Shown here: positions 1-64,000 of the stretch, piece after piece
Layout: each line of letters opens with the position of its first letter
Position numbering within the stretch: position 1 is the first letter of the stretch
Virus record (IMG/VR): IMGVR_UViG_3300004686_000002
Location: 1-64,000 of that record
Origin: an uncultured virus (IMG/VR IMGVR_UViG_3300004686_000002)
Taxonomy: Duplodnaviria; Heunggongvirae; Uroviricota; Caudoviricetes
Length of the DNA stretch: 64,000 bases
Reading direction: 5' to 3' (one strand)
Notes under the pieces: model-generated
Told to the model about the DNA's origin: nothing
Databases searched by the model: none
The model's input: only the letters and a program-made list of their open reading frames with translations
Made by a program: the position numbers and the translations under genes

Positions 1-9473: not shown

Positions 9474-10553
9474 TTATTTGCTAGATAGGAAGTTTACCGC
9501 TGCTTCTTTTGAATTAAGTCTAGCCATAGGGTTAGGTGGAAGCTTGCTCAGGTCGATTTCGCCTGGGTCAGCAAACACCTGGTCCTGCTGGTTTGACTGG
9601 GCAGAAGGAATTTCTGTGTTGATAGGTGCACCGATCTGGGCCTTCTGAATAGGTCCAGAGAATACTGGCTGTATCCTTGCCGGAGCCTGAACTGGGGCTG
9701 CTGGCGCAACCACAGGAGCCGCCACAGGGGGATTAATTCCACCTGAGGTGCGCTCTATACCAGGAACGCGAGCACTACGAGTAAGGCCAGGAAAACCATC
9801 CATGCAATGCTCAAATATTTGAGCGGGATACATATCCCTGAGCTTGGCAATGATTTCTTCCTTGCTCTTAACAATCAATACATCGTCCAGGTTATACAGA
9901 TTCTCTGACTCCGTGAGTTCAGGAGGAAGTACAGCTGGCTGAGATGTCTCGATATTAATGCACCAAGGATTAGAGCTGTTCTCCTTGAGCTGAATAAACA
10001 CAGGGAGTGCGCGCTCTGGATCATTGATCATAGGACGAGGATTACCGGACACATCCAGCTTGCCCATCCATTCAAGAATCTGGCTTGCACCATTGTAGCT
10101 AGGAAGATCCAGCACATGAGCACCCGCCGAAATGTTATTAGCATAAACAACATTAAAGATCAGACGCTTTGTGATCCTACCAAAGTTCGGATACTTCTTG
10201 AACTGCTTGCCGTTAACATTAACGGTGGCGTTTGCTTCATCGTTATCTGCATAACCAAGACCCTTGTAATTATTTGCAAAATACTCTGCAGGGTCTTCAT
10301 AACGATTAGGAACATAGTACTTCTCCTTGAACTTATCCCCGAAATTATCGCGGATGTCGATAGACTTGTACCATACACCATTACCAAAAGAGTCAGCCTT
10401 GTAGCCGCTCAGGAAATAAACATAAACACCTTGCTGATTGGTGTTTTTGTTGAAGATCATCCTTCTTACGTTTTCACGAATATAAGGAGCAGTATTTACG
10501 GCTTGGCCGGTTTCAGCTCCCTCAAATTTAAGACTAGGTTTGATATATGCCAT
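9474..10553 (-). CDS. Probable single-stranded DNA-binding protein (gp32-like)
   Basis: Adjacent to recA; aromatic-rich core and Pro/Ala/Gln flexible tail; the call is mainly positional. Confidence 0.5.
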   Translation of the reverse strand: MAYIKPSLKFEGAETGQAVNTAPYIRENVRRMIFNKNTNQQGVYVYFLSGYKADSFGNGVWYKSIDIRDNFGDKFKEKYYVPNRYEDPAEYFANNYKGLGYADNDEANATVNVNGKQFKKYPNFGRITKRLIFNVVYANNISAGAHVLDLPSYNGASQILEWMGKLDVSGNPRPMINDPERALPVFIQLKENSSNPWCINIETSQPAVLPPELTESENLYNLDDVLIVKSKEEIIAKLRDMYPAQIFEHCMDGFPGLTRSARVPGIERTSGGINPPVAAPVVAPAAPVQAPARIQPVFSGPIQKAQIGAPINTEIPSAQSNQQDQVFADPGEIDLSKLPPNPMARLNSKEAAVNFLSSK

Positions 10554-10555
10554 AA

Positions 10556-10876
10556 TTAATTTTGTGTTGTTTGTGGGTTATTGTTTATGTTTGTTGGATT
10601 TTCTTCGTTCAGGTTTGTAAAAAGGAAGTACTGATCTCCTAGTTTTGTGCTCATGGCTTCTGCCACTGCGTATATGTTGTCATATTGACTAAACCAATAC
10701 CGCAGGTAGCCAGAATAATCCAGTGGAATTTTGTTCCACTCGCGAATAATGGCCTCTGCGAGCTTTTCGTCAATGTTCCATTCATCTATTTGAATATGTA
10801 GTCTCTGGCAGACCTTGTCAAGGCACTCCCTGAGTTTATTTTCAATGATGCGCTTGTTTGTTTCCTGATAATCCAT
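10556..10876 (-). CDS. Hypothetical protein coupled to the E1 gene
   Basis: TGATG overlap with the E1 stop. Confidence 0.6.
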   Translation of the reverse strand: MDYQETNKRIIENKLRECLDKVCQRLHIQIDEWNIDEKLAEAIIREWNKIPLDYSGYLRYWFSQYDNIYAVAEAMSTKLGDQYFLFTNLNEENPTNINNNPQTTQN

Positions 10877-11472
10877 CAGATCATGAACAGCTTCTTGTCT
10901 GTTCGTTCTCCTCTTATGAAATTAAGGAACGTTTGAACCATCATGCCTGCCACAACAGTAGGAAGAGTATGACTGATGTTTGACTCTTTCTCGTGCTTTA
11001 GCAAGCAACCTCCCCGGATCTCCTCGTCATTGATATACTTCTTCAGCTCGTCCTCTGGAAGCTTGGAATTAAACAAAGCACCTTGACGGCTGGTGCAACG
11101 ACCATCTATCCAGAAAGCCTTGTCCTTGTTTTCAAACCCCCAGGTATACAGGGTTTTACGGAACTGCATACTGTCCACGCAGCTGAAGATTACATCATAT
11201 TTCTTGAAGTCCTTTTCATCCATGAACTTATTAATGCCGTTCACCACATATTTGTCCTCTAGCACTTTTACTTTAGGGCGACCAACGTCATCAATCTTGT
11301 AGTTTTGGTGAAGAAGATTGCTGGTATCCACAGTGTCGTCGTCATAGATATCAACATCCACACTGGAGTAATCGAACTGCTTACGATTAAATCCATAGTC
11401 GAATAGTATAGCCAATAAGTTAGAACCAATACCGCCAGCACCTGCAATTCCGATTTTCTTTATTTTATTCAT
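10876..11472 (-). CDS. ThiF/MoeB/E1-family adenylyltransferase (ubiquitin-activating-like)
   Basis: GAGGIG loop, DDDTVDTSNLLHQ, GRPKV, CVDS...R, WIDGR; candidate catalytic Cys in IRGGCLL. Confidence 0.92.
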   Translation of the reverse strand: MNKIKKIGIAGAGGIGSNLLAILFDYGFNRKQFDYSSVDVDIYDDDTVDTSNLLHQNYKIDDVGRPKVKVLEDKYVVNGINKFMDEKDFKKYDVIFSCVDSMQFRKTLYTWGFENKDKAFWIDGRCTSRQGALFNSKLPEDELKKYINDEEIRGGCLLKHEKESNISHTLPTVVAGMMVQTFLNFIRGERTDKKLFMI

Positions 11473-11911
11473 TGTTTGTTATGTGTAGTAGTGTTTCCAG
11501 ACCCATTACAAATGTATGAAGGTCTTTTTGTGGTGACCATTCAGAGAATGAAAAGGCTCTGTGTTTTTTAGAATATATGTAATTATATTTGAATCCTTGG
11601 AATAATTTATCGTAATCAAGCTGACTAGGAGTAGGTGCGAATTGAGGATGTGTATGAAAGCTTGCATACATATTCCAACCCTTACCTATCATAGATATAA
11701 CTTTCTCGCCAAAGTCTTTAGGATCTGTGACATAAAGACCATAGGCTACTTCTTCACCGGCATGGAGATTTTTTACTTTAACAAAAACAAAATCAATTTC
11801 GTTCTTGGTGAGTATTATTCCCCCCTCTTCCTCGTTATCTAGGGGGCAGCTTATCGCTGCCCCCGTAATAACTCTGGATAACTTTTTATTTATTTCTTTT
11901 ATAATGCCCAT
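11465..11911 (-). CDS. JAB/JAMM (MPN+) metallo-isopeptidase
   Basis: Glu in EEEGG plus HTHPQFAPTPSQLD = HxH-x7-S-x2-D; start placed at the TAATG overlap at 11911. Confidence 0.9.
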   Translation of the reverse strand: MGIIKEINKKLSRVITGAAISCPLDNEEEGGIILTKNEIDFVFVKVKNLHAGEEVAYGLYVTDPKDFGEKVISMIGKGWNMYASFHTHPQFAPTPSQLDYDKLFQGFKYNYIYSKKHRAFSFSEWSPQKDLHTFVMGLETLLHITNNE

Positions 11912-12570
11912 TATACCAGGCCCCACTTTTCCGCAATCTTCTTGGTGAGGATCAGATCATTCTTTAGATAATCTTTTGCGGCCTCTGGGTTTTCTGAGTA
12001 CTTCTGATAGAATAGCTTGTCATCTTTTGGTTTGTCGCCCACACCAAGGTGTAACGCCAACTCTTTCAGGCTGGTGTAATCCTTGCGCCGACAATCCCAC
12101 ATAACCGCTAGATCCACAAGGCCGGAATCATAACCAATGCCACCATCTGTTCTGAAGAACTTGGTGAACATGTTATTACCATACTTCAGACCTCTGCGGC
12201 AAAGAAACGGAATATCAAAATTGTTTCCGTTAAATGTGATTATCTCGTAGGCTCTTCCAGAAGCACCATTAGCGTCTGTGCTGAATGTGAGAAGATCGCT
12301 GAAAATATTAATCAGCTTTTCTTCTGCCATAGCGCAATACAGTTCAGGCTCTTCTTTACCAATTTCCCAGATGCCTAATGCACATACTTTAGATGTTAGT
12401 GCAGACAAGGTGGACTTCTCGTAGAAGTTAACTTCCTTGGACTTAAGATCTTCTGCGATTTTAACAGGATCCTTTAGTCGGCTATCTGCCTTGAACTCCG
12501 GAACAAACGGAGCAAGCTCTTCTTTTTCAAGTGGTTCTGTCTCTATATCGATTACGTATTTCTTGATCAT
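11911..12570 (-). CDS. Stand-alone DEDDy 3'-5' exonuclease (PolB-exonuclease-like)
   Basis: DIETE, FNGNNFDIPFL, YLKND; start moved to the ATG at 12570, downstream of a hairpin. Confidence 0.85.
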   Translation of the reverse strand: MIKKYVIDIETEPLEKEELAPFVPEFKADSRLKDPVKIAEDLKSKEVNFYEKSTLSALTSKVCALGIWEIGKEEPELYCAMAEEKLINIFSDLLTFSTDANGASGRAYEIITFNGNNFDIPFLCRRGLKYGNNMFTKFFRTDGGIGYDSGLVDLAVMWDCRRKDYTSLKELALHLGVGDKPKDDKLFYQKYSENPEAAKDYLKNDLILTKKIAEKWGLV

Positions 12571-12584
12571 ATTATTAAAGTTGC

Positions 12585-12609
12585 GGGGTGGGTGATAACC
12601 ACCCACCCC
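12585..12609. promoter_or_regulatory. Perfect 10-bp GC-rich intergenic hairpin
   Basis: ggggtgggtg-ataac-cacccacccc; no strong U-tract on the minus strand. Confidence 0.6.
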
Positions 12610-12619
12610 TGGGTTACTT

Positions 12620-12796
12620 TTATCTTCCGTAATAGTCTATATCCGCGAAGTTTGTTTTCTTACACTCCGCATACATTCTATTATTTGTGATTCTATTGAA
12701 TACACTGAGTAGCTTACTAACCATCAATTCCCTGCTATGGGTATTACCAATCTTTATTTGCGCCTTTACTTTTTTATTTTTTGGAACGCGTTTCAT
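12620..12796 (-). CDS. Small basic hypothetical protein (58 aa, not in the ORF track)
   Basis: Manual translation MKRVPKNKKVKAQIKIG...YYGR* fills the gap. Confidence 0.45.
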   Translation of the reverse strand: MKRVPKNKKVKAQIKIGNTHSRELMVSKLLSVFNRITNNRMYAECKKTNFADIDYYGR

Positions 12797-12809
12797 TGGA
12801 GTTTGATTT

Positions 12810-14882
12810 TTAAGCCAAGTCTAGTTTCTCAATAATTTCTTCTGTTACATCTCTTTCTGGTTGGTAGTCGTTATGCACATTCTCATATTGAGGCTGTGCT
12901 CCTCCTTGCAGTGTTCCGATCTTTTTCTGCATAACAGAGTCATTCTTAAGAACATACAGTCTGGCTGCGATATCATCATAGCCAACACCACGGAAATGCC
13001 CGTCGTTCACAATGCAACGATACTGCTTTGTATCGAAGTCATAAACCTTGGCATTTTCCACAACGATTGCATATGTTCTCAGACTGCCCTGAACCTTGAA
13101 CGCTTTCTTACCCAGGAACTCAATCTGCTCTGCTCCTGTGACTTTAACCGCACTGTTCAAGAACTCTTTACTGCGTTCTATGGCCTTTTTCTTGGCTTCG
13201 TCCGCAACATCGATAATCTTCTTGATGTCTTCTCCTGTTACAGAAGTTGTGGTTATTGTATTGGTAGTACCGTCCTCGTTCTTGGTTACTGTGGTATGTG
13301 TACAGCAATCTTTGATAGCTTTTGCAAGCTCTTCACGAGCCCAGCGCCAGCTACGGGATTTACCTGCCTTGTTAGACCAACGGTCATTGGTTTTCTTGTT
13401 GATCGTGTCTATCTTGGTGATGAGTCTTCCGAGGCTTACCTTGCCTCCGTCATCTCCTTCTACCCTGATCTTGATACAGCGGGCAGCTGGATCAATCCAG
13501 AATTTAACTGCCGGGGCTGTGGAGCTGGGCTCTTCGGAGTTATACTCCTCTCTGGTAATAACGCTGTGCATTTTAACAGGCAGACCATTAGCGATAGCAT
13601 CATGCCATCTGATGCTCATCTTGCTAATACGGGCAACAAACAGATTATACTCGGCAAGACTGTGATGACAGCTCGCCCTGTATAGTACCTTGCCTACCTC
13701 TGCTGCATTTATCCTCTTACCATTAATCTTTCTTACACCTGTGTGGGTCTTGCAGATATTCACGGCGAATCCATTGATCTTTATCTCTGGGAACTCGTAT
13801 GTACCCTCTGCCACCTCTTTCTCATCCACCTGTTCTTTTGTATTCTCTGAGTATGCCTCTATTATAGAATATATATCGAACTCTCCACCGAAGTTAATCT
13901 TGTTGTATATAACATCAAGTAAATCAGGAGCTTCCAGACTTAGATTCTCATATGTGGCGGAAGTTTTTGTGAGAGTGATATTGTTGATACTGGTCTTCTC
14001 AATCTCTCCCGTCATGAGCTTATTGATAACAATCAAAGAGGTATTGTTTTGATAGTCTTTCTCTATATAGGCCCTGAGCTCATCATACTTTACCTTATGC
14101 CTTGCTGATAGACGTTTCTCCATCTTCAGCCTAACCATTTGAGCCTCGTTGGAGTGTATAAAGCAACCTCCCTTGAGGAATGAGGTAAGCTTTGCATCCA
14201 TAGTAACCAGTAGGAATACATGCATGGTATGTACATCCAGTTGGTTCGTGATTACCAAATGCCGCTTTTCATTTCCATTACTAGAGACTTCTTTAACCAC
14301 CATCATGAAAAATCCCTTGTCGAGATAGTCATAGATATCGTCGTCATCTCTACCAATAATCAAAACAGAGGACGAATGTGGTGTATTGGTGTATACCAGC
14401 CTATAGGTATGCACACCCTCCATTACTTCTAATGGAGCATTTTGAAAAATAAAAGGAAGATACAGACTATCAGGTACTTCCTTCGGGATGAAACGCATGC
14501 TCTTAAACGCTTTAGCCAGTTCCTGGCCGTTTGTTTTTGTGAGCTTCTTAACAATTCCCTTGGTGTCTACCTTATCTGCTCTGGTGTCTGAATAGAATCT
14601 CTCACCAGCGCTTCCTGGAGTTGTTCTTGATTTTGACAATGGAGCTATGTCAAGACCCTGCACAGGGATCTTGCTCATCTTTGAGTAACTCCATGCAGCT
14701 TGGAGTGTTTTAAATTTCAGATCACTAATCTTCAGTCGCACTGCGGGGTCATAAGGATACTGAATACCATGGTTCATCTTCTGCCAGTCATGATCGAACC
14801 TCACACTACCACCGGAAGCGAATTTTTTTATTTTATTAAAGTTATTTACTAATGAATTAAATTTTTTAAGTGATATTTCCAT
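12810..14882 (-). CDS. 690-aa protein of the ubiquitin-like module (candidate E2-like or conjugated partner)
   Basis: Lies between the Ubl gene and JAB/E1; C-terminal domain VQGSLRTY...YRCIV followed by GTLQGGA; function is inferred. Confidence 0.75.
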   Translation of the reverse strand: MEISLKKFNSLVNNFNKIKKFASGGSVRFDHDWQKMNHGIQYPYDPAVRLKISDLKFKTLQAAWSYSKMSKIPVQGLDIAPLSKSRTTPGSAGERFYSDTRADKVDTKGIVKKLTKTNGQELAKAFKSMRFIPKEVPDSLYLPFIFQNAPLEVMEGVHTYRLVYTNTPHSSSVLIIGRDDDDIYDYLDKGFFMMVVKEVSSNGNEKRHLVITNQLDVHTMHVFLLVTMDAKLTSFLKGGCFIHSNEAQMVRLKMEKRLSARHKVKYDELRAYIEKDYQNNTSLIVINKLMTGEIEKTSINNITLTKTSATYENLSLEAPDLLDVIYNKINFGGEFDIYSIIEAYSENTKEQVDEKEVAEGTYEFPEIKINGFAVNICKTHTGVRKINGKRINAAEVGKVLYRASCHHSLAEYNLFVARISKMSIRWHDAIANGLPVKMHSVITREEYNSEEPSSTAPAVKFWIDPAARCIKIRVEGDDGGKVSLGRLITKIDTINKKTNDRWSNKAGKSRSWRWAREELAKAIKDCCTHTTVTKNEDGTTNTITTTSVTGEDIKKIIDVADEAKKKAIERSKEFLNSAVKVTGAEQIEFLGKKAFKVQGSLRTYAIVVENAKVYDFDTKQYRCIVNDGHFRGVGYDDIAARLYVLKNDSVMQKKIGTLQGGAQPQYENVHNDYQPERDVTEEIIEKLDLA

Positions 14883-14909
14883 TTTGTGTATGTGTGTTTA
14901 TTTTTGATG

Positions 14910-14941
14910 TGTGGGGAGAGGGATCGGACCTCTTCCCCACA
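14910..14941 (-). other. tRNA minihelix-like hairpin
   Basis: TGTGGGG-A-AGAGG-TCCGATC-CCTCT-CCCCACA: 7-bp and 5-bp stems with a 7-nt T-loop-like loop. Confidence 0.6.
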
Positions 14942-14955
14942 ATATAACAGACTAA

Positions 14956-15222
14956 TTACAGAGAGGCGCCACCAACCAGAGTACCAGAGAGTACGATGTT
15001 GGTGTCTTCTGCTGCAGCCAGGCGAGTAGCGAGCTTCTCGCGGTTCTTGTCCGAGGTAACATCATTACCGTCGAACTCAAACAGCTGACCATCAACCCAT
15101 ACCCAGTGGGCATGAGAGGCAACCTTGGAGGTGATGGCATCAACCGCCTGGTCGATGGTCTGGTCTGCGAGCTCGGTGTGGCCCGTGTTGTCGGAGATCT
15201 TGACGACGAATTTCTTGTTCAT
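14956..15222 (-). CDS. Ubiquitin-like (MoaD/ThiS-type beta-grasp) protein with capped Gly-Gly
   Basis: 88 aa; N-terminal beta strand, WVWVDG strand-turn, C-terminus IVLSGTLVGG-ASL; next to E1 and JAB genes. Confidence 0.8.
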   Translation of the reverse strand: MNKKFVVKISDNTGHTELADQTIDQAVDAITSKVASHAHWVWVDGQLFEFDGNDVTSDKNREKLATRLAAAEDTNIVLSGTLVGGASL

Positions 15223-15276
15223 AACTGCGTGTTTTTGGGTTGGTTGTTGTGTTTTTGTTGTTTACCTGCGGGGTGA

Positions 15277-15534
15277 TTATTCACCTTTTGTTGTTTTACT
15301 TTCCGGCTGGGATGTACTCAATGCCTGAGTATCTCCTGCAGTGCCGTTAACTGCTTCTGCTGTTGGAAGGGTGGCTGAACTATCTCCACCCGTTAATGAC
15401 TGCTCTGAATGTAGCTGACTTTCGTAGTGAGCCAAAAGTCTCTTAAGGTACTCTATAGCATCCTCTATTGATTTGGCCTCGCCTGACAAAAAGGGCTTTA
15501 CCTCGCTTACAATTTTATGGATATCAATATCCAC
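15277..15534 (-). CDS. Hypothetical protein
   Basis: Probable GTG start at 15534, just after the upstream stop. Confidence 0.45.
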   Translation of the reverse strand: MDIDIHKIVSEVKPFLSGEAKSIEDAIEYLKRLLAHYESQLHSEQSLTGGDSSATLPTAEAVNGTAGDTQALSTSQPESKTTKGE

Positions 15535-15535
15535 T

Positions 15536-16279
15536 TTACTTCTGCTCAAACATTGCTTGAGCCACGATGTGCAGGTTCTCCAAGTAGCCAGCATTCGTGA
15601 TACGATCAATGTATGTAGTACCGGAATAGTTTTTTGCTTTTCCTAGTCCACATTCCTCTAAGGTATATCCCTGCTTACCTAATTCGATACGCATAATACG
15701 ATCAAACTGAGCGTACAATGCTTTGTAGGCTGTGCGATGCTCGTACCGATCATTCTCCTCTTCCTGCTTGGGAGTGATCTGCTTGGCATTCATTTGCCTC
15801 ATTGCCTCCTTATGCACAAGCTTGTTGATCTCACTCTTGAGATTCCGCTTGGCGGTTTCTTCTGGTGACGAGATATGATTACGCACCTCTTCCAGGCTGA
15901 GCTTAGGAGGAGTGGGTAGTGCTCGAGCTGCAGTAATATCCTGCATTACATCAGTCGGGATTTCCTCAGCGATTTGATCGTTAGTATTAACAACCTTCAC
16001 GGAAGTTCCTCCAGTGATGTTCTGCTGTGTTACCTCCACAGTCTTTACAGCTGTTTGGTCACAGAGTAGGTTGTATGTATCCACGTCATTAACATTAACA
16101 AGTTGACGATTACGGGTAACTCCTCCCACAGTAACGCGGGACATGAATACCGCCCCGTCTTTCTTGAACGTATTCACGGGAGTCATTCCGGCACAGTCGA
16201 TCAAGTCACTAACGCAATAGGCTTTTTGCCCATTAACTTCTACAGTACGCATGTTTGCGGTGTTTATCTTCAGTTTCAT
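15536..16279 (-). CDS. Hypothetical protein, possibly Bro-N/antirepressor-like DNA-binding
   Basis: N-terminus MRTVEVNGQKAYCVSDL resembles Bro-N; ACACACAAA leader before the ATG at 16279. Confidence 0.5.
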   Translation of the reverse strand: MKLKINTANMRTVEVNGQKAYCVSDLIDCAGMTPVNTFKKDGAVFMSRVTVGGVTRNRQLVNVNDVDTYNLLCDQTAVKTVEVTQQNITGGTSVKVVNTNDQIAEEIPTDVMQDITAARALPTPPKLSLEEVRNHISSPEETAKRNLKSEINKLVHKEAMRQMNAKQITPKQEEENDRYEHRTAYKALYAQFDRIMRIELGKQGYTLEECGLGKAKNYSGTTYIDRITNAGYLENLHIVAQAMFEQK

Positions 16280-16334
16280 TTTGTGTGTTTTGTTGCGCCT
16301 GGTCACTATGGATAGGCTTTGTTTTTGTTTATTC

Positions 16335-17069
16335 CTATCTGTGGATAGGAAATTGTATGTGTCTCAATTCTCCTGTTTTAAGAGTTCTATCTATACAGGC
16401 CCTGCATCTGCTACAGGCACCATAGTCTTTTGTACTCTTTAACTGCTTTGCTACAGCGGGGCATGTTAGGAATTTTCTGTCATTTATTTTGTCCTCGGGG
16501 AAGTTATCTCCCATCCAGGCAATAGCCACATTAGGATAATTTCTATACGGCTCATATGCCTCTAACACAGCATCTATGTTAACTGGGTCACAGCTAATAT
16601 AGATAGACATGTTTTTTACCTCAGCCAGGATAGGTATTGCAAATAAGGATCTGGTATATCCCCAGAATCTTACTAGCGGCCATTCCTCCATAACATGGGC
16701 CCAAGCTCTTGCATATTCCTCATTGAAGAAATCCCCACCCATGTGTAGGCGGAAATACTGCTTCATGAATCCTCCGTTAAGAAGAAACTTCAACAATGTA
16801 TTTCTAAGGATTTCAACCTTTAGTGAGTAATCTGCGTTGAGTAACATGAAAGTATTGTAATCTTCTGTCTTCTTGTAGTTTTTGTATATCCTGCTTGTGG
16901 TGCAGGCATAACAAACATCCAAGCAACCCTCTTTACCCTTGGTCGCTCCTGGACAGGTACCACCTTCATTAATCTCTCCTGTTTTTAACCCAAAAGTATT
17001 CTTATGCTCTTTAAAGAATCTTGTTTTCCTGTTTTCTGATAACTTTAAACTTAGTAAGCTTTTAGCCAT
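16335..17069 (-). CDS. Gp88-like Cys-rich (radical-SAM-like) phage protein
   Basis: TCPGA....C...CYA, FRLHMGGDFF, FWGYTR, TCPA, CSRCRAC; TAATG-coupled start. Confidence 0.75.
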   Translation of the reverse strand: MAKSLLSLKLSENRKTRFFKEHKNTFGLKTGEINEGGTCPGATKGKEGCLDVCYACTTSRIYKNYKKTEDYNTFMLLNADYSLKVEILRNTLLKFLLNGGFMKQYFRLHMGGDFFNEEYARAWAHVMEEWPLVRFWGYTRSLFAIPILAEVKNMSIYISCDPVNIDAVLEAYEPYRNYPNVAIAWMGDNFPEDKINDRKFLTCPAVAKQLKSTKDYGACSRCRACIDRTLKTGELRHIQFPIHR

Positions 17070-17269
17070 TAAAATTGAATGTGTTCTTCTGCTTCTTGTT
17101 TTTCTTTCACTGTGTCTGATACCTCGTAGCTGCACCTGTTGCACATTGTTACTACACAGGTATCTCCGGCTGTATTCCTACACGTCCAGCTAGAGAAGTC
17201 TTCACTTCCACAGCACGGGCATTCTTCAGTTTTACTAATTGCTAATTTTGTTTTTTTCTTGATGGTCAT
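17069..17269 (-). CDS. Small zinc-ribbon protein
   Basis: CPCC...CNRC. Confidence 0.55.
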   Translation of the reverse strand: MTIKKKTKLAISKTEECPCCGSEDFSSWTCRNTAGDTCVVTMCNRCSYEVSDTVKEKQEAEEHIQF

Positions 17270-17270
17270 A

Positions 17271-19964
17271 TTAGTTAGCCCATTCCCAGGTTTGCTTGGA
17301 TTTATTCCAAACAGTTTCTTTTTCGAATATTTTCTTACCTTTCCATCTGTCGCTAACCACTAGCTCGCAACCAAGATTATCTCCTGTGGCAATTTTTGTA
17401 TAATCACAGAAAACATATCTAAGAATCTCTGGCAGGTAGTTACCATTCATGAGATCCTTGTGAGCTACCCAGTAATTAGCATCATGAACTACGTTTACTG
17501 GATAAATATATTTCATCCATAAACCTTCGTCTTTCAATATTTTACGCACATTCACAGAGGCTTCCCACATAAACAAAGCTAACTCAGAAGCCACAGGAAA
17601 AGCCAAACTCTCATTCAACCATCCTGCTTTTATACCAAAGTTATCTGTTTTTTCATAGGATAACTGCATGCCTCTTGCGTTAGATATTCTTTCATGTGCA
17701 TTAACCTCTGCATTACAGGCTTCTCTATAAGCCATGTATGTGTCATATCTCTTCCAGGTATCCAAAGCATATTGGATCAGTTCTAGCGGAACCCTCAATC
17801 CGTTTTCTGCATAGATTTCAGCTTGAATAGGTATAGCCGCATAATCCAATCCTGCTGTGTATGAAACCCGGAATGTAATACTCTTGGATATAACGTATTT
17901 AGAAACATCTTTCTTTGATAGTTCAGGATCTTGGAAGTATTCCCTCATTTTTGTTTGATGGAAATTACCTGCCCTGATGTCGCTTATGAATTTAGGATCT
18001 CCACTGAGGAAAGCCATAATCGCCAAGTCTGCACCAGCAATGTCTAGCTCTACCCAATGATAATCTGGATCACCTGAATAAAATATGTTTCTTATATTCG
18101 CCGGTAATTTATCGCTATGTTTCTTCTGCTCTTCTGTGGGCATTAATGAATATCCTGGTACGAAGATATTTGGAATGTGCGCCAACACCTTTGAAGCAGG
18201 ATTCTGCACATTAGGTGAGCTAGAAGATCTGAAGTTTTTTAGTAGCTCGAAGAAGCTAGCATGGATTTTTCCATCACCAGCAATAGCTGCCCAATAACTC
18301 TGTTTAAGTGGTTCGTCTTCATCAGCTTCTTCTCCATCCAACTGCTCAGCTTCGTCTAACGTAACGCCTTTCTTGGATAAGAACTTTGTAGCGAATACAC
18401 CTATCCTAGAAATATTCAACAATAGCTCTACTGCCCTGTGCTTCAGTTTCAGTTCTTCTGAGTCATTCTCTTCCATATCCTCCTCAAGCTCGAACTTGAT
18501 AGTGGACAAGGATTTACCATTAGTTGATGGAGAGAATAATCTTTGAGTCTGAGGTGACTGCTTCTCATACCATACTCTGGGCTTGGGTGATTTGCCTGCC
18601 TTTGTATAATATGCCGGAGTAAGCTTTAGTATGTTAAACATGAAATCCTTCTTCTGTAGAGAAGAGTTTGGATTAAATCCTTTTATACCAAAGTTTTTCT
18701 CCATGAATTCATCCATCTCGGTTCTGAGGCTCTCATACTTTTCAACATATTTATCCGTAATCTCTCTTAAAACTTTCATGTCTATGGGAATGCCTGTGCT
18801 TTCCATATCCAGGAAGTAGTTTGTGAGAGGAAGATAAACCTCGCTGTAGTAACGCCATAAGTGCTTAGGGAAATTACCCCGCATGTTCAGGCATGCCTCT
18901 CTGTGAGAAACAGCGTCACCAGCGCAATAGTCATAGTACACTTCAGGCTCGAAAAACTTCATCTTGGCCAGCGCATTCTTGGGTAACTTATGCTCACGCA
19001 TTTTCCTGTAGAATGGCACATAGTAAGGAGTGTAGTTTGTAAACTTCTTAATGCCGGTATCCAACCCCTTGGATAATCTGGAATCATAGAAAGCCACAGC
19101 CTTCATTCCGTCAAAGCCCATTGTCTCGTCTGCTAGTTTGAAACCTCTATGTGTTAGTCGTAAATCGTCAGCCCTGATGTTCCAGCCCAATCTATCCGCT
19201 TTAGGATGCTCTAGAATGAGCTTCATGGTGTTCAGTAGCTCAAGATTCTCGTGTTCGCCGTCAGGGGCTATGTTAAGAACCACAGCAACATCTTTCTCAC
19301 ACGAGTACTGAAACTCATACATCACCTCATCATCCGTGAATTTACTTCCGTACCACTCAGCGTCATAACCTATAGAGAACATTCCCCTGGATATATAATC
19401 ATTAAGAATAGTTATGTTCTCCTCAGGAGAATTAACTATCTTATATGTGTATTTATCATATTGGAGGTTGTTATCCACAGCCTTCTTAGCCAGCATGAAG
19501 ATATCCTGGAATTCAGGTCTTTTTGTAGGATCCTGCACAGTAACCATACCTGCGGAATAATTTGCAAGTAGCTTACCATAAGGAGAATCTATGATCTCAC
19601 CAACATAGTCTCCCATCTTCATGTTGGTCTTCATCATTCTCTTGAATACCTCCGCACCCAGGCTAATGATAATCTTTGGCTTTATCTCTTCTATTTCCTT
19701 GTCTAACTTTTCACTCCAAAACTCAATGTCTTCTGCCGGGGGTTTGGGTTTGCTACCTATTCCGTTTCTCACCATAGCCGTGAAGTAGCATTCTTCTATA
19801 GGTATTTCCGCTATTTCTATGGCATCTATTACTTCGTTAGCTGAACCTCCCGCCCTACCGAAGTAACCGACCTGTAAATCGTCTTTTGATGGGTGAGAAA
19901 ATACAATCATGTATTTTGCTCCAGGGCCTCCTCTTGGTTTTACTTCTACTTTATTTTCGTTCAC
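17271..19964 (-). CDS. polA: Family A DNA polymerase with N-terminal UDG-like domain (SPO1-type architecture)
   Basis: UDG-4-like N-terminus (EIEEIKPKIIISLGAE), exonuclease YDAE...YCAGD, FNPNS, RSSSSPNVQN, motifs A/B/C (ELD, K...F...Y, VHD). Confidence 0.9.
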   Translation of the reverse strand: MNENKVEVKPRGGPGAKYMIVFSHPSKDDLQVGYFGRAGGSANEVIDAIEIAEIPIEECYFTAMVRNGIGSKPKPPAEDIEFWSEKLDKEIEEIKPKIIISLGAEVFKRMMKTNMKMGDYVGEIIDSPYGKLLANYSAGMVTVQDPTKRPEFQDIFMLAKKAVDNNLQYDKYTYKIVNSPEENITILNDYISRGMFSIGYDAEWYGSKFTDDEVMYEFQYSCEKDVAVVLNIAPDGEHENLELLNTMKLILEHPKADRLGWNIRADDLRLTHRGFKLADETMGFDGMKAVAFYDSRLSKGLDTGIKKFTNYTPYYVPFYRKMREHKLPKNALAKMKFFEPEVYYDYCAGDAVSHREACLNMRGNFPKHLWRYYSEVYLPLTNYFLDMESTGIPIDMKVLREITDKYVEKYESLRTEMDEFMEKNFGIKGFNPNSSLQKKDFMFNILKLTPAYYTKAGKSPKPRVWYEKQSPQTQRLFSPSTNGKSLSTIKFELEEDMEENDSEELKLKHRAVELLLNISRIGVFATKFLSKKGVTLDEAEQLDGEEADEDEPLKQSYWAAIAGDGKIHASFFELLKNFRSSSSPNVQNPASKVLAHIPNIFVPGYSLMPTEEQKKHSDKLPANIRNIFYSGDPDYHWVELDIAGADLAIMAFLSGDPKFISDIRAGNFHQTKMREYFQDPELSKKDVSKYVISKSITFRVSYTAGLDYAAIPIQAEIYAENGLRVPLELIQYALDTWKRYDTYMAYREACNAEVNAHERISNARGMQLSYEKTDNFGIKAGWLNESLAFPVASELALFMWEASVNVRKILKDEGLWMKYIYPVNVVHDANYWVAHKDLMNGNYLPEILRYVFCDYTKIATGDNLGCELVVSDRWKGKKIFEKETVWNKSKQTWEWAN

Positions 19965-19966
19965 TA

Positions 19967-20191
19967 TTATATATGGTTAGCTTGTGGTGGGTCATACTCA
20001 AATCCCAGTTTTGTTCCTTCTGGTAAAATATAACCCACAGATATCAAGAATTTCTCAAAAGCGTCCATCACTTCTATAAGAGAAGCCTCTGGATGTATCT
20101 CTACTGATATTATTGCCGGATTATATGTAGGAGGTGATTTGATAATGAATGTGTGATCTTTTTGTGTAGTCATTTTATAAAAATTTACCAT
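19967..20191 (-). CDS. Small hypothetical protein
   Basis: FEKFL..VGY pattern; lies between helicase and polymerase. Confidence 0.55.
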   Translation of the reverse strand: MVNFYKMTTQKDHTFIIKSPPTYNPAIISVEIHPEASLIEVMDAFEKFLISVGYILPEGTKLGFEYDPPQANHI

Positions 20192-21587
20192 CTGCTGACG
20201 GCAATAGTTGTTGCTTGTCAGGTATGTTATTAAACCTAGATTTATTTTTTTTACCTGTTAGCTTTGGTACTAAATCTATTTCTGTTTGCTCTCTGGCTTC
20301 TCCACCAACATCGGATGTATCAAAACGCATAAATTCCATATTTGCTCTGTGAGGAACAAAGAAGTTCTTTGTGTGTCTGGCCTTGATAGAGAAAATATTA
20401 ACTATCTTGGCATCGGGTCCGTCCTTTCCTATACCTACCACAATATCTGCAGGCTTGATCACTCCCTTGAATCCAGATATCTCTGCGTTTGTAAAGTGGC
20501 CTTTCATCTTTCCAGTGGCCTGGTGAAGCAGCCATACAGAAAACTTATGTTCCCCATTAATCAAGTGGTTTGATAAATCTTCTACCTCGAAAGCTATCTT
20601 TGAGTATTTCTCCCAAGATGCGTCTGTACTTTCAGCGGGCTCCATGTAATCCATCTGGTCTATATAAACAACCTCCGGAATAAATCCTGTTCTTTCTGCA
20701 TACCTGTCCAGATAAGCTCCGATATCTTTGGCGGTCATGGCTATGCCTTTTAAGTTTTCAACTTTCAAATTACGCATAACCTCACGCTCCTCGTCGGTCA
20801 TATCATTCCATTTACTTATTACCTCGGCCTCAGCTACTGCTTTTCCCTGGTGAAGGTCAGAATAGCTCACGCAAAAATAGTTAGAATAGAACCGAGCAAT
20901 GATATGCTCTGCAGGTTCTTCCATAGACAGATACATTACCCTATGCCCTAGCTTACATGTCTCTAATGCAGAATGTACAGCCATTGCCGTTTTGCCTCCA
21001 CCAGAGTAACCCAGGATCATTCCAAACTCTTGAACACCCAGTCCCTTGATTATCGCGTCAATCTCTCTAAACCCGGTAGGGAAAGTTTTTCTCTTTTTAC
21101 CGAACACAGGGCGGTCGAAAGGCGTGAAAGATAATTCCTCTTCGTTGATAGCTGCGTCCTTAAAGTCGAACACCAATGAGTTCAAGCTAGCTGCAATCTT
21201 ATCTGGATCTTTTTCTGCGGTTCTAAGAATCGCCCCAAATCTACGCTGCTTCAACATCTTAGGCAGATGTTCCATGATGTAGTCTGAATTCAGCGGACTG
21301 TCATCATAGATCCATCCGTAGAATTCTCCTATCTGTTCCTCTTGGCCTTTACTTAGTGCCCCTTTGTTCAGATAGCTCTTCAGATTAATAAGCATCAACT
21401 TTTCGTTTATAGGTGCTTCATTGATCTCCAGAGCGATTTGTATAAATGCCTTGTATATATCTATTCCGCCAAAGTCTTCAGGCACGATTTTTAGGTTTTT
21501 AGCCAGGGCAAAAACCTTTGGCTCTCTGATAATATTTTTTATTACCAGTTCAATAAAATCCGCATCATTGTAAATATCGTTATTCAT
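20175..21587 (-). CDS. DnaB-like replicative helicase
   Basis: PTGF..ID, GYSGGGKT, YLSMEE, YIDQMD, LLHQ, KAR arginine finger. Confidence 0.9.
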   Translation of the reverse strand: MNNDIYNDADFIELVIKNIIREPKVFALAKNLKIVPEDFGGIDIYKAFIQIALEINEAPINEKLMLINLKSYLNKGALSKGQEEQIGEFYGWIYDDSPLNSDYIMEHLPKMLKQRRFGAILRTAEKDPDKIAASLNSLVFDFKDAAINEEELSFTPFDRPVFGKKRKTFPTGFREIDAIIKGLGVQEFGMILGYSGGGKTAMAVHSALETCKLGHRVMYLSMEEPAEHIIARFYSNYFCVSYSDLHQGKAVAEAEVISKWNDMTDEEREVMRNLKVENLKGIAMTAKDIGAYLDRYAERTGFIPEVVYIDQMDYMEPAESTDASWEKYSKIAFEVEDLSNHLINGEHKFSVWLLHQATGKMKGHFTNAEISGFKGVIKPADIVVGIGKDGPDAKIVNIFSIKARHTKNFFVPHRANMEFMRFDTSDVGGEAREQTEIDLVPKLTGKKNKSRFNNIPDKQQLLPSADGKFL

Positions 21588-22126
21588 TGTATTCTTTCTA
21601 CGTCTAATTGTTTGGATTTAAGAAACGTTAAGAGCTCGGCCGTCATCTCTTTCCGCGCTGCCTCACTGTAAGCTTCGATTATTTCTTTTACTGGCTCTTT
21701 TGTGGCTAGTATTCTGAACCAGGCATAAAATCTTAGCCTTGGATTTAACAAAGTAGATACGGCATCTCTACCCATCTCCAGCACCATGTGCCTTAGCATC
21801 TCTTTCTGATATTCATACAGTTCCTCTAATGGAACGCTGAAATTTTTACTATAATCTATAGCCACTTGGTTTGCTGAAGTGGATCCAAAATAACTTGGAT
21901 AAAAATTCTCCCTATGCCCATCCAAGCTCTCCAATAGGGCAATAGCATATTGTTCTGGGGTTATTTTGTGCGCCTTACAGAACACAGCGGCTTTCTTAAA
22001 CGCTTTTTCAAATGCAGGAGCAGAATGATAGATATAGTGAGGCTGCACCAAACAACGCAGCCTGATATATTCACTCTCTAGTCTGTCTTTTAAATCTCGC
22101 AATTCAGAATCTTCTACTTCGTCCAT
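21584..22126 (-). CDS. Hypothetical protein between primase and helicase
   Basis: Coupled ORF; a loader role is possible but unsupported. Confidence 0.6.
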   Translation of the reverse strand: MDEVEDSELRDLKDRLESEYIRLRCLVQPHYIYHSAPAFEKAFKKAAVFCKAHKITPEQYAIALLESLDGHRENFYPSYFGSTSANQVAIDYSKNFSVPLEELYEYQKEMLRHMVLEMGRDAVSTLLNPRLRFYAWFRILATKEPVKEIIEAYSEAARKEMTAELLTFLKSKQLDVERIQ

Positions 22127-23031
22127 ATGTCTTTTATGATTTTCTTTAAATCCTCTGTGGTTGCTTCGTCAGGAGAGGAGAATCCATAGTCTCTAGGATC
22201 TACATTAATACACTTCCTGCCGTTAGCATTGAATTCTTCCGCCAACTCTCTGGCCTTTTCCTGTGTTGCATCTTCACCATCAAGCATTATGGTTATTTTT
22301 TTCCATTCCTGTATGAGTTGTTTTTGATTAGAAGATATGCCCTTACCTAATGTAGCCACGGCGTTCATGCACTTGAGAGCTTTTTTTGCCCCCTCTACAA
22401 CTATCACATGGTCGAATTTTTTAGCCACATCATAGTTGAATAGATAATCTCCTTTAGGAAACAGATGGAGGTAACGCATATACTGCAAGCGATCACCGTT
22501 GAATGTTCCAGGAATAAACCTGAGCTGCCATCCCACATATTCTCCTCTGTGTATTATAGGAAAGTGTATGCTCTCTGCTGTGTTTATCTTGAACCCAGAG
22601 TCAAATGATATATTTATTCCTCCTGATTGAGGTATGTATCCTACCCCCAGATAGAAGTAATATTCAAAGTTTGTGAGATGGTCTTTCTTTAAGAATTGCA
22701 CCGCTGGATGATTTTCATCTAGTGATTCAAAGCCCACGATATCTGTGTATGGTGGAGTCTTGGCGTGAGGATAATCTTCTTGCTGATCTACCTCAGAAGA
22801 GGAGAATGATTGAAATTCTAGCGCGTCTCCTTTGAGTAAATCACTAACCTTGAGCATCTGCCCGCAAATAAAGCAATTACTCACTGCCCACCCAGGAGAG
22901 ATGTATCTTTTCATCTTCTTCGAATCCTTGGGATCGCAAGTAGGACAGCATACTCTGTAGCTACCTCCACTCACACCCTTGGCTTTTCCAAACCTGTCTT
23001 TTAGTTTTTTGAGTAAGTAGCTATTTACCAT
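22114..23031 (-). CDS. DnaG-type primase (zinc finger plus TOPRIM)
   Basis: CCPTC...CFIC, LFNYD, VVEG, MLDGED; start at 23031 behind an ACACACAAA leader. Confidence 0.85.
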   Translation of the reverse strand: MVNSYLLKKLKDRFGKAKGVSGGSYRVCCPTCDPKDSKKMKRYISPGWAVSNCFICGQMLKVSDLLKGDALEFQSFSSSEVDQQEDYPHAKTPPYTDIVGFESLDENHPAVQFLKKDHLTNFEYYFYLGVGYIPQSGGINISFDSGFKINTAESIHFPIIHRGEYVGWQLRFIPGTFNGDRLQYMRYLHLFPKGDYLFNYDVAKKFDHVIVVEGAKKALKCMNAVATLGKGISSNQKQLIQEWKKITIMLDGEDATQEKARELAEEFNANGRKCINVDPRDYGFSSPDEATTEDLKKIIKDIWTK

Positions 23032-23095
23032 TTTGTGTGTATTTGATGTGGTGTGATGGAAATTAACCCACCACACCACCATAGTCAAATGAAGT

Positions 23096-24571
23096 TTACC
23101 TGATTTTTTTGATATGCTTGGTTTGATGCCAATCAATATCTTCAATACTATCAACTTCGTTTATTTTCCAGCCTTGCTCCTTGTAATACTGTATTCTTTT
23201 TCTAGCCATTCCGTTAAGCACAGGGTCATGGTCATCCATAAAATCAATCAGGATAAAGTGGGTTTTTTCTGTTAACCCAAACTTATCTATCTGCTCTTGG
23301 GTAAGTATTCTACTGCCTCTCAAAGCTTCCTGAAGTACTTCGACCTTTGATGATCCACCTGCTCCCTGTATCACGACTCTGCAGTTAGGAATATCCACAC
23401 CCGCCCTGAAGGCATCTGTGGCAATTAATCTTTGAAATTCGTTATTAGCGAATTCCAGAGCTATATCTTTTTGCTGCTTGTTTGTTAGTGCAAAAGAGCC
23501 TACTGATTTTTTGCTAGACTCTCTGTGTAAATACTTTGTACCTGGTGGTAAATATTTATATAGGGGAATCAAGTGATCTTTCACATGATCCACAAATATT
23601 ATAGTTTGCCACCCTTCTGGTATCTTAGTACATACCTGCCCAATCAGCTCGTTCCTAACAGCACAGCCCTTGATGCCGTGCTTTATCTTGGTTTCTATAG
23701 ATGAGTATGCCCCAAACACATAGTCTTTGGGCATATTTAACATATACACAACCCCAGGCACAACAGCTCCTGATTCTTCTGCATCTGTGTATGGAAAGTA
23801 AATCAAGTCTTCACCAAACAAACCAACCAATAGCTTATCACTGTTATTGAATAAACCCTCTGTGGTGGCACTAAATCCGAACACACGTTTAGGTCGCAAA
23901 ACCTCCATGCAGTTCTTAAATGTAGGGCTACCCGCGGATTGCATTTCATCAACAAGTAATAATTCACATTTTTCCAGTGAGCAACTCTTGAGGCTTTTGA
24001 ATGTGGTGATTGTTATGTCATTACTAACATCATGCACACCATCACCAACAAGACCTACATGCTTTTCAGGGAAAAATGTTTTAAACTTCTGGTAGGTTTG
24101 TCTAACTACTTCTTTTAACGGAATAGCCAATATTGTGTTTAAGCCATTCCACGCGGCGTAAGTAACTGCGGCAATATGGGTTTTACCAACTCCACCCGCC
24201 GCATTGATTACTCCACTGTCTTGTTCTCCCTTTATTATCAAATCAGCCACCAGCGGTATCTGATAGTCTCTAAGTTTGAACTGTTTTATTCTTTCCCAAT
24301 CCACAGGGGGCAGGGCTGACCGTAGGTCAATCACGTTATATGTGTCATGATTCCTATGAATCAACCCTGTTAATTGATGGAAAAACCCAGGCAACGTGAA
24401 TGCATAACCATCACTATCCAAAGAGTACAGCAGCTTTTCTACAAACACACAGTCGCGTTTGTATTGTATAGTCTGCATTTCTCTATGATGATACTTGAGA
24501 TACTTGGCCATATACGGAGTAAACGGCTTTAGTCTCAACCCACCATCAAACCTGGTTATTTCTATCTGCAT
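23096..24571 (-). CDS. Superfamily 2 DNA helicase (UvsW-like)
   Basis: LRDYQ, GGVGKT, DEMQ, SAT, GVDIP, Q...RG.R. Confidence 0.9.
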   Translation of the reverse strand: MQIEITRFDGGLRLKPFTPYMAKYLKYHHREMQTIQYKRDCVFVEKLLYSLDSDGYAFTLPGFFHQLTGLIHRNHDTYNVIDLRSALPPVDWERIKQFKLRDYQIPLVADLIIKGEQDSGVINAAGGVGKTHIAAVTYAAWNGLNTILAIPLKEVVRQTYQKFKTFFPEKHVGLVGDGVHDVSNDITITTFKSLKSCSLEKCELLLVDEMQSAGSPTFKNCMEVLRPKRVFGFSATTEGLFNNSDKLLVGLFGEDLIYFPYTDAEESGAVVPGVVYMLNMPKDYVFGAYSSIETKIKHGIKGCAVRNELIGQVCTKIPEGWQTIIFVDHVKDHLIPLYKYLPPGTKYLHRESSKKSVGSFALTNKQQKDIALEFANNEFQRLIATDAFRAGVDIPNCRVVIQGAGGSSKVEVLQEALRGSRILTQEQIDKFGLTEKTHFILIDFMDDHDPVLNGMARKRIQYYKEQGWKINEVDSIEDIDWHQTKHIKKIR

Positions 24572-24572
24572 A

Positions 24573-24764
24573 TTAATCCTCTATGATTTCTCTCAAGAAA
24601 CTTTCAATGATGGGGTATATCAATATTCCTCCTAGTCCACCCAGTATAAAATTTATATAGGGCTTATCTAAAAGCAATCCCACATAAATTGCTACGAACA
24701 TAATAACCCTAACCGTAGGGCTTAAGTTATACGTTCTTAGCTTTTGTAGGTTTTTGTGTTCCAC
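24573..24764 (-). CDS. Small membrane protein
   Basis: Two hydrophobic segments. Confidence 0.5.
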   Translation of the reverse strand: MEHKNLQKLRTYNLSPTVRVIMFVAIYVGLLLDKPYINFILGGLGGILIYPIIESFLREIIED

Positions 24765-24950
24765 GGTTTTTGTTTTTTGGCTTGCTGGGATTATTGTTCG
24801 GTTTTGAGCCAGACAATACCCTGTTAGCGGTAGATTGCGCTATATCTGTTAACTTTGTACTTTTGTCTCTGCTGTTCCAAGCATGAAACAATGACGCAGT
24901 CGTGATTATCAAAGAGGCGATGTTTTGTTTTATATTATTTTCTTGTTCAC

Positions 24951-27008
24951 TCATAATTTTACAGTGTTATCCACCACATCTATCAAATCTTCATCGTGGT
25001 CGATTATTATTATTTGTTTTAGCTTACTCATCTCATTCATGTTCTTTATGACTTCAAAATAATTCTTTTTTGACTCTTGAGAAAGATGAACCGATCCCTC
25101 GTCAAATATCATCATAGGGAAAGCCTCTCCGAACATAGAATGCAATGCCAGTCGCAATGCCACACCTATCATAATTTCCTGGCCGCCTGACACAGAAGGT
25201 AACTTTCTACCCTGATCATCAAAAACATCTATTCCGAAATTATCATTAACTTCTGCCCTATACGGGAAATTGAAGTTTCTTAGATTTTCTGAAAGATACT
25301 CTGAAACATTTGAGCTATATGTCTGTATAAGCTTTCTTGGAAATTGAGATGTGGCAAGCATCTCATACAAGTCATTAAGAATACCAACATATTTATTCCT
25401 TGCGGAGTTATGTTTCTTGGTGTTCTCGTTTCTTTCCAGTTCTCCCCTTTTCAGGGAGATCATATTTTCATTATTGGCGAGTTTTATTTGAAGATCTTTG
25501 CTGGTTTCTAATGCTCCGACAATATTATTTATTTTTTGCTGTATATCGTCCTGCTCAACCTCTATCGAGATTTTTACCTGATCATATGCAGGCAAAGTAG
25601 CCTTCTTGATATTTAGGCTAGAGATGCCGGACTCTATAGAAGGCAGAGACTGACTCAGCTTCTGTTTCTCTAAACTCATGGAGTTGTATTGAGAAACTAC
25701 TGCCGAGTATATCTCATAGTCATTTTGATCAAAAGATATACCTTCTAAAGGAGCCAGACCCGCCAATATCTTATCGTTATCAGCTTTCCAACTATCAAAT
25801 AAATTCTTGTTGTACTCTATGTCCTTAATAGTTACCGAAATATCGTTGTATTCTTTCTGGATAACTTGAATCTTGCTATGAATCTCCTCTGCCTTTTCAG
25901 CCATATGAGCGATATACACGCCTATGTCTTTTAATTCCGACCCACAATGTGGGCAATTATCCACGTCTAACAACCCCTTGGACTTATAATTGTCTACCGT
26001 TTGGATAGCGTCATTGTAGTCTTTAGCCAGAACATCATATTCTGTTTTTAGTTTATTCAGATTCTCCCTGAGGGTAGCTAACCTAGCTATTTCTTCTTGC
26101 GGTACTTCTTCGGGTTTTTTGTTATTAGAAGCAACCAAAGAATCCGTTAACTGCTTTTTATTCTCATAGAGCGGTCTAGAGGCTTTCAACTCCTGCAGCT
26201 TTTCAGTTATATCAGAGATGTCCACAGAGTTAAGCTTTGTGTCTATCTTGTTAATTTCTTCGCAAATATCTAGTTTATTATTTTCTAACTCTGCGATTTT
26301 TTCAGAAATTACATTCCTTTCTGCTTCTGCCTGATTACAGGAGTCTAAATATTTTAATCTAGATATCAAGTCTGCATGTGTGCCAGAAAGGTCGGGATCA
26401 AGCGTATCTAACGTCTTTTTAATATCTGCGGAACTTTCTGAAATATCTTTTATTTCCTGCAGTATGGCGGGTTCGTCCAATAGCGGATATTCAGGAGGAG
26501 CGGTTTTGATATATTTATTCCATATTGTGTCTCTTACCTTTGTGGTATTAGGTACTAGAAATATCTTCTGGAATATCTTTTCTTTCACAGAGTTATCACC
26601 AGAGAAAAGCAATGCAATATCGCCCTGTCTGGCCACAACGATATTTTTAAATATATTTTTATCTATTTGGAACAGCTTATCCCATATCTCGGCAACTTCT
26701 CCTGACTTTTTATAGGTGATTCCGTCATATTTAAAGTTAACCTTTGATGTGTCGAGGTGTCTCTCTAACACTGCCTCTTTTCCATCAATCATTATGTTAC
26801 CCATAACATAGCCAGATTCTTCACCTACAGAAAGCATATCACCTTTAAAACCATAACCTTCCCCCGTGAACAGAAAGATTATGGCTTCCACAATACTGGA
26901 TTTGCCTGTGCCGTTATTTCCAACAATCCCAGTTATTCCACTCTTAAAGTCTATCTCTAACTTACGGTGTGTTCTGAAATTTTTAAGTGTTAGTTTTTTA
27001 AGTTCCAT
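24951..27008 (-). CDS. sbcC: SbcC/Rad50/gp46-like SMC ATPase
   Basis: NFRTH, GNNGTGKS, coiled coils with CPHC zinc hook, VSGGQ, FDEG, IIDH. Confidence 0.95.
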   Translation of the reverse strand: MELKKLTLKNFRTHRKLEIDFKSGITGIVGNNGTGKSSIVEAIIFLFTGEGYGFKGDMLSVGEESGYVMGNIMIDGKEAVLERHLDTSKVNFKYDGITYKKSGEVAEIWDKLFQIDKNIFKNIVVARQGDIALLFSGDNSVKEKIFQKIFLVPNTTKVRDTIWNKYIKTAPPEYPLLDEPAILQEIKDISESSADIKKTLDTLDPDLSGTHADLISRLKYLDSCNQAEAERNVISEKIAELENNKLDICEEINKIDTKLNSVDISDITEKLQELKASRPLYENKKQLTDSLVASNNKKPEEVPQEEIARLATLRENLNKLKTEYDVLAKDYNDAIQTVDNYKSKGLLDVDNCPHCGSELKDIGVYIAHMAEKAEEIHSKIQVIQKEYNDISVTIKDIEYNKNLFDSWKADNDKILAGLAPLEGISFDQNDYEIYSAVVSQYNSMSLEKQKLSQSLPSIESGISSLNIKKATLPAYDQVKISIEVEQDDIQQKINNIVGALETSKDLQIKLANNENMISLKRGELERNENTKKHNSARNKYVGILNDLYEMLATSQFPRKLIQTYSSNVSEYLSENLRNFNFPYRAEVNDNFGIDVFDDQGRKLPSVSGGQEIMIGVALRLALHSMFGEAFPMMIFDEGSVHLSQESKKNYFEVIKNMNEMSKLKQIIIIDHDEDLIDVVDNTVKL

Positions 27009-27544
27009 TATGGTAATTCTTCATTCTCTAATCTACCTGATTGCTCCGCATGCCATGGGCATAGTGTTCTAAACCAACCTCCTTGATATACTTTTCCAGG
27101 CTTACCGCAATCCTCACAAGTTCTACCAGACAAGTAGCTTGCATAGTTTTCATATGCGTGGATTGTTGTCCATACCTCGTCGAAGATTTTATCTATTGAA
27201 GATTCTTCGAAAGTGTCGTGATTCTCTGGAGGCGTTGGATATGTAATATCAAAGTACAACCTGAGTGTTCCGAACTTTTCTTTTATCTGTAAAAACTTAA
27301 ATACAGGAGATGGATATTTATCGAATTCCTGATCACCCTTACAGTATTCTGGTTTTAACTTAGCATATCTACGATTGGACTTGAGTGTATTCTGCGTGAG
27401 TTTACAGAAGGTATCTATAATCTCATACCAACCATCACCACATTCACAACCAAATGACATTAGATTTTGTGTGAGTGGTTCGTTTCTACCGCTGAAGAAA
27501 TCAGGGTAGTTTTCAACTAATTTTTGCTCCAGATCTGGGCTCAT
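27008..27544 (-). CDS. Conserved phage protein with C-terminal zinc motif
   Basis: CGDGW, QIKEKFGTLRLY, CEDCGKPG...TLC..H. Confidence 0.7.
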   Translation of the reverse strand: MSPDLEQKLVENYPDFFSGRNEPLTQNLMSFGCECGDGWYEIIDTFCKLTQNTLKSNRRYAKLKPEYCKGDQEFDKYPSPVFKFLQIKEKFGTLRLYFDITYPTPPENHDTFEESSIDKIFDEVWTTIHAYENYASYLSGRTCEDCGKPGKVYQGGWFRTLCPWHAEQSGRLENEELP

Positions 27545-27882
27545 TTTTTACTCTTTTTGGTAGGTTTTGATTCGCTGCTGTTTTGTTTATTGGGGATCTC
27601 TAGTTTTTCTAGCCCCCTGCTAATTACGTCAGCTATAACGTCATTAACGCTCTTATCTTCCTCGCAAGAAATGCGTACAAAGTACTCCAGGACTTCACGA
27701 GGGAATTCCGATAAATCCAATTCTAGTTTAACGTATGGCCTCAAAACAACAGAACCGTCTTCTCTGGTCTCTAGAGTGAATTTTTGCCCTTTCTCCCAGC
27801 CGTAAGTAAGCAATTCCTCTTCATCAAACTGCAGGTATACATCTTTCGATGGTAACAAATTTTTAACTGTGGTGTTTTTCAT
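27541..27882 (-). CDS. AbrB-like/ribbon-helix-helix-like DNA-binding protein
   Basis: L...GWEKGQKF......DGSVVLRP resembles AbrB; DKSVNDVI helix. Confidence 0.5.
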   Translation of the reverse strand: MKNTTVKNLLPSKDVYLQFDEEELLTYGWEKGQKFTLETREDGSVVLRPYVKLELDLSEFPREVLEYFVRISCEEDKSVNDVIADVISRGLEKLEIPNKQNSSESKPTKKSKK

Positions 27883-27883
27883 T

Positions 27884-28978
27884 TTAGCTAATTAATAATT
27901 GTGCTTTTAGTTCGTCCAGTATTTTAGCTGGATCATCCTCTGTTAAAAGCTTTACCGCTGTGTTATATAAGGCATCAGCTTCTTCTTTACCGTTAGTAAG
28001 CTCATGCAATACTTGAGATATCCTGTCTGTGGTTTTAAGCTCAGATCTGATATTAACGCACTCTTCTTGATTGTTTTTATCTAACTTGATTCTGGTGAAT
28101 TTAACTATTCCAAGTTTGTACAAAAACTGGAGCTTGTCTAGCTGTCCGGATACCTCTGAAGTATATTTGCAAAGAAACACAGGACGATTTTGCTCATACA
28201 TATAGTTTGCATATTCAGAAGGAGCAAAGCTATCTATGTTATCTTTATCTATATTCAGTGTTATGAACTTCCTAGGCAGCTCATATTCTACCAGATCCAG
28301 TTTATCCTCATTCCAGTAATAGATTCCGTCTTTGCTTGTTTCGTCTGCGGCAGTCACACCCAGACTTCCACAATAGCCAACGAATATCTTTCTATCGCAA
28401 ACAGGGTCATGATACCACATTTCCAGTCTCTTATGTATATCTCCCAAGAATATGGCTTGTATAGACCCGCATTGGTTGGAGAAATCTATATCTTTGATAG
28501 AAACCTTTTTCTTTTCGGAGATAAAGAAGAATAGCTCTGGTACTTGTTGGTGCAGGAATATAAACTTAACAGAGTTTGTGGGTCTGCTGTTTAATTCCTG
28601 ATTCAATAAATCTATCACATGTTGCGGATTATCATTATAGTCTATTCCCACAAACTCAGGCTCTGAATTTATAGGATCGAATCCTGCGATCTTTTCCCAT
28701 GTAACTCCATCCACAGGCTTGCTGTGGTCTCCAGCAATACCTAATGGGCGTATACTAGCCGAGCGCAGCCTGCGTAGCTCTGAGGCCACAAAGTCTATGG
28801 TCTCTGACGATGGCTTGTTGTTGTCGAAAAGATCACCCACGCTAACCAGATAATCTACCTTTAACTCTATGGCCAAGTCTATGGTCTTAGAGAATAGAGC
28901 TCTGCAGTCATTTTCTAGCTCTTGAAAGTTATACAGCTTACTCCCCAAATGCTCGTCGGATATTGCTAAAAATCTCAT
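27884..28978 (-). CDS. sbcD: SbcD/Mre11/gp47-like nuclease
   Basis: SDEHLG, GDLFD, GDHS, LHQ, LGDIH, YCGS. Confidence 0.92.
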   Translation of the reverse strand: MRFLAISDEHLGSKLYNFQELENDCRALFSKTIDLAIELKVDYLVSVGDLFDNNKPSSETIDFVASELRRLRSASIRPLGIAGDHSKPVDGVTWEKIAGFDPINSEPEFVGIDYNDNPQHVIDLLNQELNSRPTNSVKFIFLHQQVPELFFFISEKKKVSIKDIDFSNQCGSIQAIFLGDIHKRLEMWYHDPVCDRKIFVGYCGSLGVTAADETSKDGIYYWNEDKLDLVEYELPRKFITLNIDKDNIDSFAPSEYANYMYEQNRPVFLCKYTSEVSGQLDKLQFLYKLGIVKFTRIKLDKNNQEECVNIRSELKTTDRISQVLHELTNGKEEADALYNTAVKLLTEDDPAKILDELKAQLLIS

Positions 28979-29367
28979 GCTTCTAATTTTCTGTGTTGTT
29001 CCGTGAAAACTATCTTTTGTGTATTAGGTCTGCCGGGTGCGACAGCATTATCACTATCCACATATTCTTGGGTATAGTCAAGCATATGGGCTAGGCCGTA
29101 TAGATTATCCCCATCTTCTACAAATGTATACCCCTTGGATGTCTTATTCTCCAGGGAAAGATTATACATGTCCCTGGCTAGCTCCTCATCCATCCAAACT
29201 TTTAATATTTCGGTCTTGCTGTAATTTCCCGTGCGTCCACATAGAGAGTTTTCAAAAACATAATAGATTTCATTACGGTTCTTGACTAACTCCACAGCTA
29301 ATACCTCGGTAACATTACCTCTGATTATTTCTTCCTTTTTAAGGAAGCTTGTCATTATTCGCTCCAT
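28975..29367 (-). CDS. WGR-domain-like protein
   Basis: CGRTG followed by a helix ending KTSKGY. Confidence 0.45.
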   Translation of the reverse strand: MERIMTSFLKKEEIIRGNVTEVLAVELVKNRNEIYYVFENSLCGRTGNYSKTEILKVWMDEELARDMYNLSLENKTSKGYTFVEDGDNLYGLAHMLDYTQEYVDSDNAVAPGRPNTQKIVFTEQHRKLEA

Positions 29368-29611
29368 AATTATTTTCTATTTGTGTGTTTAGGTAGTCTC
29401 TCTCTATCTCAATGAGTTTTTCCCTGAATTGATGTGTTCCTATCACATTCCCTTTTAGATCTTTTGCCTCCCACATTTGGATTCTTGGATTGAATTCTAT
29501 GTTAGAGACTCGCTTGACTACCCTCTGACCGAGGGTAGCAAGCTTGTCGAAAAGGTTATCTGATAGTCCAGAGAGGTTTCCCTCGCTGTCTATATAGATA
29601 ACGCTGCGCAT
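29339..29611 (-). CDS. Hypothetical protein of the DUF2997/DUF1257 cluster
   Basis: I.ID..G, LG...VKRVSNIE, R...I..E..YL. Confidence 0.65.
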   Translation of the reverse strand: MRSVIYIDSEGNLSGLSDNLFDKLATLGQRVVKRVSNIEFNPRIQMWEAKDLKGNVIGTHQFREKLIEIERDYLNTQIENNYGANNDKLP

Positions 29612-29612
29612 A

Positions 29613-29810
29613 TTATAACTCTATTTGGTTATCTTTGTTTTGAATAGGCTCATTGTATTCCTCTGTCATCTCTCTGGTGCCTTCCTCAGCACCACCGAGC
29701 CTATCCTCAATGAGTTTTGTTGCCTCTAAGCAACCGGATCCGTAACCCTCTACCTTGTCGACTTTTACGTTGCCGGTTTTATCTATAATGAAAACAATAC
29801 TCTTAGACAT
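29613..29810 (-). CDS. DUF2997-family protein
   Basis: I...G.V....EGYG..C.EATK.IE..LG.......T.EY. Confidence 0.8.
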   Translation of the reverse strand: MSKSIVFIIDKTGNVKVDKVEGYGSGCLEATKLIEDRLGGAEEGTREMTEEYNEPIQNKDNQIEL

Positions 29811-30066
29811 ATTGCATAGAGTTACGAATAAACCTGCCGGTTTTGTCGTGTTGGAAACGAATATTTACGGAGTGTGTTTTCTCCCCTGGGCAATACACCA
29901 CATACGTAACCTTAGCTCTGGCCCAACCTGGTGACTTCTCAGGCACCAGGGTATGCCGGTGAACATACACCTTGGCGGGTGGATATGGTTGGCACTCGTT
30001 GTAGAGTGTTTCCACGATGGACTTTTCGAGCTGCGTTGAGATGGATTCGAATTCGTTGCTGTTCAT
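29803..30066 (-). CDS. Hypothetical protein
   Basis: ORF with an A/C-rich leader. Confidence 0.55.
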   Translation of the reverse strand: MNSNEFESISTQLEKSIVETLYNECQPYPPAKVYVHRHTLVPEKSPGWARAKVTYVVYCPGEKTHSVNIRFQHDKTGRFIRNSMQYV

Positions 30067-30084
30067 ATTTGTTTTTGGTTGGGT

Positions 30085-30474
30085 TTATTTGGTTGCGATT
30101 ATTTTTAATTCTCCTGTGGATAATGTTTCCACTTTGTAGTTCAAATCCTCCTCATTCATGAACTGCTTTACTTCAGCTAATGAATAATTCTGTTTAATAT
30201 ATTGCAAGTTATGACCTAGCTGTTTTGCGATAGATGAATCGTAAAAGTCGCAGGTAAACTGTGCTTCACCGTCACTATTGATATCTATGCCTACATCATA
30301 TCCCATAGGGGATGGGTTCAGGGCTACATATTGGTGCACCACATTCCTGCTTGGGTCTGTGGGATAAGTGGTGCATACCTGGTTTTCTACAACCTTCCAA
30401 CCCATGTTTTCGAATGTATTAAGCAACAATCGCTTGTTTTTAAACTTTGTTTTAATTTTTACTGAATGACTCAT
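30085..30474 (-). CDS. DUF1257 (Ycf35-like) protein
   Basis: MSHSVKIKTK...L, YDVG, D.Y, Q.Y. Confidence 0.8.
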   Translation of the reverse strand: MSHSVKIKTKFKNKRLLLNTFENMGWKVVENQVCTTYPTDPSRNVVHQYVALNPSPMGYDVGIDINSDGEAQFTCDFYDSSIAKQLGHNLQYIKQNYSLAEVKQFMNEEDLNYKVETLSTGELKIIATK

Positions 30475-30800
30475 GTGTTTATCGGTATTTGTATTACTTT
30501 ATTTGTTTTTGCAGGTTGCACACTTAATCTGATTATCTTTTTTCTCTTAAACCCCTGTTCTTCCCAGCAGGTGTTTAGAGAATTTTCAATAATCTCTTTA
30601 AACTCGTCAGGAGGGATGTCAAACATCTCCTCTTTCGCGAGTATTGATATGTTATCGTGAGATATAGCTCTTACCTCTCCGTTGCTCACCTCACAATATG
30701 GAATTATTAAGCTAAATATGTTCTCTGGATCCCCCCTAAAGGAGATCCAGAGCATATCAAATGAGGGTAGGTCTAACACATTCTCCTCTTTATTAAACAT
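30471..30800 (-). CDS. Hypothetical protein
   Basis: Probable start MFNKEE just after the DUF3150 stop. Confidence 0.5.
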   Translation of the reverse strand: MFNKEENVLDLPSFDMLWISFRGDPENIFSLIIPYCEVSNGEVRAISHDNISILAKEEMFDIPPDEFKEIIENSLNTCWEEQGFKRKKIIRLSVQPAKTNKVIQIPINT

Positions 30801-30801
30801 A

Positions 30802-31806
30802 TTATACTTCCAGCTTGCGGAAATACTCCCCGGAGATGTTAGCCACATCGCTAACATTTTTAGCCTCTGTGATTACCCCAGTAAGCATAGACTGCAGTTC
30901 TTTAACGGCATCTTTGTCTTTAGCCAGGTCCTTATTTCCCTTAAGCAGGTTTTCAACCTTGCTAAGCTCTGCCTCGATGTTCTTATCTTCTATGAAGTTA
31001 AGATCACGAAACTCATTGATGTGCTTCATCAGCGTCTTGATATTGGTTTCTGAAACAACCTCCTTTTTGGAGATTTTTTCCAACACAACAGAGCAATGCT
31101 CTACAACCTTTGAACGCAGGGTATCAATCACATCGCCAACAAACTCATTGATTTTGCTCATATGAGTGCTGAGTTGATTTGAATATTCCTCCCTGTATTT
31201 TCTGGCTGCTGCAACCTTTGCTTCGTTGTTTGCCTGCTCACGGCCAATTTCCGTATGTATGTCCACATTAGAAAACTCCGTGGGCAGCTTAACCTCAAAC
31301 GACACAATATCGAAAGAGAACTTCGACTTAACCTTCTCAACGTCTGGATATAGGTTTTCCATGTCCTCTACCTTGACTTGATCCTCAAACTGCTTGTAGT
31401 AGTCGATGGCCTCCTGCTTATACGTGGGATACTTTTCGATAAACTCATCCCGCATATTAATGAATGCCTCCTTGTACTCGTTGAGCTTCTGATACACCTC
31501 AACATACCTCGCCTTGGGAACGAAGTGTGCTTGGGGAACCAGGGGAAACTGGAACGAGTTTGAATACAGGTAGTTACGGGCACGTTGCTGCAAGCTGCGG
31601 AACAAGTTATGCACCGCGGGCTTGATGAGCATCTTTTTACCCAGCTGAATCATTTCTGGCAGCTTTTGATCCAGCTTGATGTCCTCTTCTGTGAGGCTGT
31701 AGCTCATGCCCCACATCGCAATGTGTACGTTAACGAGCTTACCATCCTCGAAAACCTTGTCGTAATACTTCTGAAGCGTTTCTGATATTTTGTTGTTACT
31801 GTCCAT
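30802..31806 (-). CDS. DUF3150-like protein
   Basis: LGKKMLI, FVP and F...Y..Y pattern with a helical C-terminus; directly after the AAA ATPase. Confidence 0.65.
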   Translation of the reverse strand: MDSNNKISETLQKYYDKVFEDGKLVNVHIAMWGMSYSLTEEDIKLDQKLPEMIQLGKKMLIKPAVHNLFRSLQQRARNYLYSNSFQFPLVPQAHFVPKARYVEVYQKLNEYKEAFINMRDEFIEKYPTYKQEAIDYYKQFEDQVKVEDMENLYPDVEKVKSKFSFDIVSFEVKLPTEFSNVDIHTEIGREQANNEAKVAAARKYREEYSNQLSTHMSKINEFVGDVIDTLRSKVVEHCSVVLEKISKKEVVSETNIKTLMKHINEFRDLNFIEDKNIEAELSKVENLLKGNKDLAKDKDAVKELQSMLTGVITEAKNVSDVANISGEYFRKLEV

Positions 31807-31807
31807 G

Positions 31808-33376
31808 TTAGTCCATTGATATGCTAAGCTTGCGCATAGCGGTTTCTACTGTTTGTGTTTCTCCCTCGTCGTTAAGCATAACCAGCTTACCGCGAGCCTG
31901 TTTACGCATGATTTGCAAGTCCTCCTCGTGCGAATGAGCGAACGGGATGAACTCGTCAAGTTCTGCCAATACTTCTTTATCTGATATTTCTTTACCGGCG
32001 TAAAACGCCCTGAACAATGCTGACTTTATAACATCCTCGATCTCTGCGCCTGTGAACTCGTCGGATTCATCCACGAACTTCTTCAGGTTATAGTTATCGG
32101 GGGTTCTACCATACTTCTTAAGCACCACGCTAAAGATCTCTTTACGCTCCTGCTCTGAAGGAAGATCTACCCAGAAAAGCTGGTCAAACCTACCTTTGCG
32201 AATAAGAGGGGAAGGAAGAATAGTGTGATCGTTCGATGTGGCCACAATGAACGCAGGGTTAGTACGATCATTCAACCAGCCAAGGAATGTACCGAAAATA
32301 CGAGAGCTAACACCTGTGTCTCCCTTACCTGATACGGCATCCTTACTGAGGCTCTTTTCTATCTCATCAATAAGAATAACGCATTTGCCGATACTCTCGA
32401 TTACCTTGATAGCTTCTCGCATATTACGCTCACTGTTACCTACATGCGAGTCGAACACGGAGCCCATATCAAACTGAAACAATGGGCAATCGAATTCTTT
32501 GGCAATAGACTTACTGATCAGCGTTTTACCTGTACCCGGCACAGACGCAATGAGAATACCCTTTGGGAGAGGGAGTTTGTATTCCCTGGCTTCTTGGGTG
32601 TACGCCTTCTTCCTGGAATGAATCCAGCTCTTAAGCCCGCTCAAACCACCTACGTTATCAAATGAGATATCGCTAGGGATATATGTGAGCAATCCATTCT
32701 TCTTGAGTTGCTGGATCTTCTCATCAAACACCGTGGAGGTGAATTCTTTGTTGAATGTTTTTGCAGAGGTATATGCCATTGCAAACGCATTCTCAATTTC
32801 TCCAAAGGTCATACCCTTGGCTGCCTCTATAGCTGCCTCTTTGATGTCCTGGGGAACCTCTATGATCTCCATCTTTTTATCTTCTCTGGCTTTATTAACA
32901 GAGTCGATGATGTAGTCCAGGCGTTCTCCTATGCTTTTAACACCCGGAAGATCATAATCTATAAGCTGGATTTCTTTCTCCATCTCCGCAGGGATTGCAA
33001 ACTTATGACCAACCAATACAATCATATTGCCCTTACTCTTTAGAATGTTCCAAAGATTCCTGAGTAAACGAATGTTAATCACCTTGTCGAAATGCAGGTG
33101 AAAATCTTTTAGGATAAAGATATTATCCTCTTCTCTGTATCCTTGCAGATACTTGAGAAGCTCTGTGCTGTTGTTAAGCCCTTCGGGATGGTTTTGATTA
33201 TTATCTTTCAAATTAACCAACCCTCGCTGAGCATCCCAGGCATGTAATTTTGTAACCTGGTCATTAGAGAATAACTCTAATAAGTCCTTAACCACCCGTT
33301 CTTCCTCGTGGGTGAGAATGAACAGGCTAGGATAATGTGCTTTGTAATAATTTTTGAATTTTTGTGTGAATTCCAT
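31808..33376 (-). CDS. Ycf46-like AAA+ ATPase
   Basis: THEEER, KDFH, VGGL..LK.W, PGTGKT, DEIEK, RKGRFD. Confidence 0.9.
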   Translation of the reverse strand: MEFTQKFKNYYKAHYPSLFILTHEEERVVKDLLELFSNDQVTKLHAWDAQRGLVNLKDNNQNHPEGLNNSTELLKYLQGYREEDNIFILKDFHLHFDKVINIRLLRNLWNILKSKGNMIVLVGHKFAIPAEMEKEIQLIDYDLPGVKSIGERLDYIIDSVNKAREDKKMEIIEVPQDIKEAAIEAAKGMTFGEIENAFAMAYTSAKTFNKEFTSTVFDEKIQQLKKNGLLTYIPSDISFDNVGGLSGLKSWIHSRKKAYTQEAREYKLPLPKGILIASVPGTGKTLISKSIAKEFDCPLFQFDMGSVFDSHVGNSERNMREAIKVIESIGKCVILIDEIEKSLSKDAVSGKGDTGVSSRIFGTFLGWLNDRTNPAFIVATSNDHTILPSPLIRKGRFDQLFWVDLPSEQERKEIFSVVLKKYGRTPDNYNLKKFVDESDEFTGAEIEDVIKSALFRAFYAGKEISDKEVLAELDEFIPFAHSHEEDLQIMRKQARGKLVMLNDEGETQTVETAMRKLSISMD

Positions 33377-33380
33377 GTGT

Positions 33381-33845
33381 TTATTGTGGTTTGTGTGTTT
33401 CTTTTAGTAACTGTCCGATTTCTGTGCCTTTAACGCCAAAAAAGTCTAGCATATGCTCCATGATGGTATTCAATGGTGTTGTACCTCTCTTTCTGGCCAT
33501 CTTCTTGATATATTCATCCTCGTGATGAGGTAACTTCGATAGCAACCAAACAGCTGCACCATACAGCTCATGAGAGCTTATTTTAAACTCCGTCGAATTC
33601 GACGGGGTTACTTGCTTTTTTATTGTCTTAACAACAGCAGGCTTTGACTCTCGCGGTTTGTTTTTAGGCTTGGCTTTTGTAACCACAACTTGTGGTGCTA
33701 ATACAACCTTTGGAGGTCTACCTCTTTTCCTTTTAACCGCAACAGGAGGCTCTGGCTGAATTACTTTTCTTGGGCGTCCTCTGCCTCTCTTTTTTACCTC
33801 TACTACTTCTGTCTTTTTATTAACCTTTTTAGCCTTTTTTTTCAA
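33381..33845 (-). CDS. Basic AT-hook DNA-binding protein
   Basis: KRGRGRPRK and KRGRPPK AT-hook motifs. Confidence 0.7.
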   Translation of the reverse strand: MKKKAKKVNKKTEVVEVKKRGRGRPRKVIQPEPPVAVKRKRGRPPKVVLAPQVVVTKAKPKNKPRESKPAVVKTIKKQVTPSNSTEFKISSHELYGAAVWLLSKLPHHEDEYIKKMARKRGTTPLNTIMEHMLDFFGVKGTEIGQLLKETHKPQ

Positions 33846-33866
33846 TGTGTGTGTTAGCTTGCTGGT

Positions 33867-34064
33867 TTATACTTTCTTTGGCCTAGGTGGTGCCTGCGGC
33901 TGAGGAGGGGGTTGCACCTGTTGGGCATAACTATCCGCCAAATCCTTGCGCTGAGCAGACTTGCTACTGCCTGTATAATATTTATCTAATAGCGGCTTTA
34001 TTACCGGAGATACATATTGTTTAAGCCTGTCTCTGACCTTATAATAAATTGCTGTTTTACTCAT
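33867..34064 (-). CDS. Small hypothetical protein
   Basis: ATG 7 nt downstream of a TATAAT box. Confidence 0.55.
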   Translation of the reverse strand: MSKTAIYYKVRDRLKQYVSPVIKPLLDKYYTGSSKSAQRKDLADSYAQQVQPPPQPQAPPRPKKV

Positions 34065-34071
34065 AACTACG

Positions 34072-34077
34072 ATTATA
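34072..34077 (-). promoter_or_regulatory. -10 box TATAAT
   Basis: At the head of the long minus-strand run, divergent from the terminase. Confidence 0.5.
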
Positions 34078-34233
34078 CTACCTTTTCCTATATACTGGGT
34101 AATATTTTTTATTTACCTCTGCCTTTGGGGTAACAACTGAAATAAGCGATTCGAGCGCTTCATATGTAAAATTATATATTGTAACAAAGTTGTTGATTTG
34201 TTTTTGATTTTTACCTAACTTCTTTCTTGTACT

Positions 34234-35937
34234 ATGTCCCATTACGATGTTAAAGAAACTATAGAAAAACTGCTCAAGGCAGGAACCAAGGAGTCAGTTT
34301 TTCGTGCTCGACAGCTAATGTTTTCGGTACTTCCTCCCTCTCATTTTGTCGAGAACTACTTGTTTGATAATGAGGGCAGGCTTCAAGATTTAAATGATTT
34401 CCCGATGCTTAAGCATATTTATGACAATATGCCGCAGAAATTGCTCCTTAAGTGCAGTCGTAAAACTTTGAAGAGTACACTTTTGAGTAATTTCGTTTGT
34501 TTAAACATGTTGAGATGGAATTACTACAAGCTACTATATATTGGTCCGCAGGAGTTAACTGTTAAATATTTTTCTAGTAATTACCTTCCACCTAGATTTG
34601 ATAGCCCTAAGGTTAAGAATATGTTGGTGAAAGGCTGGGATAAGAATGATGTGTTTGAAAAGATTTTAGGGGACACTAGAAGTAGTATCTTGTTTCGTTA
34701 TGTTAAAGATGATGCAACGCGAGTTCGTGGTCCCGCCGTGGATTGTATTGTTTATGATGAGGTGCAGGACATACATTATGACCAGATACCTATTATCCAG
34801 GAAACAATGGCATTGAGTCCTTACAAACGAGAGATATTCGCAGGTACGCCGTTAGACTCCTCGAATACTATTCATAGTTTGTGGAAAACAACAAACCAAC
34901 TGGAGTGGATGATGCGTTGTGGGTGTGGGCATTGGAATAGCCTTACAGAAGGCAATGACCCTATGAAAATGATTTTACCTCATGGATTGAGTTGTTCAAA
35001 ATGCTCTAAAAAATTAGATGCTAGGCAAGGAGAATGGGCTGCGGGTAATCCCAAGAATTTTTTAATGACGGGATATCATCTTGCGCAGCCAATCTTACCA
35101 TTCTTCAACGAGAGCGAAAAAGAGTGGAAAGAAATTTATGAAAAATGCACTAGCGGAAAATATGATCAGAAAAAGATAATGAATGAGGTACTGGGCTTGA
35201 GCTTTGATATAGGTACAAAGCCAATTACTGAAGAAGAACTTAGAAAGAATTGTGTACTTGGTAATATGATTGAGCCTGGCAGCGATAAGCATGCCGTATT
35301 CTTGAAGAATAGGGGAAGGTATAAAATATTTACTGTGGGTGTGGATTGGGGTGTTTCTATGGTGCAGAGCAGAACAGTATGCACTGTTGGAGCATTGAGA
35401 AACGATGGGATATTTGAAGTATTTTTTGTTAAGATTTTTTCTGGTTTTGATCATGAAGCACACATAAAGAGCATATCCGAGATAGCAAATGGCTATAATG
35501 CCTATTGTGTGTCTGACTCTGGACCTGATCCTATCAGAGGAATAAAACTCTGCGAAATGACCAGCCCAACAAGATCACAGTTAGCTGCATATAGACGCAG
35601 TAAAGTGATTCAGTACTTTGACATGGGTGACTATGACTGGCGACAAAACAGATGGATACTGCACAGGTCTGATGTTATATCTCTGGTGATCCGTCAAATA
35701 AAAGAAGGCAAGATCCTGTTTCCTAACTGGGAAGATGTGTCTGACTATATGCAGGATCTTTTAAACGTATATGTTGAAGTAAAAGACGGCCTGTATGGCC
35801 AGGAGATGTTCTATAACCATAATCCCAACCAGCCCGACGACGCCATGCACAGCCTTGTATTCGCCGCTTGCGCCGCCTACATGGCCGCTGGAGATATTGT
35901 TCTCCAGGGCGCAAGTAGCAGTGCTAGGGAGATTTAA
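34234..35937 (+). CDS. terL: Terminase large subunit (GpA-like)
   Basis: SRKTLKST Walker A variant, YDEVQD, GTP coupling motif, Cys cluster, GVDWG and PDDAMHS nuclease motifs. Confidence 0.85.
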   Translation: MSHYDVKETIEKLLKAGTKESVFRARQLMFSVLPPSHFVENYLFDNEGRLQDLNDFPMLKHIYDNMPQKLLLKCSRKTLKSTLLSNFVCLNMLRWNYYKLLYIGPQELTVKYFSSNYLPPRFDSPKVKNMLVKGWDKNDVFEKILGDTRSSILFRYVKDDATRVRGPAVDCIVYDEVQDIHYDQIPIIQETMALSPYKREIFAGTPLDSSNTIHSLWKTTNQLEWMMRCGCGHWNSLTEGNDPMKMILPHGLSCSKCSKKLDARQGEWAAGNPKNFLMTGYHLAQPILPFFNESEKEWKEIYEKCTSGKYDQKKIMNEVLGLSFDIGTKPITEEELRKNCVLGNMIEPGSDKHAVFLKNRGRYKIFTVGVDWGVSMVQSRTVCTVGALRNDGIFEVFFVKIFSGFDHEAHIKSISEIANGYNAYCVSDSGPDPIRGIKLCEMTSPTRSQLAAYRRSKVIQYFDMGDYDWRQNRWILHRSDVISLVIRQIKEGKILFPNWEDVSDYMQDLLNVYVEVKDGLYGQEMFYNHNPNQPDDAMHSLVFAACAAYMAAGDIVLQGASSSAREI

Positions 35938-37070
35938 ACTCCTCCAAACCCAATAACTTTTTTGGGCTCTTCTTCTTTAAGGTGGTTATCCTCCGTGAGA
36001 TAATAAATTTCTGCGATAGTCATAGGCGATTCTACTTTATGGTCTATCTTTAGAGAGTCTATTAACTTCTGAGCATCTTCCACACTTAACTTATCGAACT
36101 CATGACTGAACTTTAACCTACCTTTTCTAAGGAGGGCCTTATCAAGATTTTCTTTCTTTGTATTGAATGTGGCTATGATAGTTACATTCAATGTGCTGCT
36201 GATAAAGCTGTCTGTAAGATTCAGAATAGCAGACACAATGGATGCGTTACCGGTATTCTCTTCACGAGATACCAGAGCCTTTTCTGCGTCTTCTATCACC
36301 AAGATCATATTCCTATTGTTCATGAGCAACGGAATAAAGTCTGGTGAAATCAAATGGTCTATAAGATTGATAGGGATATAAACAATCTTTCTCTCTGAGA
36401 TCACAGATAACAAATGCTTAATATATGAGGACTTTCCTGTGCCTGGTTCTCCGTAGAACAAGTACAAGCCAGAGCTCTTATTGTTTAGAGAATTTATTAT
36501 CTCGTCGTGCAGAGGTGGAAATTTAGAGCCGTAGTTTAGAGCTAAATCAGAAGTAGATTCAGGCACATCCAAGGGCTTTAAAGTTACCTCACCATACTGT
36601 GTAGCTAATAGATATATCTTTGACTTGGATACATACTTAAACTCTTTTAAGGTTTCCCAAAGTTTCTTTAATACTTTTTCATCAGGACCTACAGCCGATA
36701 TTGTGCAAAGCTCTGGTTCTTCAGATTTCTTTTTACCGCCTCTTCTTCTGATAGCAAACTCTTCTCCTGATATAGACGGATACTCACCATGCTCTGAGTC
36801 GCTAGTTTCTAATACTACTCCCTCGAAAGTTGTGCCGACTTTACCTATCCAATAAGTACCACGAGATAATGAGTCGCCTCTAGAAGTATATTCTATCGAG
36901 AAGCTATCAAAATGCTTGGATACATATTTGATTGTTTTGTCTGCATATAGAGATTCATTAATGTTCAACTTAGATGGAATTGTTCCATACTTTAGGTTAT
37001 ACAAATACTCTATTCGGATTTGTCCTAAGGCAGCTGGTGCCTCGAACAGGTGTGTGTTGTCTCTGATCAT
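35934..37070 (-). CDS. AAA+ ATPase
   Basis: GEPGTGKS, IEDAE, DKALLRKGR, C-terminal IGF. Confidence 0.9.
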   Translation of the reverse strand: MIRDNTHLFEAPAALGQIRIEYLYNLKYGTIPSKLNINESLYADKTIKYVSKHFDSFSIEYTSRGDSLSRGTYWIGKVGTTFEGVVLETSDSEHGEYPSISGEEFAIRRRGGKKKSEEPELCTISAVGPDEKVLKKLWETLKEFKYVSKSKIYLLATQYGEVTLKPLDVPESTSDLALNYGSKFPPLHDEIINSLNNKSSGLYLFYGEPGTGKSSYIKHLLSVISERKIVYIPINLIDHLISPDFIPLLMNNRNMILVIEDAEKALVSREENTGNASIVSAILNLTDSFISSTLNVTIIATFNTKKENLDKALLRKGRLKFSHEFDKLSVEDAQKLIDSLKIDHKVESPMTIAEIYYLTEDNHLKEEEPKKVIGFGGV

Positions 37071-37071
37071 A

Positions 37072-37626
37072 TTAGCTGTGTTTTGTCATATATTCTGTAA
37101 CCTTGTCTACTTTCATGTTAAATATTTCTTCTAACGCTTTGTTCTTCTCTGTATCATCTCCGTCAGTAGGATATCCTTCTGGCATAATAGCATCAGGAAA
37201 TAAATCAGGAGCCTTGCAGAAGCCGTATTCATGGAATACCCACCCAGCATAGGCTCTAACCGCCTGGCTGTATTCTAGTTCTTCCATCTTGAGTAACATA
37301 ACCTCTGTCATGCCCACAATAAGCTCCTCGGCCTCTAAAGGCTCAAAGTCTTCAAAATCTTGATGATTATGATTTATTAAGCTAGTACAAACCTCAAAAG
37401 TTCTCAGGTCAGTCTCGTACATATTAGTTGTTAATATGGTAAGCGCGGCCTGCAGTTTATCAGATTGTAAATCTGTTAGAGTGACATCAAACTCATGCTC
37501 TAATTCATTTCTAAGAATCTGTGGCTCCCAACTAAAAGAGTCTACCCCAAACGCTTTCTGAATAACATATAATAGGGCCATTAATGGGGCAGTTTCGTCT
37601 TTTAATATTTCTTTAGAGGATTTCAT
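37072..37626 (-). CDS. Acidic hypothetical protein
   Basis: Clean 184-aa ORF. Confidence 0.65.
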   Translation of the reverse strand: MKSSKEILKDETAPLMALLYVIQKAFGVDSFSWEPQILRNELEHEFDVTLTDLQSDKLQAALTILTTNMYETDLRTFEVCTSLINHNHQDFEDFEPLEAEELIVGMTEVMLLKMEELEYSQAVRAYAGWVFHEYGFCKAPDLFPDAIMPEGYPTDGDDTEKNKALEEIFNMKVDKVTEYMTKHS

Positions 37627-37641
37627 GAGAAGATTAGAATT

Positions 37642-37714
37642 TGGCAGGGCCGGGGATCGAACCCGGGATCTCGTGATTATGAGCCACGCGACTTAACCGC
37701 TTGTCCACCCTGCG
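37642..37714 (-). tRNA. tRNA-Met(CAT), initiator type
   Basis: Cloverleaf; C1xC72 mismatch, A11-U24, loop CTCATAA; CCA not encoded. Confidence 0.9.
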
Positions 37715-37743
37715 TTAATTCAAGTTCAGATAAGATATCAATG

Positions 37744-37749
37744 ATTATA
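37744..37749 (-). promoter_or_regulatory. -10 box for the tRNA-Met unit
   Basis: TATAAT about 30 nt upstream of the tRNA. Confidence 0.5.
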
Positions 37750-37768
37750 CTCTTTTGCAAGAGATGGA

Positions 37769-38260
37769 TTAATTATTTTGCTGCGGAGGTGGTTCCTCCA
37801 TAGTGAAATACTCTTTACCCTGATTATAAATCATTTGTACCGCGGCATGCACTCTTTCTGTGGTCTCTATAGGTATATTTGTCCAGCTGTCAAAATTAAT
37901 CCTATCACAAGTCCACTGGCTCCTGTGTATGGTTGTATTTTTGTAATATAACTTACAAGAAGAGCTGGACCATAAATGCCAAGGATTTTCGTCATTATAT
38001 GCTCCGGGATTATGGAACGGGTTTTCCAACAGAGACCAAATTACGCAAAATACCTTGTAATAGGTTTTAAGCCATAACTGAGGCCTGGCTATAATTATGG
38101 TGTTATAGCCTTCGGCTCTGCAGTTGATGAGTATATCTTTTAAGTCTGTGTTCCTCCAATCCAATAAATCCACAGGAGGTTCTATCCGCCTTGCATGTCT
38201 ACCTTTCTCCCAAAATACTTTAACTACAGGTTGCATATTTATATCTCCCAGAACCCCCAC
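37769..38260 (-). CDS. Hypothetical protein
   Basis: ORF; start uncertain. Confidence 0.55.
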   Translation of the reverse strand: MGVLGDINMQPVVKVFWEKGRHARRIEPPVDLLDWRNTDLKDILINCRAEGYNTIIIARPQLWLKTYYKVFCVIWSLLENPFHNPGAYNDENPWHLWSSSSCKLYYKNTTIHRSQWTCDRINFDSWTNIPIETTERVHAAVQMIYNQGKEYFTMEEPPPQQNN

Positions 38261-38734
38261 TCTACTGGAGGTAGGGTTTGTTCATATTTGAATGGTTGTA
38301 ATTTTGAGCCGTCAGGATACTTTCCTGATTTTAAAATTTCGGCAGCTTTGTCTTTAGCTTCCCATGGGGCATCTGCTTCCACAGGTATTATCAAGCTATA
38401 TATCTTCTTTATTTTTACTTCATATTTCATTTGCTTTGCCCATCGAAGGGTGAGGCGTAGTTCCATGAAGGCTGTGGGCTAACCCTGAAAAACAGGGCGT
38501 ACCAAGGAATAGTTGCATCTTTTTTAACTTTATCCAAATAACTTACATATGCCCAAATAACACAAATAGAAAACAATATCATAAATGTTACATTAACTCT
38601 ACCTGTATAGCTTCTAAATAATAATTTTGTTCTGTGGTTTACTTTCATTTTGTGTGGGTGTGTAAAATAAAAAACCTCCCTTGGTGCGCATCGTTGAGAG
38701 GCGTGGGAGGTATTGTTTATTTTATTTTTATTTA

Positions 38735-39787
38735 TTATACGGGTCTAACTCCCGAAATTTCTTCGAATAACTTAATGTCTGACCTAGGCATGGTGGGGAA
38801 AACCTCAGCCAGTTTCACTGAGTCCGTAGGATCCAGATCAAAACCAAAAGCTTCCTCATACTTATCCTTACCAACTTTCTGCAAGTCATCTACTAAATAC
38901 TTATCTCCGTGAGCTTCTATAAAGTTAAGATCTTCTGCGACCTTATCTATGCTCTTGGTGAATATCATGTCCACAGGATCTTTTAAAATCTGGGCAATCT
39001 TGACGTTATCATATAACCCTTCCATGTTTTCCACATGGAAAAGAGTTTCAGCCAGCTTCATAACCTCTTCCACAGAAGAGATATTCTCTACGTCTTCTGC
39101 GAGCTTTTCATACATTTCTTTATGTTCTGCCTGCTTAAGCTTTGTGCTTCTTCTCCACACCTCGGTCTTTAAGCCGCCGAAGTCAGGATAAAAATAACCA
39201 GCATATTTCAAGAGAAGGTCAGGAATGTCGTCCACGGATAAATCCTTGGCGATCTTAATAGCCTGTTCGGCCATCTTGGTTCTCCATGCGAATGGATATT
39301 GATGCATGTGTCCCACAATATGCTCAACATTTTCCCTCAGGTCTGCGGCAGTTTTAACAGGATAAAGATTTAGAACATTGCCGTCAGCCAATTCAAATTG
39401 GCCGAGGTATTGTTCGGGGTAATCAGAGTTGGCCTGCTTAACAAACTCTTGAGAGTAATTAGAGATATCCTCAGAAATCTCAAAGATTTCGGCGGCTTCT
39501 TTAATTTTGTTTTCTAGTTGACTAGTATAACCTTCGCCGTATATTTTCTGTATATCGGCCTTCTTACTAATAAAATATGCATTGCTTACAAAAGTACGCG
39601 CAGGAGTGTTCAGGGGATAAATCCTTCTCGTTTCATCTGCAAACGCCTCTTTTGGAAGACCTTGAAGTGTGTCATAGTCGTCCACAGATGCGGTTTTCAC
39701 ATATGCAGGCAAATCAGAAACACGTAAGAGCTTATAAAGATCTTTATTTGAATAATCTGTAGACTGGTCGAAGTTGAATGAACTCAT
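38735..39787 (-). CDS. Probable virion/head-assembly protein rich in K-x-A motifs
   Basis: 350-aa helical protein with 15 KxA tripeptides; function is inferred. Confidence 0.6.
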   Translation of the reverse strand: MSSFNFDQSTDYSNKDLYKLLRVSDLPAYVKTASVDDYDTLQGLPKEAFADETRRIYPLNTPARTFVSNAYFISKKADIQKIYGEGYTSQLENKIKEAAEIFEISEDISNYSQEFVKQANSDYPEQYLGQFELADGNVLNLYPVKTAADLRENVEHIVGHMHQYPFAWRTKMAEQAIKIAKDLSVDDIPDLLLKYAGYFYPDFGGLKTEVWRRSTKLKQAEHKEMYEKLAEDVENISSVEEVMKLAETLFHVENMEGLYDNVKIAQILKDPVDMIFTKSIDKVAEDLNFIEAHGDKYLVDDLQKVGKDKYEEAFGFDLDPTDSVKLAEVFPTMPRSDIKLFEEISGVRPV

Positions 39788-39811
39788 AATTTATATTTAC
39801 CTTATTTTAAC

Positions 39812-41095
39812 ATGAATATCAATGATTTTAATAGCAAAATTAATCTACCCAGACTAGTCTCTAAATTGGGACTAAGAGAAGAAGATTTTGATTTTGTAAG
39901 AATACCAGTGTTTGGTTGGTTTGCAAGGTCTAAAACCTCTTCGTTTGTGGGTACTGTGTTTGATTTTTTTGAAGCTAATGACTGGCCAAAATTATACACC
40001 ACTGTATTAGATAATTTTGATGACTGCTTGGATTTCAAGCTTCCTAGATCTGAGTATGCAGAGAAAAAGTTATGGAGTAACTATTACCTACATGCTCAGT
40101 ATCAAGGTGCCTGGTTGTTGTCAAAAGAGGAGGCTGTATCTCACAGAGCCAGGCACGGAGATAAAGTTATGTATTTCAAGGATATCCTCACAGTGGCAGG
40201 TATGCCTGGATTTCTGGAAAACGAGATTGGTTATCTTACCGAAAACGTTGTAAAAGCATTTCCTAAATTAAATCTCGGACCAAAACAGAAGTATAAGAAG
40301 GTATTAATGATTCCTACTTTTGTTTCACCTAAACACATATGCTCTATAGAAATTGCTAAGTTTCAGACACCCCAAGAAAGAGAAAAAATATACATGAACG
40401 GTGAAATGGGATGGTATGGTAAGCTCTGTGATACCGTACTAGCTGATTTCAATGATCTAAAAATTAAGAAGGGCTTTACATGGAATTACAAAGCAGACTG
40501 GTGGACAAATCAAAACATAGATTTGCCTCCTGAAATAGATACTTCTAGTTTGATAAGGATTTGGAGCGAAGCCAGGAGGTCTGAATTTAACATAGATCCT
40601 ATGGATCTTTTGATTGGTAAAGAGGGCACTCCTAACCTGCATCACCATGTGGCTAGCTTATCATATGAGCAAGTCAAAGAATTAGGTGAAAGATCTGGAG
40701 AAGACTTGATGCGCTCTTGGAGAGAATCCAGAGAGCAGCAATTCACCGTGCAGGGTAAAACATTCGTGCGTAGGGGTACTTCTTATTTCTTGGTTAAAGA
40801 GCGTGAGGAGGAACAGCTTACAAACTTTGCATTAGAGGTAAAAGAGATACGTAAAAAAACGGAGAACAATGAAGACTCTTTTTACTGGCATGGATTCATT
40901 CATCACGGAAACAGTGTTGTTCCTTTTGAGATGAATGATAAGTTTTTTAACAGCTCTCACCTATTCTCCAAAGGAATAAGAAAGCAATTTATGAGTCTTG
41001 GTTTAGGTATTCCGTTTATAAATGAAAGGTATGTGAGGCAGGTATTGAACATGATTCAATTAACTGCGTATAAAGTACCTATAATATCGGAATAG
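39812..41095 (+). CDS. Hypothetical protein
   Basis: 427-aa ORF, divergent from 38735..39787; no recognised motif. Confidence 0.7.
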   Translation: MNINDFNSKINLPRLVSKLGLREEDFDFVRIPVFGWFARSKTSSFVGTVFDFFEANDWPKLYTTVLDNFDDCLDFKLPRSEYAEKKLWSNYYLHAQYQGAWLLSKEEAVSHRARHGDKVMYFKDILTVAGMPGFLENEIGYLTENVVKAFPKLNLGPKQKYKKVLMIPTFVSPKHICSIEIAKFQTPQEREKIYMNGEMGWYGKLCDTVLADFNDLKIKKGFTWNYKADWWTNQNIDLPPEIDTSSLIRIWSEARRSEFNIDPMDLLIGKEGTPNLHHHVASLSYEQVKELGERSGEDLMRSWRESREQQFTVQGKTFVRRGTSYFLVKEREEEQLTNFALEVKEIRKKTENNEDSFYWHGFIHHGNSVVPFEMNDKFFNSSHLFSKGIRKQFMSLGLGIPFINERYVRQVLNMIQLTAYKVPIISE

Positions 41096-41147
41096 GCTGC
41101 CCTCCCTGGATAGAGAGACAGAGAGAGCAGCCCGCACCGAACTGAAA

Positions 41148-41522
41148 CTACCACCAAGAATCGTAATAAACCTTCTTACCGTTTCGTATAGCGGTCCTGG
41201 CTTTTTCTATAAACGCAAGGTCTTCTGAATTAGAGTCTTCGTCTGGAGGATTATTTCCAAAGAAAAAACCTCTAGTTTGCGGCAAATGTGAACTTTCTAT
41301 AGCGCAATGAAGGTTATTTAAATCTTCCTCTGTTAATTGAACTGGGGTGCAGTTGAATTGACCTGTACCACCTTTACTGATATAGAGCTTCTGCATCCAA
41401 CCGTGCAGATCGTGATGCTTTCTCCAATATTGAATTTCTACCGCCTCTGCTCCCTTCGGTATACTGAGAGCTGTTGCCATTGGATGATCTTCCACGGCGT
41501 ATGCGTACATGTCTAATCCCAT
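41148..41522 (-). CDS. Conserved phage hypothetical protein
   Basis: MGLDMY, YWRK...LHGW, GFFFG, YYDSWW. Confidence 0.75.
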   Translation of the reverse strand: MGLDMYAYAVEDHPMATALSIPKGAEAVEIQYWRKHHDLHGWMQKLYISKGGTGQFNCTPVQLTEEDLNNLHCAIESSHLPQTRGFFFGNNPPDEDSNSEDLAFIEKARTAIRNGKKVYYDSWW

Positions 41523-41680
41523 ATGTGTGTTAGTTTGTTGTTTTTTTAGTTGCTAGGAATACTTTACCTAGGAGTGTTTCCTCTGTGGCTTTTGCCCCGA
41601 ATCGCACTGCGGCTCCTGCTTCTTTTATTAGGCTTTCTGAATGCTCTTTGGATAATATAGCTCTACCCACAACCAACCGG

Positions 41681-41899
41681 TCAAATTTTGGTAAGTACAG
41701 TACTCTCATCTTTCTTTTTAGTGGGACGATAATACATTTTCATATAACCACTGATCAACATATCCTTATCAAAACTAAGGTTTTTGAACTCCGCTATATC
41801 TTCTTCTGCTTTCTTCTTACAGTACTTCAGGCATTCGGCCTCTGACATACTCTCCGTAGCCTTATAATGATCTACTTTTGTTTCTTTTTGCTTTGCCAT
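41681..41899 (-). CDS. Hypothetical protein
   Basis: ACACACA leader. Confidence 0.55.
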   Translation of the reverse strand: MAKQKETKVDHYKATESMSEAECLKYCKKKAEEDIAEFKNLSFDKDMLISGYMKMYYRPTKKKDESTVLTKI

Positions 41900-41914
41900 T
41901 GTGTGTTGAATATA

Positions 41915-41997
41915 TGGGCAGAGAAGGATTCGAACCTTCGAAGTCTAATGACAGAGGATTTACAGTCCTCCCCGTTTGGCCGCTTCGGTATCTACCC
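41915..41997 (-). tRNA. tRNA-Tyr(GTA)
   Basis: Cloverleaf with long variable arm; loop CTGTAAA; GGTTCGAATCC. Confidence 0.95.
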
Positions 41998-42006
41998 ATT
42001 TTAAAG

Positions 42007-42081
42007 TGGTGCACGATGAGGGGATCGAACCCCCGACCTTGCCCGTGTAAAGGGCCTGCTCTACCGCTAAGCTAATCGTGC
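42007..42081 (-). tRNA. tRNA-Val(TAC)
   Basis: Cloverleaf; loop TTTACAC; CCA encoded. Confidence 0.95.
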
Positions 42082-42087
42082 TTGAAT

Positions 42088-42528
42088 TTACTTATTGTTA
42101 ACCTTTTTTAACTCAGGTTCAATTACTTTATATCCTAAAGACGTAAGAATTTTCTTACTGGTTTGGATTTTTTCCTGGATTAGTTTGGCTGAAAGCTTTT
42201 CGATTTCTTTGAGGGTCGTTTTTGCCTCTTTCCAATCCAGGTCGTTCACATAATAATAAAAATCTGAACCTAACTCAGCAAGTTTGTCATCCACGGGCTC
42301 ACCATCAAAATCTCTATCAAGAATGCTGCATTGGTTTCCGCAGGCGCAGGTAACCCAATCACCTGCCATCTTTATTTCTTTTTTAAATTTCTTTCTCGTG
42401 TTGATAATATCTTTGTCTGGCATATTATCAACGGATGTAACGCCTTTGGGCTGCTCTTTGATACGTTCTGCTAGAAAGCTGAACCAATCAAACTTTTTTT
42501 TATCTTTAGTTTCTGTGTATGTTTTCAT
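42088..42528 (-). CDS. Hypothetical protein
   Basis: WVTCACG motif; CACACAA leader. Confidence 0.65.
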   Translation of the reverse strand: MKTYTETKDKKKFDWFSFLAERIKEQPKGVTSVDNMPDKDIINTRKKFKKEIKMAGDWVTCACGNQCSILDRDFDGEPVDDKLAELGSDFYYYVNDLDWKEAKTTLKEIEKLSAKLIQEKIQTSKKILTSLGYKVIEPELKKVNNK

Positions 42529-42615
42529 TTGTGTGATAAGTTGTGCAGGGTTTATTTTTATACTCGTTGGCCATACTCCTGCTTATGCCCTTCAGTTATG
42601 AGCGACATAACAAAA

Positions 42616-42686
42616 CTACCCCTCATGGATTCGAACCATGACAAAGAGAGCCAAAATCTCTTGTGCTACCGTTACACCAAAGGGTA
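42616..42686 (-). tRNA. tRNA-Gln(TTG)
   Basis: Cloverleaf; U1-A72; loop TTTTGGC. Confidence 0.93.
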
Positions 42687-42695
42687 ATAAATCTA

Positions 42696-42770
42696 TCGGG
42701 GTGGCCGGATTCGAACCGACGACATCTTGCTCCCAAAGCAAGCGCTCTAGCCAAGCTGAGCTACACCCCG
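42696..42770 (-). tRNA. tRNA-Pro(TGG)
   Basis: Cloverleaf CGGGGTG...CACCCCG-A; loop TTTGGGA. Confidence 0.95.
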
Positions 42771-42777
42771 TAAAACA

Positions 42778-42958
42778 TTGACGGAACGATCCTGCAGAAT
42801 CTTTTCAACATCCGGGTTACCATGGTTAAAGAAGTTACTCAGCGCTTTATAGGGTGCCATACCGTTTAGAGCTCTTCTACCCGACCACACCGGTATACCT
42901 ATCAACCGTGAAGATTGAGGAAGGGATGGTCCGGTCGTATTTATGATGCTGCCGTCAA
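42778..42958 (-). ncRNA. Candidate structured RNA (181 nt)
   Basis: Closing stem TTGACGG/CCGTCAA, inner CAGCATC/GATGTTG, arm CGACC...GGTCG. Confidence 0.5.
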
Positions 42959-42964
42959 AATTCA

Positions 42965-43588
42965 TTACATATATCTATATATCCACATTCCAAGATTGTC
43001 CAGTCTGGAACCAAGGAATCTTACTCCTCTGGCAACCCCTCTCCAAGATGAGTTCCAATAATTAAATGTAATCTTATTTAGTACTCTCTTGGTCTTATTC
43101 CAGGGATGATTGTATACCTTTTCATGGCGCTGCTCGAAATCTACCCGCTGTTGTTCTATTTCTTCAGCGGTATGCACAAGCTCAGCCTTGATTTGTTTGG
43201 CCTTTTTAAGCTTTCCATTGTGTAGAACCAGCTCAAATTCAACCCACCACTCGTTACCGGCGTTATCGTACTCACTAGCGTATATTTGTACAGTTCCGCA
43301 AATATTTGTTTTAACTAATTCACGACCTGTTTCAATGAACTTATAATTAAGATAGAATTTATTTTTCTTATTTTTCTTTATTTCTTCTTCAGCGAGGGGT
43401 TCGTAACTGCCCTCTATTTTCTCTAAGTACAAGTTACCGTTAGCTTTAAGATAATAATAAGCCATGGCTAGATCTAAATCTTTCGTTTGAAAGTCGATCT
43501 TTTTCCAGTCTTTACCCTTGAACGCTTTTTTAACCTCAGGAGAGAGGGGCAGAGCTTTCTCTACAAATACAGTATCGAACATGCCCAT
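42965..43588 (-). CDS. Conserved phage hypothetical protein
   Basis: MGMFD...FQTKDL...WWVEF pattern. Confidence 0.7.
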   Translation of the reverse strand: MGMFDTVFVEKALPLSPEVKKAFKGKDWKKIDFQTKDLDLAMAYYYLKANGNLYLEKIEGSYEPLAEEEIKKNKKNKFYLNYKFIETGRELVKTNICGTVQIYASEYDNAGNEWWVEFELVLHNGKLKKAKQIKAELVHTAEEIEQQRVDFEQRHEKVYNHPWNKTKRVLNKITFNYWNSSWRGVARGVRFLGSRLDNLGMWIYRYM

Positions 43589-43589
43589 A

Positions 43590-43790
43590 TTATTCCTTAT
43601 CCTCCTGAGGTCTGGATTCTTTTCTTGCGGGGGCTTTTGGAGCATTGCCTAGAACAATAAGCTTGTTTAGCTTGAAGTCCGCAACATACTCCTTCCAGTC
43701 GGCTTCTTTCATACCCTTGGGTCTACGCGACAAGAACTTGGACTTGTCGTACGATTTGCATGTTTTAAGTAGTTTATTTGAGAATATCAT
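43590..43790 (-). CDS. Small basic hypothetical protein
   Basis: Short ORF in the operon. Confidence 0.45.
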   Translation of the reverse strand: MIFSNKLLKTCKSYDKSKFLSRRPKGMKEADWKEYVADFKLNKLIVLGNAPKAPARKESRPQEDKE

Positions 43791-43805
43791 ATTTTTTAAA
43801 TTTAA

Positions 43806-43946
43806 TGACCTGGAAGGACGCTAACCCTTCACTGTTTTGGTGTCCCTGGGCTTCGAAGCTCTCCCCCGGAATTTCCAGAGGGACAGGGTGGCTGCAGACA
43901 ACTTACTGCGTAACAAATGTATGTTCTCTTCCATACAGTCAGGTCA
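43806..43946 (-). ncRNA. Candidate structured RNA (141 nt)
   Basis: TGACCTG/CAGGTCA closing stem with several internal arms. Confidence 0.55.
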
Positions 43947-43960
43947 ATTTTGGGGGGATT

Positions 43961-44104
43961 TTATCGGGTGATTGCGAAATAGATTACATAGAACCATCCC
44001 AAGATACCATGAACAATCGCCCATAGAATACTTTGATGAAGGCTCCATGAAATGGTGATAGCCAGCGCTGTTCCGAAACCGATTCCTGCTTGTGTTATTT
44101 CCAT
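43961..44104 (-). CDS. 47-aa membrane protein (not in the ORF track)
   Basis: MEITQAGIGFGTALAITISWSLHQSILWAIVHGILGWFYVIYFAITR; two hydrophobic helices. Confidence 0.75.
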   Translation of the reverse strand: MEITQAGIGFGTALAITISWSLHQSILWAIVHGILGWFYVIYFAITR

Positions 44105-44119
44105 ATGTTTGTTTTATTT

Positions 44120-44419
44120 TTATTCTTCGTAACCGGCAATTATTGCAGCGCAGCGGATATATCCCGCAGCATCTACAAAATTGTCACGCTTTGATGTATA
44201 CACATCTCTGGCGATTTTCAATAGAACCATTAGCATAGCTGCATCATATGGTGATATCTCTGCCAATGGATCTTTTCTGATACTGAGATAAGCGTTCCAC
44301 ATAGTAGCTATACGTTTATGGTTGGGCTCTGGATGATCATAATCTCTTCTACGATCACCCGAAGTAACCCGCACGGCTTCTTCTAGAATGCTTTCTTTTG
44401 TGTGTTGTGTGTTTGTCAT
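44120..44419 (-). CDS. DUF6378-family protein
   Basis: ILEEA....GDR..DY..P..N..RIA.MW, MVLLKIAR, D.AGY. Confidence 0.8.
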   Translation of the reverse strand: MTNTQHTKESILEEAVRVTSGDRRRDYDHPEPNHKRIATMWNAYLSIRKDPLAEISPYDAAMLMVLLKIARDVYTSKRDNFVDAAGYIRCAAIIAGYEE

Positions 44420-44484
44420 GGTGGATAACCCTACACCTAGTTTTTTGGTGTGTCAAATGGGTTTTTTGAATAGTTAAAAAATAA

Positions 44485-44567
44485 GAGCCCAGGACAGGGC
44501 TTATAGATTTCTGCTTTCCATCAGATTTCCCGCCTAATACCAGAGGGTTTTTGGTTGTCCTGGGCTC
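44485..44567 (-). ncRNA. Candidate structured RNA (83 nt)
   Basis: Perfect 12-bp closing stem GAGCCCAGGACA/TGTCCTGGGCTC. Confidence 0.5.
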
Positions 44568-44612
44568 AAATAAATAATTATCCGCATAGAGGGCAATAAT
44601 CAAATAAAAAAT

Positions 44613-45192
44613 TTCCGGATTGTGTTAGTCACTGCCGGACCAGTGCTCCTGTGTATGTGTGGCAAACCAGGAAAATATTGGTTGTTGGTTTATTATTACC
44701 GAGCATGTTTTGAGATTTGGACTCTGTTGTATGCTCAATCTGTTATTTTTTTGGGCGGGAAAGATATACATCTCGCGGCCACAGACGGTTCCAACACACA
44801 TGATCTAACCGATAAAAGATCATTACCAAAACAAAAGTCCCCAGACAATAGAGCTCCCAGATGGTTAACTTCCTTTTTCCTCAGAGAGCATCACCTGTAG
44901 CCCCTGAGAGGATTAATATGTTATCTTCGGGATTTCCACATATACACAAAGCGCAATGCCCTGCTTCTCACAGTGGTTTTTATATCTATTGTTGGGGGGA
45001 AATTTTTCCTCAACCCGCGGTTAGCTTCTTTCCCCCGCAATGACTAATTGCGTTTCTATCCAACATGCCTGTTAATGATAGAGGGATTACACGTACTGGG
45101 AACCGCGGTCTCGTTTGTCTGAGTAGTCACAGATAGTCACTTTGTAACCGTTAGACTATGAGCAAGGGATACGATTATCCCCAGGAGGAGTA
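44613..45192 (-). ncRNA. Candidate large structured non-coding RNA (about 580 nt)
   Basis: No credible ORF; many nested stems and a 3' pseudoknot; starts about 20 nt after the tmRNA. Confidence 0.6.
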
Positions 45193-45211
45193 CTGATTTT
45201 CATCAGTAGAT

Positions 45212-45646
45212 TGGTGGAGGCGACGGGATTCGAACCCGTGTGTTCCAGAAATATCTAACAACCGTTTACATGCTTAGCTCAGCCTATTTCATCTGTACCA
45301 GTACGCTGAGCGGATACAGATGGATCTTCAACTTAACGCGAATTGAGTCGTATCTAAATTATACCCTCACAAGATAATTGAGGTACCCTTTTGTATCTCT
45401 CCGGCATCGGGCGTCCAGAGAGCGTTTTACTACTAGCGGCTTCAAGCCGCTGCGGTTAGGCAGCGAGAAGCTCGCTGTCAGCGTAGCCATACTTTGCAAG
45501 AATGGCATCCGCCTCAGCGAGGCTAGGAGCAAGCATCTCGTTAGAGTTTGCTTTTATTTTTTTCCCAGATGATTATAGAGGCCAACTGAGATCCTCTGCA
45601 TGTAGGCTGATATCAACTCCTGGAGTCGATTTCCAATTACGCCCCC
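45212..45646 (-). ncRNA. ssrA: tmRNA (435 nt)
   Basis: 5' GGGGGCG...TCGAC, 3' GGGTTCGAATCCC-GTCGCCTCCACCA with G3.U alanine identity; tag ORF 45551-45456 ending LAA*. Confidence 0.95.
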
Positions 45647-45669
45647 AAATGTTACAAAAGCTTATTCAA

Positions 45670-46443
45670 TTACTTTATCAGTGTAAAGCAAAAGCTGCCC
45701 TCTGGAACAAGATGGTTTTCATCTCTTCCCGGACTGTAATATATATGTGGTTTTGAGGGGAGTAGAACTTTTCCGAATTTCTTACCAAGCTGTAAGATAG
45801 TTTCCATAATGCCGATAGCATAAGGATGAACTTCATCAGATTTGGTATTACTGCTGTATCTGTTCCACAGCATGTCATCATCAAAATAAAGTAAATCTGA
45901 ATATTTTGATGCTCTGCCTATCTCTAGGGTTTCTTCTCTGATATCCCTCAATCCACGTCCAAGCAGGAATGTAAAAATAATATTACCCAAGGGCTTTATC
46001 ATTTTTTTATCCTCTAGCATGTGTGAGATATACTCTATTATATTTCTGTTAAAGGTACCCATGAAATCACCGTAGATTATATCAAATTCAGCTGTTGAGC
46101 TATCAAACAAGCTGGAATTAAATTTCCTGGTGACTACATCTTCCCATGATGTTTTTTGGTCTAGTAGATCAATCTGGTTTCTTTTATTCTTGTGATTGAG
46201 CTTTAGAAAATTTCTTGAAGATTCATTCACATAAGGATCAGATTCAACACCAACAATATTGAACTTATTTTCAGGGAAATTTTGAATTAACTGCCGCTCC
46301 CATAGCCATTTTTCACCAGGCAGAGAGAGTATGTTGATATCTTCTCTATAACGCAACAGCTTCTTTAGCTCTTTGTTTAGGTAGATGTCGTTGTCTCGTT
46401 TTTCTTTACGTGCTGACCAATCTATCCTGCGTACGTTTTTCAC
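45670..46443 (-). CDS. Putative class I SAM-dependent methyltransferase-like protein
   Basis: ILSLPG...IVGVE...FDIIYGDFMG strand pattern; GTG start behind an A/C-rich leader. Confidence 0.5.
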   Translation of the reverse strand: MKNVRRIDWSARKEKRDNDIYLNKELKKLLRYREDINILSLPGEKWLWERQLIQNFPENKFNIVGVESDPYVNESSRNFLKLNHKNKRNQIDLLDQKTSWEDVVTRKFNSSLFDSSTAEFDIIYGDFMGTFNRNIIEYISHMLEDKKMIKPLGNIIFTFLLGRGLRDIREETLEIGRASKYSDLLYFDDDMLWNRYSSNTKSDEVHPYAIGIMETILQLGKKFGKVLLPSKPHIYYSPGRDENHLVPEGSFCFTLIK

Positions 46444-46481
46444 TTTTTGGTTTTGGTTGGTTGTTTGGTTTCAGGGGTTAA

Positions 46482-46598
46482 AAAATAACTCTGTGTGATC
46501 ATCACCGTGATCTGTAAAAATAACACCCAGCATTAGGTTGTTTATCTTTACAGAGCGTGTTATGGGAATTACCCATACTCTACTCACAGAATTATTTT
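46482..46598 (-). ncRNA. Candidate structured RNA or leader (117 nt)
   Basis: 14-bp closing stem (G.U on the minus strand) plus internal hairpins. Confidence 0.55.
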
Positions 46599-46608
46599 AA
46601 AAGGTTTA

Positions 46609-46780
46609 GGCGCGTTCCTACCACGATGTCTGCAAACCTCGTGGTGAGGCGAATGATTTGTTCACGGTGGTTGCAGTATCCGTGAGATTGTCATTTAGTG
46701 TGGGGGTTGTGCCACACCAGTTTCCACCAATAAGTTGGAAACCCTTTCAATAAACTCGTCAGTTTATTCCTTGCTGCGCC
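46609..46780 (-). ncRNA. Candidate five-hairpin RNA with kissing loops (172 nt)
   Basis: GGCGC/GCGCC closing stem, five hairpins, complementary loops CTGCAA/TTGCAG. Confidence 0.65.
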
Positions 46781-46786
46781 ATTTTT

Positions 46787-46880
46787 TGCTCTCTGCTTTT
46801 CAGGCGGCCATGATTCCACCTCTTCCCGACTTGAGACGGTTTACGACTCTGGTTATAGTCCAGACTAATCGCAAGTAGCA
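46787..46880 (-). ncRNA. Candidate structured RNA (about 94 nt)
   Basis: TGCT/AGCA, ACTTG/CAAGT, TCTGG/CCAGA and AGGTGG/CCGCCT stems. Confidence 0.4.
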
Positions 46881-46888
46881 TTACAAAA

Positions 46889-47016
46889 ATAGATGGATCT
46901 GTGTGCCCGTTTGCTATGTGTCTCTATGCGGTGCTCGGCCGAGCAGAGCGCCATTGTACACACAATATCAGCCGTGGACCTTTAGCTAATTAGCGGACAC
47001 ACAGATCCGAATCTAT
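46889..47016 (-). ncRNA. Candidate structured RNA (about 128 nt)
   Basis: 15-bp closing stem GGATCTGTGTGTCCG/CGGGCACACAGATCC plus inner hairpin TGCTCGGCCGAGCA. Confidence 0.6.
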
Positions 47017-47056
47017 AAACTAAAAAATATAGCCTAACAAATCTTGTTATCAATTT

Positions 47057-47064
47057 ATTATACC
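47057..47064 (-). promoter_or_regulatory. -10 box (GGTATAAT) heading the RNA island
   Basis: About 40 nt upstream of the first structured element. Confidence 0.5.
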
Positions 47065-47190
47065 TGAAAAGTTAAGCTATATTATGGGGGGGTTATTTAT
47101 TTCCTGTCAGTGAATTAATTGCTAATCCTGAAATAATCAGGAGAACAAATGATGTAGCCACTAGGCAGAGAAGGTCTTCTTTTTTTCTGG

Positions 47191-47475
47191 TCATACTCCG
47201 TTAAGTAATTGGTTTAATCTTGCTATTTCTTTTTTGTCTTTTTTTCTTAAACAAAAAATGTCGTCCACCGAAACGTAAGTGTCGTCACTATTTTGAATTT
47301 TAACGATCTTCGTATCACTCTCTAGTACCTCTATTTTAGCCTTTGCTTGTTCGAGAGCCTGGGTGAGTTCGCCTATCGTATTCGTTAGTTGTACCGCAAT
47401 ATTCTCGTGTATATCAAGCCTAGTTTTAAGATTTTTATTTTCCTCTATAAGTTTATCAACTATTTCGTGACTCAT
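47191..47475 (-). CDS. Coiled-coil hypothetical protein
   Basis: Heptad pattern. Confidence 0.55.
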   Translation of the reverse strand: MSHEIVDKLIEENKNLKTRLDIHENIAVQLTNTIGELTQALEQAKAKIEVLESDTKIVKIQNSDDTYVSVDDIFCLRKKDKKEIARLNQLLNGV

Positions 47476-47639
47476 GTTTATTTAGTGTGGTTAGATACAC
47501 AAGGGTGCCTTCACGATCAAAAAATAAGTCATCCCAACCGTTTATGGTTAAGACTACTAGATTTTTGTCTTCTGGCCACTTTCTGTATGGTTTTTCTTTG
47601 AACCCCAATGCACTTGCTTCGGGGTTTGTTATTACTTTT

Positions 47640-47894
47640 TTATTCATTTATAAAAAGTATATATCCCGCTCTTCTTAACGCCTCCATATGACTTGTTCCT
47701 GTGTAACTTCCTGGCAGGTCCTCAAAGTCTAGAGGATTGCCGTACTTATCTGCGCCATAGATTGCTGTGTCTGGAATCTGTCCTTCTGAGGAGGACACAA
47801 TTATGTAATTGTGTCCTTTTAAGGGGGACGACAAACTATACAACCTAGAGTCTGAAACCCAATCTAATTTTTCTAAGAATTTTGCAACAAGCAT
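47640..47894 (-). CDS. Hypothetical protein
   Basis: ORF in a small operon. Confidence 0.6.
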   Translation of the reverse strand: MLVAKFLEKLDWVSDSRLYSLSSPLKGHNYIIVSSSEGQIPDTAIYGADKYGNPLDFEDLPGSYTGTSHMEALRRAGYILFINE

Positions 47895-47953
47895 TTAAAT
47901 AAATGGCGAAACATTGCCACTTATTAAGTTATACCAAAAAATAAGCGGAGTAA

Positions 47954-48646
47954 TTAAAGGGGGTACTGACTAGGAGCTGTGTATGTGTTGTGGTTTGTTG
48001 ATGTCCCGATTATATCAGCCGCAGGTGGCCAGGTGTTCTCTAGCTCTCCTCTATTAGGCAAACCGCCAGAGTTAGACGAGTTTTCTGGATGTTTGCTACC
48101 TGCGCTATACTCTACGTTAAAAATATATGTTAACAAGAACATGGTGCGGTCTTTAACGCCAGCACCTTTACCGACGTGTTCTTTAAGAATAACGTCTAAA
48201 TAGTACGAACCAGCAAAAAGATTCTGTGTGGTTGCTGACGGTATCCAGATCTGGTAGAACCCCACTCTATCTGTAGAATAAATTCCATTATCAATACTAC
48301 CTACCCATGTGGGAGTTAAAGAGTGAGGATCAGGCTTAACTACTACAGAAATTGTGTATTTATTGTGGTCTACCATTTCCCCAAGATAAACAAGCATACT
48401 ATCTAATACGATATCCTCTCCCTGATAATATGTATCAGGGTTTGGAACTCCTTGCTCATAAGGTACACCAGGAAAACCCCTATAACCTAGGGGTGAAACA
48501 TACTCCTGCAGCGGTGAATTTTTCCTGCACCTGATTATAGACTTTTTGCAATCTATAGATCCATCTATGCTCTCCAGGGGTAATGGTATGCTTTTACCTG
48601 CCGATGAATTTATATAATATGCAATATGCTGATTTTCTGGGTTCAT
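47954..48646 (-). CDS. Hypothetical protein, probably virion-associated
   Basis: Beta-rich (YQGEDI, GSYYLDV); start placed at the ATG at 48646, 7 nt after TATAAT. Confidence 0.55.
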   Translation of the reverse strand: MNPENQHIAYYINSSAGKSIPLPLESIDGSIDCKKSIIRCRKNSPLQEYVSPLGYRGFPGVPYEQGVPNPDTYYQGEDIVLDSMLVYLGEMVDHNKYTISVVVKPDPHSLTPTWVGSIDNGIYSTDRVGFYQIWIPSATTQNLFAGSYYLDVILKEHVGKGAGVKDRTMFLLTYIFNVEYSAGSKHPENSSNSGGLPNRGELENTWPPAADIIGTSTNHNTYTAPSQYPL

Positions 48647-48667
48647 ACTGCTTATTATACCCACTAA

Positions 48668-48985
48668 TTAAACGCAAATCATCTCTAATCTACCGTTTCC
48701 TGCAATCCGCTTGTAATAGCAAAGCTCATCTAGTCCAAGCACTCCTTTGATCGTCAAGAAATCGGCATCTGTGAGAGAAGATAATGTATTCTCAAGCATC
48801 TGTTTATTGATATCCGGGGTTATGATATTTTTAGAGCAATTGCAGCTTTTAACAGGGGCAGTACTCAACTCAGCGTTCTTGAATGTGGCAAACCTCGGTA
48901 GTTGCTGAAGAGCTGGAGTGGATTTGATCAAATTTAATATTTGATTAACACTTGTAAATACCATTTTTTTCTTAGGTGTATTCAT
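48668..48985 (-). CDS. Hypothetical protein
   Basis: ORF at the end of the tail operon. Confidence 0.6.
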   Translation of the reverse strand: MNTPKKKMVFTSVNQILNLIKSTPALQQLPRFATFKNAELSTAPVKSCNCSKNIITPDINKQMLENTLSSLTDADFLTIKGVLGLDELCYYKRIAGNGRLEMICV

Positions 48986-48995
48986 ATATGTATTT

Positions 48996-49898
48996 TTAAT
49001 TATTTGTAGGCAATAGCTGTACAGGAGAGCATAAATCAGATTCTAAGAATGTCAACCCTACAAATACTGTGTTGTTGTTAAGTCCTGTTTGCTGATTTCC
49101 AGAAATATCTGTATAGCTACCTAGCGGAGGAGATATATTTGTATCTTGTATAGGCTGTTGTACAGAATTCCCGTCTACTAAATAAATGTTATTGCCTTGC
49201 ACAAACTTGAAAATACCGTCGCTGTCTGGCGGAATTCCATTAATATAAGAAACAATATCTGGGCAATCATGATATTGGGGAGGTAAAAATCTTGTTGTGC
49301 AGTCCATTTGTAAGCCTAACGCATATGCCGCAGTCATGTTTATCAAACTATTATCAAAATTTATTTGATAGTTATAGCCAGGAATAAACTCCACGTCACC
49401 TGCAGTAGCTATTCCACTTATTGAAGTCAGGGGTAACGCCGGAGAAATATCTCCCGAGTTTGTGGCATAGTTGGGAGTTTGGTTAATACTTCTAACACCC
49501 AACCAAGCACCTCCAAATTCAAATACTGTGGCGGGCTCAACAGGTAGGTTGTATGTAGTAGGAGTATTTACAGGTATTTTTAAAAGCCCATCTCCTAAAA
49601 CTAAAAGACTGCCTGAGGAATTTCTGATATACAAAGGAAACTGTATGTCTGAAAACGTGTTTAAGTTGTTATCGATTAAACTATAGTAAAATGAATTTTC
49701 TGTAAAATTAATTGAAATATCTTTAGACACACTGCTTATTGTGATATCTATTAATTTAGCTCCAGATACGTTTGAAGGAGAATTTAAAATCAGCTGCAAA
49801 TCTAATATAGCGCTCTCTGGTAAACCATTAGCCGGAACGTCGTCAAGTAATGGATAATTCCTTAGGGAGTTTTCATTTAACCATTCTAGTGCTTCCAT
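48996..49898 (-). CDS. Tail/baseplate protein (NxxRxYP paralogue family)
   Basis: LEWLNENSLRNYPL N-terminus; INGIPPD..G motif. Confidence 0.65.
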   Translation of the reverse strand: MEALEWLNENSLRNYPLLDDVPANGLPESAILDLQLILNSPSNVSGAKLIDITISSVSKDISINFTENSFYYSLIDNNLNTFSDIQFPLYIRNSSGSLLVLGDGLLKIPVNTPTTYNLPVEPATVFEFGGAWLGVRSINQTPNYATNSGDISPALPLTSISGIATAGDVEFIPGYNYQINFDNSLINMTAAYALGLQMDCTTRFLPPQYHDCPDIVSYINGIPPDSDGIFKFVQGNNIYLVDGNSVQQPIQDTNISPPLGSYTDISGNQQTGLNNNTVFVGLTFLESDLCSPVQLLPTNN

Positions 49899-49899
49899 A

Positions 49900-50688
49900 T
49901 TACATAGATAATGTGGTCAATACTAAGTTAGAAGAACTAGCTCCGCCTTGACCGGCGACATATATTTCAAGATTTTGATTATTTATAGAATTAAACTTAA
50001 TAATATCATTTCCGCCTATGGTAATATTATTATTTTTAGGTTTTGTTAAGTTTATTTGTTTTAATGGATATATATTGTTAGTAGCCGGAGGAACACTATT
50101 TCCCACAGCATTAAACGTGATAGATGGAGGGGAATTAACGGCATTATAAAATATTGTGTTACCCCCTGCGGAGGTTTGATAAATTATTCCACCAATATCT
50201 GTAAAAGTGTCCGCTATGTCTTGATTTGCTCCTAATGAAATAAACCCGTAAGAGCTATCTAAAGTATACACCGCGTCATTGAGAGGGATGCTTTTTACTG
50301 TGGATGGTACGAATGGTATAGGTCCTCCTGTTAAAGCTCCAGCTATTAAGTTTTCACCTACATAACTGTTCCATGCTTTCAATGCACCAACGCCTATAGT
50401 TAAACAACCTATATATCTATCGCCACCATGGTCATAAAATCTTAAATTTTTAACGCCGGTTGAATAATCTGAATGGTTGTATGTGGCGGTAACTTCACCT
50501 AAGTCAAATAAGATATTAAATGTCATGTAGTCCGCACCAATAAGTACGTTTACAAAAGAGGGTACATAATTATCAAATTGTATAAACGAAGCATCTACAA
50601 TCAAATCGTTTATTTCAAACGGCAAAGTTAATGGATAATTTGTTAATCCATTCTCATTTTGCCAACCTAATGCAATATATTCAGACAT
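49900..50688 (-). CDS. Tail/baseplate protein (NxxRxYP paralogue family)
   Basis: LGWQNENGLTNYPL N-terminus. Confidence 0.65.
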   Translation of the reverse strand: MSEYIALGWQNENGLTNYPLTLPFEINDLIVDASFIQFDNYVPSFVNVLIGADYMTFNILFDLGEVTATYNHSDYSTGVKNLRFYDHGGDRYIGCLTIGVGALKAWNSYVGENLIAGALTGGPIPFVPSTVKSIPLNDAVYTLDSSYGFISLGANQDIADTFTDIGGIIYQTSAGGNTIFYNAVNSPPSITFNAVGNSVPPATNNIYPLKQINLTKPKNNNITIGGNDIIKFNSINNQNLEIYVAGQGGASSSNLVLTTLSM

Positions 50689-50691
50689 ATT

Positions 50692-52092
50692 TTATCTATA
50701 GTATATATATGGCTGCAGTGTAGACACTCCACCAGAAACAGAATCAAATGATACTGTAAAATGATCTCCGTTAGCAATGCCTATAAATGTATCATGATAC
50801 GTATAGTTACTATCGCTGGTGCTTCTAACAGTTACAGAGCTATTGGCTTTTACAACTACTCCGTAAAAGCCATTTAGGCTAACTCCATTTTTAAATAACG
50901 ATATAGTTAAATCTGCTGTACCTTTGTTTACATATACAACAGTCAGAGTATACTTGGGTGATGGAACACCGGAGATAGCCGCATATCCAACACTTCCTGT
51001 TGTTCCTTGGTTTGCAACAATCGGGCTATTTGGAGTTATGCTACTGTATGTAAAAAATTGCGGCCACCATACAAATTCTGGATCTACTGCAGAATAAAAA
51101 TTTGCAGGTTTGTAATTTGATTTTGTATAATAACTAGCCAAGCCAAGGGCACCTGTGGTTCCTGTTGGGGTAGTAGGATCCTGTAGGTGCCCTGAGTTTA
51201 TATAAATTGGCGCGGTTGGAGGCAACACTGAATTTCTAGCGTTACATAGAGTATTCAAAGTAATTGGTGCACCTGTAGAGGCAGAGAATGTTTCAGTTTT
51301 TAAGCCTCCTAAATATTCTAAAGTTCCTGAAGCTCCTAAATTTTGTTCGTTTTTAAATGTGATTGGTGAAATACCTACCATAAATAGATTTCCCTGCAAC
51401 TCCGGAACATAATTACTGTTACCTGAGGAGTCTACGGAATTTGAAGCTTGGTAGAATGGTGTGGCCCCATCTATATGTCTTATTACAGGAGTATTACAAT
51501 TATTAAAAATAGAAGATTTGTCGGCCAGGCTTGTTACACTCACGGTGTCTATCACACCAAAATTAATTTGATTATTATTTGGTCTGGATTTAATTATATT
51601 GGTAAGCACTCCAAAATTAACATTTCCCCTTAATTGTGCTCCATTGTTTTGTACACTAGTAACACCTGGCGGAGTGTAATAAAAAATAGTAGATTCTTCT
51701 AATTGCAGGGCTTCTGTATCAAAAGTATAAGTACCGGCCATGCTTGCAACTGCGTCAGCTGTGCCTATTATTAAGCTGCCGCTAGTGAATCTCATTGTTT
51801 CTGTTAAAGGAATGCTTGTGAAGTCACTAGTTATTGTTCCGTAAAACACACCTAATGTCTCAAAAAAAGAATTAGATAGCTGGCAAGCTAAAGTAACCCT
51901 TATATTCGAGCCATTCACATATACTTGCTTTATAAATATATTTTTACGATCGATTGTGGTTGTTATACTCGCCCCTACAAATAATTCATTTGTTATTTTT
52001 TTACCGTCTATAGAAGTCAATGAAGATCCTGATTTAAGAGGGTATCTCCTAAATTGGTTTTTGTTTAAAAAATTAAGAGTATTGATAGCCAT
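50692..52092 (-). CDS. Tail/baseplate protein (NxxRxYP paralogue family)
   Basis: LNFLNKNQFRRYPL N-terminus; T/S/G/N-rich. Confidence 0.65.
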   Translation of the reverse strand: MAINTLNFLNKNQFRRYPLKSGSSLTSIDGKKITNELFVGASITTTIDRKNIFIKQVYVNGSNIRVTLACQLSNSFFETLGVFYGTITSDFTSIPLTETMRFTSGSLIIGTADAVASMAGTYTFDTEALQLEESTIFYYTPPGVTSVQNNGAQLRGNVNFGVLTNIIKSRPNNNQINFGVIDTVSVTSLADKSSIFNNCNTPVIRHIDGATPFYQASNSVDSSGNSNYVPELQGNLFMVGISPITFKNEQNLGASGTLEYLGGLKTETFSASTGAPITLNTLCNARNSVLPPTAPIYINSGHLQDPTTPTGTTGALGLASYYTKSNYKPANFYSAVDPEFVWWPQFFTYSSITPNSPIVANQGTTGSVGYAAISGVPSPKYTLTVVYVNKGTADLTISLFKNGVSLNGFYGVVVKANSSVTVRSTSDSNYTYHDTFIGIANGDHFTVSFDSVSGGVSTLQPYIYYR

Positions 52093-52135
52093 CTGTATTT
52101 ATTTATATCTTAATTTAAAGCAGTTTTACAAGAGA

Positions 52136-55100
52136 TTAATAATTGCGACCAATTAACTGAAGTGTGGTGGTAGCTGGGATAATATTATAGTCAGTGCTGT
52201 TGCTAGGATAGAAAGTAGCTGACCAAGTATAGCTACCTCCGTAATCATACTCCGCATAATCTGGGGCATAAATGAATGTACCAGGAACAGAAGCAGTGGC
52301 TCCATAAGCCCCCGTAAACCAGGGAACACCTACGTGAGTTATTTGTGGCCAAGTAATTACCGGATCTTGTTTGGGTATACCTAGCGTAATATATATTACC
52401 TGTGCGCTGTATACCAAATTATCGGGAGATATAGATATCGAGAAAAGTCTATCTATATCATTACTGCTTGGGTTGCCAACTATGTTTCCATTTGCACTTA
52501 TCGATAATCCTTCAGGCAACCCTATTGCCTGAAATCCAAATGGAGGATTATCTGTGGTTATTGAAATTAATGGATTATCGTCTGTGTATGGTCCTGAATT
52601 TAAATAAACAGAAGGCATAATAGTGTATACATTCACATATACAGGGAAAGAATAATTTAGGCCCGGAGGTTTTACATAACTAACCTGACTTGTTTGGCTA
52701 AGGACTGGAATATTTACTGCTACCCCTGTTATGGTTACTAAGTTTGTTGTTGCTGGCACTACATTTATATGCACGGTTTTCGTGACGGGTATAAAATCAC
52801 TTGAGTTTGGCGTGAAAGTGACGTGTAGCGGAATATTTGTACCAACCATTAAAATTGTTCCTGGGACGGGATCATATACGTATTTACCCAAAACGTCAGT
52901 TGTGGCATTCAACTGGGCTCCAGGAATTAACTGTGTTTTATAAACTATATCTGCAGGATTATCCCAATTAAGTTGTGGTATGCCTTTCTGAATACTCAGT
53001 ACAAAATGGAATGCGCTTGATAATGTCCCATTATTATTAGCATATACAGTGACATTATAAATCGCGTTTAACTGACTAGCTACAGGGGTACCTATAATAT
53101 TTCCGTTGGTGTTTATAGATAGGGTATTTGGTAAACCTTGAGCGATGAAACCGGAAGCCAAGACATCCGTGTTTACTGTAAGTAGCGGATTATTGTCTGT
53201 GTATGGCCCCGCAGCCAGATAAACAGAAGGCAAGAAATTATAATATGTACCTGTTGAGCCTGTTGAACCGGTATGTGATTGATATATAGCTTGAGTTGTA
53301 GAAATTCCTGTTATTGCTATCGGGCCCCCTGCTGGGTTTACATTTATATTTACTGATGCCTCGGCTGTGTAATAGTCTACAGACGTAGGGGTAAATACAG
53401 TATTCAATGTGTTATGGATATGATTTAATACTGTCCCTGAGGCTGGAGAATATGTAAAAGTTCCGTCTACGTTTGAAGAGGCATTTAATTGGTCTGTACT
53501 CAAGGGAGTACCATAAGTTATTGGATTCGGAGAAGACCAAGTTAATACTGGGTGATTTTTCGGGGTTAAATCTAAAACAAAATTATAAGGAGGAGACTTC
53601 AAATAAAATGACCTTGGGCGATTATTTTGGTAATTATCATTACCTTGAGCGTATAGAGATATATAATATACCTTATTCAAATCTTGCGTACTTGGTGTAC
53701 CTATGATATTTCCTAGTCCTCCCACAGTTAAAGAAGAAGGTAGTCCTGTTGCGCTGTATGTATATACAGTAGAAGCAGCACCAAAAGAAAACAACGGGTT
53801 GCCTCCTGTGTAAGGTCCATTGTTTAAGTATTCAGAAGGATTAGGACTATATACAGGCCCGGAGGGTCCTGTGGCTGCAGAATAATATGAATTTAAAAAG
53901 CTTGCTGGGGTAAATGAAGTGATTTTATTAATCAATACAGTTAAATTGTTTGTAACTGTAGCTGAACCATAGTCTTCACTGTCTGGGGTAAATACTGCTG
54001 TTATGGTGTTATTGCCTACGTTGAATACTGTGCCGTAATCCGGGGTATATGTGAAAGATCCCGCCACGTCAGCTGTTGCGTTTAATTGCACTTCGGTTAT
54101 AGGTGTACCATAAACCACAGGATCTAGTGCAGGCCATGTAATATTGGTGGGTATTGGTTGTATAGATAGCGTAAAATTGAATGGAGGGGGATCGTTATAA
54201 TGAGCACCGGATTGTGGATAATAAACAACAGTATTAACTAAATTTATAGTAACGTTGTATGTTTGGTTTATTTCTGAAATCTGCGGATAGCTACCAACAA
54301 TCTTTCCAGTATTAGTTATTGTTAAAGAATTTGGTAGTCCTGTGGCAGTAAAAATATAACCACCAAAGTTGTGATAATCCGCAAGCGAAATTAAAGTATT
54401 TACAGTAAATAAGGGGTTATCTTCTGTATATGACGAGTTTAAATAAACAGAAGGTAATATGTTATATGAAGGACCTGAACCTCCAGTAGCTCCTGTACTA
54501 GACTCAAAAGTTTGGTCTGAAGATAACCCTGTTATGAGGTTAGGCGTAATAACAAGAGATACAGATTTTGTGGAGCCTGCTACATTTATATCTGACGATA
54601 CGTATTCCGCGGTTAGAATGTTTGTTCCTACGTTCAATACATCTCCTAATTGATAATTATAAAGTAATACTCCACCCTCGGTGTATATATCAAACGATGC
54701 ATTTAATTGCTGGTCTGTTAACGGGGTACCATAAATTATAGGATCTGGGGTGTCCCAAAATACATGTGACTTTCTTGGTTCAAATGCCAGTATGCAATTG
54801 TATGGGGGAGATTGGTTTCCTAAAGAATCCACAGCAGTTATAGACAACCCATAGCTCTTGTTTAGCATATTAGGTAAAACTGTTCCAATTAAGGCTCCAC
54901 TGTTATCTATTGTTAGTAGTGGGGGAAGCCCAGGGTAATATGGAGGAGTTAGTGTGATTGGTAAATCCGGCCATGCAGGGCCTGATGAGCCTGATGAGCC
55001 TGTAGGACCTGGAAATGTTGTGGAATATAAAGATATTTCCCAGCTAGAAAATGTTCCACCATTACCCCCAACACTGCTAACTGATATCGTCATACGGTTT

Positions 55101-58100
55101 CCGCTATAAATAGCAGATATTGTTCCTATCATATAGCTGAGGTTTATTCCTCCTGTGTTTGTAACCATGACACTATCCCCAGCCGCAAAAGATCCTATAG
55201 TATTAACAGTAAATGTTCTTGTCCCTGTGCCTACTTGTATTGTTGTGTTTGAAGTAACTCCGAAATACCCTAAGTTGGATTGAGAGGCTCCTGTTGGGCC
55301 TGTGCCTGCTGTAAAGCCAGCGATAGCAAATTTTGTGGTTGGATTAGCGGAGGATACTAAAGCTAACGGGCTAAGGTCTGAAAATTGCTTATATAAAACG
55401 AAGCTAGGATAAAAATTGTATATGGGTGGATTTATATTTGACGCGGGGTAAAAATCAACAGTTACGTCTGGAAATAACCCATATATCAAATTTGATAATA
55501 CAGTAACTTGATTTGTTTTTTGTGTGGGTAGATAATCTAAACTTGTAGGATTGTAATAGGCGGTTAGTGTGTCAACACCTATTGGAGGTAGGTATCCCGC
55601 CGGGGGAGAATATGTTATATTCCCAGAAGCTTGGGTGGTCGCATTTAACTGAAACTCATTAAGTCGCTGACCATAAACCATTGTGTCTGGTGTGGGCCAA
55701 TCTATCGTCGCATGTACGGCACTAAAAGATAATACGAAAGTAAATATATTAGAGCTACCTGCAGGGTTCGAAACTCTCGCGGATATGGTGTAATGTAAAT
55801 TTATATCATCGTACGAAGGATAGCCCACTAAATTTCCGTTGGGATTAAAGTGCAGACTAGTAAAGTGTCTGGGTGTAATGCTCGTTATCTCAATACTTGT
55901 TGGATCGTTTGTTACAGATAAACTTAACAAAGGATTATCATCAGTATACTCTCCCGGCCCCAGATAAACAGAAGGTAGGAAATTATAAGATGGTCCCGTA
56001 TTCCCTGTGGCTCCTGTATAAGATTCGTATGTTTGATTTGTTGAAATTCCTGTTATGCTGGGCAGTCCCCAATATTGAATATCGTATTGATTATTAGAAG
56101 CGCCTCCTAAATATTGATTTTCAATCACAACAGAAAATACACCTGAAGAATTAGTGCTTGCGGGAGTGCCTGTGAAATTGCAGTTAAATCCAGGAAAACC
56201 ATTGTAAGAAACACCGTCGGGCCATGTACCGCTAATATTGTAGAATATGGCGTTATCTGCGGAGGTTATTTTTTTACAGACTGTATGATTCTCAAGCATC
56301 ACAATAGATTGATCTGCAGTATCAGAAACCACTATTGAGCAAGTACCTGTACCATAGTAGCCATATTCAGATTCTACCGAAATGGTCACATTGTATGTTC
56401 CTGTTTGGCTAACCGGTCCTCCCACAATTTGTCCCGACTCTGGAACTATACTTAAAGAAGGAGGTAACCCTACAGCAGAAAATAGTATCGGATTTTGAGT
56501 AGCATAAACACTAAACAATGGGGAGTCTGTGGTGTATTCTCTATTGTTGTAGTCTGGAGGATTAATATAGTAAATATTTTGGCTTAATGGTGTAGTTATT
56601 TGGGGTGTGGGTGAATTAGGTAAATAATTTAAGTTTAAAGAAAGGGGCATTTGTGTGCTTCCTTTATTTGCAAACAAAGTTAATGGGTAATTTGCCGCAT
56701 GGGTTAATCCACTAACGGTACCATAAATATTGCAGGTTGCTCCTGTAGCCCCAGTAAAATGAAGTCCAGGAGGTAATGGGCCAGTATAACCATAACTGTC
56801 GGCTTGTCCTAATCCTGATATCTTATAACAGTAGGGGGTATTTAAAAACACACCACCATTCAACGGAGAAGAAGAAATATATATTTTAAACGAAGATATA
56901 TATCTAGCTCCTGAGGAAGTACCTGCGATAACCTGCACATTATACGTACCCTCAACATCGTTAGCTGCACCTATAACTTTTCCGTCTTGTGTTATACTCA
57001 AGCCCCTAGGTAATCCAGAGGCTAAATAAAAGCTTATAGGTCTAGCTGTGAGTATTTGTAATAGTGGTGCGTCAGCATTAAAAGTTATCGTGCTATAGCC
57101 ACCAGAATAGACTATATAAAATAATTGATCTTGAGCTGGATAAGTTATTTGTAGTGACGGAGAATATATAAAATTAAAAAATCTATTGGTTATTAAACCG
57201 GCATTATTTATGGATAATGTGATATATTGTTGAATTTCATTAGTCTGATTAAGAATTCCTGAAGAATAGATGTGGCAAGAGCTATTTGCCTGACTAGAAA
57301 TATTTAAAAATGAAGGTAAATTTAATATGGAGAAAGACACATTTAAACTAGCACCTAAGGAGCTTAAATCACTAAAAGTGTAGCAAAATCCTGTTCCATA
57401 ATCCGCAATGATTTCAGATATTTCTTGAGATAGGTTGATATTAAAAGTAACTGACGTAGTACCTACAGCATTAACTGCGTTTATTGTAACTACATGGAGA
57501 CCTAGACTTGCATCATCTGAAATCTGCCCAGTAATATTTCCATTGTTATCTATGCTTAACCCTAGGGGAAGTGTTCCGTTATTGTCATTAAATGAAGTTG
57601 CCCCTAACGCAGAAACTGTAAATAGTGGATTTACTGAAGTAAATTGTGTATTGCTACCTATCGGGTTTTTAAAGTCCGGCGGATATAGATTAATAACAGT
57701 GGAATTAGTGGGGTAATTTATTATAGGTGTAACGATATAAGGTATCGTATATGACACAAGCCTGTAACTTCCACCATAAAGCTGTTGCTTAACAACAATA
57801 TTTATTTCCGTTGAGGTGGTGTCATAATTCGTACCATAAAAATTAGGTACAGCTCCCGCAGAAGAGTGATTGAGGGTAGGATCAAAAAGTAACCAGTCTG
57901 GTAAAATTTGTTCTACTGTTTGCGATATTACTTCAGGGCCAACGATTATACTGTAATTAAACTGTTCTCCCTGTTTTGCATACGATGTAGCTATGCCAGT
58001 CTCGTTTATCTCTAATAATACATGTACAGGAGAAGAGCTGCCGGCGGAATTGTGGGCTACCAAAGTCAAAGGATAAAAAGCAGGGTATACGGTATTGCTA

Positions 58101-60472
58101 GGCATCTTGAGCTTACCTATCAGCCCGTTGCCCCCCACGGATAATCCTGGAGGAAGATTGTTTGTACCTGTAGGCCCTATACTTACACCACTTAAATTAT
58201 TGTCTAAAGTTATACTATAACTGGTAGGATAATTCGATGCAGCTATGGGAATGAGGGGGGCACTCTTTGTAAAAGTTCTAGTGGTTAAAACCTGAGGGCC
58301 TCCGTCAGGAGGATAAATATTTATAACCTCGTTTTGTGTTGGATAATTAATTACCGGAGGAGCAAAATAGTCTATGGTTAACTGAAGGAAGTAATAAAGT
58401 GATCCGGATTTTCCAAAAACTGTAAAAGAATATACTTCTGAAGTATTTCCGTTCGGATTTGAAGAATAAATTCTAGGAGAATTTGAGGATGTATCTATTG
58501 TTATCCAGCTTGGTGGAGTACCTGTAACTGTAAATTCTGTAGCCTCCGGCATGTTTATAGGGTAGCTAAACGGTACACCGTAGTTCACAGAAATTACATC
58601 TTGAGTATTATTGACAGAAACACAATATGCTGCCGTTATGGTTGCTCCTGGCTCTGGTATAGTCATTGGCGTTTGAACCGCATCAATAAGAACGCCATTT
58701 GAATAGTAATTTATAGGTGTGTTACTTGGAGTAGATGTGTTTGTTATTTCAAATGTAACTTTCCCTGTATTCAAATGATCTATATCCTGTGAGCAAGGAA
58801 TGAAATATATGGATTCAAATATATTGTAATCCTTGCAGGCGATTGTTCCTACACTTGCCCCATAGCTAATATCGCCTATACTATTTTTTATCTTTACAGA
58901 AGAAGGAACGAGTGTGGCTTGGTCTGAGGTGAATGCGGATACAGAATATGAAATAGCTGCTGGTGACGGATTGTATATAACAATTACCGAAGTTATGAAT
59001 GTACCATACTGCTTGTCAGCATTATAGGCTTCTAGTGTGCCGTAGTTTAAAGTTGCGTATGGCTGATTTTTATTAGCGGCGGCGGCGTTACTTCTAGTAA
59101 TTGCGTCATTCAGTGCGTTTTTTATACCGTAGTCGTTAACGATAAAGTTATTTAAGTTTCCAGATAGGGCTGCGCATATATCATTAAAAGCTATATTTGA
59201 TTGCGTGGTAACCCCAAGTATAACTTCATGGGTGGAAATAACTTCTTTTATTTGAAAAACATAATTAATGGCCCCAGAGGTTATTGTTAATTCTCTTCCC
59301 TCATGGAAATACTTTTTAAACCCTCCTGAACACGTAGGTCCAACTGGTGTAGGTTTGCCATTTCTATACGCGCAAAAACTGGTTACTACAAAATGTGCGC
59401 TATTTATTAATCCAGTAGAATTATTTTCCGCGAAGGCAGATCCATTTATTTTTCCTATTCCATAAGTCTGTTGGGGATTATTAACTACCTTGTAAAGTTC
59501 TGCTAAGGCATCTGTGGATCTATTGAGATAATTTGCAAAACCACTTATATTTTCAGGAGAGCATTTGGGACTGCAGTGATTGTTAAATACAAGTCCGTGC
59601 CCTCCCATATCAGAGGATATGGCATTGAAGGTATTGGTGTGTGCTGCTACACCATTTCTAGCAGGGATAGGTGTGGAGAAATTTGAATAATCAGTCTTTG
59701 TTTTTAGCTCTCCTGATGTGATCTCATTAAGGGTGTTGGCACTCAAAAGGTCTAACGAATAGCAGTCGGATGGAGCTATAAACAAAGCCCCGGAAGAATT
59801 AGGGGAGCTGTTATTAACTGTATATATGTCTACTATGTCTCCGTCAGGGCAGGGGTTCCATAATCCCGTACCTAATCCTTTAGCTACATCTATATATAAT
59901 TGATGTGTGCTATCAGTGGTAAATTCATTATTTGTTCCATTGTCTAAAATGACAGCTTCTCCAGCCCCGTAAGTTTTTATGTTTTGTAATATATGGCTGG
60001 CGGTGTATCCGTCATGGGCATATGTATCAAAGCTAAGCGAAGTTACTTTTCTGGGATACCACACTATCAAGGAAGATAAAAATTCTGTTTGATCTGCTGT
60101 ATATTCTACTGTACCGGAAAAGCTAGATAAAAAATTTATCTCATCGCCAAATATTAATTTGATCACCCAGCCATCACCAGAATAGCTAAAAAAGCTTGTT
60201 TGCGTATTTGCTAAATGACTAATCGCAGAACTTAAAGGAAAACTTAAAGAGCCTATATCACCATTATTAACTTCTGATAAGGCTATATTTATATCTCCAT
60301 CAATGTTAGAGATACTAGAGATATATACTCTTTTTATATTTTTATCGTTAGTTACAAACAGCGCGTCTAAAAAAGCCCCTTTAGGAATATCTAAAGACTG
60401 ATTGGGGGCAACACTATCTTTAAAAGGATAGCTGATCAGGCTATTTGAACTTAAATATTCTAACGCGGGCAT
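52136..60472 (-). CDS. Giant repeat-rich tail fibre/adhesin (2778 aa) with putative Ig-like domains
   Basis: A.GLP..L.I...G.I.G repeats, W..P..I.YG..L...QLNA repeats, short Gly-X-Y linkers. Confidence 0.8.
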   Translation of the reverse strand: MPALEYLSSNSLISYPFKDSVAPNQSLDIPKGAFLDALFVTNDKNIKRVYISSISNIDGDINIALSEVNNGDIGSLSFPLSSAISHLANTQTSFFSYSGDGWVIKLIFGDEINFLSSFSGTVEYTADQTEFLSSLIVWYPRKVTSLSFDTYAHDGYTASHILQNIKTYGAGEAVILDNGTNNEFTTDSTHQLYIDVAKGLGTGLWNPCPDGDIVDIYTVNNSSPNSSGALFIAPSDCYSLDLLSANTLNEITSGELKTKTDYSNFSTPIPARNGVAAHTNTFNAISSDMGGHGLVFNNHCSPKCSPENISGFANYLNRSTDALAELYKVVNNPQQTYGIGKINGSAFAENNSTGLINSAHFVVTSFCAYRNGKPTPVGPTCSGGFKKYFHEGRELTITSGAINYVFQIKEVISTHEVILGVTTQSNIAFNDICAALSGNLNNFIVNDYGIKNALNDAITRSNAAAANKNQPYATLNYGTLEAYNADKQYGTFITSVIVIYNPSPAAISYSVSAFTSDQATLVPSSVKIKNSIGDISYGASVGTIACKDYNIFESIYFIPCSQDIDHLNTGKVTFEITNTSTPSNTPINYYSNGVLIDAVQTPMTIPEPGATITAAYCVSVNNTQDVISVNYGVPFSYPINMPEATEFTVTGTPPSWITIDTSSNSPRIYSSNPNGNTSEVYSFTVFGKSGSLYYFLQLTIDYFAPPVINYPTQNEVINIYPPDGGPQVLTTRTFTKSAPLIPIAASNYPTSYSITLDNNLSGVSIGPTGTNNLPPGLSVGGNGLIGKLKMPSNTVYPAFYPLTLVAHNSAGSSSPVHVLLEINETGIATSYAKQGEQFNYSIIVGPEVISQTVEQILPDWLLFDPTLNHSSAGAVPNFYGTNYDTTSTEINIVVKQQLYGGSYRLVSYTIPYIVTPIINYPTNSTVINLYPPDFKNPIGSNTQFTSVNPLFTVSALGATSFNDNNGTLPLGLSIDNNGNITGQISDDASLGLHVVTINAVNAVGTTSVTFNINLSQEISEIIADYGTGFCYTFSDLSSLGASLNVSFSILNLPSFLNISSQANSSCHIYSSGILNQTNEIQQYITLSINNAGLITNRFFNFIYSPSLQITYPAQDQLFYIVYSGGYSTITFNADAPLLQILTARPISFYLASGLPRGLSITQDGKVIGAANDVEGTYNVQVIAGTSSGARYISSFKIYISSSPLNGGVFLNTPYCYKISGLGQADSYGYTGPLPPGLHFTGATGATCNIYGTVSGLTHAANYPLTLFANKGSTQMPLSLNLNYLPNSPTPQITTPLSQNIYYINPPDYNNREYTTDSPLFSVYATQNPILFSAVGLPPSLSIVPESGQIVGGPVSQTGTYNVTISVESEYGYYGTGTCSIVVSDTADQSIVMLENHTVCKKITSADNAIFYNISGTWPDGVSYNGFPGFNCNFTGTPASTNSSGVFSVVIENQYLGGASNNQYDIQYWGLPSITGISTNQTYESYTGATGNTGPSYNFLPSVYLGPGEYTDDNPLLSLSVTNDPTSIEITSITPRHFTSLHFNPNGNLVGYPSYDDINLHYTISARVSNPAGSSNIFTFVLSFSAVHATIDWPTPDTMVYGQRLNEFQLNATTQASGNITYSPPAGYLPPIGVDTLTAYYNPTSLDYLPTQKTNQVTVLSNLIYGLFPDVTVDFYPASNINPPIYNFYPSFVLYKQFSDLSPLALVSSANPTTKFAIAGFTAGTGPTGASQSNLGYFGVTSNTTIQVGTGTRTFTVNTIGSFAAGDSVMVTNTGGINLSYMIGTISAIYSGNRMTISVSSVGGNGGTFSSWEISLYSTTFPGPTGSSGSSGPAWPDLPITLTPPYYPGLPPLLTIDNSGALIGTVLPNMLNKSYGLSITAVDSLGNQSPPYNCILAFEPRKSHVFWDTPDPIIYGTPLTDQQLNASFDIYTEGGVLLYNYQLGDVLNVGTNILTAEYVSSDINVAGSTKSVSLVITPNLITGLSSDQTFESSTGATGGSGPSYNILPSVYLNSSYTEDNPLFTVNTLISLADYHNFGGYIFTATGLPNSLTITNTGKIVGSYPQISEINQTYNVTINLVNTVVYYPQSGAHYNDPPPFNFTLSIQPIPTNITWPALDPVVYGTPITEVQLNATADVAGSFTYTPDYGTVFNVGNNTITAVFTPDSEDYGSATVTNNLTVLINKITSFTPASFLNSYYSAATGPSGPVYSPNPSEYLNNGPYTGGNPLFSFGAASTVYTYSATGLPSSLTVGGLGNIIGTPSTQDLNKVYYISLYAQGNDNYQNNRPRSFYLKSPPYNFVLDLTPKNHPVLTWSSPNPITYGTPLSTDQLNASSNVDGTFTYSPASGTVLNHIHNTLNTVFTPTSVDYYTAEASVNINVNPAGGPIAITGISTTQAIYQSHTGSTGSTGTYYNFLPSVYLAAGPYTDNNPLLTVNTDVLASGFIAQGLPNTLSINTNGNIIGTPVASQLNAIYNVTVYANNNGTLSSAFHFVLSIQKGIPQLNWDNPADIVYKTQLIPGAQLNATTDVLGKYVYDPVPGTILMVGTNIPLHVTFTPNSSDFIPVTKTVHINVVPATTNLVTITGVAVNIPVLSQTSQVSYVKPPGLNYSFPVYVNVYTIMPSVYLNSGPYTDDNPLISITTDNPPFGFQAIGLPEGLSISANGNIVGNPSSNDIDRLFSISISPDNLVYSAQVIYITLGIPKQDPVITWPQITHVGVPWFTGAYGATASVPGTFIYAPDYAEYDYGGSYTWSATFYPSNSTDYNIIPATTTLQLIGRNY

Positions 60473-60484
60473 ATACCGGTAATT

Positions 60485-61381
60485 TTAACTTCCACACGAA
60501 CAGCTAGAATTAACGGTGGATAAATAATTTGTGAGCTGCCCATTGAGGGTATTATAATAATTTTTAATAGTTATAAAATTATTTTCAAGGCTAGTCAATC
60601 TTGTAGTTAACGTAGATAAATCCGAGCACCCGGAGCAAGGAGTACAGCAGGTGTCGTTAAATTGTAACGTGTATGGAGAAGTACTAGAAATTTGCATACA
60701 GTCTATACCTACCATTGTTATATTTCCATTCGACGGGTCTGGTGTAACACCATTTATTGTTTTTACACAGTTCGTATAATTACAGGTTTTGTTTAAACCT
60801 AACCCGTCCCCAACATCCATAGTTACGCTATTAGAAATACTATTGTATGTGAAAATAACATTGTTTCTGGCGTTCATTGTGATATCGCCGGTAAACGTGG
60901 CTGTGCTTGCGTCTGCGTCTACATATGTAATTGATGTAACTCCTGCAAGACCTGGAATTATAGTTCTTGGCTCTAATTCTGTATCTGTGTTTGTAAAAGA
61001 AAATTGTCCTGCGGGTTGTAGTTGTAAATCATCAGGCAGCCCTATGGTGATTTTGCCGGAGGCTCCTGCATAACTGCCGATAGGGGTTAAATAATAAGTA
61101 TCGTTGAGCTTATGACTATTGAAATCTATAAAAAAGCTACCCACTACTGTACCTGTGTAATATTCAGCCAGCTGAATAGTGCAGGAAAAAAGGTTATTAA
61201 AAAAAGAAGAGATATAAAATCTCGCTGATGGGTCTCCACTTGCGGATAATGAAATATCAACTATTAACGTGTTTGGAATTTGAAAAAGCCCATCTGTACT
61301 CGTTGCGCTAGTTCCTTCTCTTATAGGATATCTGCGTAATGAGTTTAAATCTAGATAGTCTAATGAGTCAATCCAGGGCAT
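60485..61381 (-). CDS. Tail/baseplate protein (NxxRxYP paralogue family) with Cys cluster and coiled coil
   Basis: LDYLDLNSLRRYPI; INGVTPD...GN; CCTPCSGC followed by heptads. Confidence 0.65.
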   Translation of the reverse strand: MPWIDSLDYLDLNSLRRYPIREGTSATSTDGLFQIPNTLIVDISLSASGDPSARFYISSFFNNLFSCTIQLAEYYTGTVVGSFFIDFNSHKLNDTYYLTPIGSYAGASGKITIGLPDDLQLQPAGQFSFTNTDTELEPRTIIPGLAGVTSITYVDADASTATFTGDITMNARNNVIFTYNSISNSVTMDVGDGLGLNKTCNYTNCVKTINGVTPDPSNGNITMVGIDCMQISSTSPYTLQFNDTCCTPCSGCSDLSTLTTRLTSLENNFITIKNYYNTLNGQLTNYLSTVNSSCSCGS

Positions 61382-61383
61382 TT

Positions 61384-63969
61384 TTAGTTACTAGTTGTTC
61401 CCCAATAAATTCCAAGAATTCCAATATCCCCTACGTAGTCATTATTAGACCCGGTGAGGTTTCTTGTGATTTTAAAGTTTATCACCGTATCTTCGCCTAC
61501 GTAATTTTCTGGAATAACTAATCCCCCTGAAATATTAATTGGGGTATACGCAGTGTATCCTGCGCTAGGTAAGCTTAGAGTCACTAAAGATGACGCTGCA
61601 CTAGTCAGGCTTACTGAATTATTTAAATTAAGTGTGACTGAGCTAGCTGCTCCGTTTTGTGCTGATGTTGCCGAATATTCGAAATTCAAAGCAACCGCGG
61701 TGTTATTCGTGTTGCTTCCATAAGTACTATTTCCAAAAACTTGAAGTATTAAATTCAATGGGACGTTATTAAAAGAATCTTTTGTGAGAACAATTTTACC
61801 TATTAATCCGTACGGTACAGTTACTGGATTATAATATGGTAATTTTATATATGAATTTAATCCCCTAAATTCTAATCTAGAGTTAACTGGCTCTATAGAG
61901 TCTACCAGTCCATATATACCCTGAGACATATATGCGATATTGTATGTGCCTGGACTGCCGCTAACTGGAGTAACATTTATTCCTCCGGATCCCTGCAGAC
62001 TAGCGACCACAGGCGTAACAGTTTTTTTAAACTTGCCTGAAATGGCGTCCCATGATAGATCTGCCACAGCGCTTCCAGCAGTATACGTACCTCCTGTGCC
62101 TGTTGTTGATGGTACATTCGTGCTGTCTCCTGCTATTGATATGGTTCCTACAGTTATAGGTGCGGCTGTGGGGCCAGATATAGATATATTAGAGGTATCT
62201 ATAACAGTAACCGTAAATGTACCGTTCCAGGAATTATTTGAATCATAAAAACCGGTCGTCACGACTTGTTGACCTGTTGTTAGTCCGTGCGGGCTTGAGA
62301 AAGTTATAGCCCCCAATGTACCTGATACCCATGTGGCCGACACTATTTTTGGTAAATCAGAATATCCTACGGTATTAAACTGAGGAGTAATATTCACTAA
62401 CAAATCCCCTGTGGCTGAAAGTTCTCCTGGGTCACTCTTCAAGTCAAACGAGATAAAATTACTACTGTTATTAGGTGCTACCCCTGTGGGAGGATTAGTG
62501 GTTATGTTATAAGGCTTCAGGGAGCTTACAAGCTGTGTTCTCAGTGCTGGGTTGAATTTAGCGAAGTTTATAAACAGTCTTGCTCTGTTTCTATTGGTTC
62601 CTTTAAATGTTTCCCATTGTGTTGGGTCCCATCCGGCGTTAGCTGTAAATGTAGCTCCTGTTGCGGCGGGGTGTATTGTTGGCTTATTTAATATTAATGT
62701 ATATGGCCCTGTTGGACCGGATGCTCCTGTTGTGGAAAATACATTAGATATATATGTACCAGTATTTAAAAAAGACGCTGTGAGTAATGACTCCTGAGAA
62801 ATACCGGAAACAGAAGAAACATGCAATGCTGTGGCTCCTGTGGCACTAGCTGCAGCCGATAATGTTAATGTTACGGGGGCGTAGGTAGTTAAAATATCTG
62901 AAGCCCAAGGCTGTGTACCGTCAACATTAGAATACCACCAAATCCCATAATCATCTATAGAATATATCCCATCTGGAGCATATACATCACTATATCTTTG
63001 AGTTACGCCATTTTGTAAAATTTGAACAAAGTTAGATGGTACTGGAGGCAGGTTTGCCCCTAATTGATTTGCCTCAGCTATCTCATAACTATTTAACACC
63101 GTAGAGTCTGGTCCTGATGATAAATCAGAGGGTATATAGTAGAAAAATTTTGCAACTTGCCCTGCAGGGTTTGTTGGGATGACATAACCAGGAAGATTTT
63201 GTGCTGTGGCAGCGATCCACCCAAGTCTATCTGGGTTATTAGGAGAGCCGTAAGGCGTTGGAATTGTCCAAGTATGGCTACCGGAGTCTAAAACCGGAGG
63301 ATATACAGGACGATCTAATATATTATAACGATAGTTAATAAAAAACTGTGTAAATTCATCCACAGAAGGCTGAAGTATGAACTCTGTAGGAGACAAGGCA
63401 TACCCAACATAAACAGGAATACCGTCCGGGTTTTGTGTGATCTTTCCTGGTAATTTTCTAGATAGATAGTATGGCCCAACACTGAATGGTTGAACAACGC
63501 GGTTTCCATAGTTATCTAGAGAGTACTCTATTAATCCGTTGTATGGATCATCTATAGGCACAGAAAATTCGCACATGCCCTGAATATAGCAGTCTGCGAC
63601 ATTTCCAGGATTTACATCTCTAATAATTCCAAAAACATAATTAGAAGCATTGGGCTGGAACATGCTTGTGGTATGGTCTGTAGAGAAACCCGTAGATGCC
63701 TTTGATATTCCTTCTCCACCTTCATCACTTCTAAAATATACAACCGCAAGCTGTCCTACGGTAATTGGATTTGCTCCTGTTAAATCTCCAGGGTATATAG
63801 GTTGATTAAAACTAGTTAACGCAGACTTATTTTGAAGTTCATTAAACTCATCGTATAAATGCTGGTCGCGTTGAATCAACTGCTCTAGAGGTACATTAAC
63901 TACCTGCTGAGAAACATCTTGACCGTCTTGAATTAGTTTTACCGTGGGTACCCAGGGAGTTACTGACAT
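61384..63969 (-). CDS. Large virion structural (tail/baseplate) protein
   Basis: 861 aa, T/S/G/P-rich beta composition, within the tail operon. Confidence 0.65.
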   Translation of the reverse strand: MSVTPWVPTVKLIQDGQDVSQQVVNVPLEQLIQRDQHLYDEFNELQNKSALTSFNQPIYPGDLTGANPITVGQLAVVYFRSDEGGEGISKASTGFSTDHTTSMFQPNASNYVFGIIRDVNPGNVADCYIQGMCEFSVPIDDPYNGLIEYSLDNYGNRVVQPFSVGPYYLSRKLPGKITQNPDGIPVYVGYALSPTEFILQPSVDEFTQFFINYRYNILDRPVYPPVLDSGSHTWTIPTPYGSPNNPDRLGWIAATAQNLPGYVIPTNPAGQVAKFFYYIPSDLSSGPDSTVLNSYEIAEANQLGANLPPVPSNFVQILQNGVTQRYSDVYAPDGIYSIDDYGIWWYSNVDGTQPWASDILTTYAPVTLTLSAAASATGATALHVSSVSGISQESLLTASFLNTGTYISNVFSTTGASGPTGPYTLILNKPTIHPAATGATFTANAGWDPTQWETFKGTNRNRARLFINFAKFNPALRTQLVSSLKPYNITTNPPTGVAPNNSSNFISFDLKSDPGELSATGDLLVNITPQFNTVGYSDLPKIVSATWVSGTLGAITFSSPHGLTTGQQVVTTGFYDSNNSWNGTFTVTVIDTSNISISGPTAAPITVGTISIAGDSTNVPSTTGTGGTYTAGSAVADLSWDAISGKFKKTVTPVVASLQGSGGINVTPVSGSPGTYNIAYMSQGIYGLVDSIEPVNSRLEFRGLNSYIKLPYYNPVTVPYGLIGKIVLTKDSFNNVPLNLILQVFGNSTYGSNTNNTAVALNFEYSATSAQNGAASSVTLNLNNSVSLTSAASSLVTLSLPSAGYTAYTPINISGGLVIPENYVGEDTVINFKITRNLTGSNNDYVGDIGILGIYWGTTSN

Positions 63970-64000
63970 ATTTTTTTAGGTTACGAGGAATTTAATTCCC

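Follow-up and report, generated by a model that had tools for sequence, protein, structure and literature searches.

One account of bacterial self-cleaving ribozymes describes them as clustering with one another and close to phage genes, proposes that they process polycistronic transcripts, and treats the biological role of those in bacteria and phages as largely open (PMC6765202). Large structured RNAs of the GOLLD and ROOL families are presented in PMC5737381 as often lying near tRNAs and in prophages and as possibly co-transcribed with tRNAs, and HDV-like theta ribozymes in PMC10879173 as self-cleaving and adjacent to viral tRNAs in phage genomes. Here we describe, in a lake phage genome, a chain of separately folding RNA units arranged around tmRNA and tRNA genes on the minus strand. 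Like the neighbourhoods rich in twister, hammerhead, pistol, hatchet and twister-sister ribozymes, it places ribozymes beside structured RNAs and phage genes; unlike them, it has two ribozyme classes at one orthologous slot in close relatives, and it is surrounded by tmRNA, tRNAs and six or more RNA families not in Rfam. Twister and hammerhead ribozymes reportedly share gene contexts. Unit U5 resembles GOLLD and ROOL in its size (~500 nt) and its position between tmRNA and tRNAs, but it lacks an Rfam match (E≤10, 1.8 kb) and splits into modules that relatives carry separately. Whereas theta ribozymes flank tRNAs directly, the predicted ribozyme here is of another class, flanks unassigned RNAs, with the tRNAs 4 kb away. 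The tRNA cluster of phage T4 also includes small stable RNAs (species 1 and 2; rnaC and rnaD), which host enzymes excise from the tRNA precursor; compared by description, both sets are encoded amid the tRNA genes of a phage, the island described here being the larger of the two and having ribozymes and tmRNA. Ribozyme-associated RNA islands in phages are already known; the RNA families at the present locus are new.

The window, meaning the whole 64,000-nt stretch that was analysed, belongs to a 131,625-bp record in which 91% of the sequence falls within ORFs of 70 aa or longer, and five of the six largest ORF-free gaps of the record fall at 41.5–47.2 kb. The original prediction of eight discrete non-coding units in a gene-dense genome was borne out, with all eight found at their predicted coordinates and on the minus strand. 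The features of the island are as follows.

47057..47064, minus strand: promoter-like −10 box GGTATAAT, invariant in 6/6 lineages, with a putative promoter function
46889..47016, minus strand: U1, three-way-junction RNA with a long closing stem (fold, covariation)
46785..46887, minus strand: U2, divergent RNA, probably a type-P1 twister ribozyme, with inserts at P3 and P5 (RF03160 alignment)
46609..46780, minus strand: U3, multi-hairpin RNA with a G+C closing stem, directly after the ribozyme (fold, covariation)
46482..46598, minus strand: U4, three-way-junction RNA whose purine-rich junction is invariant, then a T-run (fold, covariation)
45670..46443, minus strand: 257-aa ORF between U4 and tmRNA (ORF call)
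45212..45646, minus strand: tmRNA gene with a 30-residue tag (ARAGORN; RF00023, 98.9 bits)
44613..45192, minus strand: U5, ~500-nt composite structured region, conserved from ~45125
44485..44567, minus strand: U6, 12-bp closing stem and inner hairpins, then a T-run (fold, terminator scan)
43806..43946, minus strand: U7, four-way-junction RNA between two small ORFs (alignment, covariation)
42778..42958, minus strand: U8, 181-nt branched RNA from the stop codon of a 226-aa gene to 7 nt before tRNA-Pro (alignment, covariation)
42615..42770, minus strand: tRNA-Pro and tRNA-Gln, directly after U8 (ARAGORN and Rfam scan)
41914..42081, minus strand: further tRNAs (ARAGORN and Rfam scan)

Five tRNAs and the tmRNA were the total, and neither ARAGORN nor RF00005 found a tRNA or tRNA-like cloverleaf in any unit. 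Selection on minus-strand RNA, as had been predicted, is supported by the frequent G-U pairs of U7 and U8, which would be A-C on the plus strand; folding z-scores computed on both strands did not separate them. An insertion with a LAGLIDADG-like ORF splits the tmRNA gene of relatives.

Seven of the eight units are common to up to five diverged relatives, and their helices are kept with 5 to 31 compensatory pairs per unit. The covariation set comprised six lineages and units U1 and U3–U8, with U2, which is confined to the window lineage, left out; these statistics are thin because only six lineages exist, three of them near-identical in U5 and U6. When compared with dinucleotide shuffles, U1 (z −5.5), U3 (−4.7), U4 (−6.0) and U6 (−3.9) had 0/200 shuffles folding as well and U5 (z −2.4) had 0/100, whereas U2 (−1.5), U7 (−2.0) and U8 (−1.4) were matched by 16, 7 and 19 of 200, respectively, so that just four or five of the eight units are exceptional by energy alone. 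Covariation is stronger evidence than folding energy, and the helices of all seven units in the set retain their pairs through two-sided changes. Comparative sequence analysis thus shows conserved RNA structure in no fewer than seven of the eight units.

In the group of units that includes the ribozyme, U3 and U4 occur in 6/6 lineages, U3 with 28 pairs (95.6% paired; 7 compensatory changes vs 0–3 in slid controls) and U4 with 36 pairs (91.2% paired; 14 vs 1–9) and invariant runs of 10 and 14 bases. U1 has 39 pairs (94.8% paired) and 12 compensatory changes vs 0–4 in slid controls across four lineages; it is missing from lineage L006, and a 21-nt remnant persists in L005. The invariant purine-rich strands of U4 permit tandem G-A pairs when checked for a kink-turn or loop E, and the register favoured by covariation gives no canonical kink-turn. 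The record, at 67% completeness, yielded no gene for the candidate partners RtcB, Ro60, SmpB or L7Ae, the last being the kink-turn partner family.

U5 has 128 consensus pairs, 31 of them compensatory, over ~3 effective lineages. Its modularity is evident in the relatives, with the 5′ domain missing in L008 and the central domain missing in L006, and a 3′ hairpin or pseudoknot-like element lies at ~44652–44613. Indels of 1, 2, 4 and 6 nt make it unlikely that U5 is coding, and searches of 6 kb and 1.8 kb with the GOLLD and ROOL models returned no match at E≤10. U6, found in 4/6 lineages, has 26 pairs and 5 compensatory changes, these between two lineages; its 12-bp stem and T-run fit the pattern of an intrinsic terminator, the terminator scan picks the stem tip, and the unit looks like an elaborated terminator.

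U7 and U8 are present in 6/6 lineages with mean column identities of 92% and 88%, compared to ~69–74% for shared coding DNA and 49–57% for the 226-aa protein. U7 contains 43 pairs (98.6% paired) with 7 compensatory changes vs 0–1 in slid controls, and U8 contains 58 pairs (97.7% paired) with 11 vs 0–3, a 35-nt invariant run and, in an internal loop, an invariant 8-nt self-complementary stretch. In relatives, tRNA-Asn follows U8 in place of tRNA-Pro. A 72-aa ORF over U8 was rejected as spurious, the relatives' indels there being 14, 2 and 1 nt.

The original prediction could assign no unit to a known family, which holds for U1, U3, U4, U5, U7 and U8 (no Rfam match at E≤10) and fails for U2, a full-length but sub-threshold match to twister-P1. 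We regard U2 as a probable type-P1 twister ribozyme on the basis of this match, which spans model positions 1–68 of 68 of RF03160. A search of 131 nt scored it at 29.6 bits (E 5.6e-5), far below the gathering score of 67.2 bits; insertions at P3 (26 nt) and P5 (24 nt) lower the score. Rfam scans of 6 kb or 64 kb did not report the match, and neither did an RF03160 search of the phage's own genome, which gave only a 14-bit match elsewhere. P1, P2 and P4 occur in order, with the U-A cleavage dinucleotide between P1 and P2 (UAA after P1) and a predicted cut between U46883 and A46882, and the minimum free energy fold contains P2, P3, P4 and P5. Twister pseudoknots comprise T1, three pairs joining L4 with L1, and T2, an L2 dinucleotide pairing with two bulged L4 bases (PMC5408937). 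Reading these by eye from the RF03160 alignment against that description, since the covariance model gives the pairs no score, we found Watson-Crick pairing kept in both, with CUC and GAG replacing CCC and GGG in T1 and AC and GU replacing GC and GC in T2. Roughly ten nucleotides are conserved in over 97% of twisters. U2 differs at four near-invariant positions (L2 G to A, two L4 C to U, and L1 G to A), all of them inside the two compensating pseudoknots, and retains the other displayed consensus letters.

The other five lineages lack U2, and all five carry a full-model match to the pistol ribozyme (RF02679, 59.7–61.5 bits against a gathering score of 34.5) immediately before U3; pistol had no match in the window or in the phage's own genome. 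The slot between U1 and U3 is thus always filled by a small nucleolytic ribozyme, twister-like here and pistol in the five relatives. Both the twister-like U2 and the pistols would stay joined to U3 after cutting, so that U3 would not be cleanly trimmed. The six related phages form a compact natural experiment, in which the ribozyme-U3-U4 arrangement is kept with two unrelated ribozyme classes; this suggests that selection acts on cleavage and identifies the RNA that is cut.

The GGTATAAT box, predicted to head the series, is indeed present and promoter-like, although missed by a generic sigma-70 scan, and upstream of it lies a C7 run (47092–47086) that is invariant in the alignments of 6/6 lineages. 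A second promoter-like site, TTGACA, lies at ~44450, ahead of a DUF6378 gene. U3 begins 4 nt past the twister-like U2 and U8 stops 7 nt before tRNA-Pro; a ribozyme at a fixed slot together with this U8 end fits the cutting of multi-RNA precursors. Of the polycistronic ncRNA operon with tRNA-array-like processing that had been suggested, the processing thus gains support, whereas a single operon is unlikely because of the interspersed protein genes, the terminator-like U6 and the intervening TTGACA site. The locus likely has at least three transcription units.

With moderate confidence, we propose that the island encodes separately folding, stable ncRNAs derived from multi-RNA precursors, on one strand with tmRNA and tRNAs, and probably trans-acting. 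Transcription from the putative GGTATAAT promoter would yield a precursor of U1, ribozyme, U3 and U4, which the ribozyme would cut, in the window at U46883/A46882, releasing U1 with a 2′,3′-cyclic phosphate end and a 5′-hydroxyl RNA comprising the ribozyme, U3 and U4. The tmRNA, U5 and U6 would probably form a second unit ending at the U6 terminator, and U7 and U8 would be carried on the tRNA-bearing transcript, where a host RNase P cut at tRNA-Pro would set the U8 3′ end; host tRNA-processing enzymes and the ribozyme would in this manner jointly process the precursors. Apart from the ribozyme, the RNAs of the island, whose sequences are more conserved than the flanking genes, most likely work in trans in the infected cell, acting as folded RNAs on host machinery.

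A less probable explanation, which we nonetheless rank next, is that the modules are cis elements of neighbouring genes, such as leaders, riboswitch-like sensors, terminators or processing signals, with U6 ending the tmRNA unit, U7 controlling the downstream small ORF, U8 serving as a tRNA leader and U5 as a tmRNA trailer. The stem and T-run of U6 agree with this, as do the end of U7 at 43806, 16 nt ahead of an ATG ORF start at 43790, the position of U8 adjoining tRNA-Pro, and the very strong conservation of the U7 and U8 sequences, which is typical of ligand-binding aptamers. However, every unit has a terminal stem that closes it, we saw no competing pairing with a terminator or ribosome-binding site, and in L006 and L008 the U1–U4 block runs straight into tmRNA with no adjacent gene. 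Furthermore, the island was not found in 19 more distant phages, where other genes or the tmRNA itself come next after the 226-aa gene and no U7 or U8 covariance-model match was found within 6 kb of it.

That the RNAs are instead decoys or sponges against host defence or RNA-binding proteins, alongside phage tRNAs and tmRNA that may replace host RNAs hit by defence nucleases, seems to us improbable. A phage-borne abiF RNA motif does lie 4 kb from the island (neither flanking ORF has a Pfam family), the units adjoin tRNAs and tmRNA, and close relatives gain, lose and swap modules in a presence/absence mosaic whose fast turnover resembles that of arms-race loci. Yet U3, U4, U7 and U8 are stable over six lineages rather than fast-evolving, nothing ties any of the units to a defence system or host RNA that is known, and none has Rfam similarity to any host RNA class. 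The same mosaic, together with the swap of ribozyme class at one slot and the LAGLIDADG-like ORF insertion within the relatives' tmRNA gene, might also be read as the mark of mobile RNA elements, selfish or remnant, that carry ribozymes or derive from introns and that accumulate in a permissive non-coding region without service to the phage. We consider this very doubtful: purifying selection on U3, U4, U7 and U8 exceeds that on the flanking genes in 6/6 lineages, no repeated copy of a module occurs elsewhere in the 64-kb window, and 12 hits among genome contigs were all chance matches, none of them a module. Lastly, functionless chance folding of A/T-rich intergenic DNA, to which the similar z-scores on both strands and the 4–10% of shuffles that fold as well as U2, U7 and U8 might lend themselves, can be dismissed given compensatory changes far above slid and shuffled controls in seven units and conservation above that of coding DNA.

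The locus contributes at least six RNA families that have covariation support and are missing from Rfam, two of which are more conserved than neighbouring proteins. These families are candidates for ligand screening, structural study and cleavage assays, and the locus extends the little-studied link of phage tmRNA and tRNA genes with accessory structured RNAs. We tentatively raise the possibility, itself rather unlikely, that at least one of the unassigned modules U1, U3, U4, U7, U8 and the U5 core represents a new catalytic or ligand-binding class, or alternatively that a new self-assembling ornate RNA is encoded by U5 or by U8, the latter with its invariant 8-nt self-complementary stretch. 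A self-cleaving ribozyme would be the likeliest form of such a class, since new ribozyme classes have previously been discovered through their proximity to known ribozymes. If so, the exchange of twister for pistol would mean that the phage needs cleavage itself, the identity of the ribozyme being immaterial.

The 257-aa ORF between U4 and tmRNA has no Pfam family, and its structure model (pLDDT 46) is too poor for use. It is placed elsewhere in L006, and at the locus in L008 there is no copy between U4 and tmRNA; a search of 5.8 billion proteins returned only two homologues.

The viral record containing the window is 131,625 bp long and encodes proteins as in a large tailed phage, namely RecA-like and DnaB-like proteins, a primase Toprim domain, a family A polymerase and a terminase large subunit. 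ORFs of 70 aa or longer take up 91% of its length, and the stretch at 41.5-47.2 kb holds five of the six largest gaps free of ORFs. The original prediction had described about 1.5 kb of non-coding DNA here as discrete units, which agrees with our measurement: the eight minus-strand units (U1 to U8, numbered along the island from 47016 down to 42778) sum to 1,496 nt and lie within ORF-free gaps. They are accompanied by the following features.

46785-46887, minus strand: U2, in the ribozyme slot between U1 and U3
45670-46443, minus strand: ORF of 257 aa, between U4 and the tmRNA
45646-45212, minus strand: tmRNA (ARAGORN and Rfam), followed by U5 and U6
42965-43645, minus strand: gene for a 226-aa protein, just upstream of U8, which itself precedes tRNA-Pro
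42770-42615, minus strand: tRNA (ARAGORN and Rfam)
42081-41914, minus strand: tRNA (ARAGORN and Rfam)
37714-37642, minus strand: tRNA (ARAGORN and Rfam)

We compared the folding energy of each unit with that of 200 dinucleotide shuffles (100 for U5). Stability beyond shuffled sequence, anticipated for the units at large, was recovered for U1, U3, U4 and U6 (z-scores of -5.5, -4.7, -6.0 and -3.9, each better than all 200 shuffles) and for U5 (-2.4, better than all 100), and was not outstanding for U2, U7 and U8 (-1.5, -2.0 and -1.4). Choosing the strand by z-score was uninformative, with similar values on plus and minus. Since three units score weakly and both strands score alike, energy alone neither proves every unit nor fixes the strand. 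The strand is fixed as minus by the frequent G-U pairs of U7 and U8, which would be A-C on the opposite strand, and the earlier claim of a minus-strand RNA thus holds.

Stronger evidence comes from homologous loci in five relatives (L004 to L008), which together with the window represent six lineages. Using MAFFT alignments and RNAalifold structures, we counted base pairs in which both partners had changed but pairing was retained, with controls in which pairing partners were slid along the alignment. As at most six related sequences are compared, the figures below are not formal probabilities; the gap to the slid controls is still large.

Compensatory base pairs in units compared with slid controls
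U1, four lineages: 12 of 39 pairs; slid controls 0-4
U3, six lineages: 7 of 28 pairs; slid controls 0-3
U4, six lineages: 14 of 36 pairs; slid controls 1-9
U7, six lineages: 7 of 43 pairs; slid controls 0-1
U8, six lineages: 11 of 58 pairs; slid controls 0-3

In these five units 91-99% of alignment cells were paired and the observed covariation score was reached by none of 500 column shuffles; a second measure, of further pair types, was not exceptional, being reached by 80 to 493 of the 500. U5 has 31 compensatory pairs among 128 consensus pairs from only about three effective lineages, and U6 has 5 among 26 in a comparison of two lineages. The covariation foreseen at homologous loci is therefore present in U1 and U3 to U8, with slid controls well below the counts in U1, U3, U4, U7 and U8. 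A coding role is ruled out for U8 by indels of 14, 2 and 1 nt, and for U5 by indels of 1, 2, 4 and 6 nt. The highest conservation of the whole region falls on U7 and U8 (92% and 88% mean column identity).

The slot between U1 and U3 is occupied differently in the window and in its relatives. An Rfam scan at the gathering threshold found a full-length pistol ribozyme in all five relatives (59.7-61.5 bits vs a gathering score of 34.5). It is flanked on one side by the end of U1 (by the leader in relatives without U1) and on the other by the first base of U3. No pistol match was found in the window or its own genome, where U2 fills that slot. Scanned alone, U2 matches all 68 positions of the type-P1 twister model at 29.6 bits (E 5.6e-5), well under the gathering score of 67.2, and the match is absent from larger Rfam scans and from a search of its own genome with RF03160. 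Much of the loss in score is due to two inserts at the optional twister stem positions P3 and P5, both of which form in the minimum free energy fold. We also compared the alignment with the twister tertiary structure as described in PMC5408937. U2 differs at four consensus positions, all within compensating pairs: in T2 the L2 dinucleotide is AC for GC and its L4 partner GU for GC, and in T1 the L4 triplet is CUC for CCC and its L1 partner GAG for GGG. Because the covariance model leaves pseudoknots unscored, these pairs provide separate, if modest, evidence. Taken together, the alignment and pseudoknot pairs make U2 a probable, not a proven, divergent twister, whose cut is predicted to fall between U46883 and A46882. 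The earlier remark that none of the units could be assigned to a known family consequently stands for U1 and U3 to U8, which have no Rfam match at E<=10, and is qualified for U2 by its sub-threshold, full-length twister match. A hammerhead assignment for U1 was dropped, as its junction strands misfit the hammerhead core and there is no Rfam match. The RF03160 search also returned a 14-bit match (E 0.4), probably noise, in the ORF-free gap at 33846-34233 (388 nt); a further such gap lies at 4851-5431 (581 nt).

Around this slot, the modules form a mosaic across lineages.

Distribution of modules (L004 group: L004, L005 and L007)
U1: window, L004, L007, L008; 21-nt remnant in L005; missing from L006
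Ribozyme: twister-like in the window; pistol in five of five relatives
U3, U4, U7, U8: six of six lineages
Extra hairpin between U3 and U4: L006, L008
Gene for the 257-aa protein in the U4-tmRNA interval: four lineages; U4 almost abuts the tmRNA in L006 and L008
U5 5' domain and U6: only the window and the L004 group
U5 core: window, L004 group and L008
U5 3' hairpin/pseudoknot-like element: additionally L006, with a compensatory change
Modules X, Y and Z: relatives only, not the window
X: L004, L005, L007; similar leader sequence in L006 and L008
Y: L004, L005, L007
Z: observed in L005, L006 and L008; assigned to L004 and L007 from their 99% identity to L005

The tRNA sets also vary, with Pro in the window and Asn, Asp and Ala in the relatives. 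Stem-closed modules missing from the window lie at about 4290-4350 and 4487-4585 in L004, at 6234-6470 in L005 and at 3375-3450 in L006; Rfam gave no match to the extra modules in L005 4200-7400. The tmRNA (45212-45646, minus strand) has an unusually long tag of 30 residues ending in LLAA, nearly the same as in L005 and L006. In L004 (~6219-6871), L007 (same) and L008 (somewhere between ~5037 and ~5911) the tmRNA gene is split inside the T-arm sequence by an insertion, which measures ~650 bp in L004 and in L007 and at most ~870 bp in L008. On the opposite strand it carries an ORF of 136 aa, whose match to LAGLIDADG endonucleases is weak and below cut-off (E 6e-4 to 8e-4). The insertion is possibly an intron or other mobile element; ARAGORN calls no tmRNA in these three loci, and Rfam none in L004 and L007.

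The same small group of relatives was recovered in three ways, through homologues of the 257-aa ORF (33-59% identical) and through two DNA patterns built on invariant segments of U4 and U8, scans with which gave just these six lineages. The group consists of the five distinct relatives plus identical or near-identical copies of the window or L005, and the coding parts of their common DNA are about 69-74% identical. Twelve matches to an 18-mer of U8 among genome contigs were set aside as chance, 11 having no other similarity and one extending to 21 nt only. When the island was searched by blastn against GenBank phages, all 30 matches listed, of 725 records, lay on tRNA-Pro alone, and none of the 725 covers at least 80% of the query. 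The alignment of the 226-aa protein extends to 19 more distant phage loci. In these, nhmmer profiles of U1, U3, U4, U7 and U8 gave no match (a positive control was run), and covariance models of U7, U8 and U4 matched solely the window, which was included in the search. Rfam at the gathering threshold found tmRNA and tRNAs only, and no ribozyme, in the 13 of the 19 that were scanned; the tmRNA adjoins or lies near the 226-aa gene in four of these 13 (L050, L052, L053 and L066). The distant loci are gene-dense around the tmRNA. On these data, the island appears confined to a narrow clade.

The island comprises structured RNAs that all lie on one strand, together with a promoter-like box that is conserved and a slot, fixed in position, that holds two unrelated ribozyme classes. 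It is established that self-cleaving ribozymes cluster together and also occur near unknown RNAs and phage genes (PMC6765202), and large RNAs close to tRNAs are known in prophages (PMC5737381), so that the kind of island is already known. What is new is the set of RNA families, the fact that they accompany a tmRNA, and the exchange of twister and pistol at an orthologous slot; the literature covered, which did not include Roth 2014 or Weinberg 2015 with their supplements, yielded no account of the RNAs or of an exchange of this kind.

We propose that the ribozyme cuts a precursor of U1, ribozyme, U3 and U4, most or part of either ribozyme staying 5' of U3 and giving it a 5'-hydroxyl end. Host enzymes would excise the tmRNA and tRNAs, RNase P at tRNA-Pro setting the 3' end of U8. 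The tmRNA-U5 unit would end at U6 and the next start at a TTGACA-type site at ~44450, which points to several transcription units in place of the single polycistronic operon first suggested. The ribozyme swap suggests selection for cleavage as such, and we favour a role in trans for U1, U3, U4, U5, U7 and U8, as folded RNAs directed against host machinery. The main rival reading assigns cis-regulatory roles to U6, U7 and U8, of which U6 is the inferred end of a transcription unit and U8 adjoins tRNA-Pro. The RNAs may instead be decoys, or the modules, with their patchy distribution, selfish elements.

Among candidate partner proteins, RtcB, L7Ae, TROVE/Ro60 and SmpB were not found in the record, itself only 67% complete. 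The 257-aa protein has no Pfam family, no PDB sequence match and a poor model (pLDDT 46). In the model of the 226-aa protein (pLDDT 73) a long helical hairpin comes after a beta-sheet, and there is no PDB fold match at E<=0.001.

Several other features of the window were observed. The stretch at 42538-42606 (minus strand), from tRNA-Gln to a 146-aa gene, is 85% identical to the relatives, above coding DNA, and 42530-42620 has no Rfam match at E<=10. At 38674-38710 (minus strand) lies an abiF RNA motif (RF03085; 50 bits, gathering score 37). Both flanking ORFs lack a Pfam family, so there is no sign of an AbiF-type gene. The motif might be a copy, carried by the phage, of an abortive-infection RNA from a host. 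One ORF of 2,777 aa, without a Pfam family above cut-off, spans 52136-60469 (minus strand). At 10876-11923 (minus strand), a ThiF-family (E1-like) gene adjoins a prokaryotic JAB-domain gene, a ubiquitin-like conjugation pair in a phage.

Follow-up and report, generated by a model that had tools for sequence, protein, structure and literature searches.

To our knowledge, natural RNAs of more than 500 nt that have an elaborate conserved structure and no known function are very few, and the usual list comprises OLE, GOLLD, ROOL, and raiA. Stable non-tRNA RNAs are also known from the tRNA cluster of phage T4, where species 1 and 2 (rnaC/rnaD; about 120-140 nt), which have no assigned function, are co-transcribed and freed by tRNA-processing enzymes. 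Among the large RNAs, examined members proved to form unprecedented RNA-only assemblies (PMC12286853). GOLLD, first found in lake metagenomes, is large (>800 nt in many members) and ornate, occurs in phages and prophages, often beside tRNA genes, and combines a conserved 3' region with a variable 5' one (PMC12286853); in mycobacteria, it lies inside a tRNA cluster (PMC6582537). ROOL measures about 580-660 nt, contains multiple pseudoknots, is found in phages and prophages near tRNA islands, and has no known protein partner; both GOLLD and ROOL form RNA-only cages (PMC12286853).

Here, we report that the 0.74 kb following a phage tmRNA gene is, with high confidence, the gene for a structured RNA on the minus strand. 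The source is an uncultured freshwater phage with a genome of roughly 200 kb, of which the window, the whole stretch of 64,000 nucleotides analyzed here, is a portion; it forms the initial 64 kb of a 131.6-kb IMG/VR virus record with an estimated completeness of 67%. The window encodes the terminase large subunit, a family A DNA polymerase, helicases, RecA, five tRNAs, and the tmRNA, and no SmpB gene was found in the 67%-complete record. At gathering scores, Rfam 15 (4227 families) matched only the tmRNA, the tRNAs, and an abiF motif in the window. Pistol ribozymes and a twister-like element occur in the neighborhood, and the tmRNA of relatives carries a T-loop insertion with a LAGLIDADG-like ORF, probably a group I intron. 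A copy identical to the window locus is present in a 182-kb IMG/VR contig and a 184-kb metagenome contig, and all eight runs containing the window DNA are freshwater or unspecified metagenomes, none of them listed as an RNA run. The tmRNA adjoins the large RNA, and the tRNA genes (41914-42770) lie 2.4 kb away. As the first-pass annotation had placed it, the candidate is directly downstream of the tmRNA; it lies on the minus strand and starts at the 3' CCA end of the tmRNA. The interval between the tmRNA and the DUF6378 gene spans 792 nt, with a longest ORF of 92 aa.

Relatives were found via the terminase, yielding 29 IMG/VR loci with 70-100% protein identity, and 19 records were searched whole. 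From 45115 to 44440, three of them (G001, G016, and G002) match the window at 73-74% identity over about 675 nt; they are 98-99% alike in this stretch and were counted as one lineage. G005 matches at 79% identity over 300 nt, and G003 shares short pieces only. A blastn search of 44420-45211 against the INPHARED GenBank phages gave no match.

The RNA has a core of 574 nt, running from 45187 to 44614, which is closed by helix P1, contains D1, D2a, and D2b as its three multi-helix domains, and finishes in an H-type pseudoknot; the pairing model, which also takes in T2, has 152 pairs in 26 helices (Table 1). P1 spans 530 nt and joins both ends of the RNA in the window, and the long-range helices P6 and P11 gather smaller helices into domains. 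P9 has a conserved apical loop, UACAGGUGA. At the position of the GAAA-loop hairpin of the window lineage, the relatives place other structured modules. The motif GYACGUGU (45096 to 45089) is conserved and unpaired and, allowing G-U, self-complementary as seen by eye; this self-complementarity is the only lead toward a cage self-assembly as in GOLLD and ROOL. The P13 loop letters CCAAA could pair with UUUGG in the 44825 region, and both sides are invariant.

Table 1. Features of the tmRNA-large RNA locus (minus-strand features; coordinates of the window)
Feature	Coordinates	Strand	Remarks
Phage tmRNA gene	45646 to 45212	minus	ARAGORN; Rfam RF00023, 98.9 bits, full length
GAAA-loop hairpin, 7 bp	45208-45191	minus	Sequence, MFE fold, alignments; window lineage only
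P1, 5' strand CUCCUG	45187-45182	minus	Pairs with 44651-44646, closes the core
D1	45181-45015	minus	P2 45181-45166; P3 45162-45110; P4 45108-45015
D1, inner elements of P4	helices 45086-45031; hairpin 45052-45036	minus	Model
D2a	44996-44840	minus	P6 encloses P7, P8, and P9
P6, long-range helix	44996-44985 with 44852-44840	minus	10-bp part covaries at 7 pairs
P7	44976-44936	minus	Inside P6
P8	44932-44855	minus	Inside P6
P9	44918-44867	minus	Inside P6
D2b	44810-44680	minus	P11 encloses P12 and P13
P11	44810-44791 with 44688-44680	minus	Helices 17-22 of the model cover D2b
P12	44786-44738	minus	Invariant; 10-nt A-rich bulge
P13	44737-44700	minus	Sequence highly variable, always paired; loop UCCAAA conserved
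P1, 3' strand CAGGAG	44651-44646	minus	Abuts the pseudoknot hairpin, zero letters between
H-type pseudoknot	44645-44614	minus	S1 CACUG/CAGUG 44645-44630; S2 UCCGG 44639-44635 with CCGGA 44618-44614
Hairpin T1	44601-44575	minus	U-rich run behind it in the window lineage
T2, branched hairpin (81 nt) plus U-run	44566-44476 (hairpin 44566-44486)	minus	Terminator scan
DUF6378 protein gene, 99 aa	start 44419	minus	Next protein gene past the large RNA

The pairing model is carried by compensatory change. RNAalifold, applied to the window, G001, G002, and G005, returned 161 pairs, 38 of them with compensatory change, and this prediction was trimmed and completed to the 152 pairs. Standard pairs fill 98.0% of 539 cells, against 90.2% with shuffled columns, and both-side changes occur in 40 of the 152 pairs, compared with 17.6 under column shuffling; in both cases, none of 500 shuffles reached the observed value, the four rows representing three lineages of one phage subclade and few independent events. 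With the 3' partners slid by 1-3 columns, 39-46% of cells were paired and 1-8 pairs changed on both sides, a comparison that favors the model, which was derived from the same rows on which it was scored. The both-side changes include 11 pairs in D1 (helices 2-7), 14 in D2a (helices 8-16; half of them in the 10-bp part of P6, over three lineages), and 5 in T2 (helices 24-26). In P1, one pair changes from A-U to G-C and another from U-G to U-A. The helices that an unbiased covariation scan recovered in every one of the three lineages all belong to the model, namely, P6 (7 bp, 5 covarying), P9 (6 and 3), P11 (6 and 2), and P13 (5 and 4). Extra helices or pseudoknots from the covariation scan amounted to 4-bp candidates in two lineages, and none was adopted. 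A natural variant from run X5, 97.5% identical, has 15 substitutions in the RNA, of which 5 fall in modeled pairs; 4 preserve the pair, and the fifth falls on a cell occupied by A-A before the change. In hairpin T1 of this variant, G44594-C44584 is replaced by A-U (pairing by eye).

Nine pairings had been proposed in the first-pass annotation; all nine are present in the sequence, and six gain compensatory support from the relatives. Upheld in this way are the end-to-end pairing, here P1, with one both-side and one one-side change and joint loss of its strands in G005; the pairing of 45108-45101 with 45022-45015 (one compensatory pair); the hairpins at 45052-45036 (compensatory in 3 of 5 pairs), 44909-44879 (3 of 7 plus 2 of 3), and 44737-44700 (6 of 7); and the 3' pseudoknot, through its loop-tail stem. 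The comparison gives the remaining three no support. For 45121-45115 with 44848-44842, the homologous letters of G001 are unable to pair, and the 3' strand of this pairing has another partner, 44995-44985, with which it forms 10 bp, 7 of them covarying. The 5' arm of the hairpin at 44823-44800 lies within a 6-letter insertion unique to the window, and the hairpin at 45014-44991 is not conserved and overlaps the strand that pairs with 44842-44840.

Once the G002 row, nearly a duplicate of the G001 row, was left out, the 387 remaining cells contained 26 G-U and 4 A-C. This excess of G-U, together with the U-run of the terminator, which lies on the minus strand as does the tmRNA, assigns the RNA to the minus strand. 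Judged from stops, substitutions, and indels, the region does not encode protein: all six frames of the window copy contain 8-15 stops, substitutions are evenly distributed among the three phases (67/60/64 against G001 and 39/42/34 against G005), and indels of 1, 2, 4, 6, and 8 letters are mostly not multiples of three. In contrast, the neighboring DUF6378 gene shows 74.6% nucleotide versus 81.8% amino-acid identity. Short ORFs of the window do find tblastn similarity in the relatives, as would be expected of a decaying gene or of small conserved proteins; however, this similarity extends over several overlapping frames at once and switches frame, and the best frame, an antisense one, is interrupted by a stop in G001 and shows no preference of its changes for any codon position (13/13/12 and 11/15/11). 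Single-sequence fold stability is modest (z = -2.2 for 44476-45192 and z = -3.8 for 44420-45211), and the plus strand folds better (z = -6.1), which would suit a neutral spacer with chance pairing, but the 40 compensatory pairs and the predominance of G-U over A-C stand against it. We regard the view that the locus holds no functional RNA, in any of these forms, as scarcely credible. The large structured non-coding RNA, possibly of a new class, that the first-pass annotation envisaged is thus borne out, in that homologues with compensatory changes exist and conserved small proteins are not encoded.

In the 3' pseudoknot, compared across 9 sequences of four lineages, S1 and the linker ACACAA are invariant, and S2 occurs in three variants, all fully complementary and covarying at two positions: UCCGG/CCGGA in the window and the G001 type, CCCAG/CUGGG in G005, and UCCAG/CUGGA in G003. 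S1 and S2 comprise 5 bp each, 1 nt crosses S2, and the S2 strands are 11-12 nt apart. In this geometry, the groove of S1 could accommodate the A/C-rich loop of 11-12 nt, and, since P1 and S1 are contiguous, coaxial stacking of these two helices with S2 could yield an uninterrupted rod by which the closure would be locked. Beyond the pseudoknot, T1 keeps its position but has a wholly different sequence in G001, whereas the full T2 stem (44566-44486) is conserved with G001. With its G+C-rich stem at 44501 to 44486 and the U-run that follows, CUUAUUUUUU, T2 is an intrinsic (Rho-independent) terminator, and its end, at about 44476, is probably the 3' end of the transcript. In G005 and G003, a plain terminator hairpin right behind the pseudoknot takes the place of T2, and the arrangement of pseudoknot plus terminator is the only part common to all four lineages.

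Between close relatives, the RNA differs in whole blocks. G001 and G002 have the structured modules B and C inserted between the tmRNA and D1. In G005, modules A, an extra stretch, B, and C stand in place of D1 and the segment holding the 3' partner of P1. G003 lacks D2b and retains the pseudoknot, the 5' motif UCCUCCUGG, and short motifs resembling D1. Its middle consists of about 500 nt of another sequence that folds strongly (z = -9.8), and module C immediately precedes the pseudoknot. Compensatory changes were seen by eye in modules B and C. These block-wise differences are the main argument for reading the locus as an RNA island behind the tmRNA, a series of semi-independent modules (D1, D2a/D2b, the pseudoknot, T2, A, B, and C) that would each fold, and perhaps act or spread, by itself and that recombination would shuffle between phages. 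Domains are not always found together (G005 is without D1 and P1, and G003 is without D2b), and such loss suits independent modules better than one obligatory fold. A T2-like stretch of 65 nt located elsewhere in G006, far from the tmRNA of this relative, and the mobile or autonomous RNA elements nearby (the Pistol ribozymes, the twister-like element, and the LAGLIDADG-like insertion) would fit the same picture. However, P1 joins the RNA ends across a long distance and covaries, and G005 has lost both of its strands along with D1; this joint loss is the main argument for one RNA in the window. P6 and P11, moreover, bind sub-helices into domains, and D2a and D2b co-occur in every lineage having either. 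We consider the string of semi-independent modules a serious rival, though an unlikely one, and favor the reading that the window locus encodes one RNA.

This RNA is confined to one small subclade of freshwater phages, since neither the searched relatives nor the pattern scans produced further carriers. The covariance model R1, representing D2b, scored 152-165 bits in the window (152), G001, G016, G002, and G005, with one copy each; in the other 14 of the 19 relatives' records, including four that are 94-100% complete, it gave no credible match. An 18-bit R1 match in G007 (E = 0.25) was disregarded. The pseudoknot pattern was found at 6 loci in viral contigs, all previously found in this analysis, at 4 loci in metagenome contigs, identical to the window or G001 type, and at 0 loci in genome contigs. 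The D2b 18-mer recovered 5 loci in viral contigs and the module C pattern 5 loci, all known; the scans of viral, metagenome, and genome contigs added copies of the window and G001 types and no new lineage. Searching with the flanking 257-aa protein returned the identical twin contig only, and among relatives of the DUF6378 protein (24 loci with 39-52% identity, plus the twin), the RNA is absent from the 24. A tmRNA is present in 8 of 11 additional or more distant records, and nothing downstream of these eight resembles the large RNA: open frames of at least 70 aa begin 1-445 nt after the tmRNA in all eight, with a frame of at least 200 aa starting 87-445 nt past the tmRNA at seven loci and frames of 71-178 aa tiling the flank at the eighth.

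Only 24 nt separate the CCA of the tmRNA from P1, which makes a promoter of its own unlikely and argues for co-transcription with the tmRNA; a weak promoter match (9/12) overlaps the start of the RNA itself. Promoter-like sites were detected at 47110 to 47081 and 47053 to 47026, with a TATAAT, recognized by eye, at 47062 to 47057, and this promoter-like stretch is conserved in G002 (73.6% over 87 nt). Between these sites and the tmRNA lie 0.65 kb that are free of ORFs and have a very stable fold (z = -10.8), as well as the gene for the 257-aa protein. Past T2 and ahead of the DUF6378 gene stands a perfect TTGACA (44456 to 44451), whose accompanying -10 is weak, and TTGACA recurs at the same place in G001 and G005 (by eye); the downstream gene having its own box argues that the RNA is not the leader of that gene.

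The position of the RNA invites a cis-acting interpretation, a 3' trailer of the tmRNA operon that guides tmRNA maturation, blocks exonucleases, or controls termination or read-through. In its favor, the region begins at the CCA end, with no space for a promoter, and closes with a pseudoknot and, behind it, two hairpins, of which the latter is a terminator; the pairing of pseudoknot and terminator is shared by all four lineages. Yet a covarying multi-domain structure of ~570 nt far exceeds the needs of processing or termination, the eight more distant relatives have a tmRNA without the large RNA, the TTGACA box of the downstream gene is conserved past the terminator, and the 3' strand of the pseudoknot does not overlap the T1 stem, so that no obvious switch is formed. 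A trailer role appears quite unlikely to us. The reading that we favor, one processed, stable, trans-acting non-coding RNA that is co-transcribed with the tmRNA, stands at about even odds.

For such a trans-acting RNA, we propose a transcription unit that would comprise promoter, leader, 257-aa gene, tmRNA, large RNA, and terminators. The RNA would be co-transcribed with the tmRNA, probably from the promoter-like sites near 47110-47057, which would also drive the leader and the 257-aa gene; tRNA-type 3' processing of the tmRNA would set it free, and its own 3' end would lie at T1 or T2. It might then act in trans during infection as a compact folded particle, possibly multimeric or acting on the translation or ribosome-rescue machinery. 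When 12 conserved loops and linkers were compared with the phage tmRNA, complementarity was no better than chance (best z = -1.1). The best case, 9 bp between UGUGAGAAG and the final part of the tmRNA tag reading frame, is weaker by one mismatch in G002 and was set aside as chance. It is tempting to speculate further, in a picture that we hold to be possible and rather doubtful, that the large phage RNA represents an as yet undescribed class, built as a frame with exchangeable cargo. A fixed start behind the tmRNA, the closing helix, and the 3' pseudoknot with its invariant stem plus terminator would hold the swapped domains D1 and D2a/D2b and modules A, B, and C, and the resulting folded particle, possibly a multimer like ROOL and GOLLD, would work on the translation or ribosome-rescue machinery or against host defense.

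The RNA family is new and uncatalogued; in kind, it is one of the large ornate phage RNAs known from beside tRNA-type genes. A search of 44300-45400 against Rfam 15 with permissive filters and E <= 10 gave a single match within 44420-45167, to MIR845_2, a model of a plant microRNA precursor (44459-44590); it scores 16.4 bits (E = 8), where the gathering score is 80, and we attribute it to chance; the other matches at E <= 10 in 44300-45400 rest on the end of the tmRNA. The four loci with relatives' copies had no Rfam match at E <= 1. GOLLD (RF02032; gathering score, 150 bits) was found neither in the window at gathering score nor in the 131.6-kb record at E <= 10 nor in the relatives at E <= 1. 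ROOL (RF03087; gathering score, 99.1 bits) was likewise absent from the window, the region, the relatives, and, at E <= 10, the whole record; the whole-record ROOL search was also silent in 14 control genomes and is therefore weak, the weight being carried by the searches of window, region, and relatives. OLE, RNase P RNA, group I/II introns, and riboswitch classes gave no match among the 4227 Rfam 15 models. As judged by covariance-model matching alone, the RNA falls outside GOLLD, ROOL, OLE, RNase P, and the intron families. A very divergent member of one of these classes, as the first-pass annotation had suggested for GOLLD or ROOL, would find agreement in the setting (a phage, tRNA-type neighbors, and a lake metagenome) and in the probable group I intron next door in the tmRNA of relatives, but with no credible Rfam 15 match in the region, the record, or the relatives, we deem it very improbable. 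This leaves the new class that had been named as the other option.

Among titles and abstract openings returned by a full-text literature search, no description of a large RNA behind a phage tmRNA was found. In the accessible parts of the IMG/VR survey of Fremin et al. (2023), the motifs are of 29-151 nt only, and the five sample numbers of contigs bearing the RNA are absent from 6 supplement files of that paper (PMC10690425).

The comparison with described systems places the RNA closest to GOLLD and ROOL in setting. Like GOLLD, it is large, phage-borne, of freshwater origin, and adjoining a tRNA-type gene, and it is conserved toward the 3' end and variable toward the 5' end, given a pseudoknot common to the four lineages and a D1 that is replaced in G005. 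The surroundings described for GOLLD are present here, a resemblance of setting that does not define the family. In contrast to GOLLD, the RNA has a closing helix and a terminal H-type pseudoknot, gives no model match, and has a far narrower range, a single phage subclade. With its core, it is similar in size to ROOL, which comes from gut and rumen Firmicutes phages, whereas the present RNA occurs in freshwater phages. Compared by description only, it is four to five times larger than T4 species 1 and 2 and, unlike them, multi-domain. Its pseudoknot resembles classical H-type pseudoknots of the frameshift, riboswitch, and telomerase types in its two 5-bp stems and its A/C-rich loop of 11-12 nt; however, it lies at the 3' end of a large RNA, next to a closing helix, and the window shows no riboswitch match and no overlapping reading frame or expression platform. 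The value of the RNA is tempered by its narrow distribution over three or four lineages. Its core, with a defined closing helix and pseudoknot, is a compact target for probing and cryo-EM, and the whole-domain differences between close relatives are a natural experiment on the construction of such RNAs. This elaborate large phage RNA would be a further, unrelated example in the niche of GOLLD and ROOL, the phage locus next to tRNA-type genes, and would lend weight to the notion of a hidden set of big structural RNAs, connected with the translation apparatus, in large phages.

Upstream of the 257-aa gene that precedes tmRNA lies a second ORF-free stretch, which folded much better than its shuffles (z = -10.8). 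Within it, at 46785-46887, the type-P1 twister ribozyme model gave a match below threshold (29.6 bits, E about 1e-4; gathering score, 67.2 bits). In the related phage G002, a full Pistol ribozyme takes the place of the twister-like match, at roughly the same position relative to the gene. The occurrence of these two matches at about the same place suggests that the leader of the tmRNA operon contains a slot for self-cleaving ribozymes. Pistol ribozymes in three loci of relatives scored 59.7-61.5 bits, above the gathering score of 34.5 bits, a threshold at which none was found in the window. They are located about 390 nt upstream of tmRNA in the relatives G003 and G005 and about 1140 nt upstream in G002.

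Coordinates of features in the window and in loci (L) or records (G) of related phages
Feature	Location	Strand	Remarks
abiF RNA motif	window 38674-38710	-	50 bits; gathering score, 37
Conserved stretch, unpaired in model of large RNA	window 45089-45096	-	GUACGUGU; GCACGUGU in G001
257-aa gene	window 45670-46443	-	directly upstream of tmRNA
Second ORF-free stretch	window 46444-47090	-	upstream of 257-aa gene
Pistol ribozyme	L060 1062-1129		Rfam model match
Pistol ribozyme	L056 1068-1135		Rfam model match
Pistol ribozyme	L057 343-411 (G002)		61.5 bits
One or more of modules A, B, C	L075/L078 about 1285-1450		
One or more of modules A, B, C	L077 about 1330-1670		
One or more of modules A, B, C	L076 about 1200-2000		
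Interrupted tmRNA, 3' part	L078 (G001), L079 (G016), L077 (G005)		
T2-like 65-nt stretch	G006:C1:28721-28787		

The 257-aa protein, a homolog of which is encoded in G002, had no match in Pfam or PHROG. Its Atlas model is similar to class I SAM-dependent methyltransferases (TM 0.56-0.61), a lead only toward a methyltransferase that perhaps acts on RNA. Elsewhere in the phage genome, an abiF RNA motif precedes a 163-aa ORF.

In relatives, the structured modules A, B, and C, all missing from the window, separate tmRNA from the large RNA. The hairpin that constitutes module B has a stem that covaries and, at its apex, a conserved UUGUCCAAUACCAUGGACU. Module C occupies three different positions in three lineages, and matches in a pattern scan for it were confined to these phages. 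In the large RNA itself, the conserved unpaired stretch was found by eye to be self-complementary if G-U pairs are allowed; two copies of the RNA may pair with each other at this candidate site. The terminator T2, which follows the large RNA, has a counterpart in G006 that is 78% identical to its inner part (window 44558-44494). This counterpart is about 160 kb distant from the G006 tmRNA, and thus these phages may reuse T2 as a terminator module.

The tmRNA gene of G001, G016, and G005 is interrupted in the T-loop by an insertion of about 660 nt, whose last letter before the 3' exon is G, and the Rfam score of the G001 tmRNA is down to 35 bits. Rfam intron models did not match the insertion at E <= 1. 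It contains an ORF, in antisense orientation, that has a LAGLIDADG-like motif. We read the insertion as a probable group I intron carrying a homing endonuclease, perhaps similar to known tRNA introns.

Follow-up and report, generated by a model that had tools for sequence, protein, structure and literature searches.

The minus strand of the window, meaning here the whole stretch of 64,000 nucleotides that was analysed (positions 1 to 64,000 of an IMG/VR virus record of 131,625 bases with an estimated completeness of 67%), carries a multi-hairpin junction RNA at 46609-46780. It is very probable that this RNA belongs to a real, conserved and structured non-coding RNA family, which Rfam does not contain and whose 5' boundary is occupied by a self-cleaving ribozyme. 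As predicted from sequence, the family is defined by a closing stem (P1), the hairpins H1 and H3, the hairpin H4 with a 5x5 internal loop and the loop motif CUGCAA, the hairpin H5 with the loop motif UUGCAG, and an abutting ribozyme, and these features were found in six of six sequences. The family itself is undescribed, while its kind, a ribozyme-matured structured phage RNA, is a known one. For the whole explanation, in which the junction RNA would be a stand-alone small RNA of uncultivated freshwater phages with a ribozyme-made 5' end and an intramolecular kiss between two of its loops, the chances seem to us about even. The sequencing runs that contain the stretch are labelled as freshwater or lake metagenomes.

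Fold and conservation of the junction RNA

The junction RNA consists of the closing stem P1 (GGCGC/GCGCC) and, in the window, five hairpins, H1 to H5, among which H2 (GTTTCCA/TGGAAAC) occurs in the window lineage only, and H4 is composed of an outer stem, the conserved 5x5 internal loop and an inner stem. The minus strand of 46780-46609 folds with -60.9 kcal/mol, compared to a mean of -42.1 kcal/mol in 200 dinucleotide shuffles (z -4.73), and none of the 200 shuffles folded as well. The plus strand of the same segment was also stable (z -3.9), as expected of a mirror image. The initial annotation had named six stems in this segment and described them as a six-way junction. All six stems were found on the minus strand, identical to those of the MFE and centroid structures. 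The six-way junction holds for the window, but the family is a five-way junction, since H2 is confined to the window lineage. The Rfam scan that had also been suggested was run, and neither pRNA nor any other family matched the junction RNA in the gathering scan of the 64 kb or in the searches of 46300-47300 and 46485-46785 at E values up to 10. For 46485-46785, the rows at E values up to 10 were only chance-level miRNA or CRISPR-repeat rows. The junction RNA is not in Rfam 15, and lists of ribozyme-associated motifs beyond Rfam may contain it.

The family as analysed here comprises six distinct sequences from about four lineages of syntenic phages, namely the window and the relatives L004, L005, L006, L129 and L131. 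L004 to L006 were retrieved by the flanking 94-aa protein (about 62% identity), and L129 by a profile of the 257-aa protein (33% identity). L131 was added by a DNA pattern in a scan of viral sequences (6 stretches), and independently by a pattern for domain 2, the RNA module that follows the junction RNA; the scan of viral sequences with this second pattern gave the same 6 contigs. The relatives were obtained independently of the loops discussed below, since flanking proteins led to four of the five, and the remaining one was reached by the domain-2 pattern as well. Wider searches brought back what was already known. The metagenome scan gave 22 stretches, of which 4 were real, every one identical to a known sequence, and the scan of the genome collection gave 27 stretches and no real one. 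A viral pattern scan gave at least 119 stretches, and nhmmer over 125 loci picked out known contigs only among them, and blastn of cultured phages with 46400-47200 and the tmRNA found no match. A viral pattern that fixed only the ends and left the loops free gave 15 stretches. Five of these came from known contigs, and the other 10 were unrelated, GC-rich sequences, which were rejected because their fold differs from that of the junction RNA. With the H4 internal loop as the only pattern, 23 viral stretches were obtained, 6 of them known, and nhmmer gave otherwise one chance-level row (E 0.019). The six sequences are related, so all counts across them refer to non-independent events.

When folded singly, all six sequences gave the same plan of P1, H1, H3, H4 and H5, with L129 as the smallest form (150 nt). 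In a hand-made structural table, which was fitted to the structure, 242 of 253 cells held standard pairs and 17 of 44 pair positions (39%) had double compensatory changes. In the unedited MAFFT alignment, from which H1 was dropped because its register was misaligned, 95.2% of the cells were standard pairs and 7 of 29 pairs were compensatory; none of 500 shuffles reached either figure, and slid registers were 31-45% paired. The sequence of H1 is entirely different in three lineages, and still 7-8 pairs form every time; moreover, compensatory changes were seen in every variable helix. Two runs also contain environmental strain variants with both 46716 A>G and 46699 T>C, by which the U65-A82 pair of H3 becomes C65-G82. 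P1, the base of H4 including the 5x5 internal loop and the three-pair base of H5 are invariant, and so are the junction strands GCAGCAA.., UGACAAYCUCA, GUGAACAAAYCA, CGCCU and AGGAAC. Thus, the core is strongly conserved and the peripheral stems vary freely, in phages whose flanking proteins are only 33-62% identical. Because it is conserved in six sequences, the structure goes beyond chance.

The junction RNA lies inside a segment of 747 bases (46444-47190) without a conserved ORF. ORFs of 42 and 40 aa overlap it; the matching strand of L004 at 3289-3986 holds no ORF of at least 60 aa, and the indels in the alignment of the junction RNA are 1, 2, 3, 10 and 12 nt long. The strand is not settled by G-U counts (10 G-U cells versus 7 A-C cells in the hand-made table), and the minus strand was assigned because of the ribozymes, the promoter and the orientation of the genes.

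Ribozymes and other modules around the junction RNA

A ribozyme, which was absent from the initial annotation, lies directly 5' of the closing stem. In all five relatives it is a pistol ribozyme above the Rfam gathering score of 34.5 bits (L004, 61.5; L005, 60.5; L006, 60.5; L129, 61.3; L131, 59.7). The last position of the pistol model coincides with the first G of P1 in each of them, at 3650 in L004, 3755 in L005, 3754 in L006, 725 in L129 and 1108 in L131. Rfam searches at E values up to 10 found no pistol in the window region and no twister in L005. The linker dinucleotide of the pistol is G|A in the Rfam alignment of the relatives, and the cut presumably falls within it. With the cut about 4 nt before P1, the pistol would be left on the leader. 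According to Harris et al. (PMC4604425), the nucleophile of pistol is a guanosine 2'-OH, and pistol RNAs are commonly phage-associated.

The window has a twister-like ribozyme at the same place (46781-46890, minus strand), of type P1 with P3 and P5 (Rfam twister-P1). The twister-P1 match at 46887-46785 scored 29.6 bits against a gathering score of 67.2, with an E value of 4.3e-4 in a 1-kb search, and it is not reported in the 64-kb gathering scan. Its helices are made of standard pairs throughout (P1 6 bp, P2 4, P3 8+4, P4 3 and P5 5). Moreover, it has a U46883|A46882 A46881 site, an A-rich strand ahead of P2, and the loop L4 UCUCAAGU, which contains AAG. In the strands that we take to be the pseudoknot partners, PK1 is formed by CUC and GAG (CCC and GGG in the consensus) and PK2 by GU and AC (GC and GC in the consensus). 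Both pseudoknots are changed on both sides and yet paired, so these deviations from the consensus are compensated. Acceptance criteria for twister candidates, as given in PMC11662667, are the pseudoknot partners, the N|A site, a general-acid A and a general-base G in L4. We judge it likely, from these sequence features, that the window element is a true twister fold, with a predicted cut between U46883 and A46882. Since twisters of type P1 cleave at the 5' edge of the ribozyme itself, this one would stay attached to the junction RNA.

Two predicted ribozymes of unrelated classes are thus placed at one boundary of a conserved RNA, and the swap between them is a clean cassette between P1 and module A, a further structured module upstream. 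It can be argued from this that the cut itself was selected, and that the junction RNA is the thing freed. The score of the twister, far below its gathering score, speaks against maturation by a ribozyme in this phage. Retention of the twister and removal of the pistol would give different 5' ends, so a precise 5' end cannot be the whole point. The roles of ribozymes in bacteria and phages, including pistol and twister, which are both phage-associated classes, are largely unknown according to PMC6765202, and this locus gives a directly testable hypothesis for them.

Two further modules with covarying stems flank the ribozyme and the junction RNA. Module A (46896-47007, minus strand) is a three-way junction upstream of the ribozyme, with a closing stem of 14 bp and a hairpin with the conserved loop AAAGGUCCAC. 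It is present in the window, L005, L006 and L131 and cleanly absent in L004 and L129, and 12 of its 39 predicted pairs are compensatory. In L004 to L006, an extra hairpin module of about 115 nt precedes the pistol. Domain 2 (46494-46588, minus strand) follows the junction RNA in six of six sequences and is a three-way junction closed by UGUGA/UCACA. It has the conserved junction strands GUAGAG and GGUGAUGA, which are invariant and purine-rich, and a GCUGG loop; RNAalifold gave 29 pairs, 10 of them compensatory. No Rfam family matched module A or domain 2 in the 64-kb gathering scan or in the searches at E values up to 10. By eye, readings of the two modules as a hammerhead, a K-turn or C/D box, or a loop E were tried and gave no consistent match. 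Within the virus record, there are no additional copies of the junction RNA, domain 2 or module A.

Upstream of module A, the 94-aa ORF (47191-47475, minus strand) is followed by a TATAAT box (47057-47062, minus strand) within the conserved box GGTATAAT at 47064-47057. The window, L129 and L131 share a conserved sequence resembling GGTATAATA(A/G)(A/G/T)TTGATAAC, and L005 has GGTATAAT. In L129, a terminator-like hairpin at 486-504 precedes the TATAAT box. Judged by its sequence and setting, TATAAT is likely the -10 element of a non-coding transcription unit.

On the downstream side, a 257-aa ORF (45670-46443, minus strand) lies behind a CA-rich leader. It is interposed after the junction RNA and domain 2 in the window and in L004 to L006. 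The identity of this ORF is about 60% in L004 and L005 and about 33-34% in L129. It had no match among Pfam, PHROG and PDB sequences, and its Atlas model has TM scores of 0.56-0.61 to class I methyltransferases; on this model it probably has a class I SAM-methyltransferase-like fold, which is to be taken as a lead only. A phage tmRNA was identified at 45212-45646 on the minus strand (Rfam 98.9 bits, and ARAGORN), with five tRNAs beyond it on the same strand. In L004 the tmRNA comes after the 257-aa ORF. In L129 and L131 it lies just downstream of domain 2 with a promoter-like site of its own, and the homologue of the 257-aa ORF in L129 is about 930 nt beyond it. At the gathering score, Rfam found 1 further tRNA and no ribozyme in the rest of the virus record. 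The island is modular, with module A, domain 2 and a swappable ribozyme beside the tmRNA and tRNAs, and some large uncultivated phages thus carry a modular non-coding RNA island at this place. As tmRNA, tRNAs and a methyltransferase-like gene always accompany the junction RNA, it may belong to a module by which the phage takes over translation or RNA.

None of the runs that hold the stretch is on record as RNA. One run, X8, has the library label metatranscriptomic and the tool flag 'RNA? (probably DNA)', and two of its contigs fall on 45200-47200. The first covers part of a related tmRNA, with a word depth of 1712. The second is 256 nt long and lies wholly on 46607-46862, with a depth of 12.3, three differences and no loose ends. 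It spans part of the twister and the whole junction RNA and stops 2 nt past P1, and DNA contigs of other runs (records 5 and 9) continue across that end point. As a single contig of a single run, and since true ends cannot be read from contigs, it hints only weakly at a discrete RNA species made of twister and junction RNA. Run X8 has no contig over the flanking ORFs, an observation that we did not count as evidence.

Complementary loops and the proposed mechanism

The loops of the last two hairpins hold CUGCAA (H4, 46671-46676, minus strand) and UUGCAG (H5, 46630-46635, minus strand), which are perfect reverse complements with a hexamer duplex of -6.1 kcal/mol. The initial annotation had pointed to these loops as a kissing pair and had staked the idea on their conservation. 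The complementary sequences were confirmed by coordinates, and the conservation bears up, with one copy of each hexamer in six of six sequences, always within its hairpin loop and free of pairs in the predicted folds. When the two 12-nt loops of the window were shuffled with their composition preserved, 306 of 20000 trials (about 1.5%) reached a Watson-Crick run of 6 bp between them, and such complements were rarer still in shuffled loops of the relatives. On inspection of the folds, an alternative plain helix of the two hexamers, extending to at most 6 bp, was rejected.

The loops of H4 and H5 measure 12 and 12 nt in the window, 6 and 10 nt in L004 to L006, and 11 and 6 nt in L129 and L131. 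In every one of the six sequences, CUGCAA is nevertheless separated from the base of H4 by 19-21 nt on the 5' side and by 19-20 nt on the 3' side. For UUGCAG, the distances to the base of H5 are 14-15 nt and 13 nt, again in every sequence. More stem goes with less loop, so the hexamers keep a constant distance from the bases of their helices. The hexamers are 35-37 nt apart, and the linker between H4 and H5 has 2 nt only. Neither hexamer varies in the six sequences, so there is no compensatory change to score in the loops. Six unchanged loop pairs, compared with compensatory changes at 39% of the stem positions, are a hint of a constraint beyond complementarity, for example sequence-specific recognition. 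Invariant complementary loops at fixed positions make the RNA a good candidate for structural work, whether they serve as a clamp or in assembly.

In the mechanism that we propose, the unit would be transcribed from its own conserved TATAAT promoter, and the ribozyme would remove the leader and leave a 5'-hydroxyl. The cut would fall about 4 nt ahead of P1 in the pistol lineages and at U46883|A46882 in this phage, where the twister would be kept as a 5' domain. The 3' end may be trimmed to the closing stem, which would give a discrete, stable RNA with both ends paired. The internal loop of H4 would then bend, and the intramolecular kiss of H4 with H5 would fix the arms next to each other, as in the lysine riboswitch. 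Finally, the clamped arms may provide a rigid core that binds a protein or a small ligand. The intramolecular kiss that clamps H4 to H5 is our preferred reading of the loops; we hold it tentatively, by analogy, at close to or slightly below an even chance. It has to face two points, namely that H4 and H5, being 2 nt apart, could stack end to end and forbid the kiss, and that the hexamers are invariant, which leaves their pairing without support from covariation.

The short linker is one of the observations that would fit an RNA-only homo-oligomer, in which loop 4 pairs head to tail with loop 5 of the next molecule, to form dimers, closed rings or filaments, and the ribozyme releases uniform monomers. 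Here, the 2-nt linker would favour coaxial stacking, so that the loops point in opposite directions. In addition, each loop can pair over all 6 nt with the other but not with a second copy of itself, and both loops are invariant and rigidly placed. pRNA employs exactly such a pair of loops as described in PMC4201828, and a preprint (bioRxiv 10.64898/2026.07.01.735769) describes RNAs of less than 200 nt, some of them phage-associated motifs, that form cages, trimers and filaments. The kissing sequences of pRNA, however, vary among its members according to PMC4201828, while they are constant here; H4 has a conserved internal loop, which suits a bend that would permit an intramolecular contact; and the junction RNA is not a homologue of pRNA and comes from a phage of at least 131 kb. 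We consider the oligomer unlikely. If it were true, the RNA would be a natural self-assembling RNA of a large freshwater phage that is unrelated to pRNA, and the release of its subunits would be a first biological job for pistol and twister.

The full invariance of the hexamers, against 17 covarying stem positions of 44, is more than pairing requires, and it would be explained if the hexamers, instead of pairing with one another, were twin recognition sites, with a palindromic UGCA core, which bind a protein dimer or another nucleic acid and make the RNA a decoy or scaffold. The spacing of 35-37 nt and the fixed heights on both arms suit a bivalent binder. A perfect 6-nt complement is, however, found in only about 1.5% of the loop shuffles of the window and in fewer of those of the relatives, and no candidate binder was identified; the twin sites are quite unlikely in our view.

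Aptamers typically combine a conserved core with peripheral helices that vary, as is seen here, and plan and length resemble those of the lysine riboswitch. The RNA could thus be a cis-acting leader or riboswitch-like aptamer, whose core binds a ligand or factor and controls, through domain 2, the downstream methyltransferase-like ORF. In the window, L004, L005 and L006 the 257-aa ORF indeed has the junction RNA and domain 2 in its 5' region, but in L129 and L131 domain 2 is followed by a promoter-like site and the tmRNA and not by the ORF. A ribozyme ahead of an aptamer has no obvious regulatory logic, and no Rfam riboswitch matched. A minor point against it is that the contig of run X8 ends at P1, short of the ORF. 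These observations make the aptamer improbable. It is hardly credible that there is no functional RNA here and that hairpins, terminators or decayed sequence have come together by chance in a long intergenic region, as might be thought from the lack of a matching family and of an RNA run on record, because the covariation excludes chance, and a z score of -4.73, compensatory changes in every variable helix, conservation among phages with flanking proteins of only 33-62% identity and two ribozyme classes kept at the same boundary all stand against it.

Comparison with known systems

The initial annotation had likened the junction RNA to phi29 pRNA. The two mutually complementary loops bear this out, but there was no Rfam match to pRNA and the RNA is not a three-way junction. 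To our knowledge, no ribozyme flanks pRNA. Like the junction RNA, pRNA is phage-encoded, has a length in the same range (about 120-174 nt) and carries two complementary loops that are able to join molecules, as described in PMC4201828. pRNA is a three-way junction whose loops pair between molecules to build a ring at the portal of a small phage, whereas the junction RNA is a five-way junction, and a six-way junction in the window. The kissing sequences differ between the members of the pRNA group in PMC4201828, in contrast to the invariant 6-nt complementarity found here, and the phi29 genome has about 19 kb, compared with at least 131 kb for the present virus record. The junction RNA is therefore not a relative of pRNA, and the comparison with phi29 is an analogy only.

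The lysine riboswitch is a five-way junction of about 150-170 nt, in which the loops L2 and L3 of neighbouring hairpins kiss over 6 bp and one arm is bent. Its closing stem with four hairpins, its similar length and its complementary loops on neighbouring hairpins would make it the analogue of the arrangement proposed here. Unlike the lysine riboswitch, the junction RNA had no match in Rfam at E values up to 10, has no lysine-related gene downstream and has a ribozyme in front; what follows it is the methyltransferase-like ORF or, in two lineages, the tmRNA. GOLLD, ROOL and manA are likewise structured RNAs of phages or prophages near tRNAs, and some of them form RNA-only multimers through loop contacts, according to PMC12286853 and bioRxiv 10.64898/2026.07.01.735769. 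No sequence or structure match to these three was found in Rfam, and the junction RNA is much smaller than GOLLD and ROOL.

Our literature search found no pistol or twister abutting a conserved junction RNA in print, with the original paper on ribozyme contexts lying outside this search, and no report of a swap of ribozyme class at one boundary of a conserved RNA. In function, the nearest precedent is the arrangement of theta ribozymes and tRNAs in gut phages (PMC10879173). As far as that source describes them, theta ribozymes are HDV-like, their cut site is next to phage tRNAs, and a role in end maturation has been proposed for them. Both systems have a small self-cleaving ribozyme that cuts, or is predicted to cut, against the end of a structured non-coding RNA of a phage. 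The theta ribozymes of PMC10879173 act at the 3' ends of tRNAs, whereas here a pistol or twister is placed at the 5' end of a junction RNA that is not a tRNA. Furthermore, compared with the theta ribozymes as presented in PMC10879173, the present arrangement is set apart by a ribozyme class that differs among related phages.

Structured RNA modules around the ribozyme and junction RNA

Upstream of the predicted self-cleaving ribozyme, a conserved three-way-junction RNA, here called module A, was found on the minus strand at 46896-47007 of the window. The same module was present in three of the five related phage contigs carrying the junction RNA (L005:3462-3577, L006:3462-3577 and L131:915-1030), and it was cleanly absent from the other two, L004 and L129. 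Module A is closed by a stem of 14 bp, its hairpin loop AAAGGUCCAC was invariant in the four sequences, and 12 of the 39 pairs were compensatory. An Rfam search gave no match for it. Module A, which adjoins the ribozyme, is a candidate functional RNA in its own right.

A second three-way junction, domain 2, lies downstream of the junction RNA (46494-46588, minus strand), with equivalents in all five relatives. It is closed by UGUGA/UCACA, carries a GCUGG loop and is followed by a U-rich run. The strands GUAGAG and GGUGAUGA were invariant and possibly form tandem G-A pairs; compensatory changes were seen in 10 of 29 pairs.

The lineage of L004, L005 and L006, and no other, carries a further hairpin module, about 110 nt long. 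In L005 this module occupies 3578-3686, with module A on one side and the pistol ribozyme on the other, and its first bases resemble the 5' strand of the twister-like ribozyme of the window (UUUUUG.AA.GC). No Rfam match was obtained for the L005 copy at E values up to 10.

tRNA genes, an abiF motif and a large ORF

The minus strand at 37642-42770 carries tRNA genes for Met, Tyr, Val, Gln and Pro, five in all, with small ORFs interspersed among them. One additional tRNA was found beyond the window, at 120853-120933 of the whole virus record (G000), which corresponds to 16853-16933 of the stretch L209. An abiF RNA motif (38674-38710, minus strand), scoring 50 bits in Rfam, above the gathering score of 37, lies just 3' of a 350-aa ORF (38735-39787). 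The 2778-aa ORF at 52136-60472 (minus strand) matched no PHROG family at E values up to 1e-5.

The 257-aa protein gene and the tmRNA

The minus-strand ORF at 45670-46443 starts with GTG and encodes a 257-aa protein. In the CA-rich leader ahead of this ORF (ACCAAACAACCAACCAAAACCAAAAA), no Shine-Dalgarno motif was seen by eye. Sequence-family searches gave no match for the protein, and its predicted fold resembles class I SAM methyltransferases (TM 0.56-0.61), which we take as a lead only.

The phage-encoded tmRNA (45212-45646, minus strand; 98.9 bits) specifies an unusually long tag, ANSNEMLAPSLAEADAILAKYGYADSELLAA. A related tmRNA reached a word depth of 1712 in the sequencing run X8, whose library is labelled metatranscriptomic and was flagged as probably DNA. 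In L129, the roughly 930 bases from the tmRNA to the methyltransferase-like gene (1547-2476) contained no plus-strand ORF of at least 50 aa, and this stretch may be further non-coding RNA. Rfam also returned a weak "permuted tmRNA" row at L129:1516-1691 (32.9 bits, below threshold).
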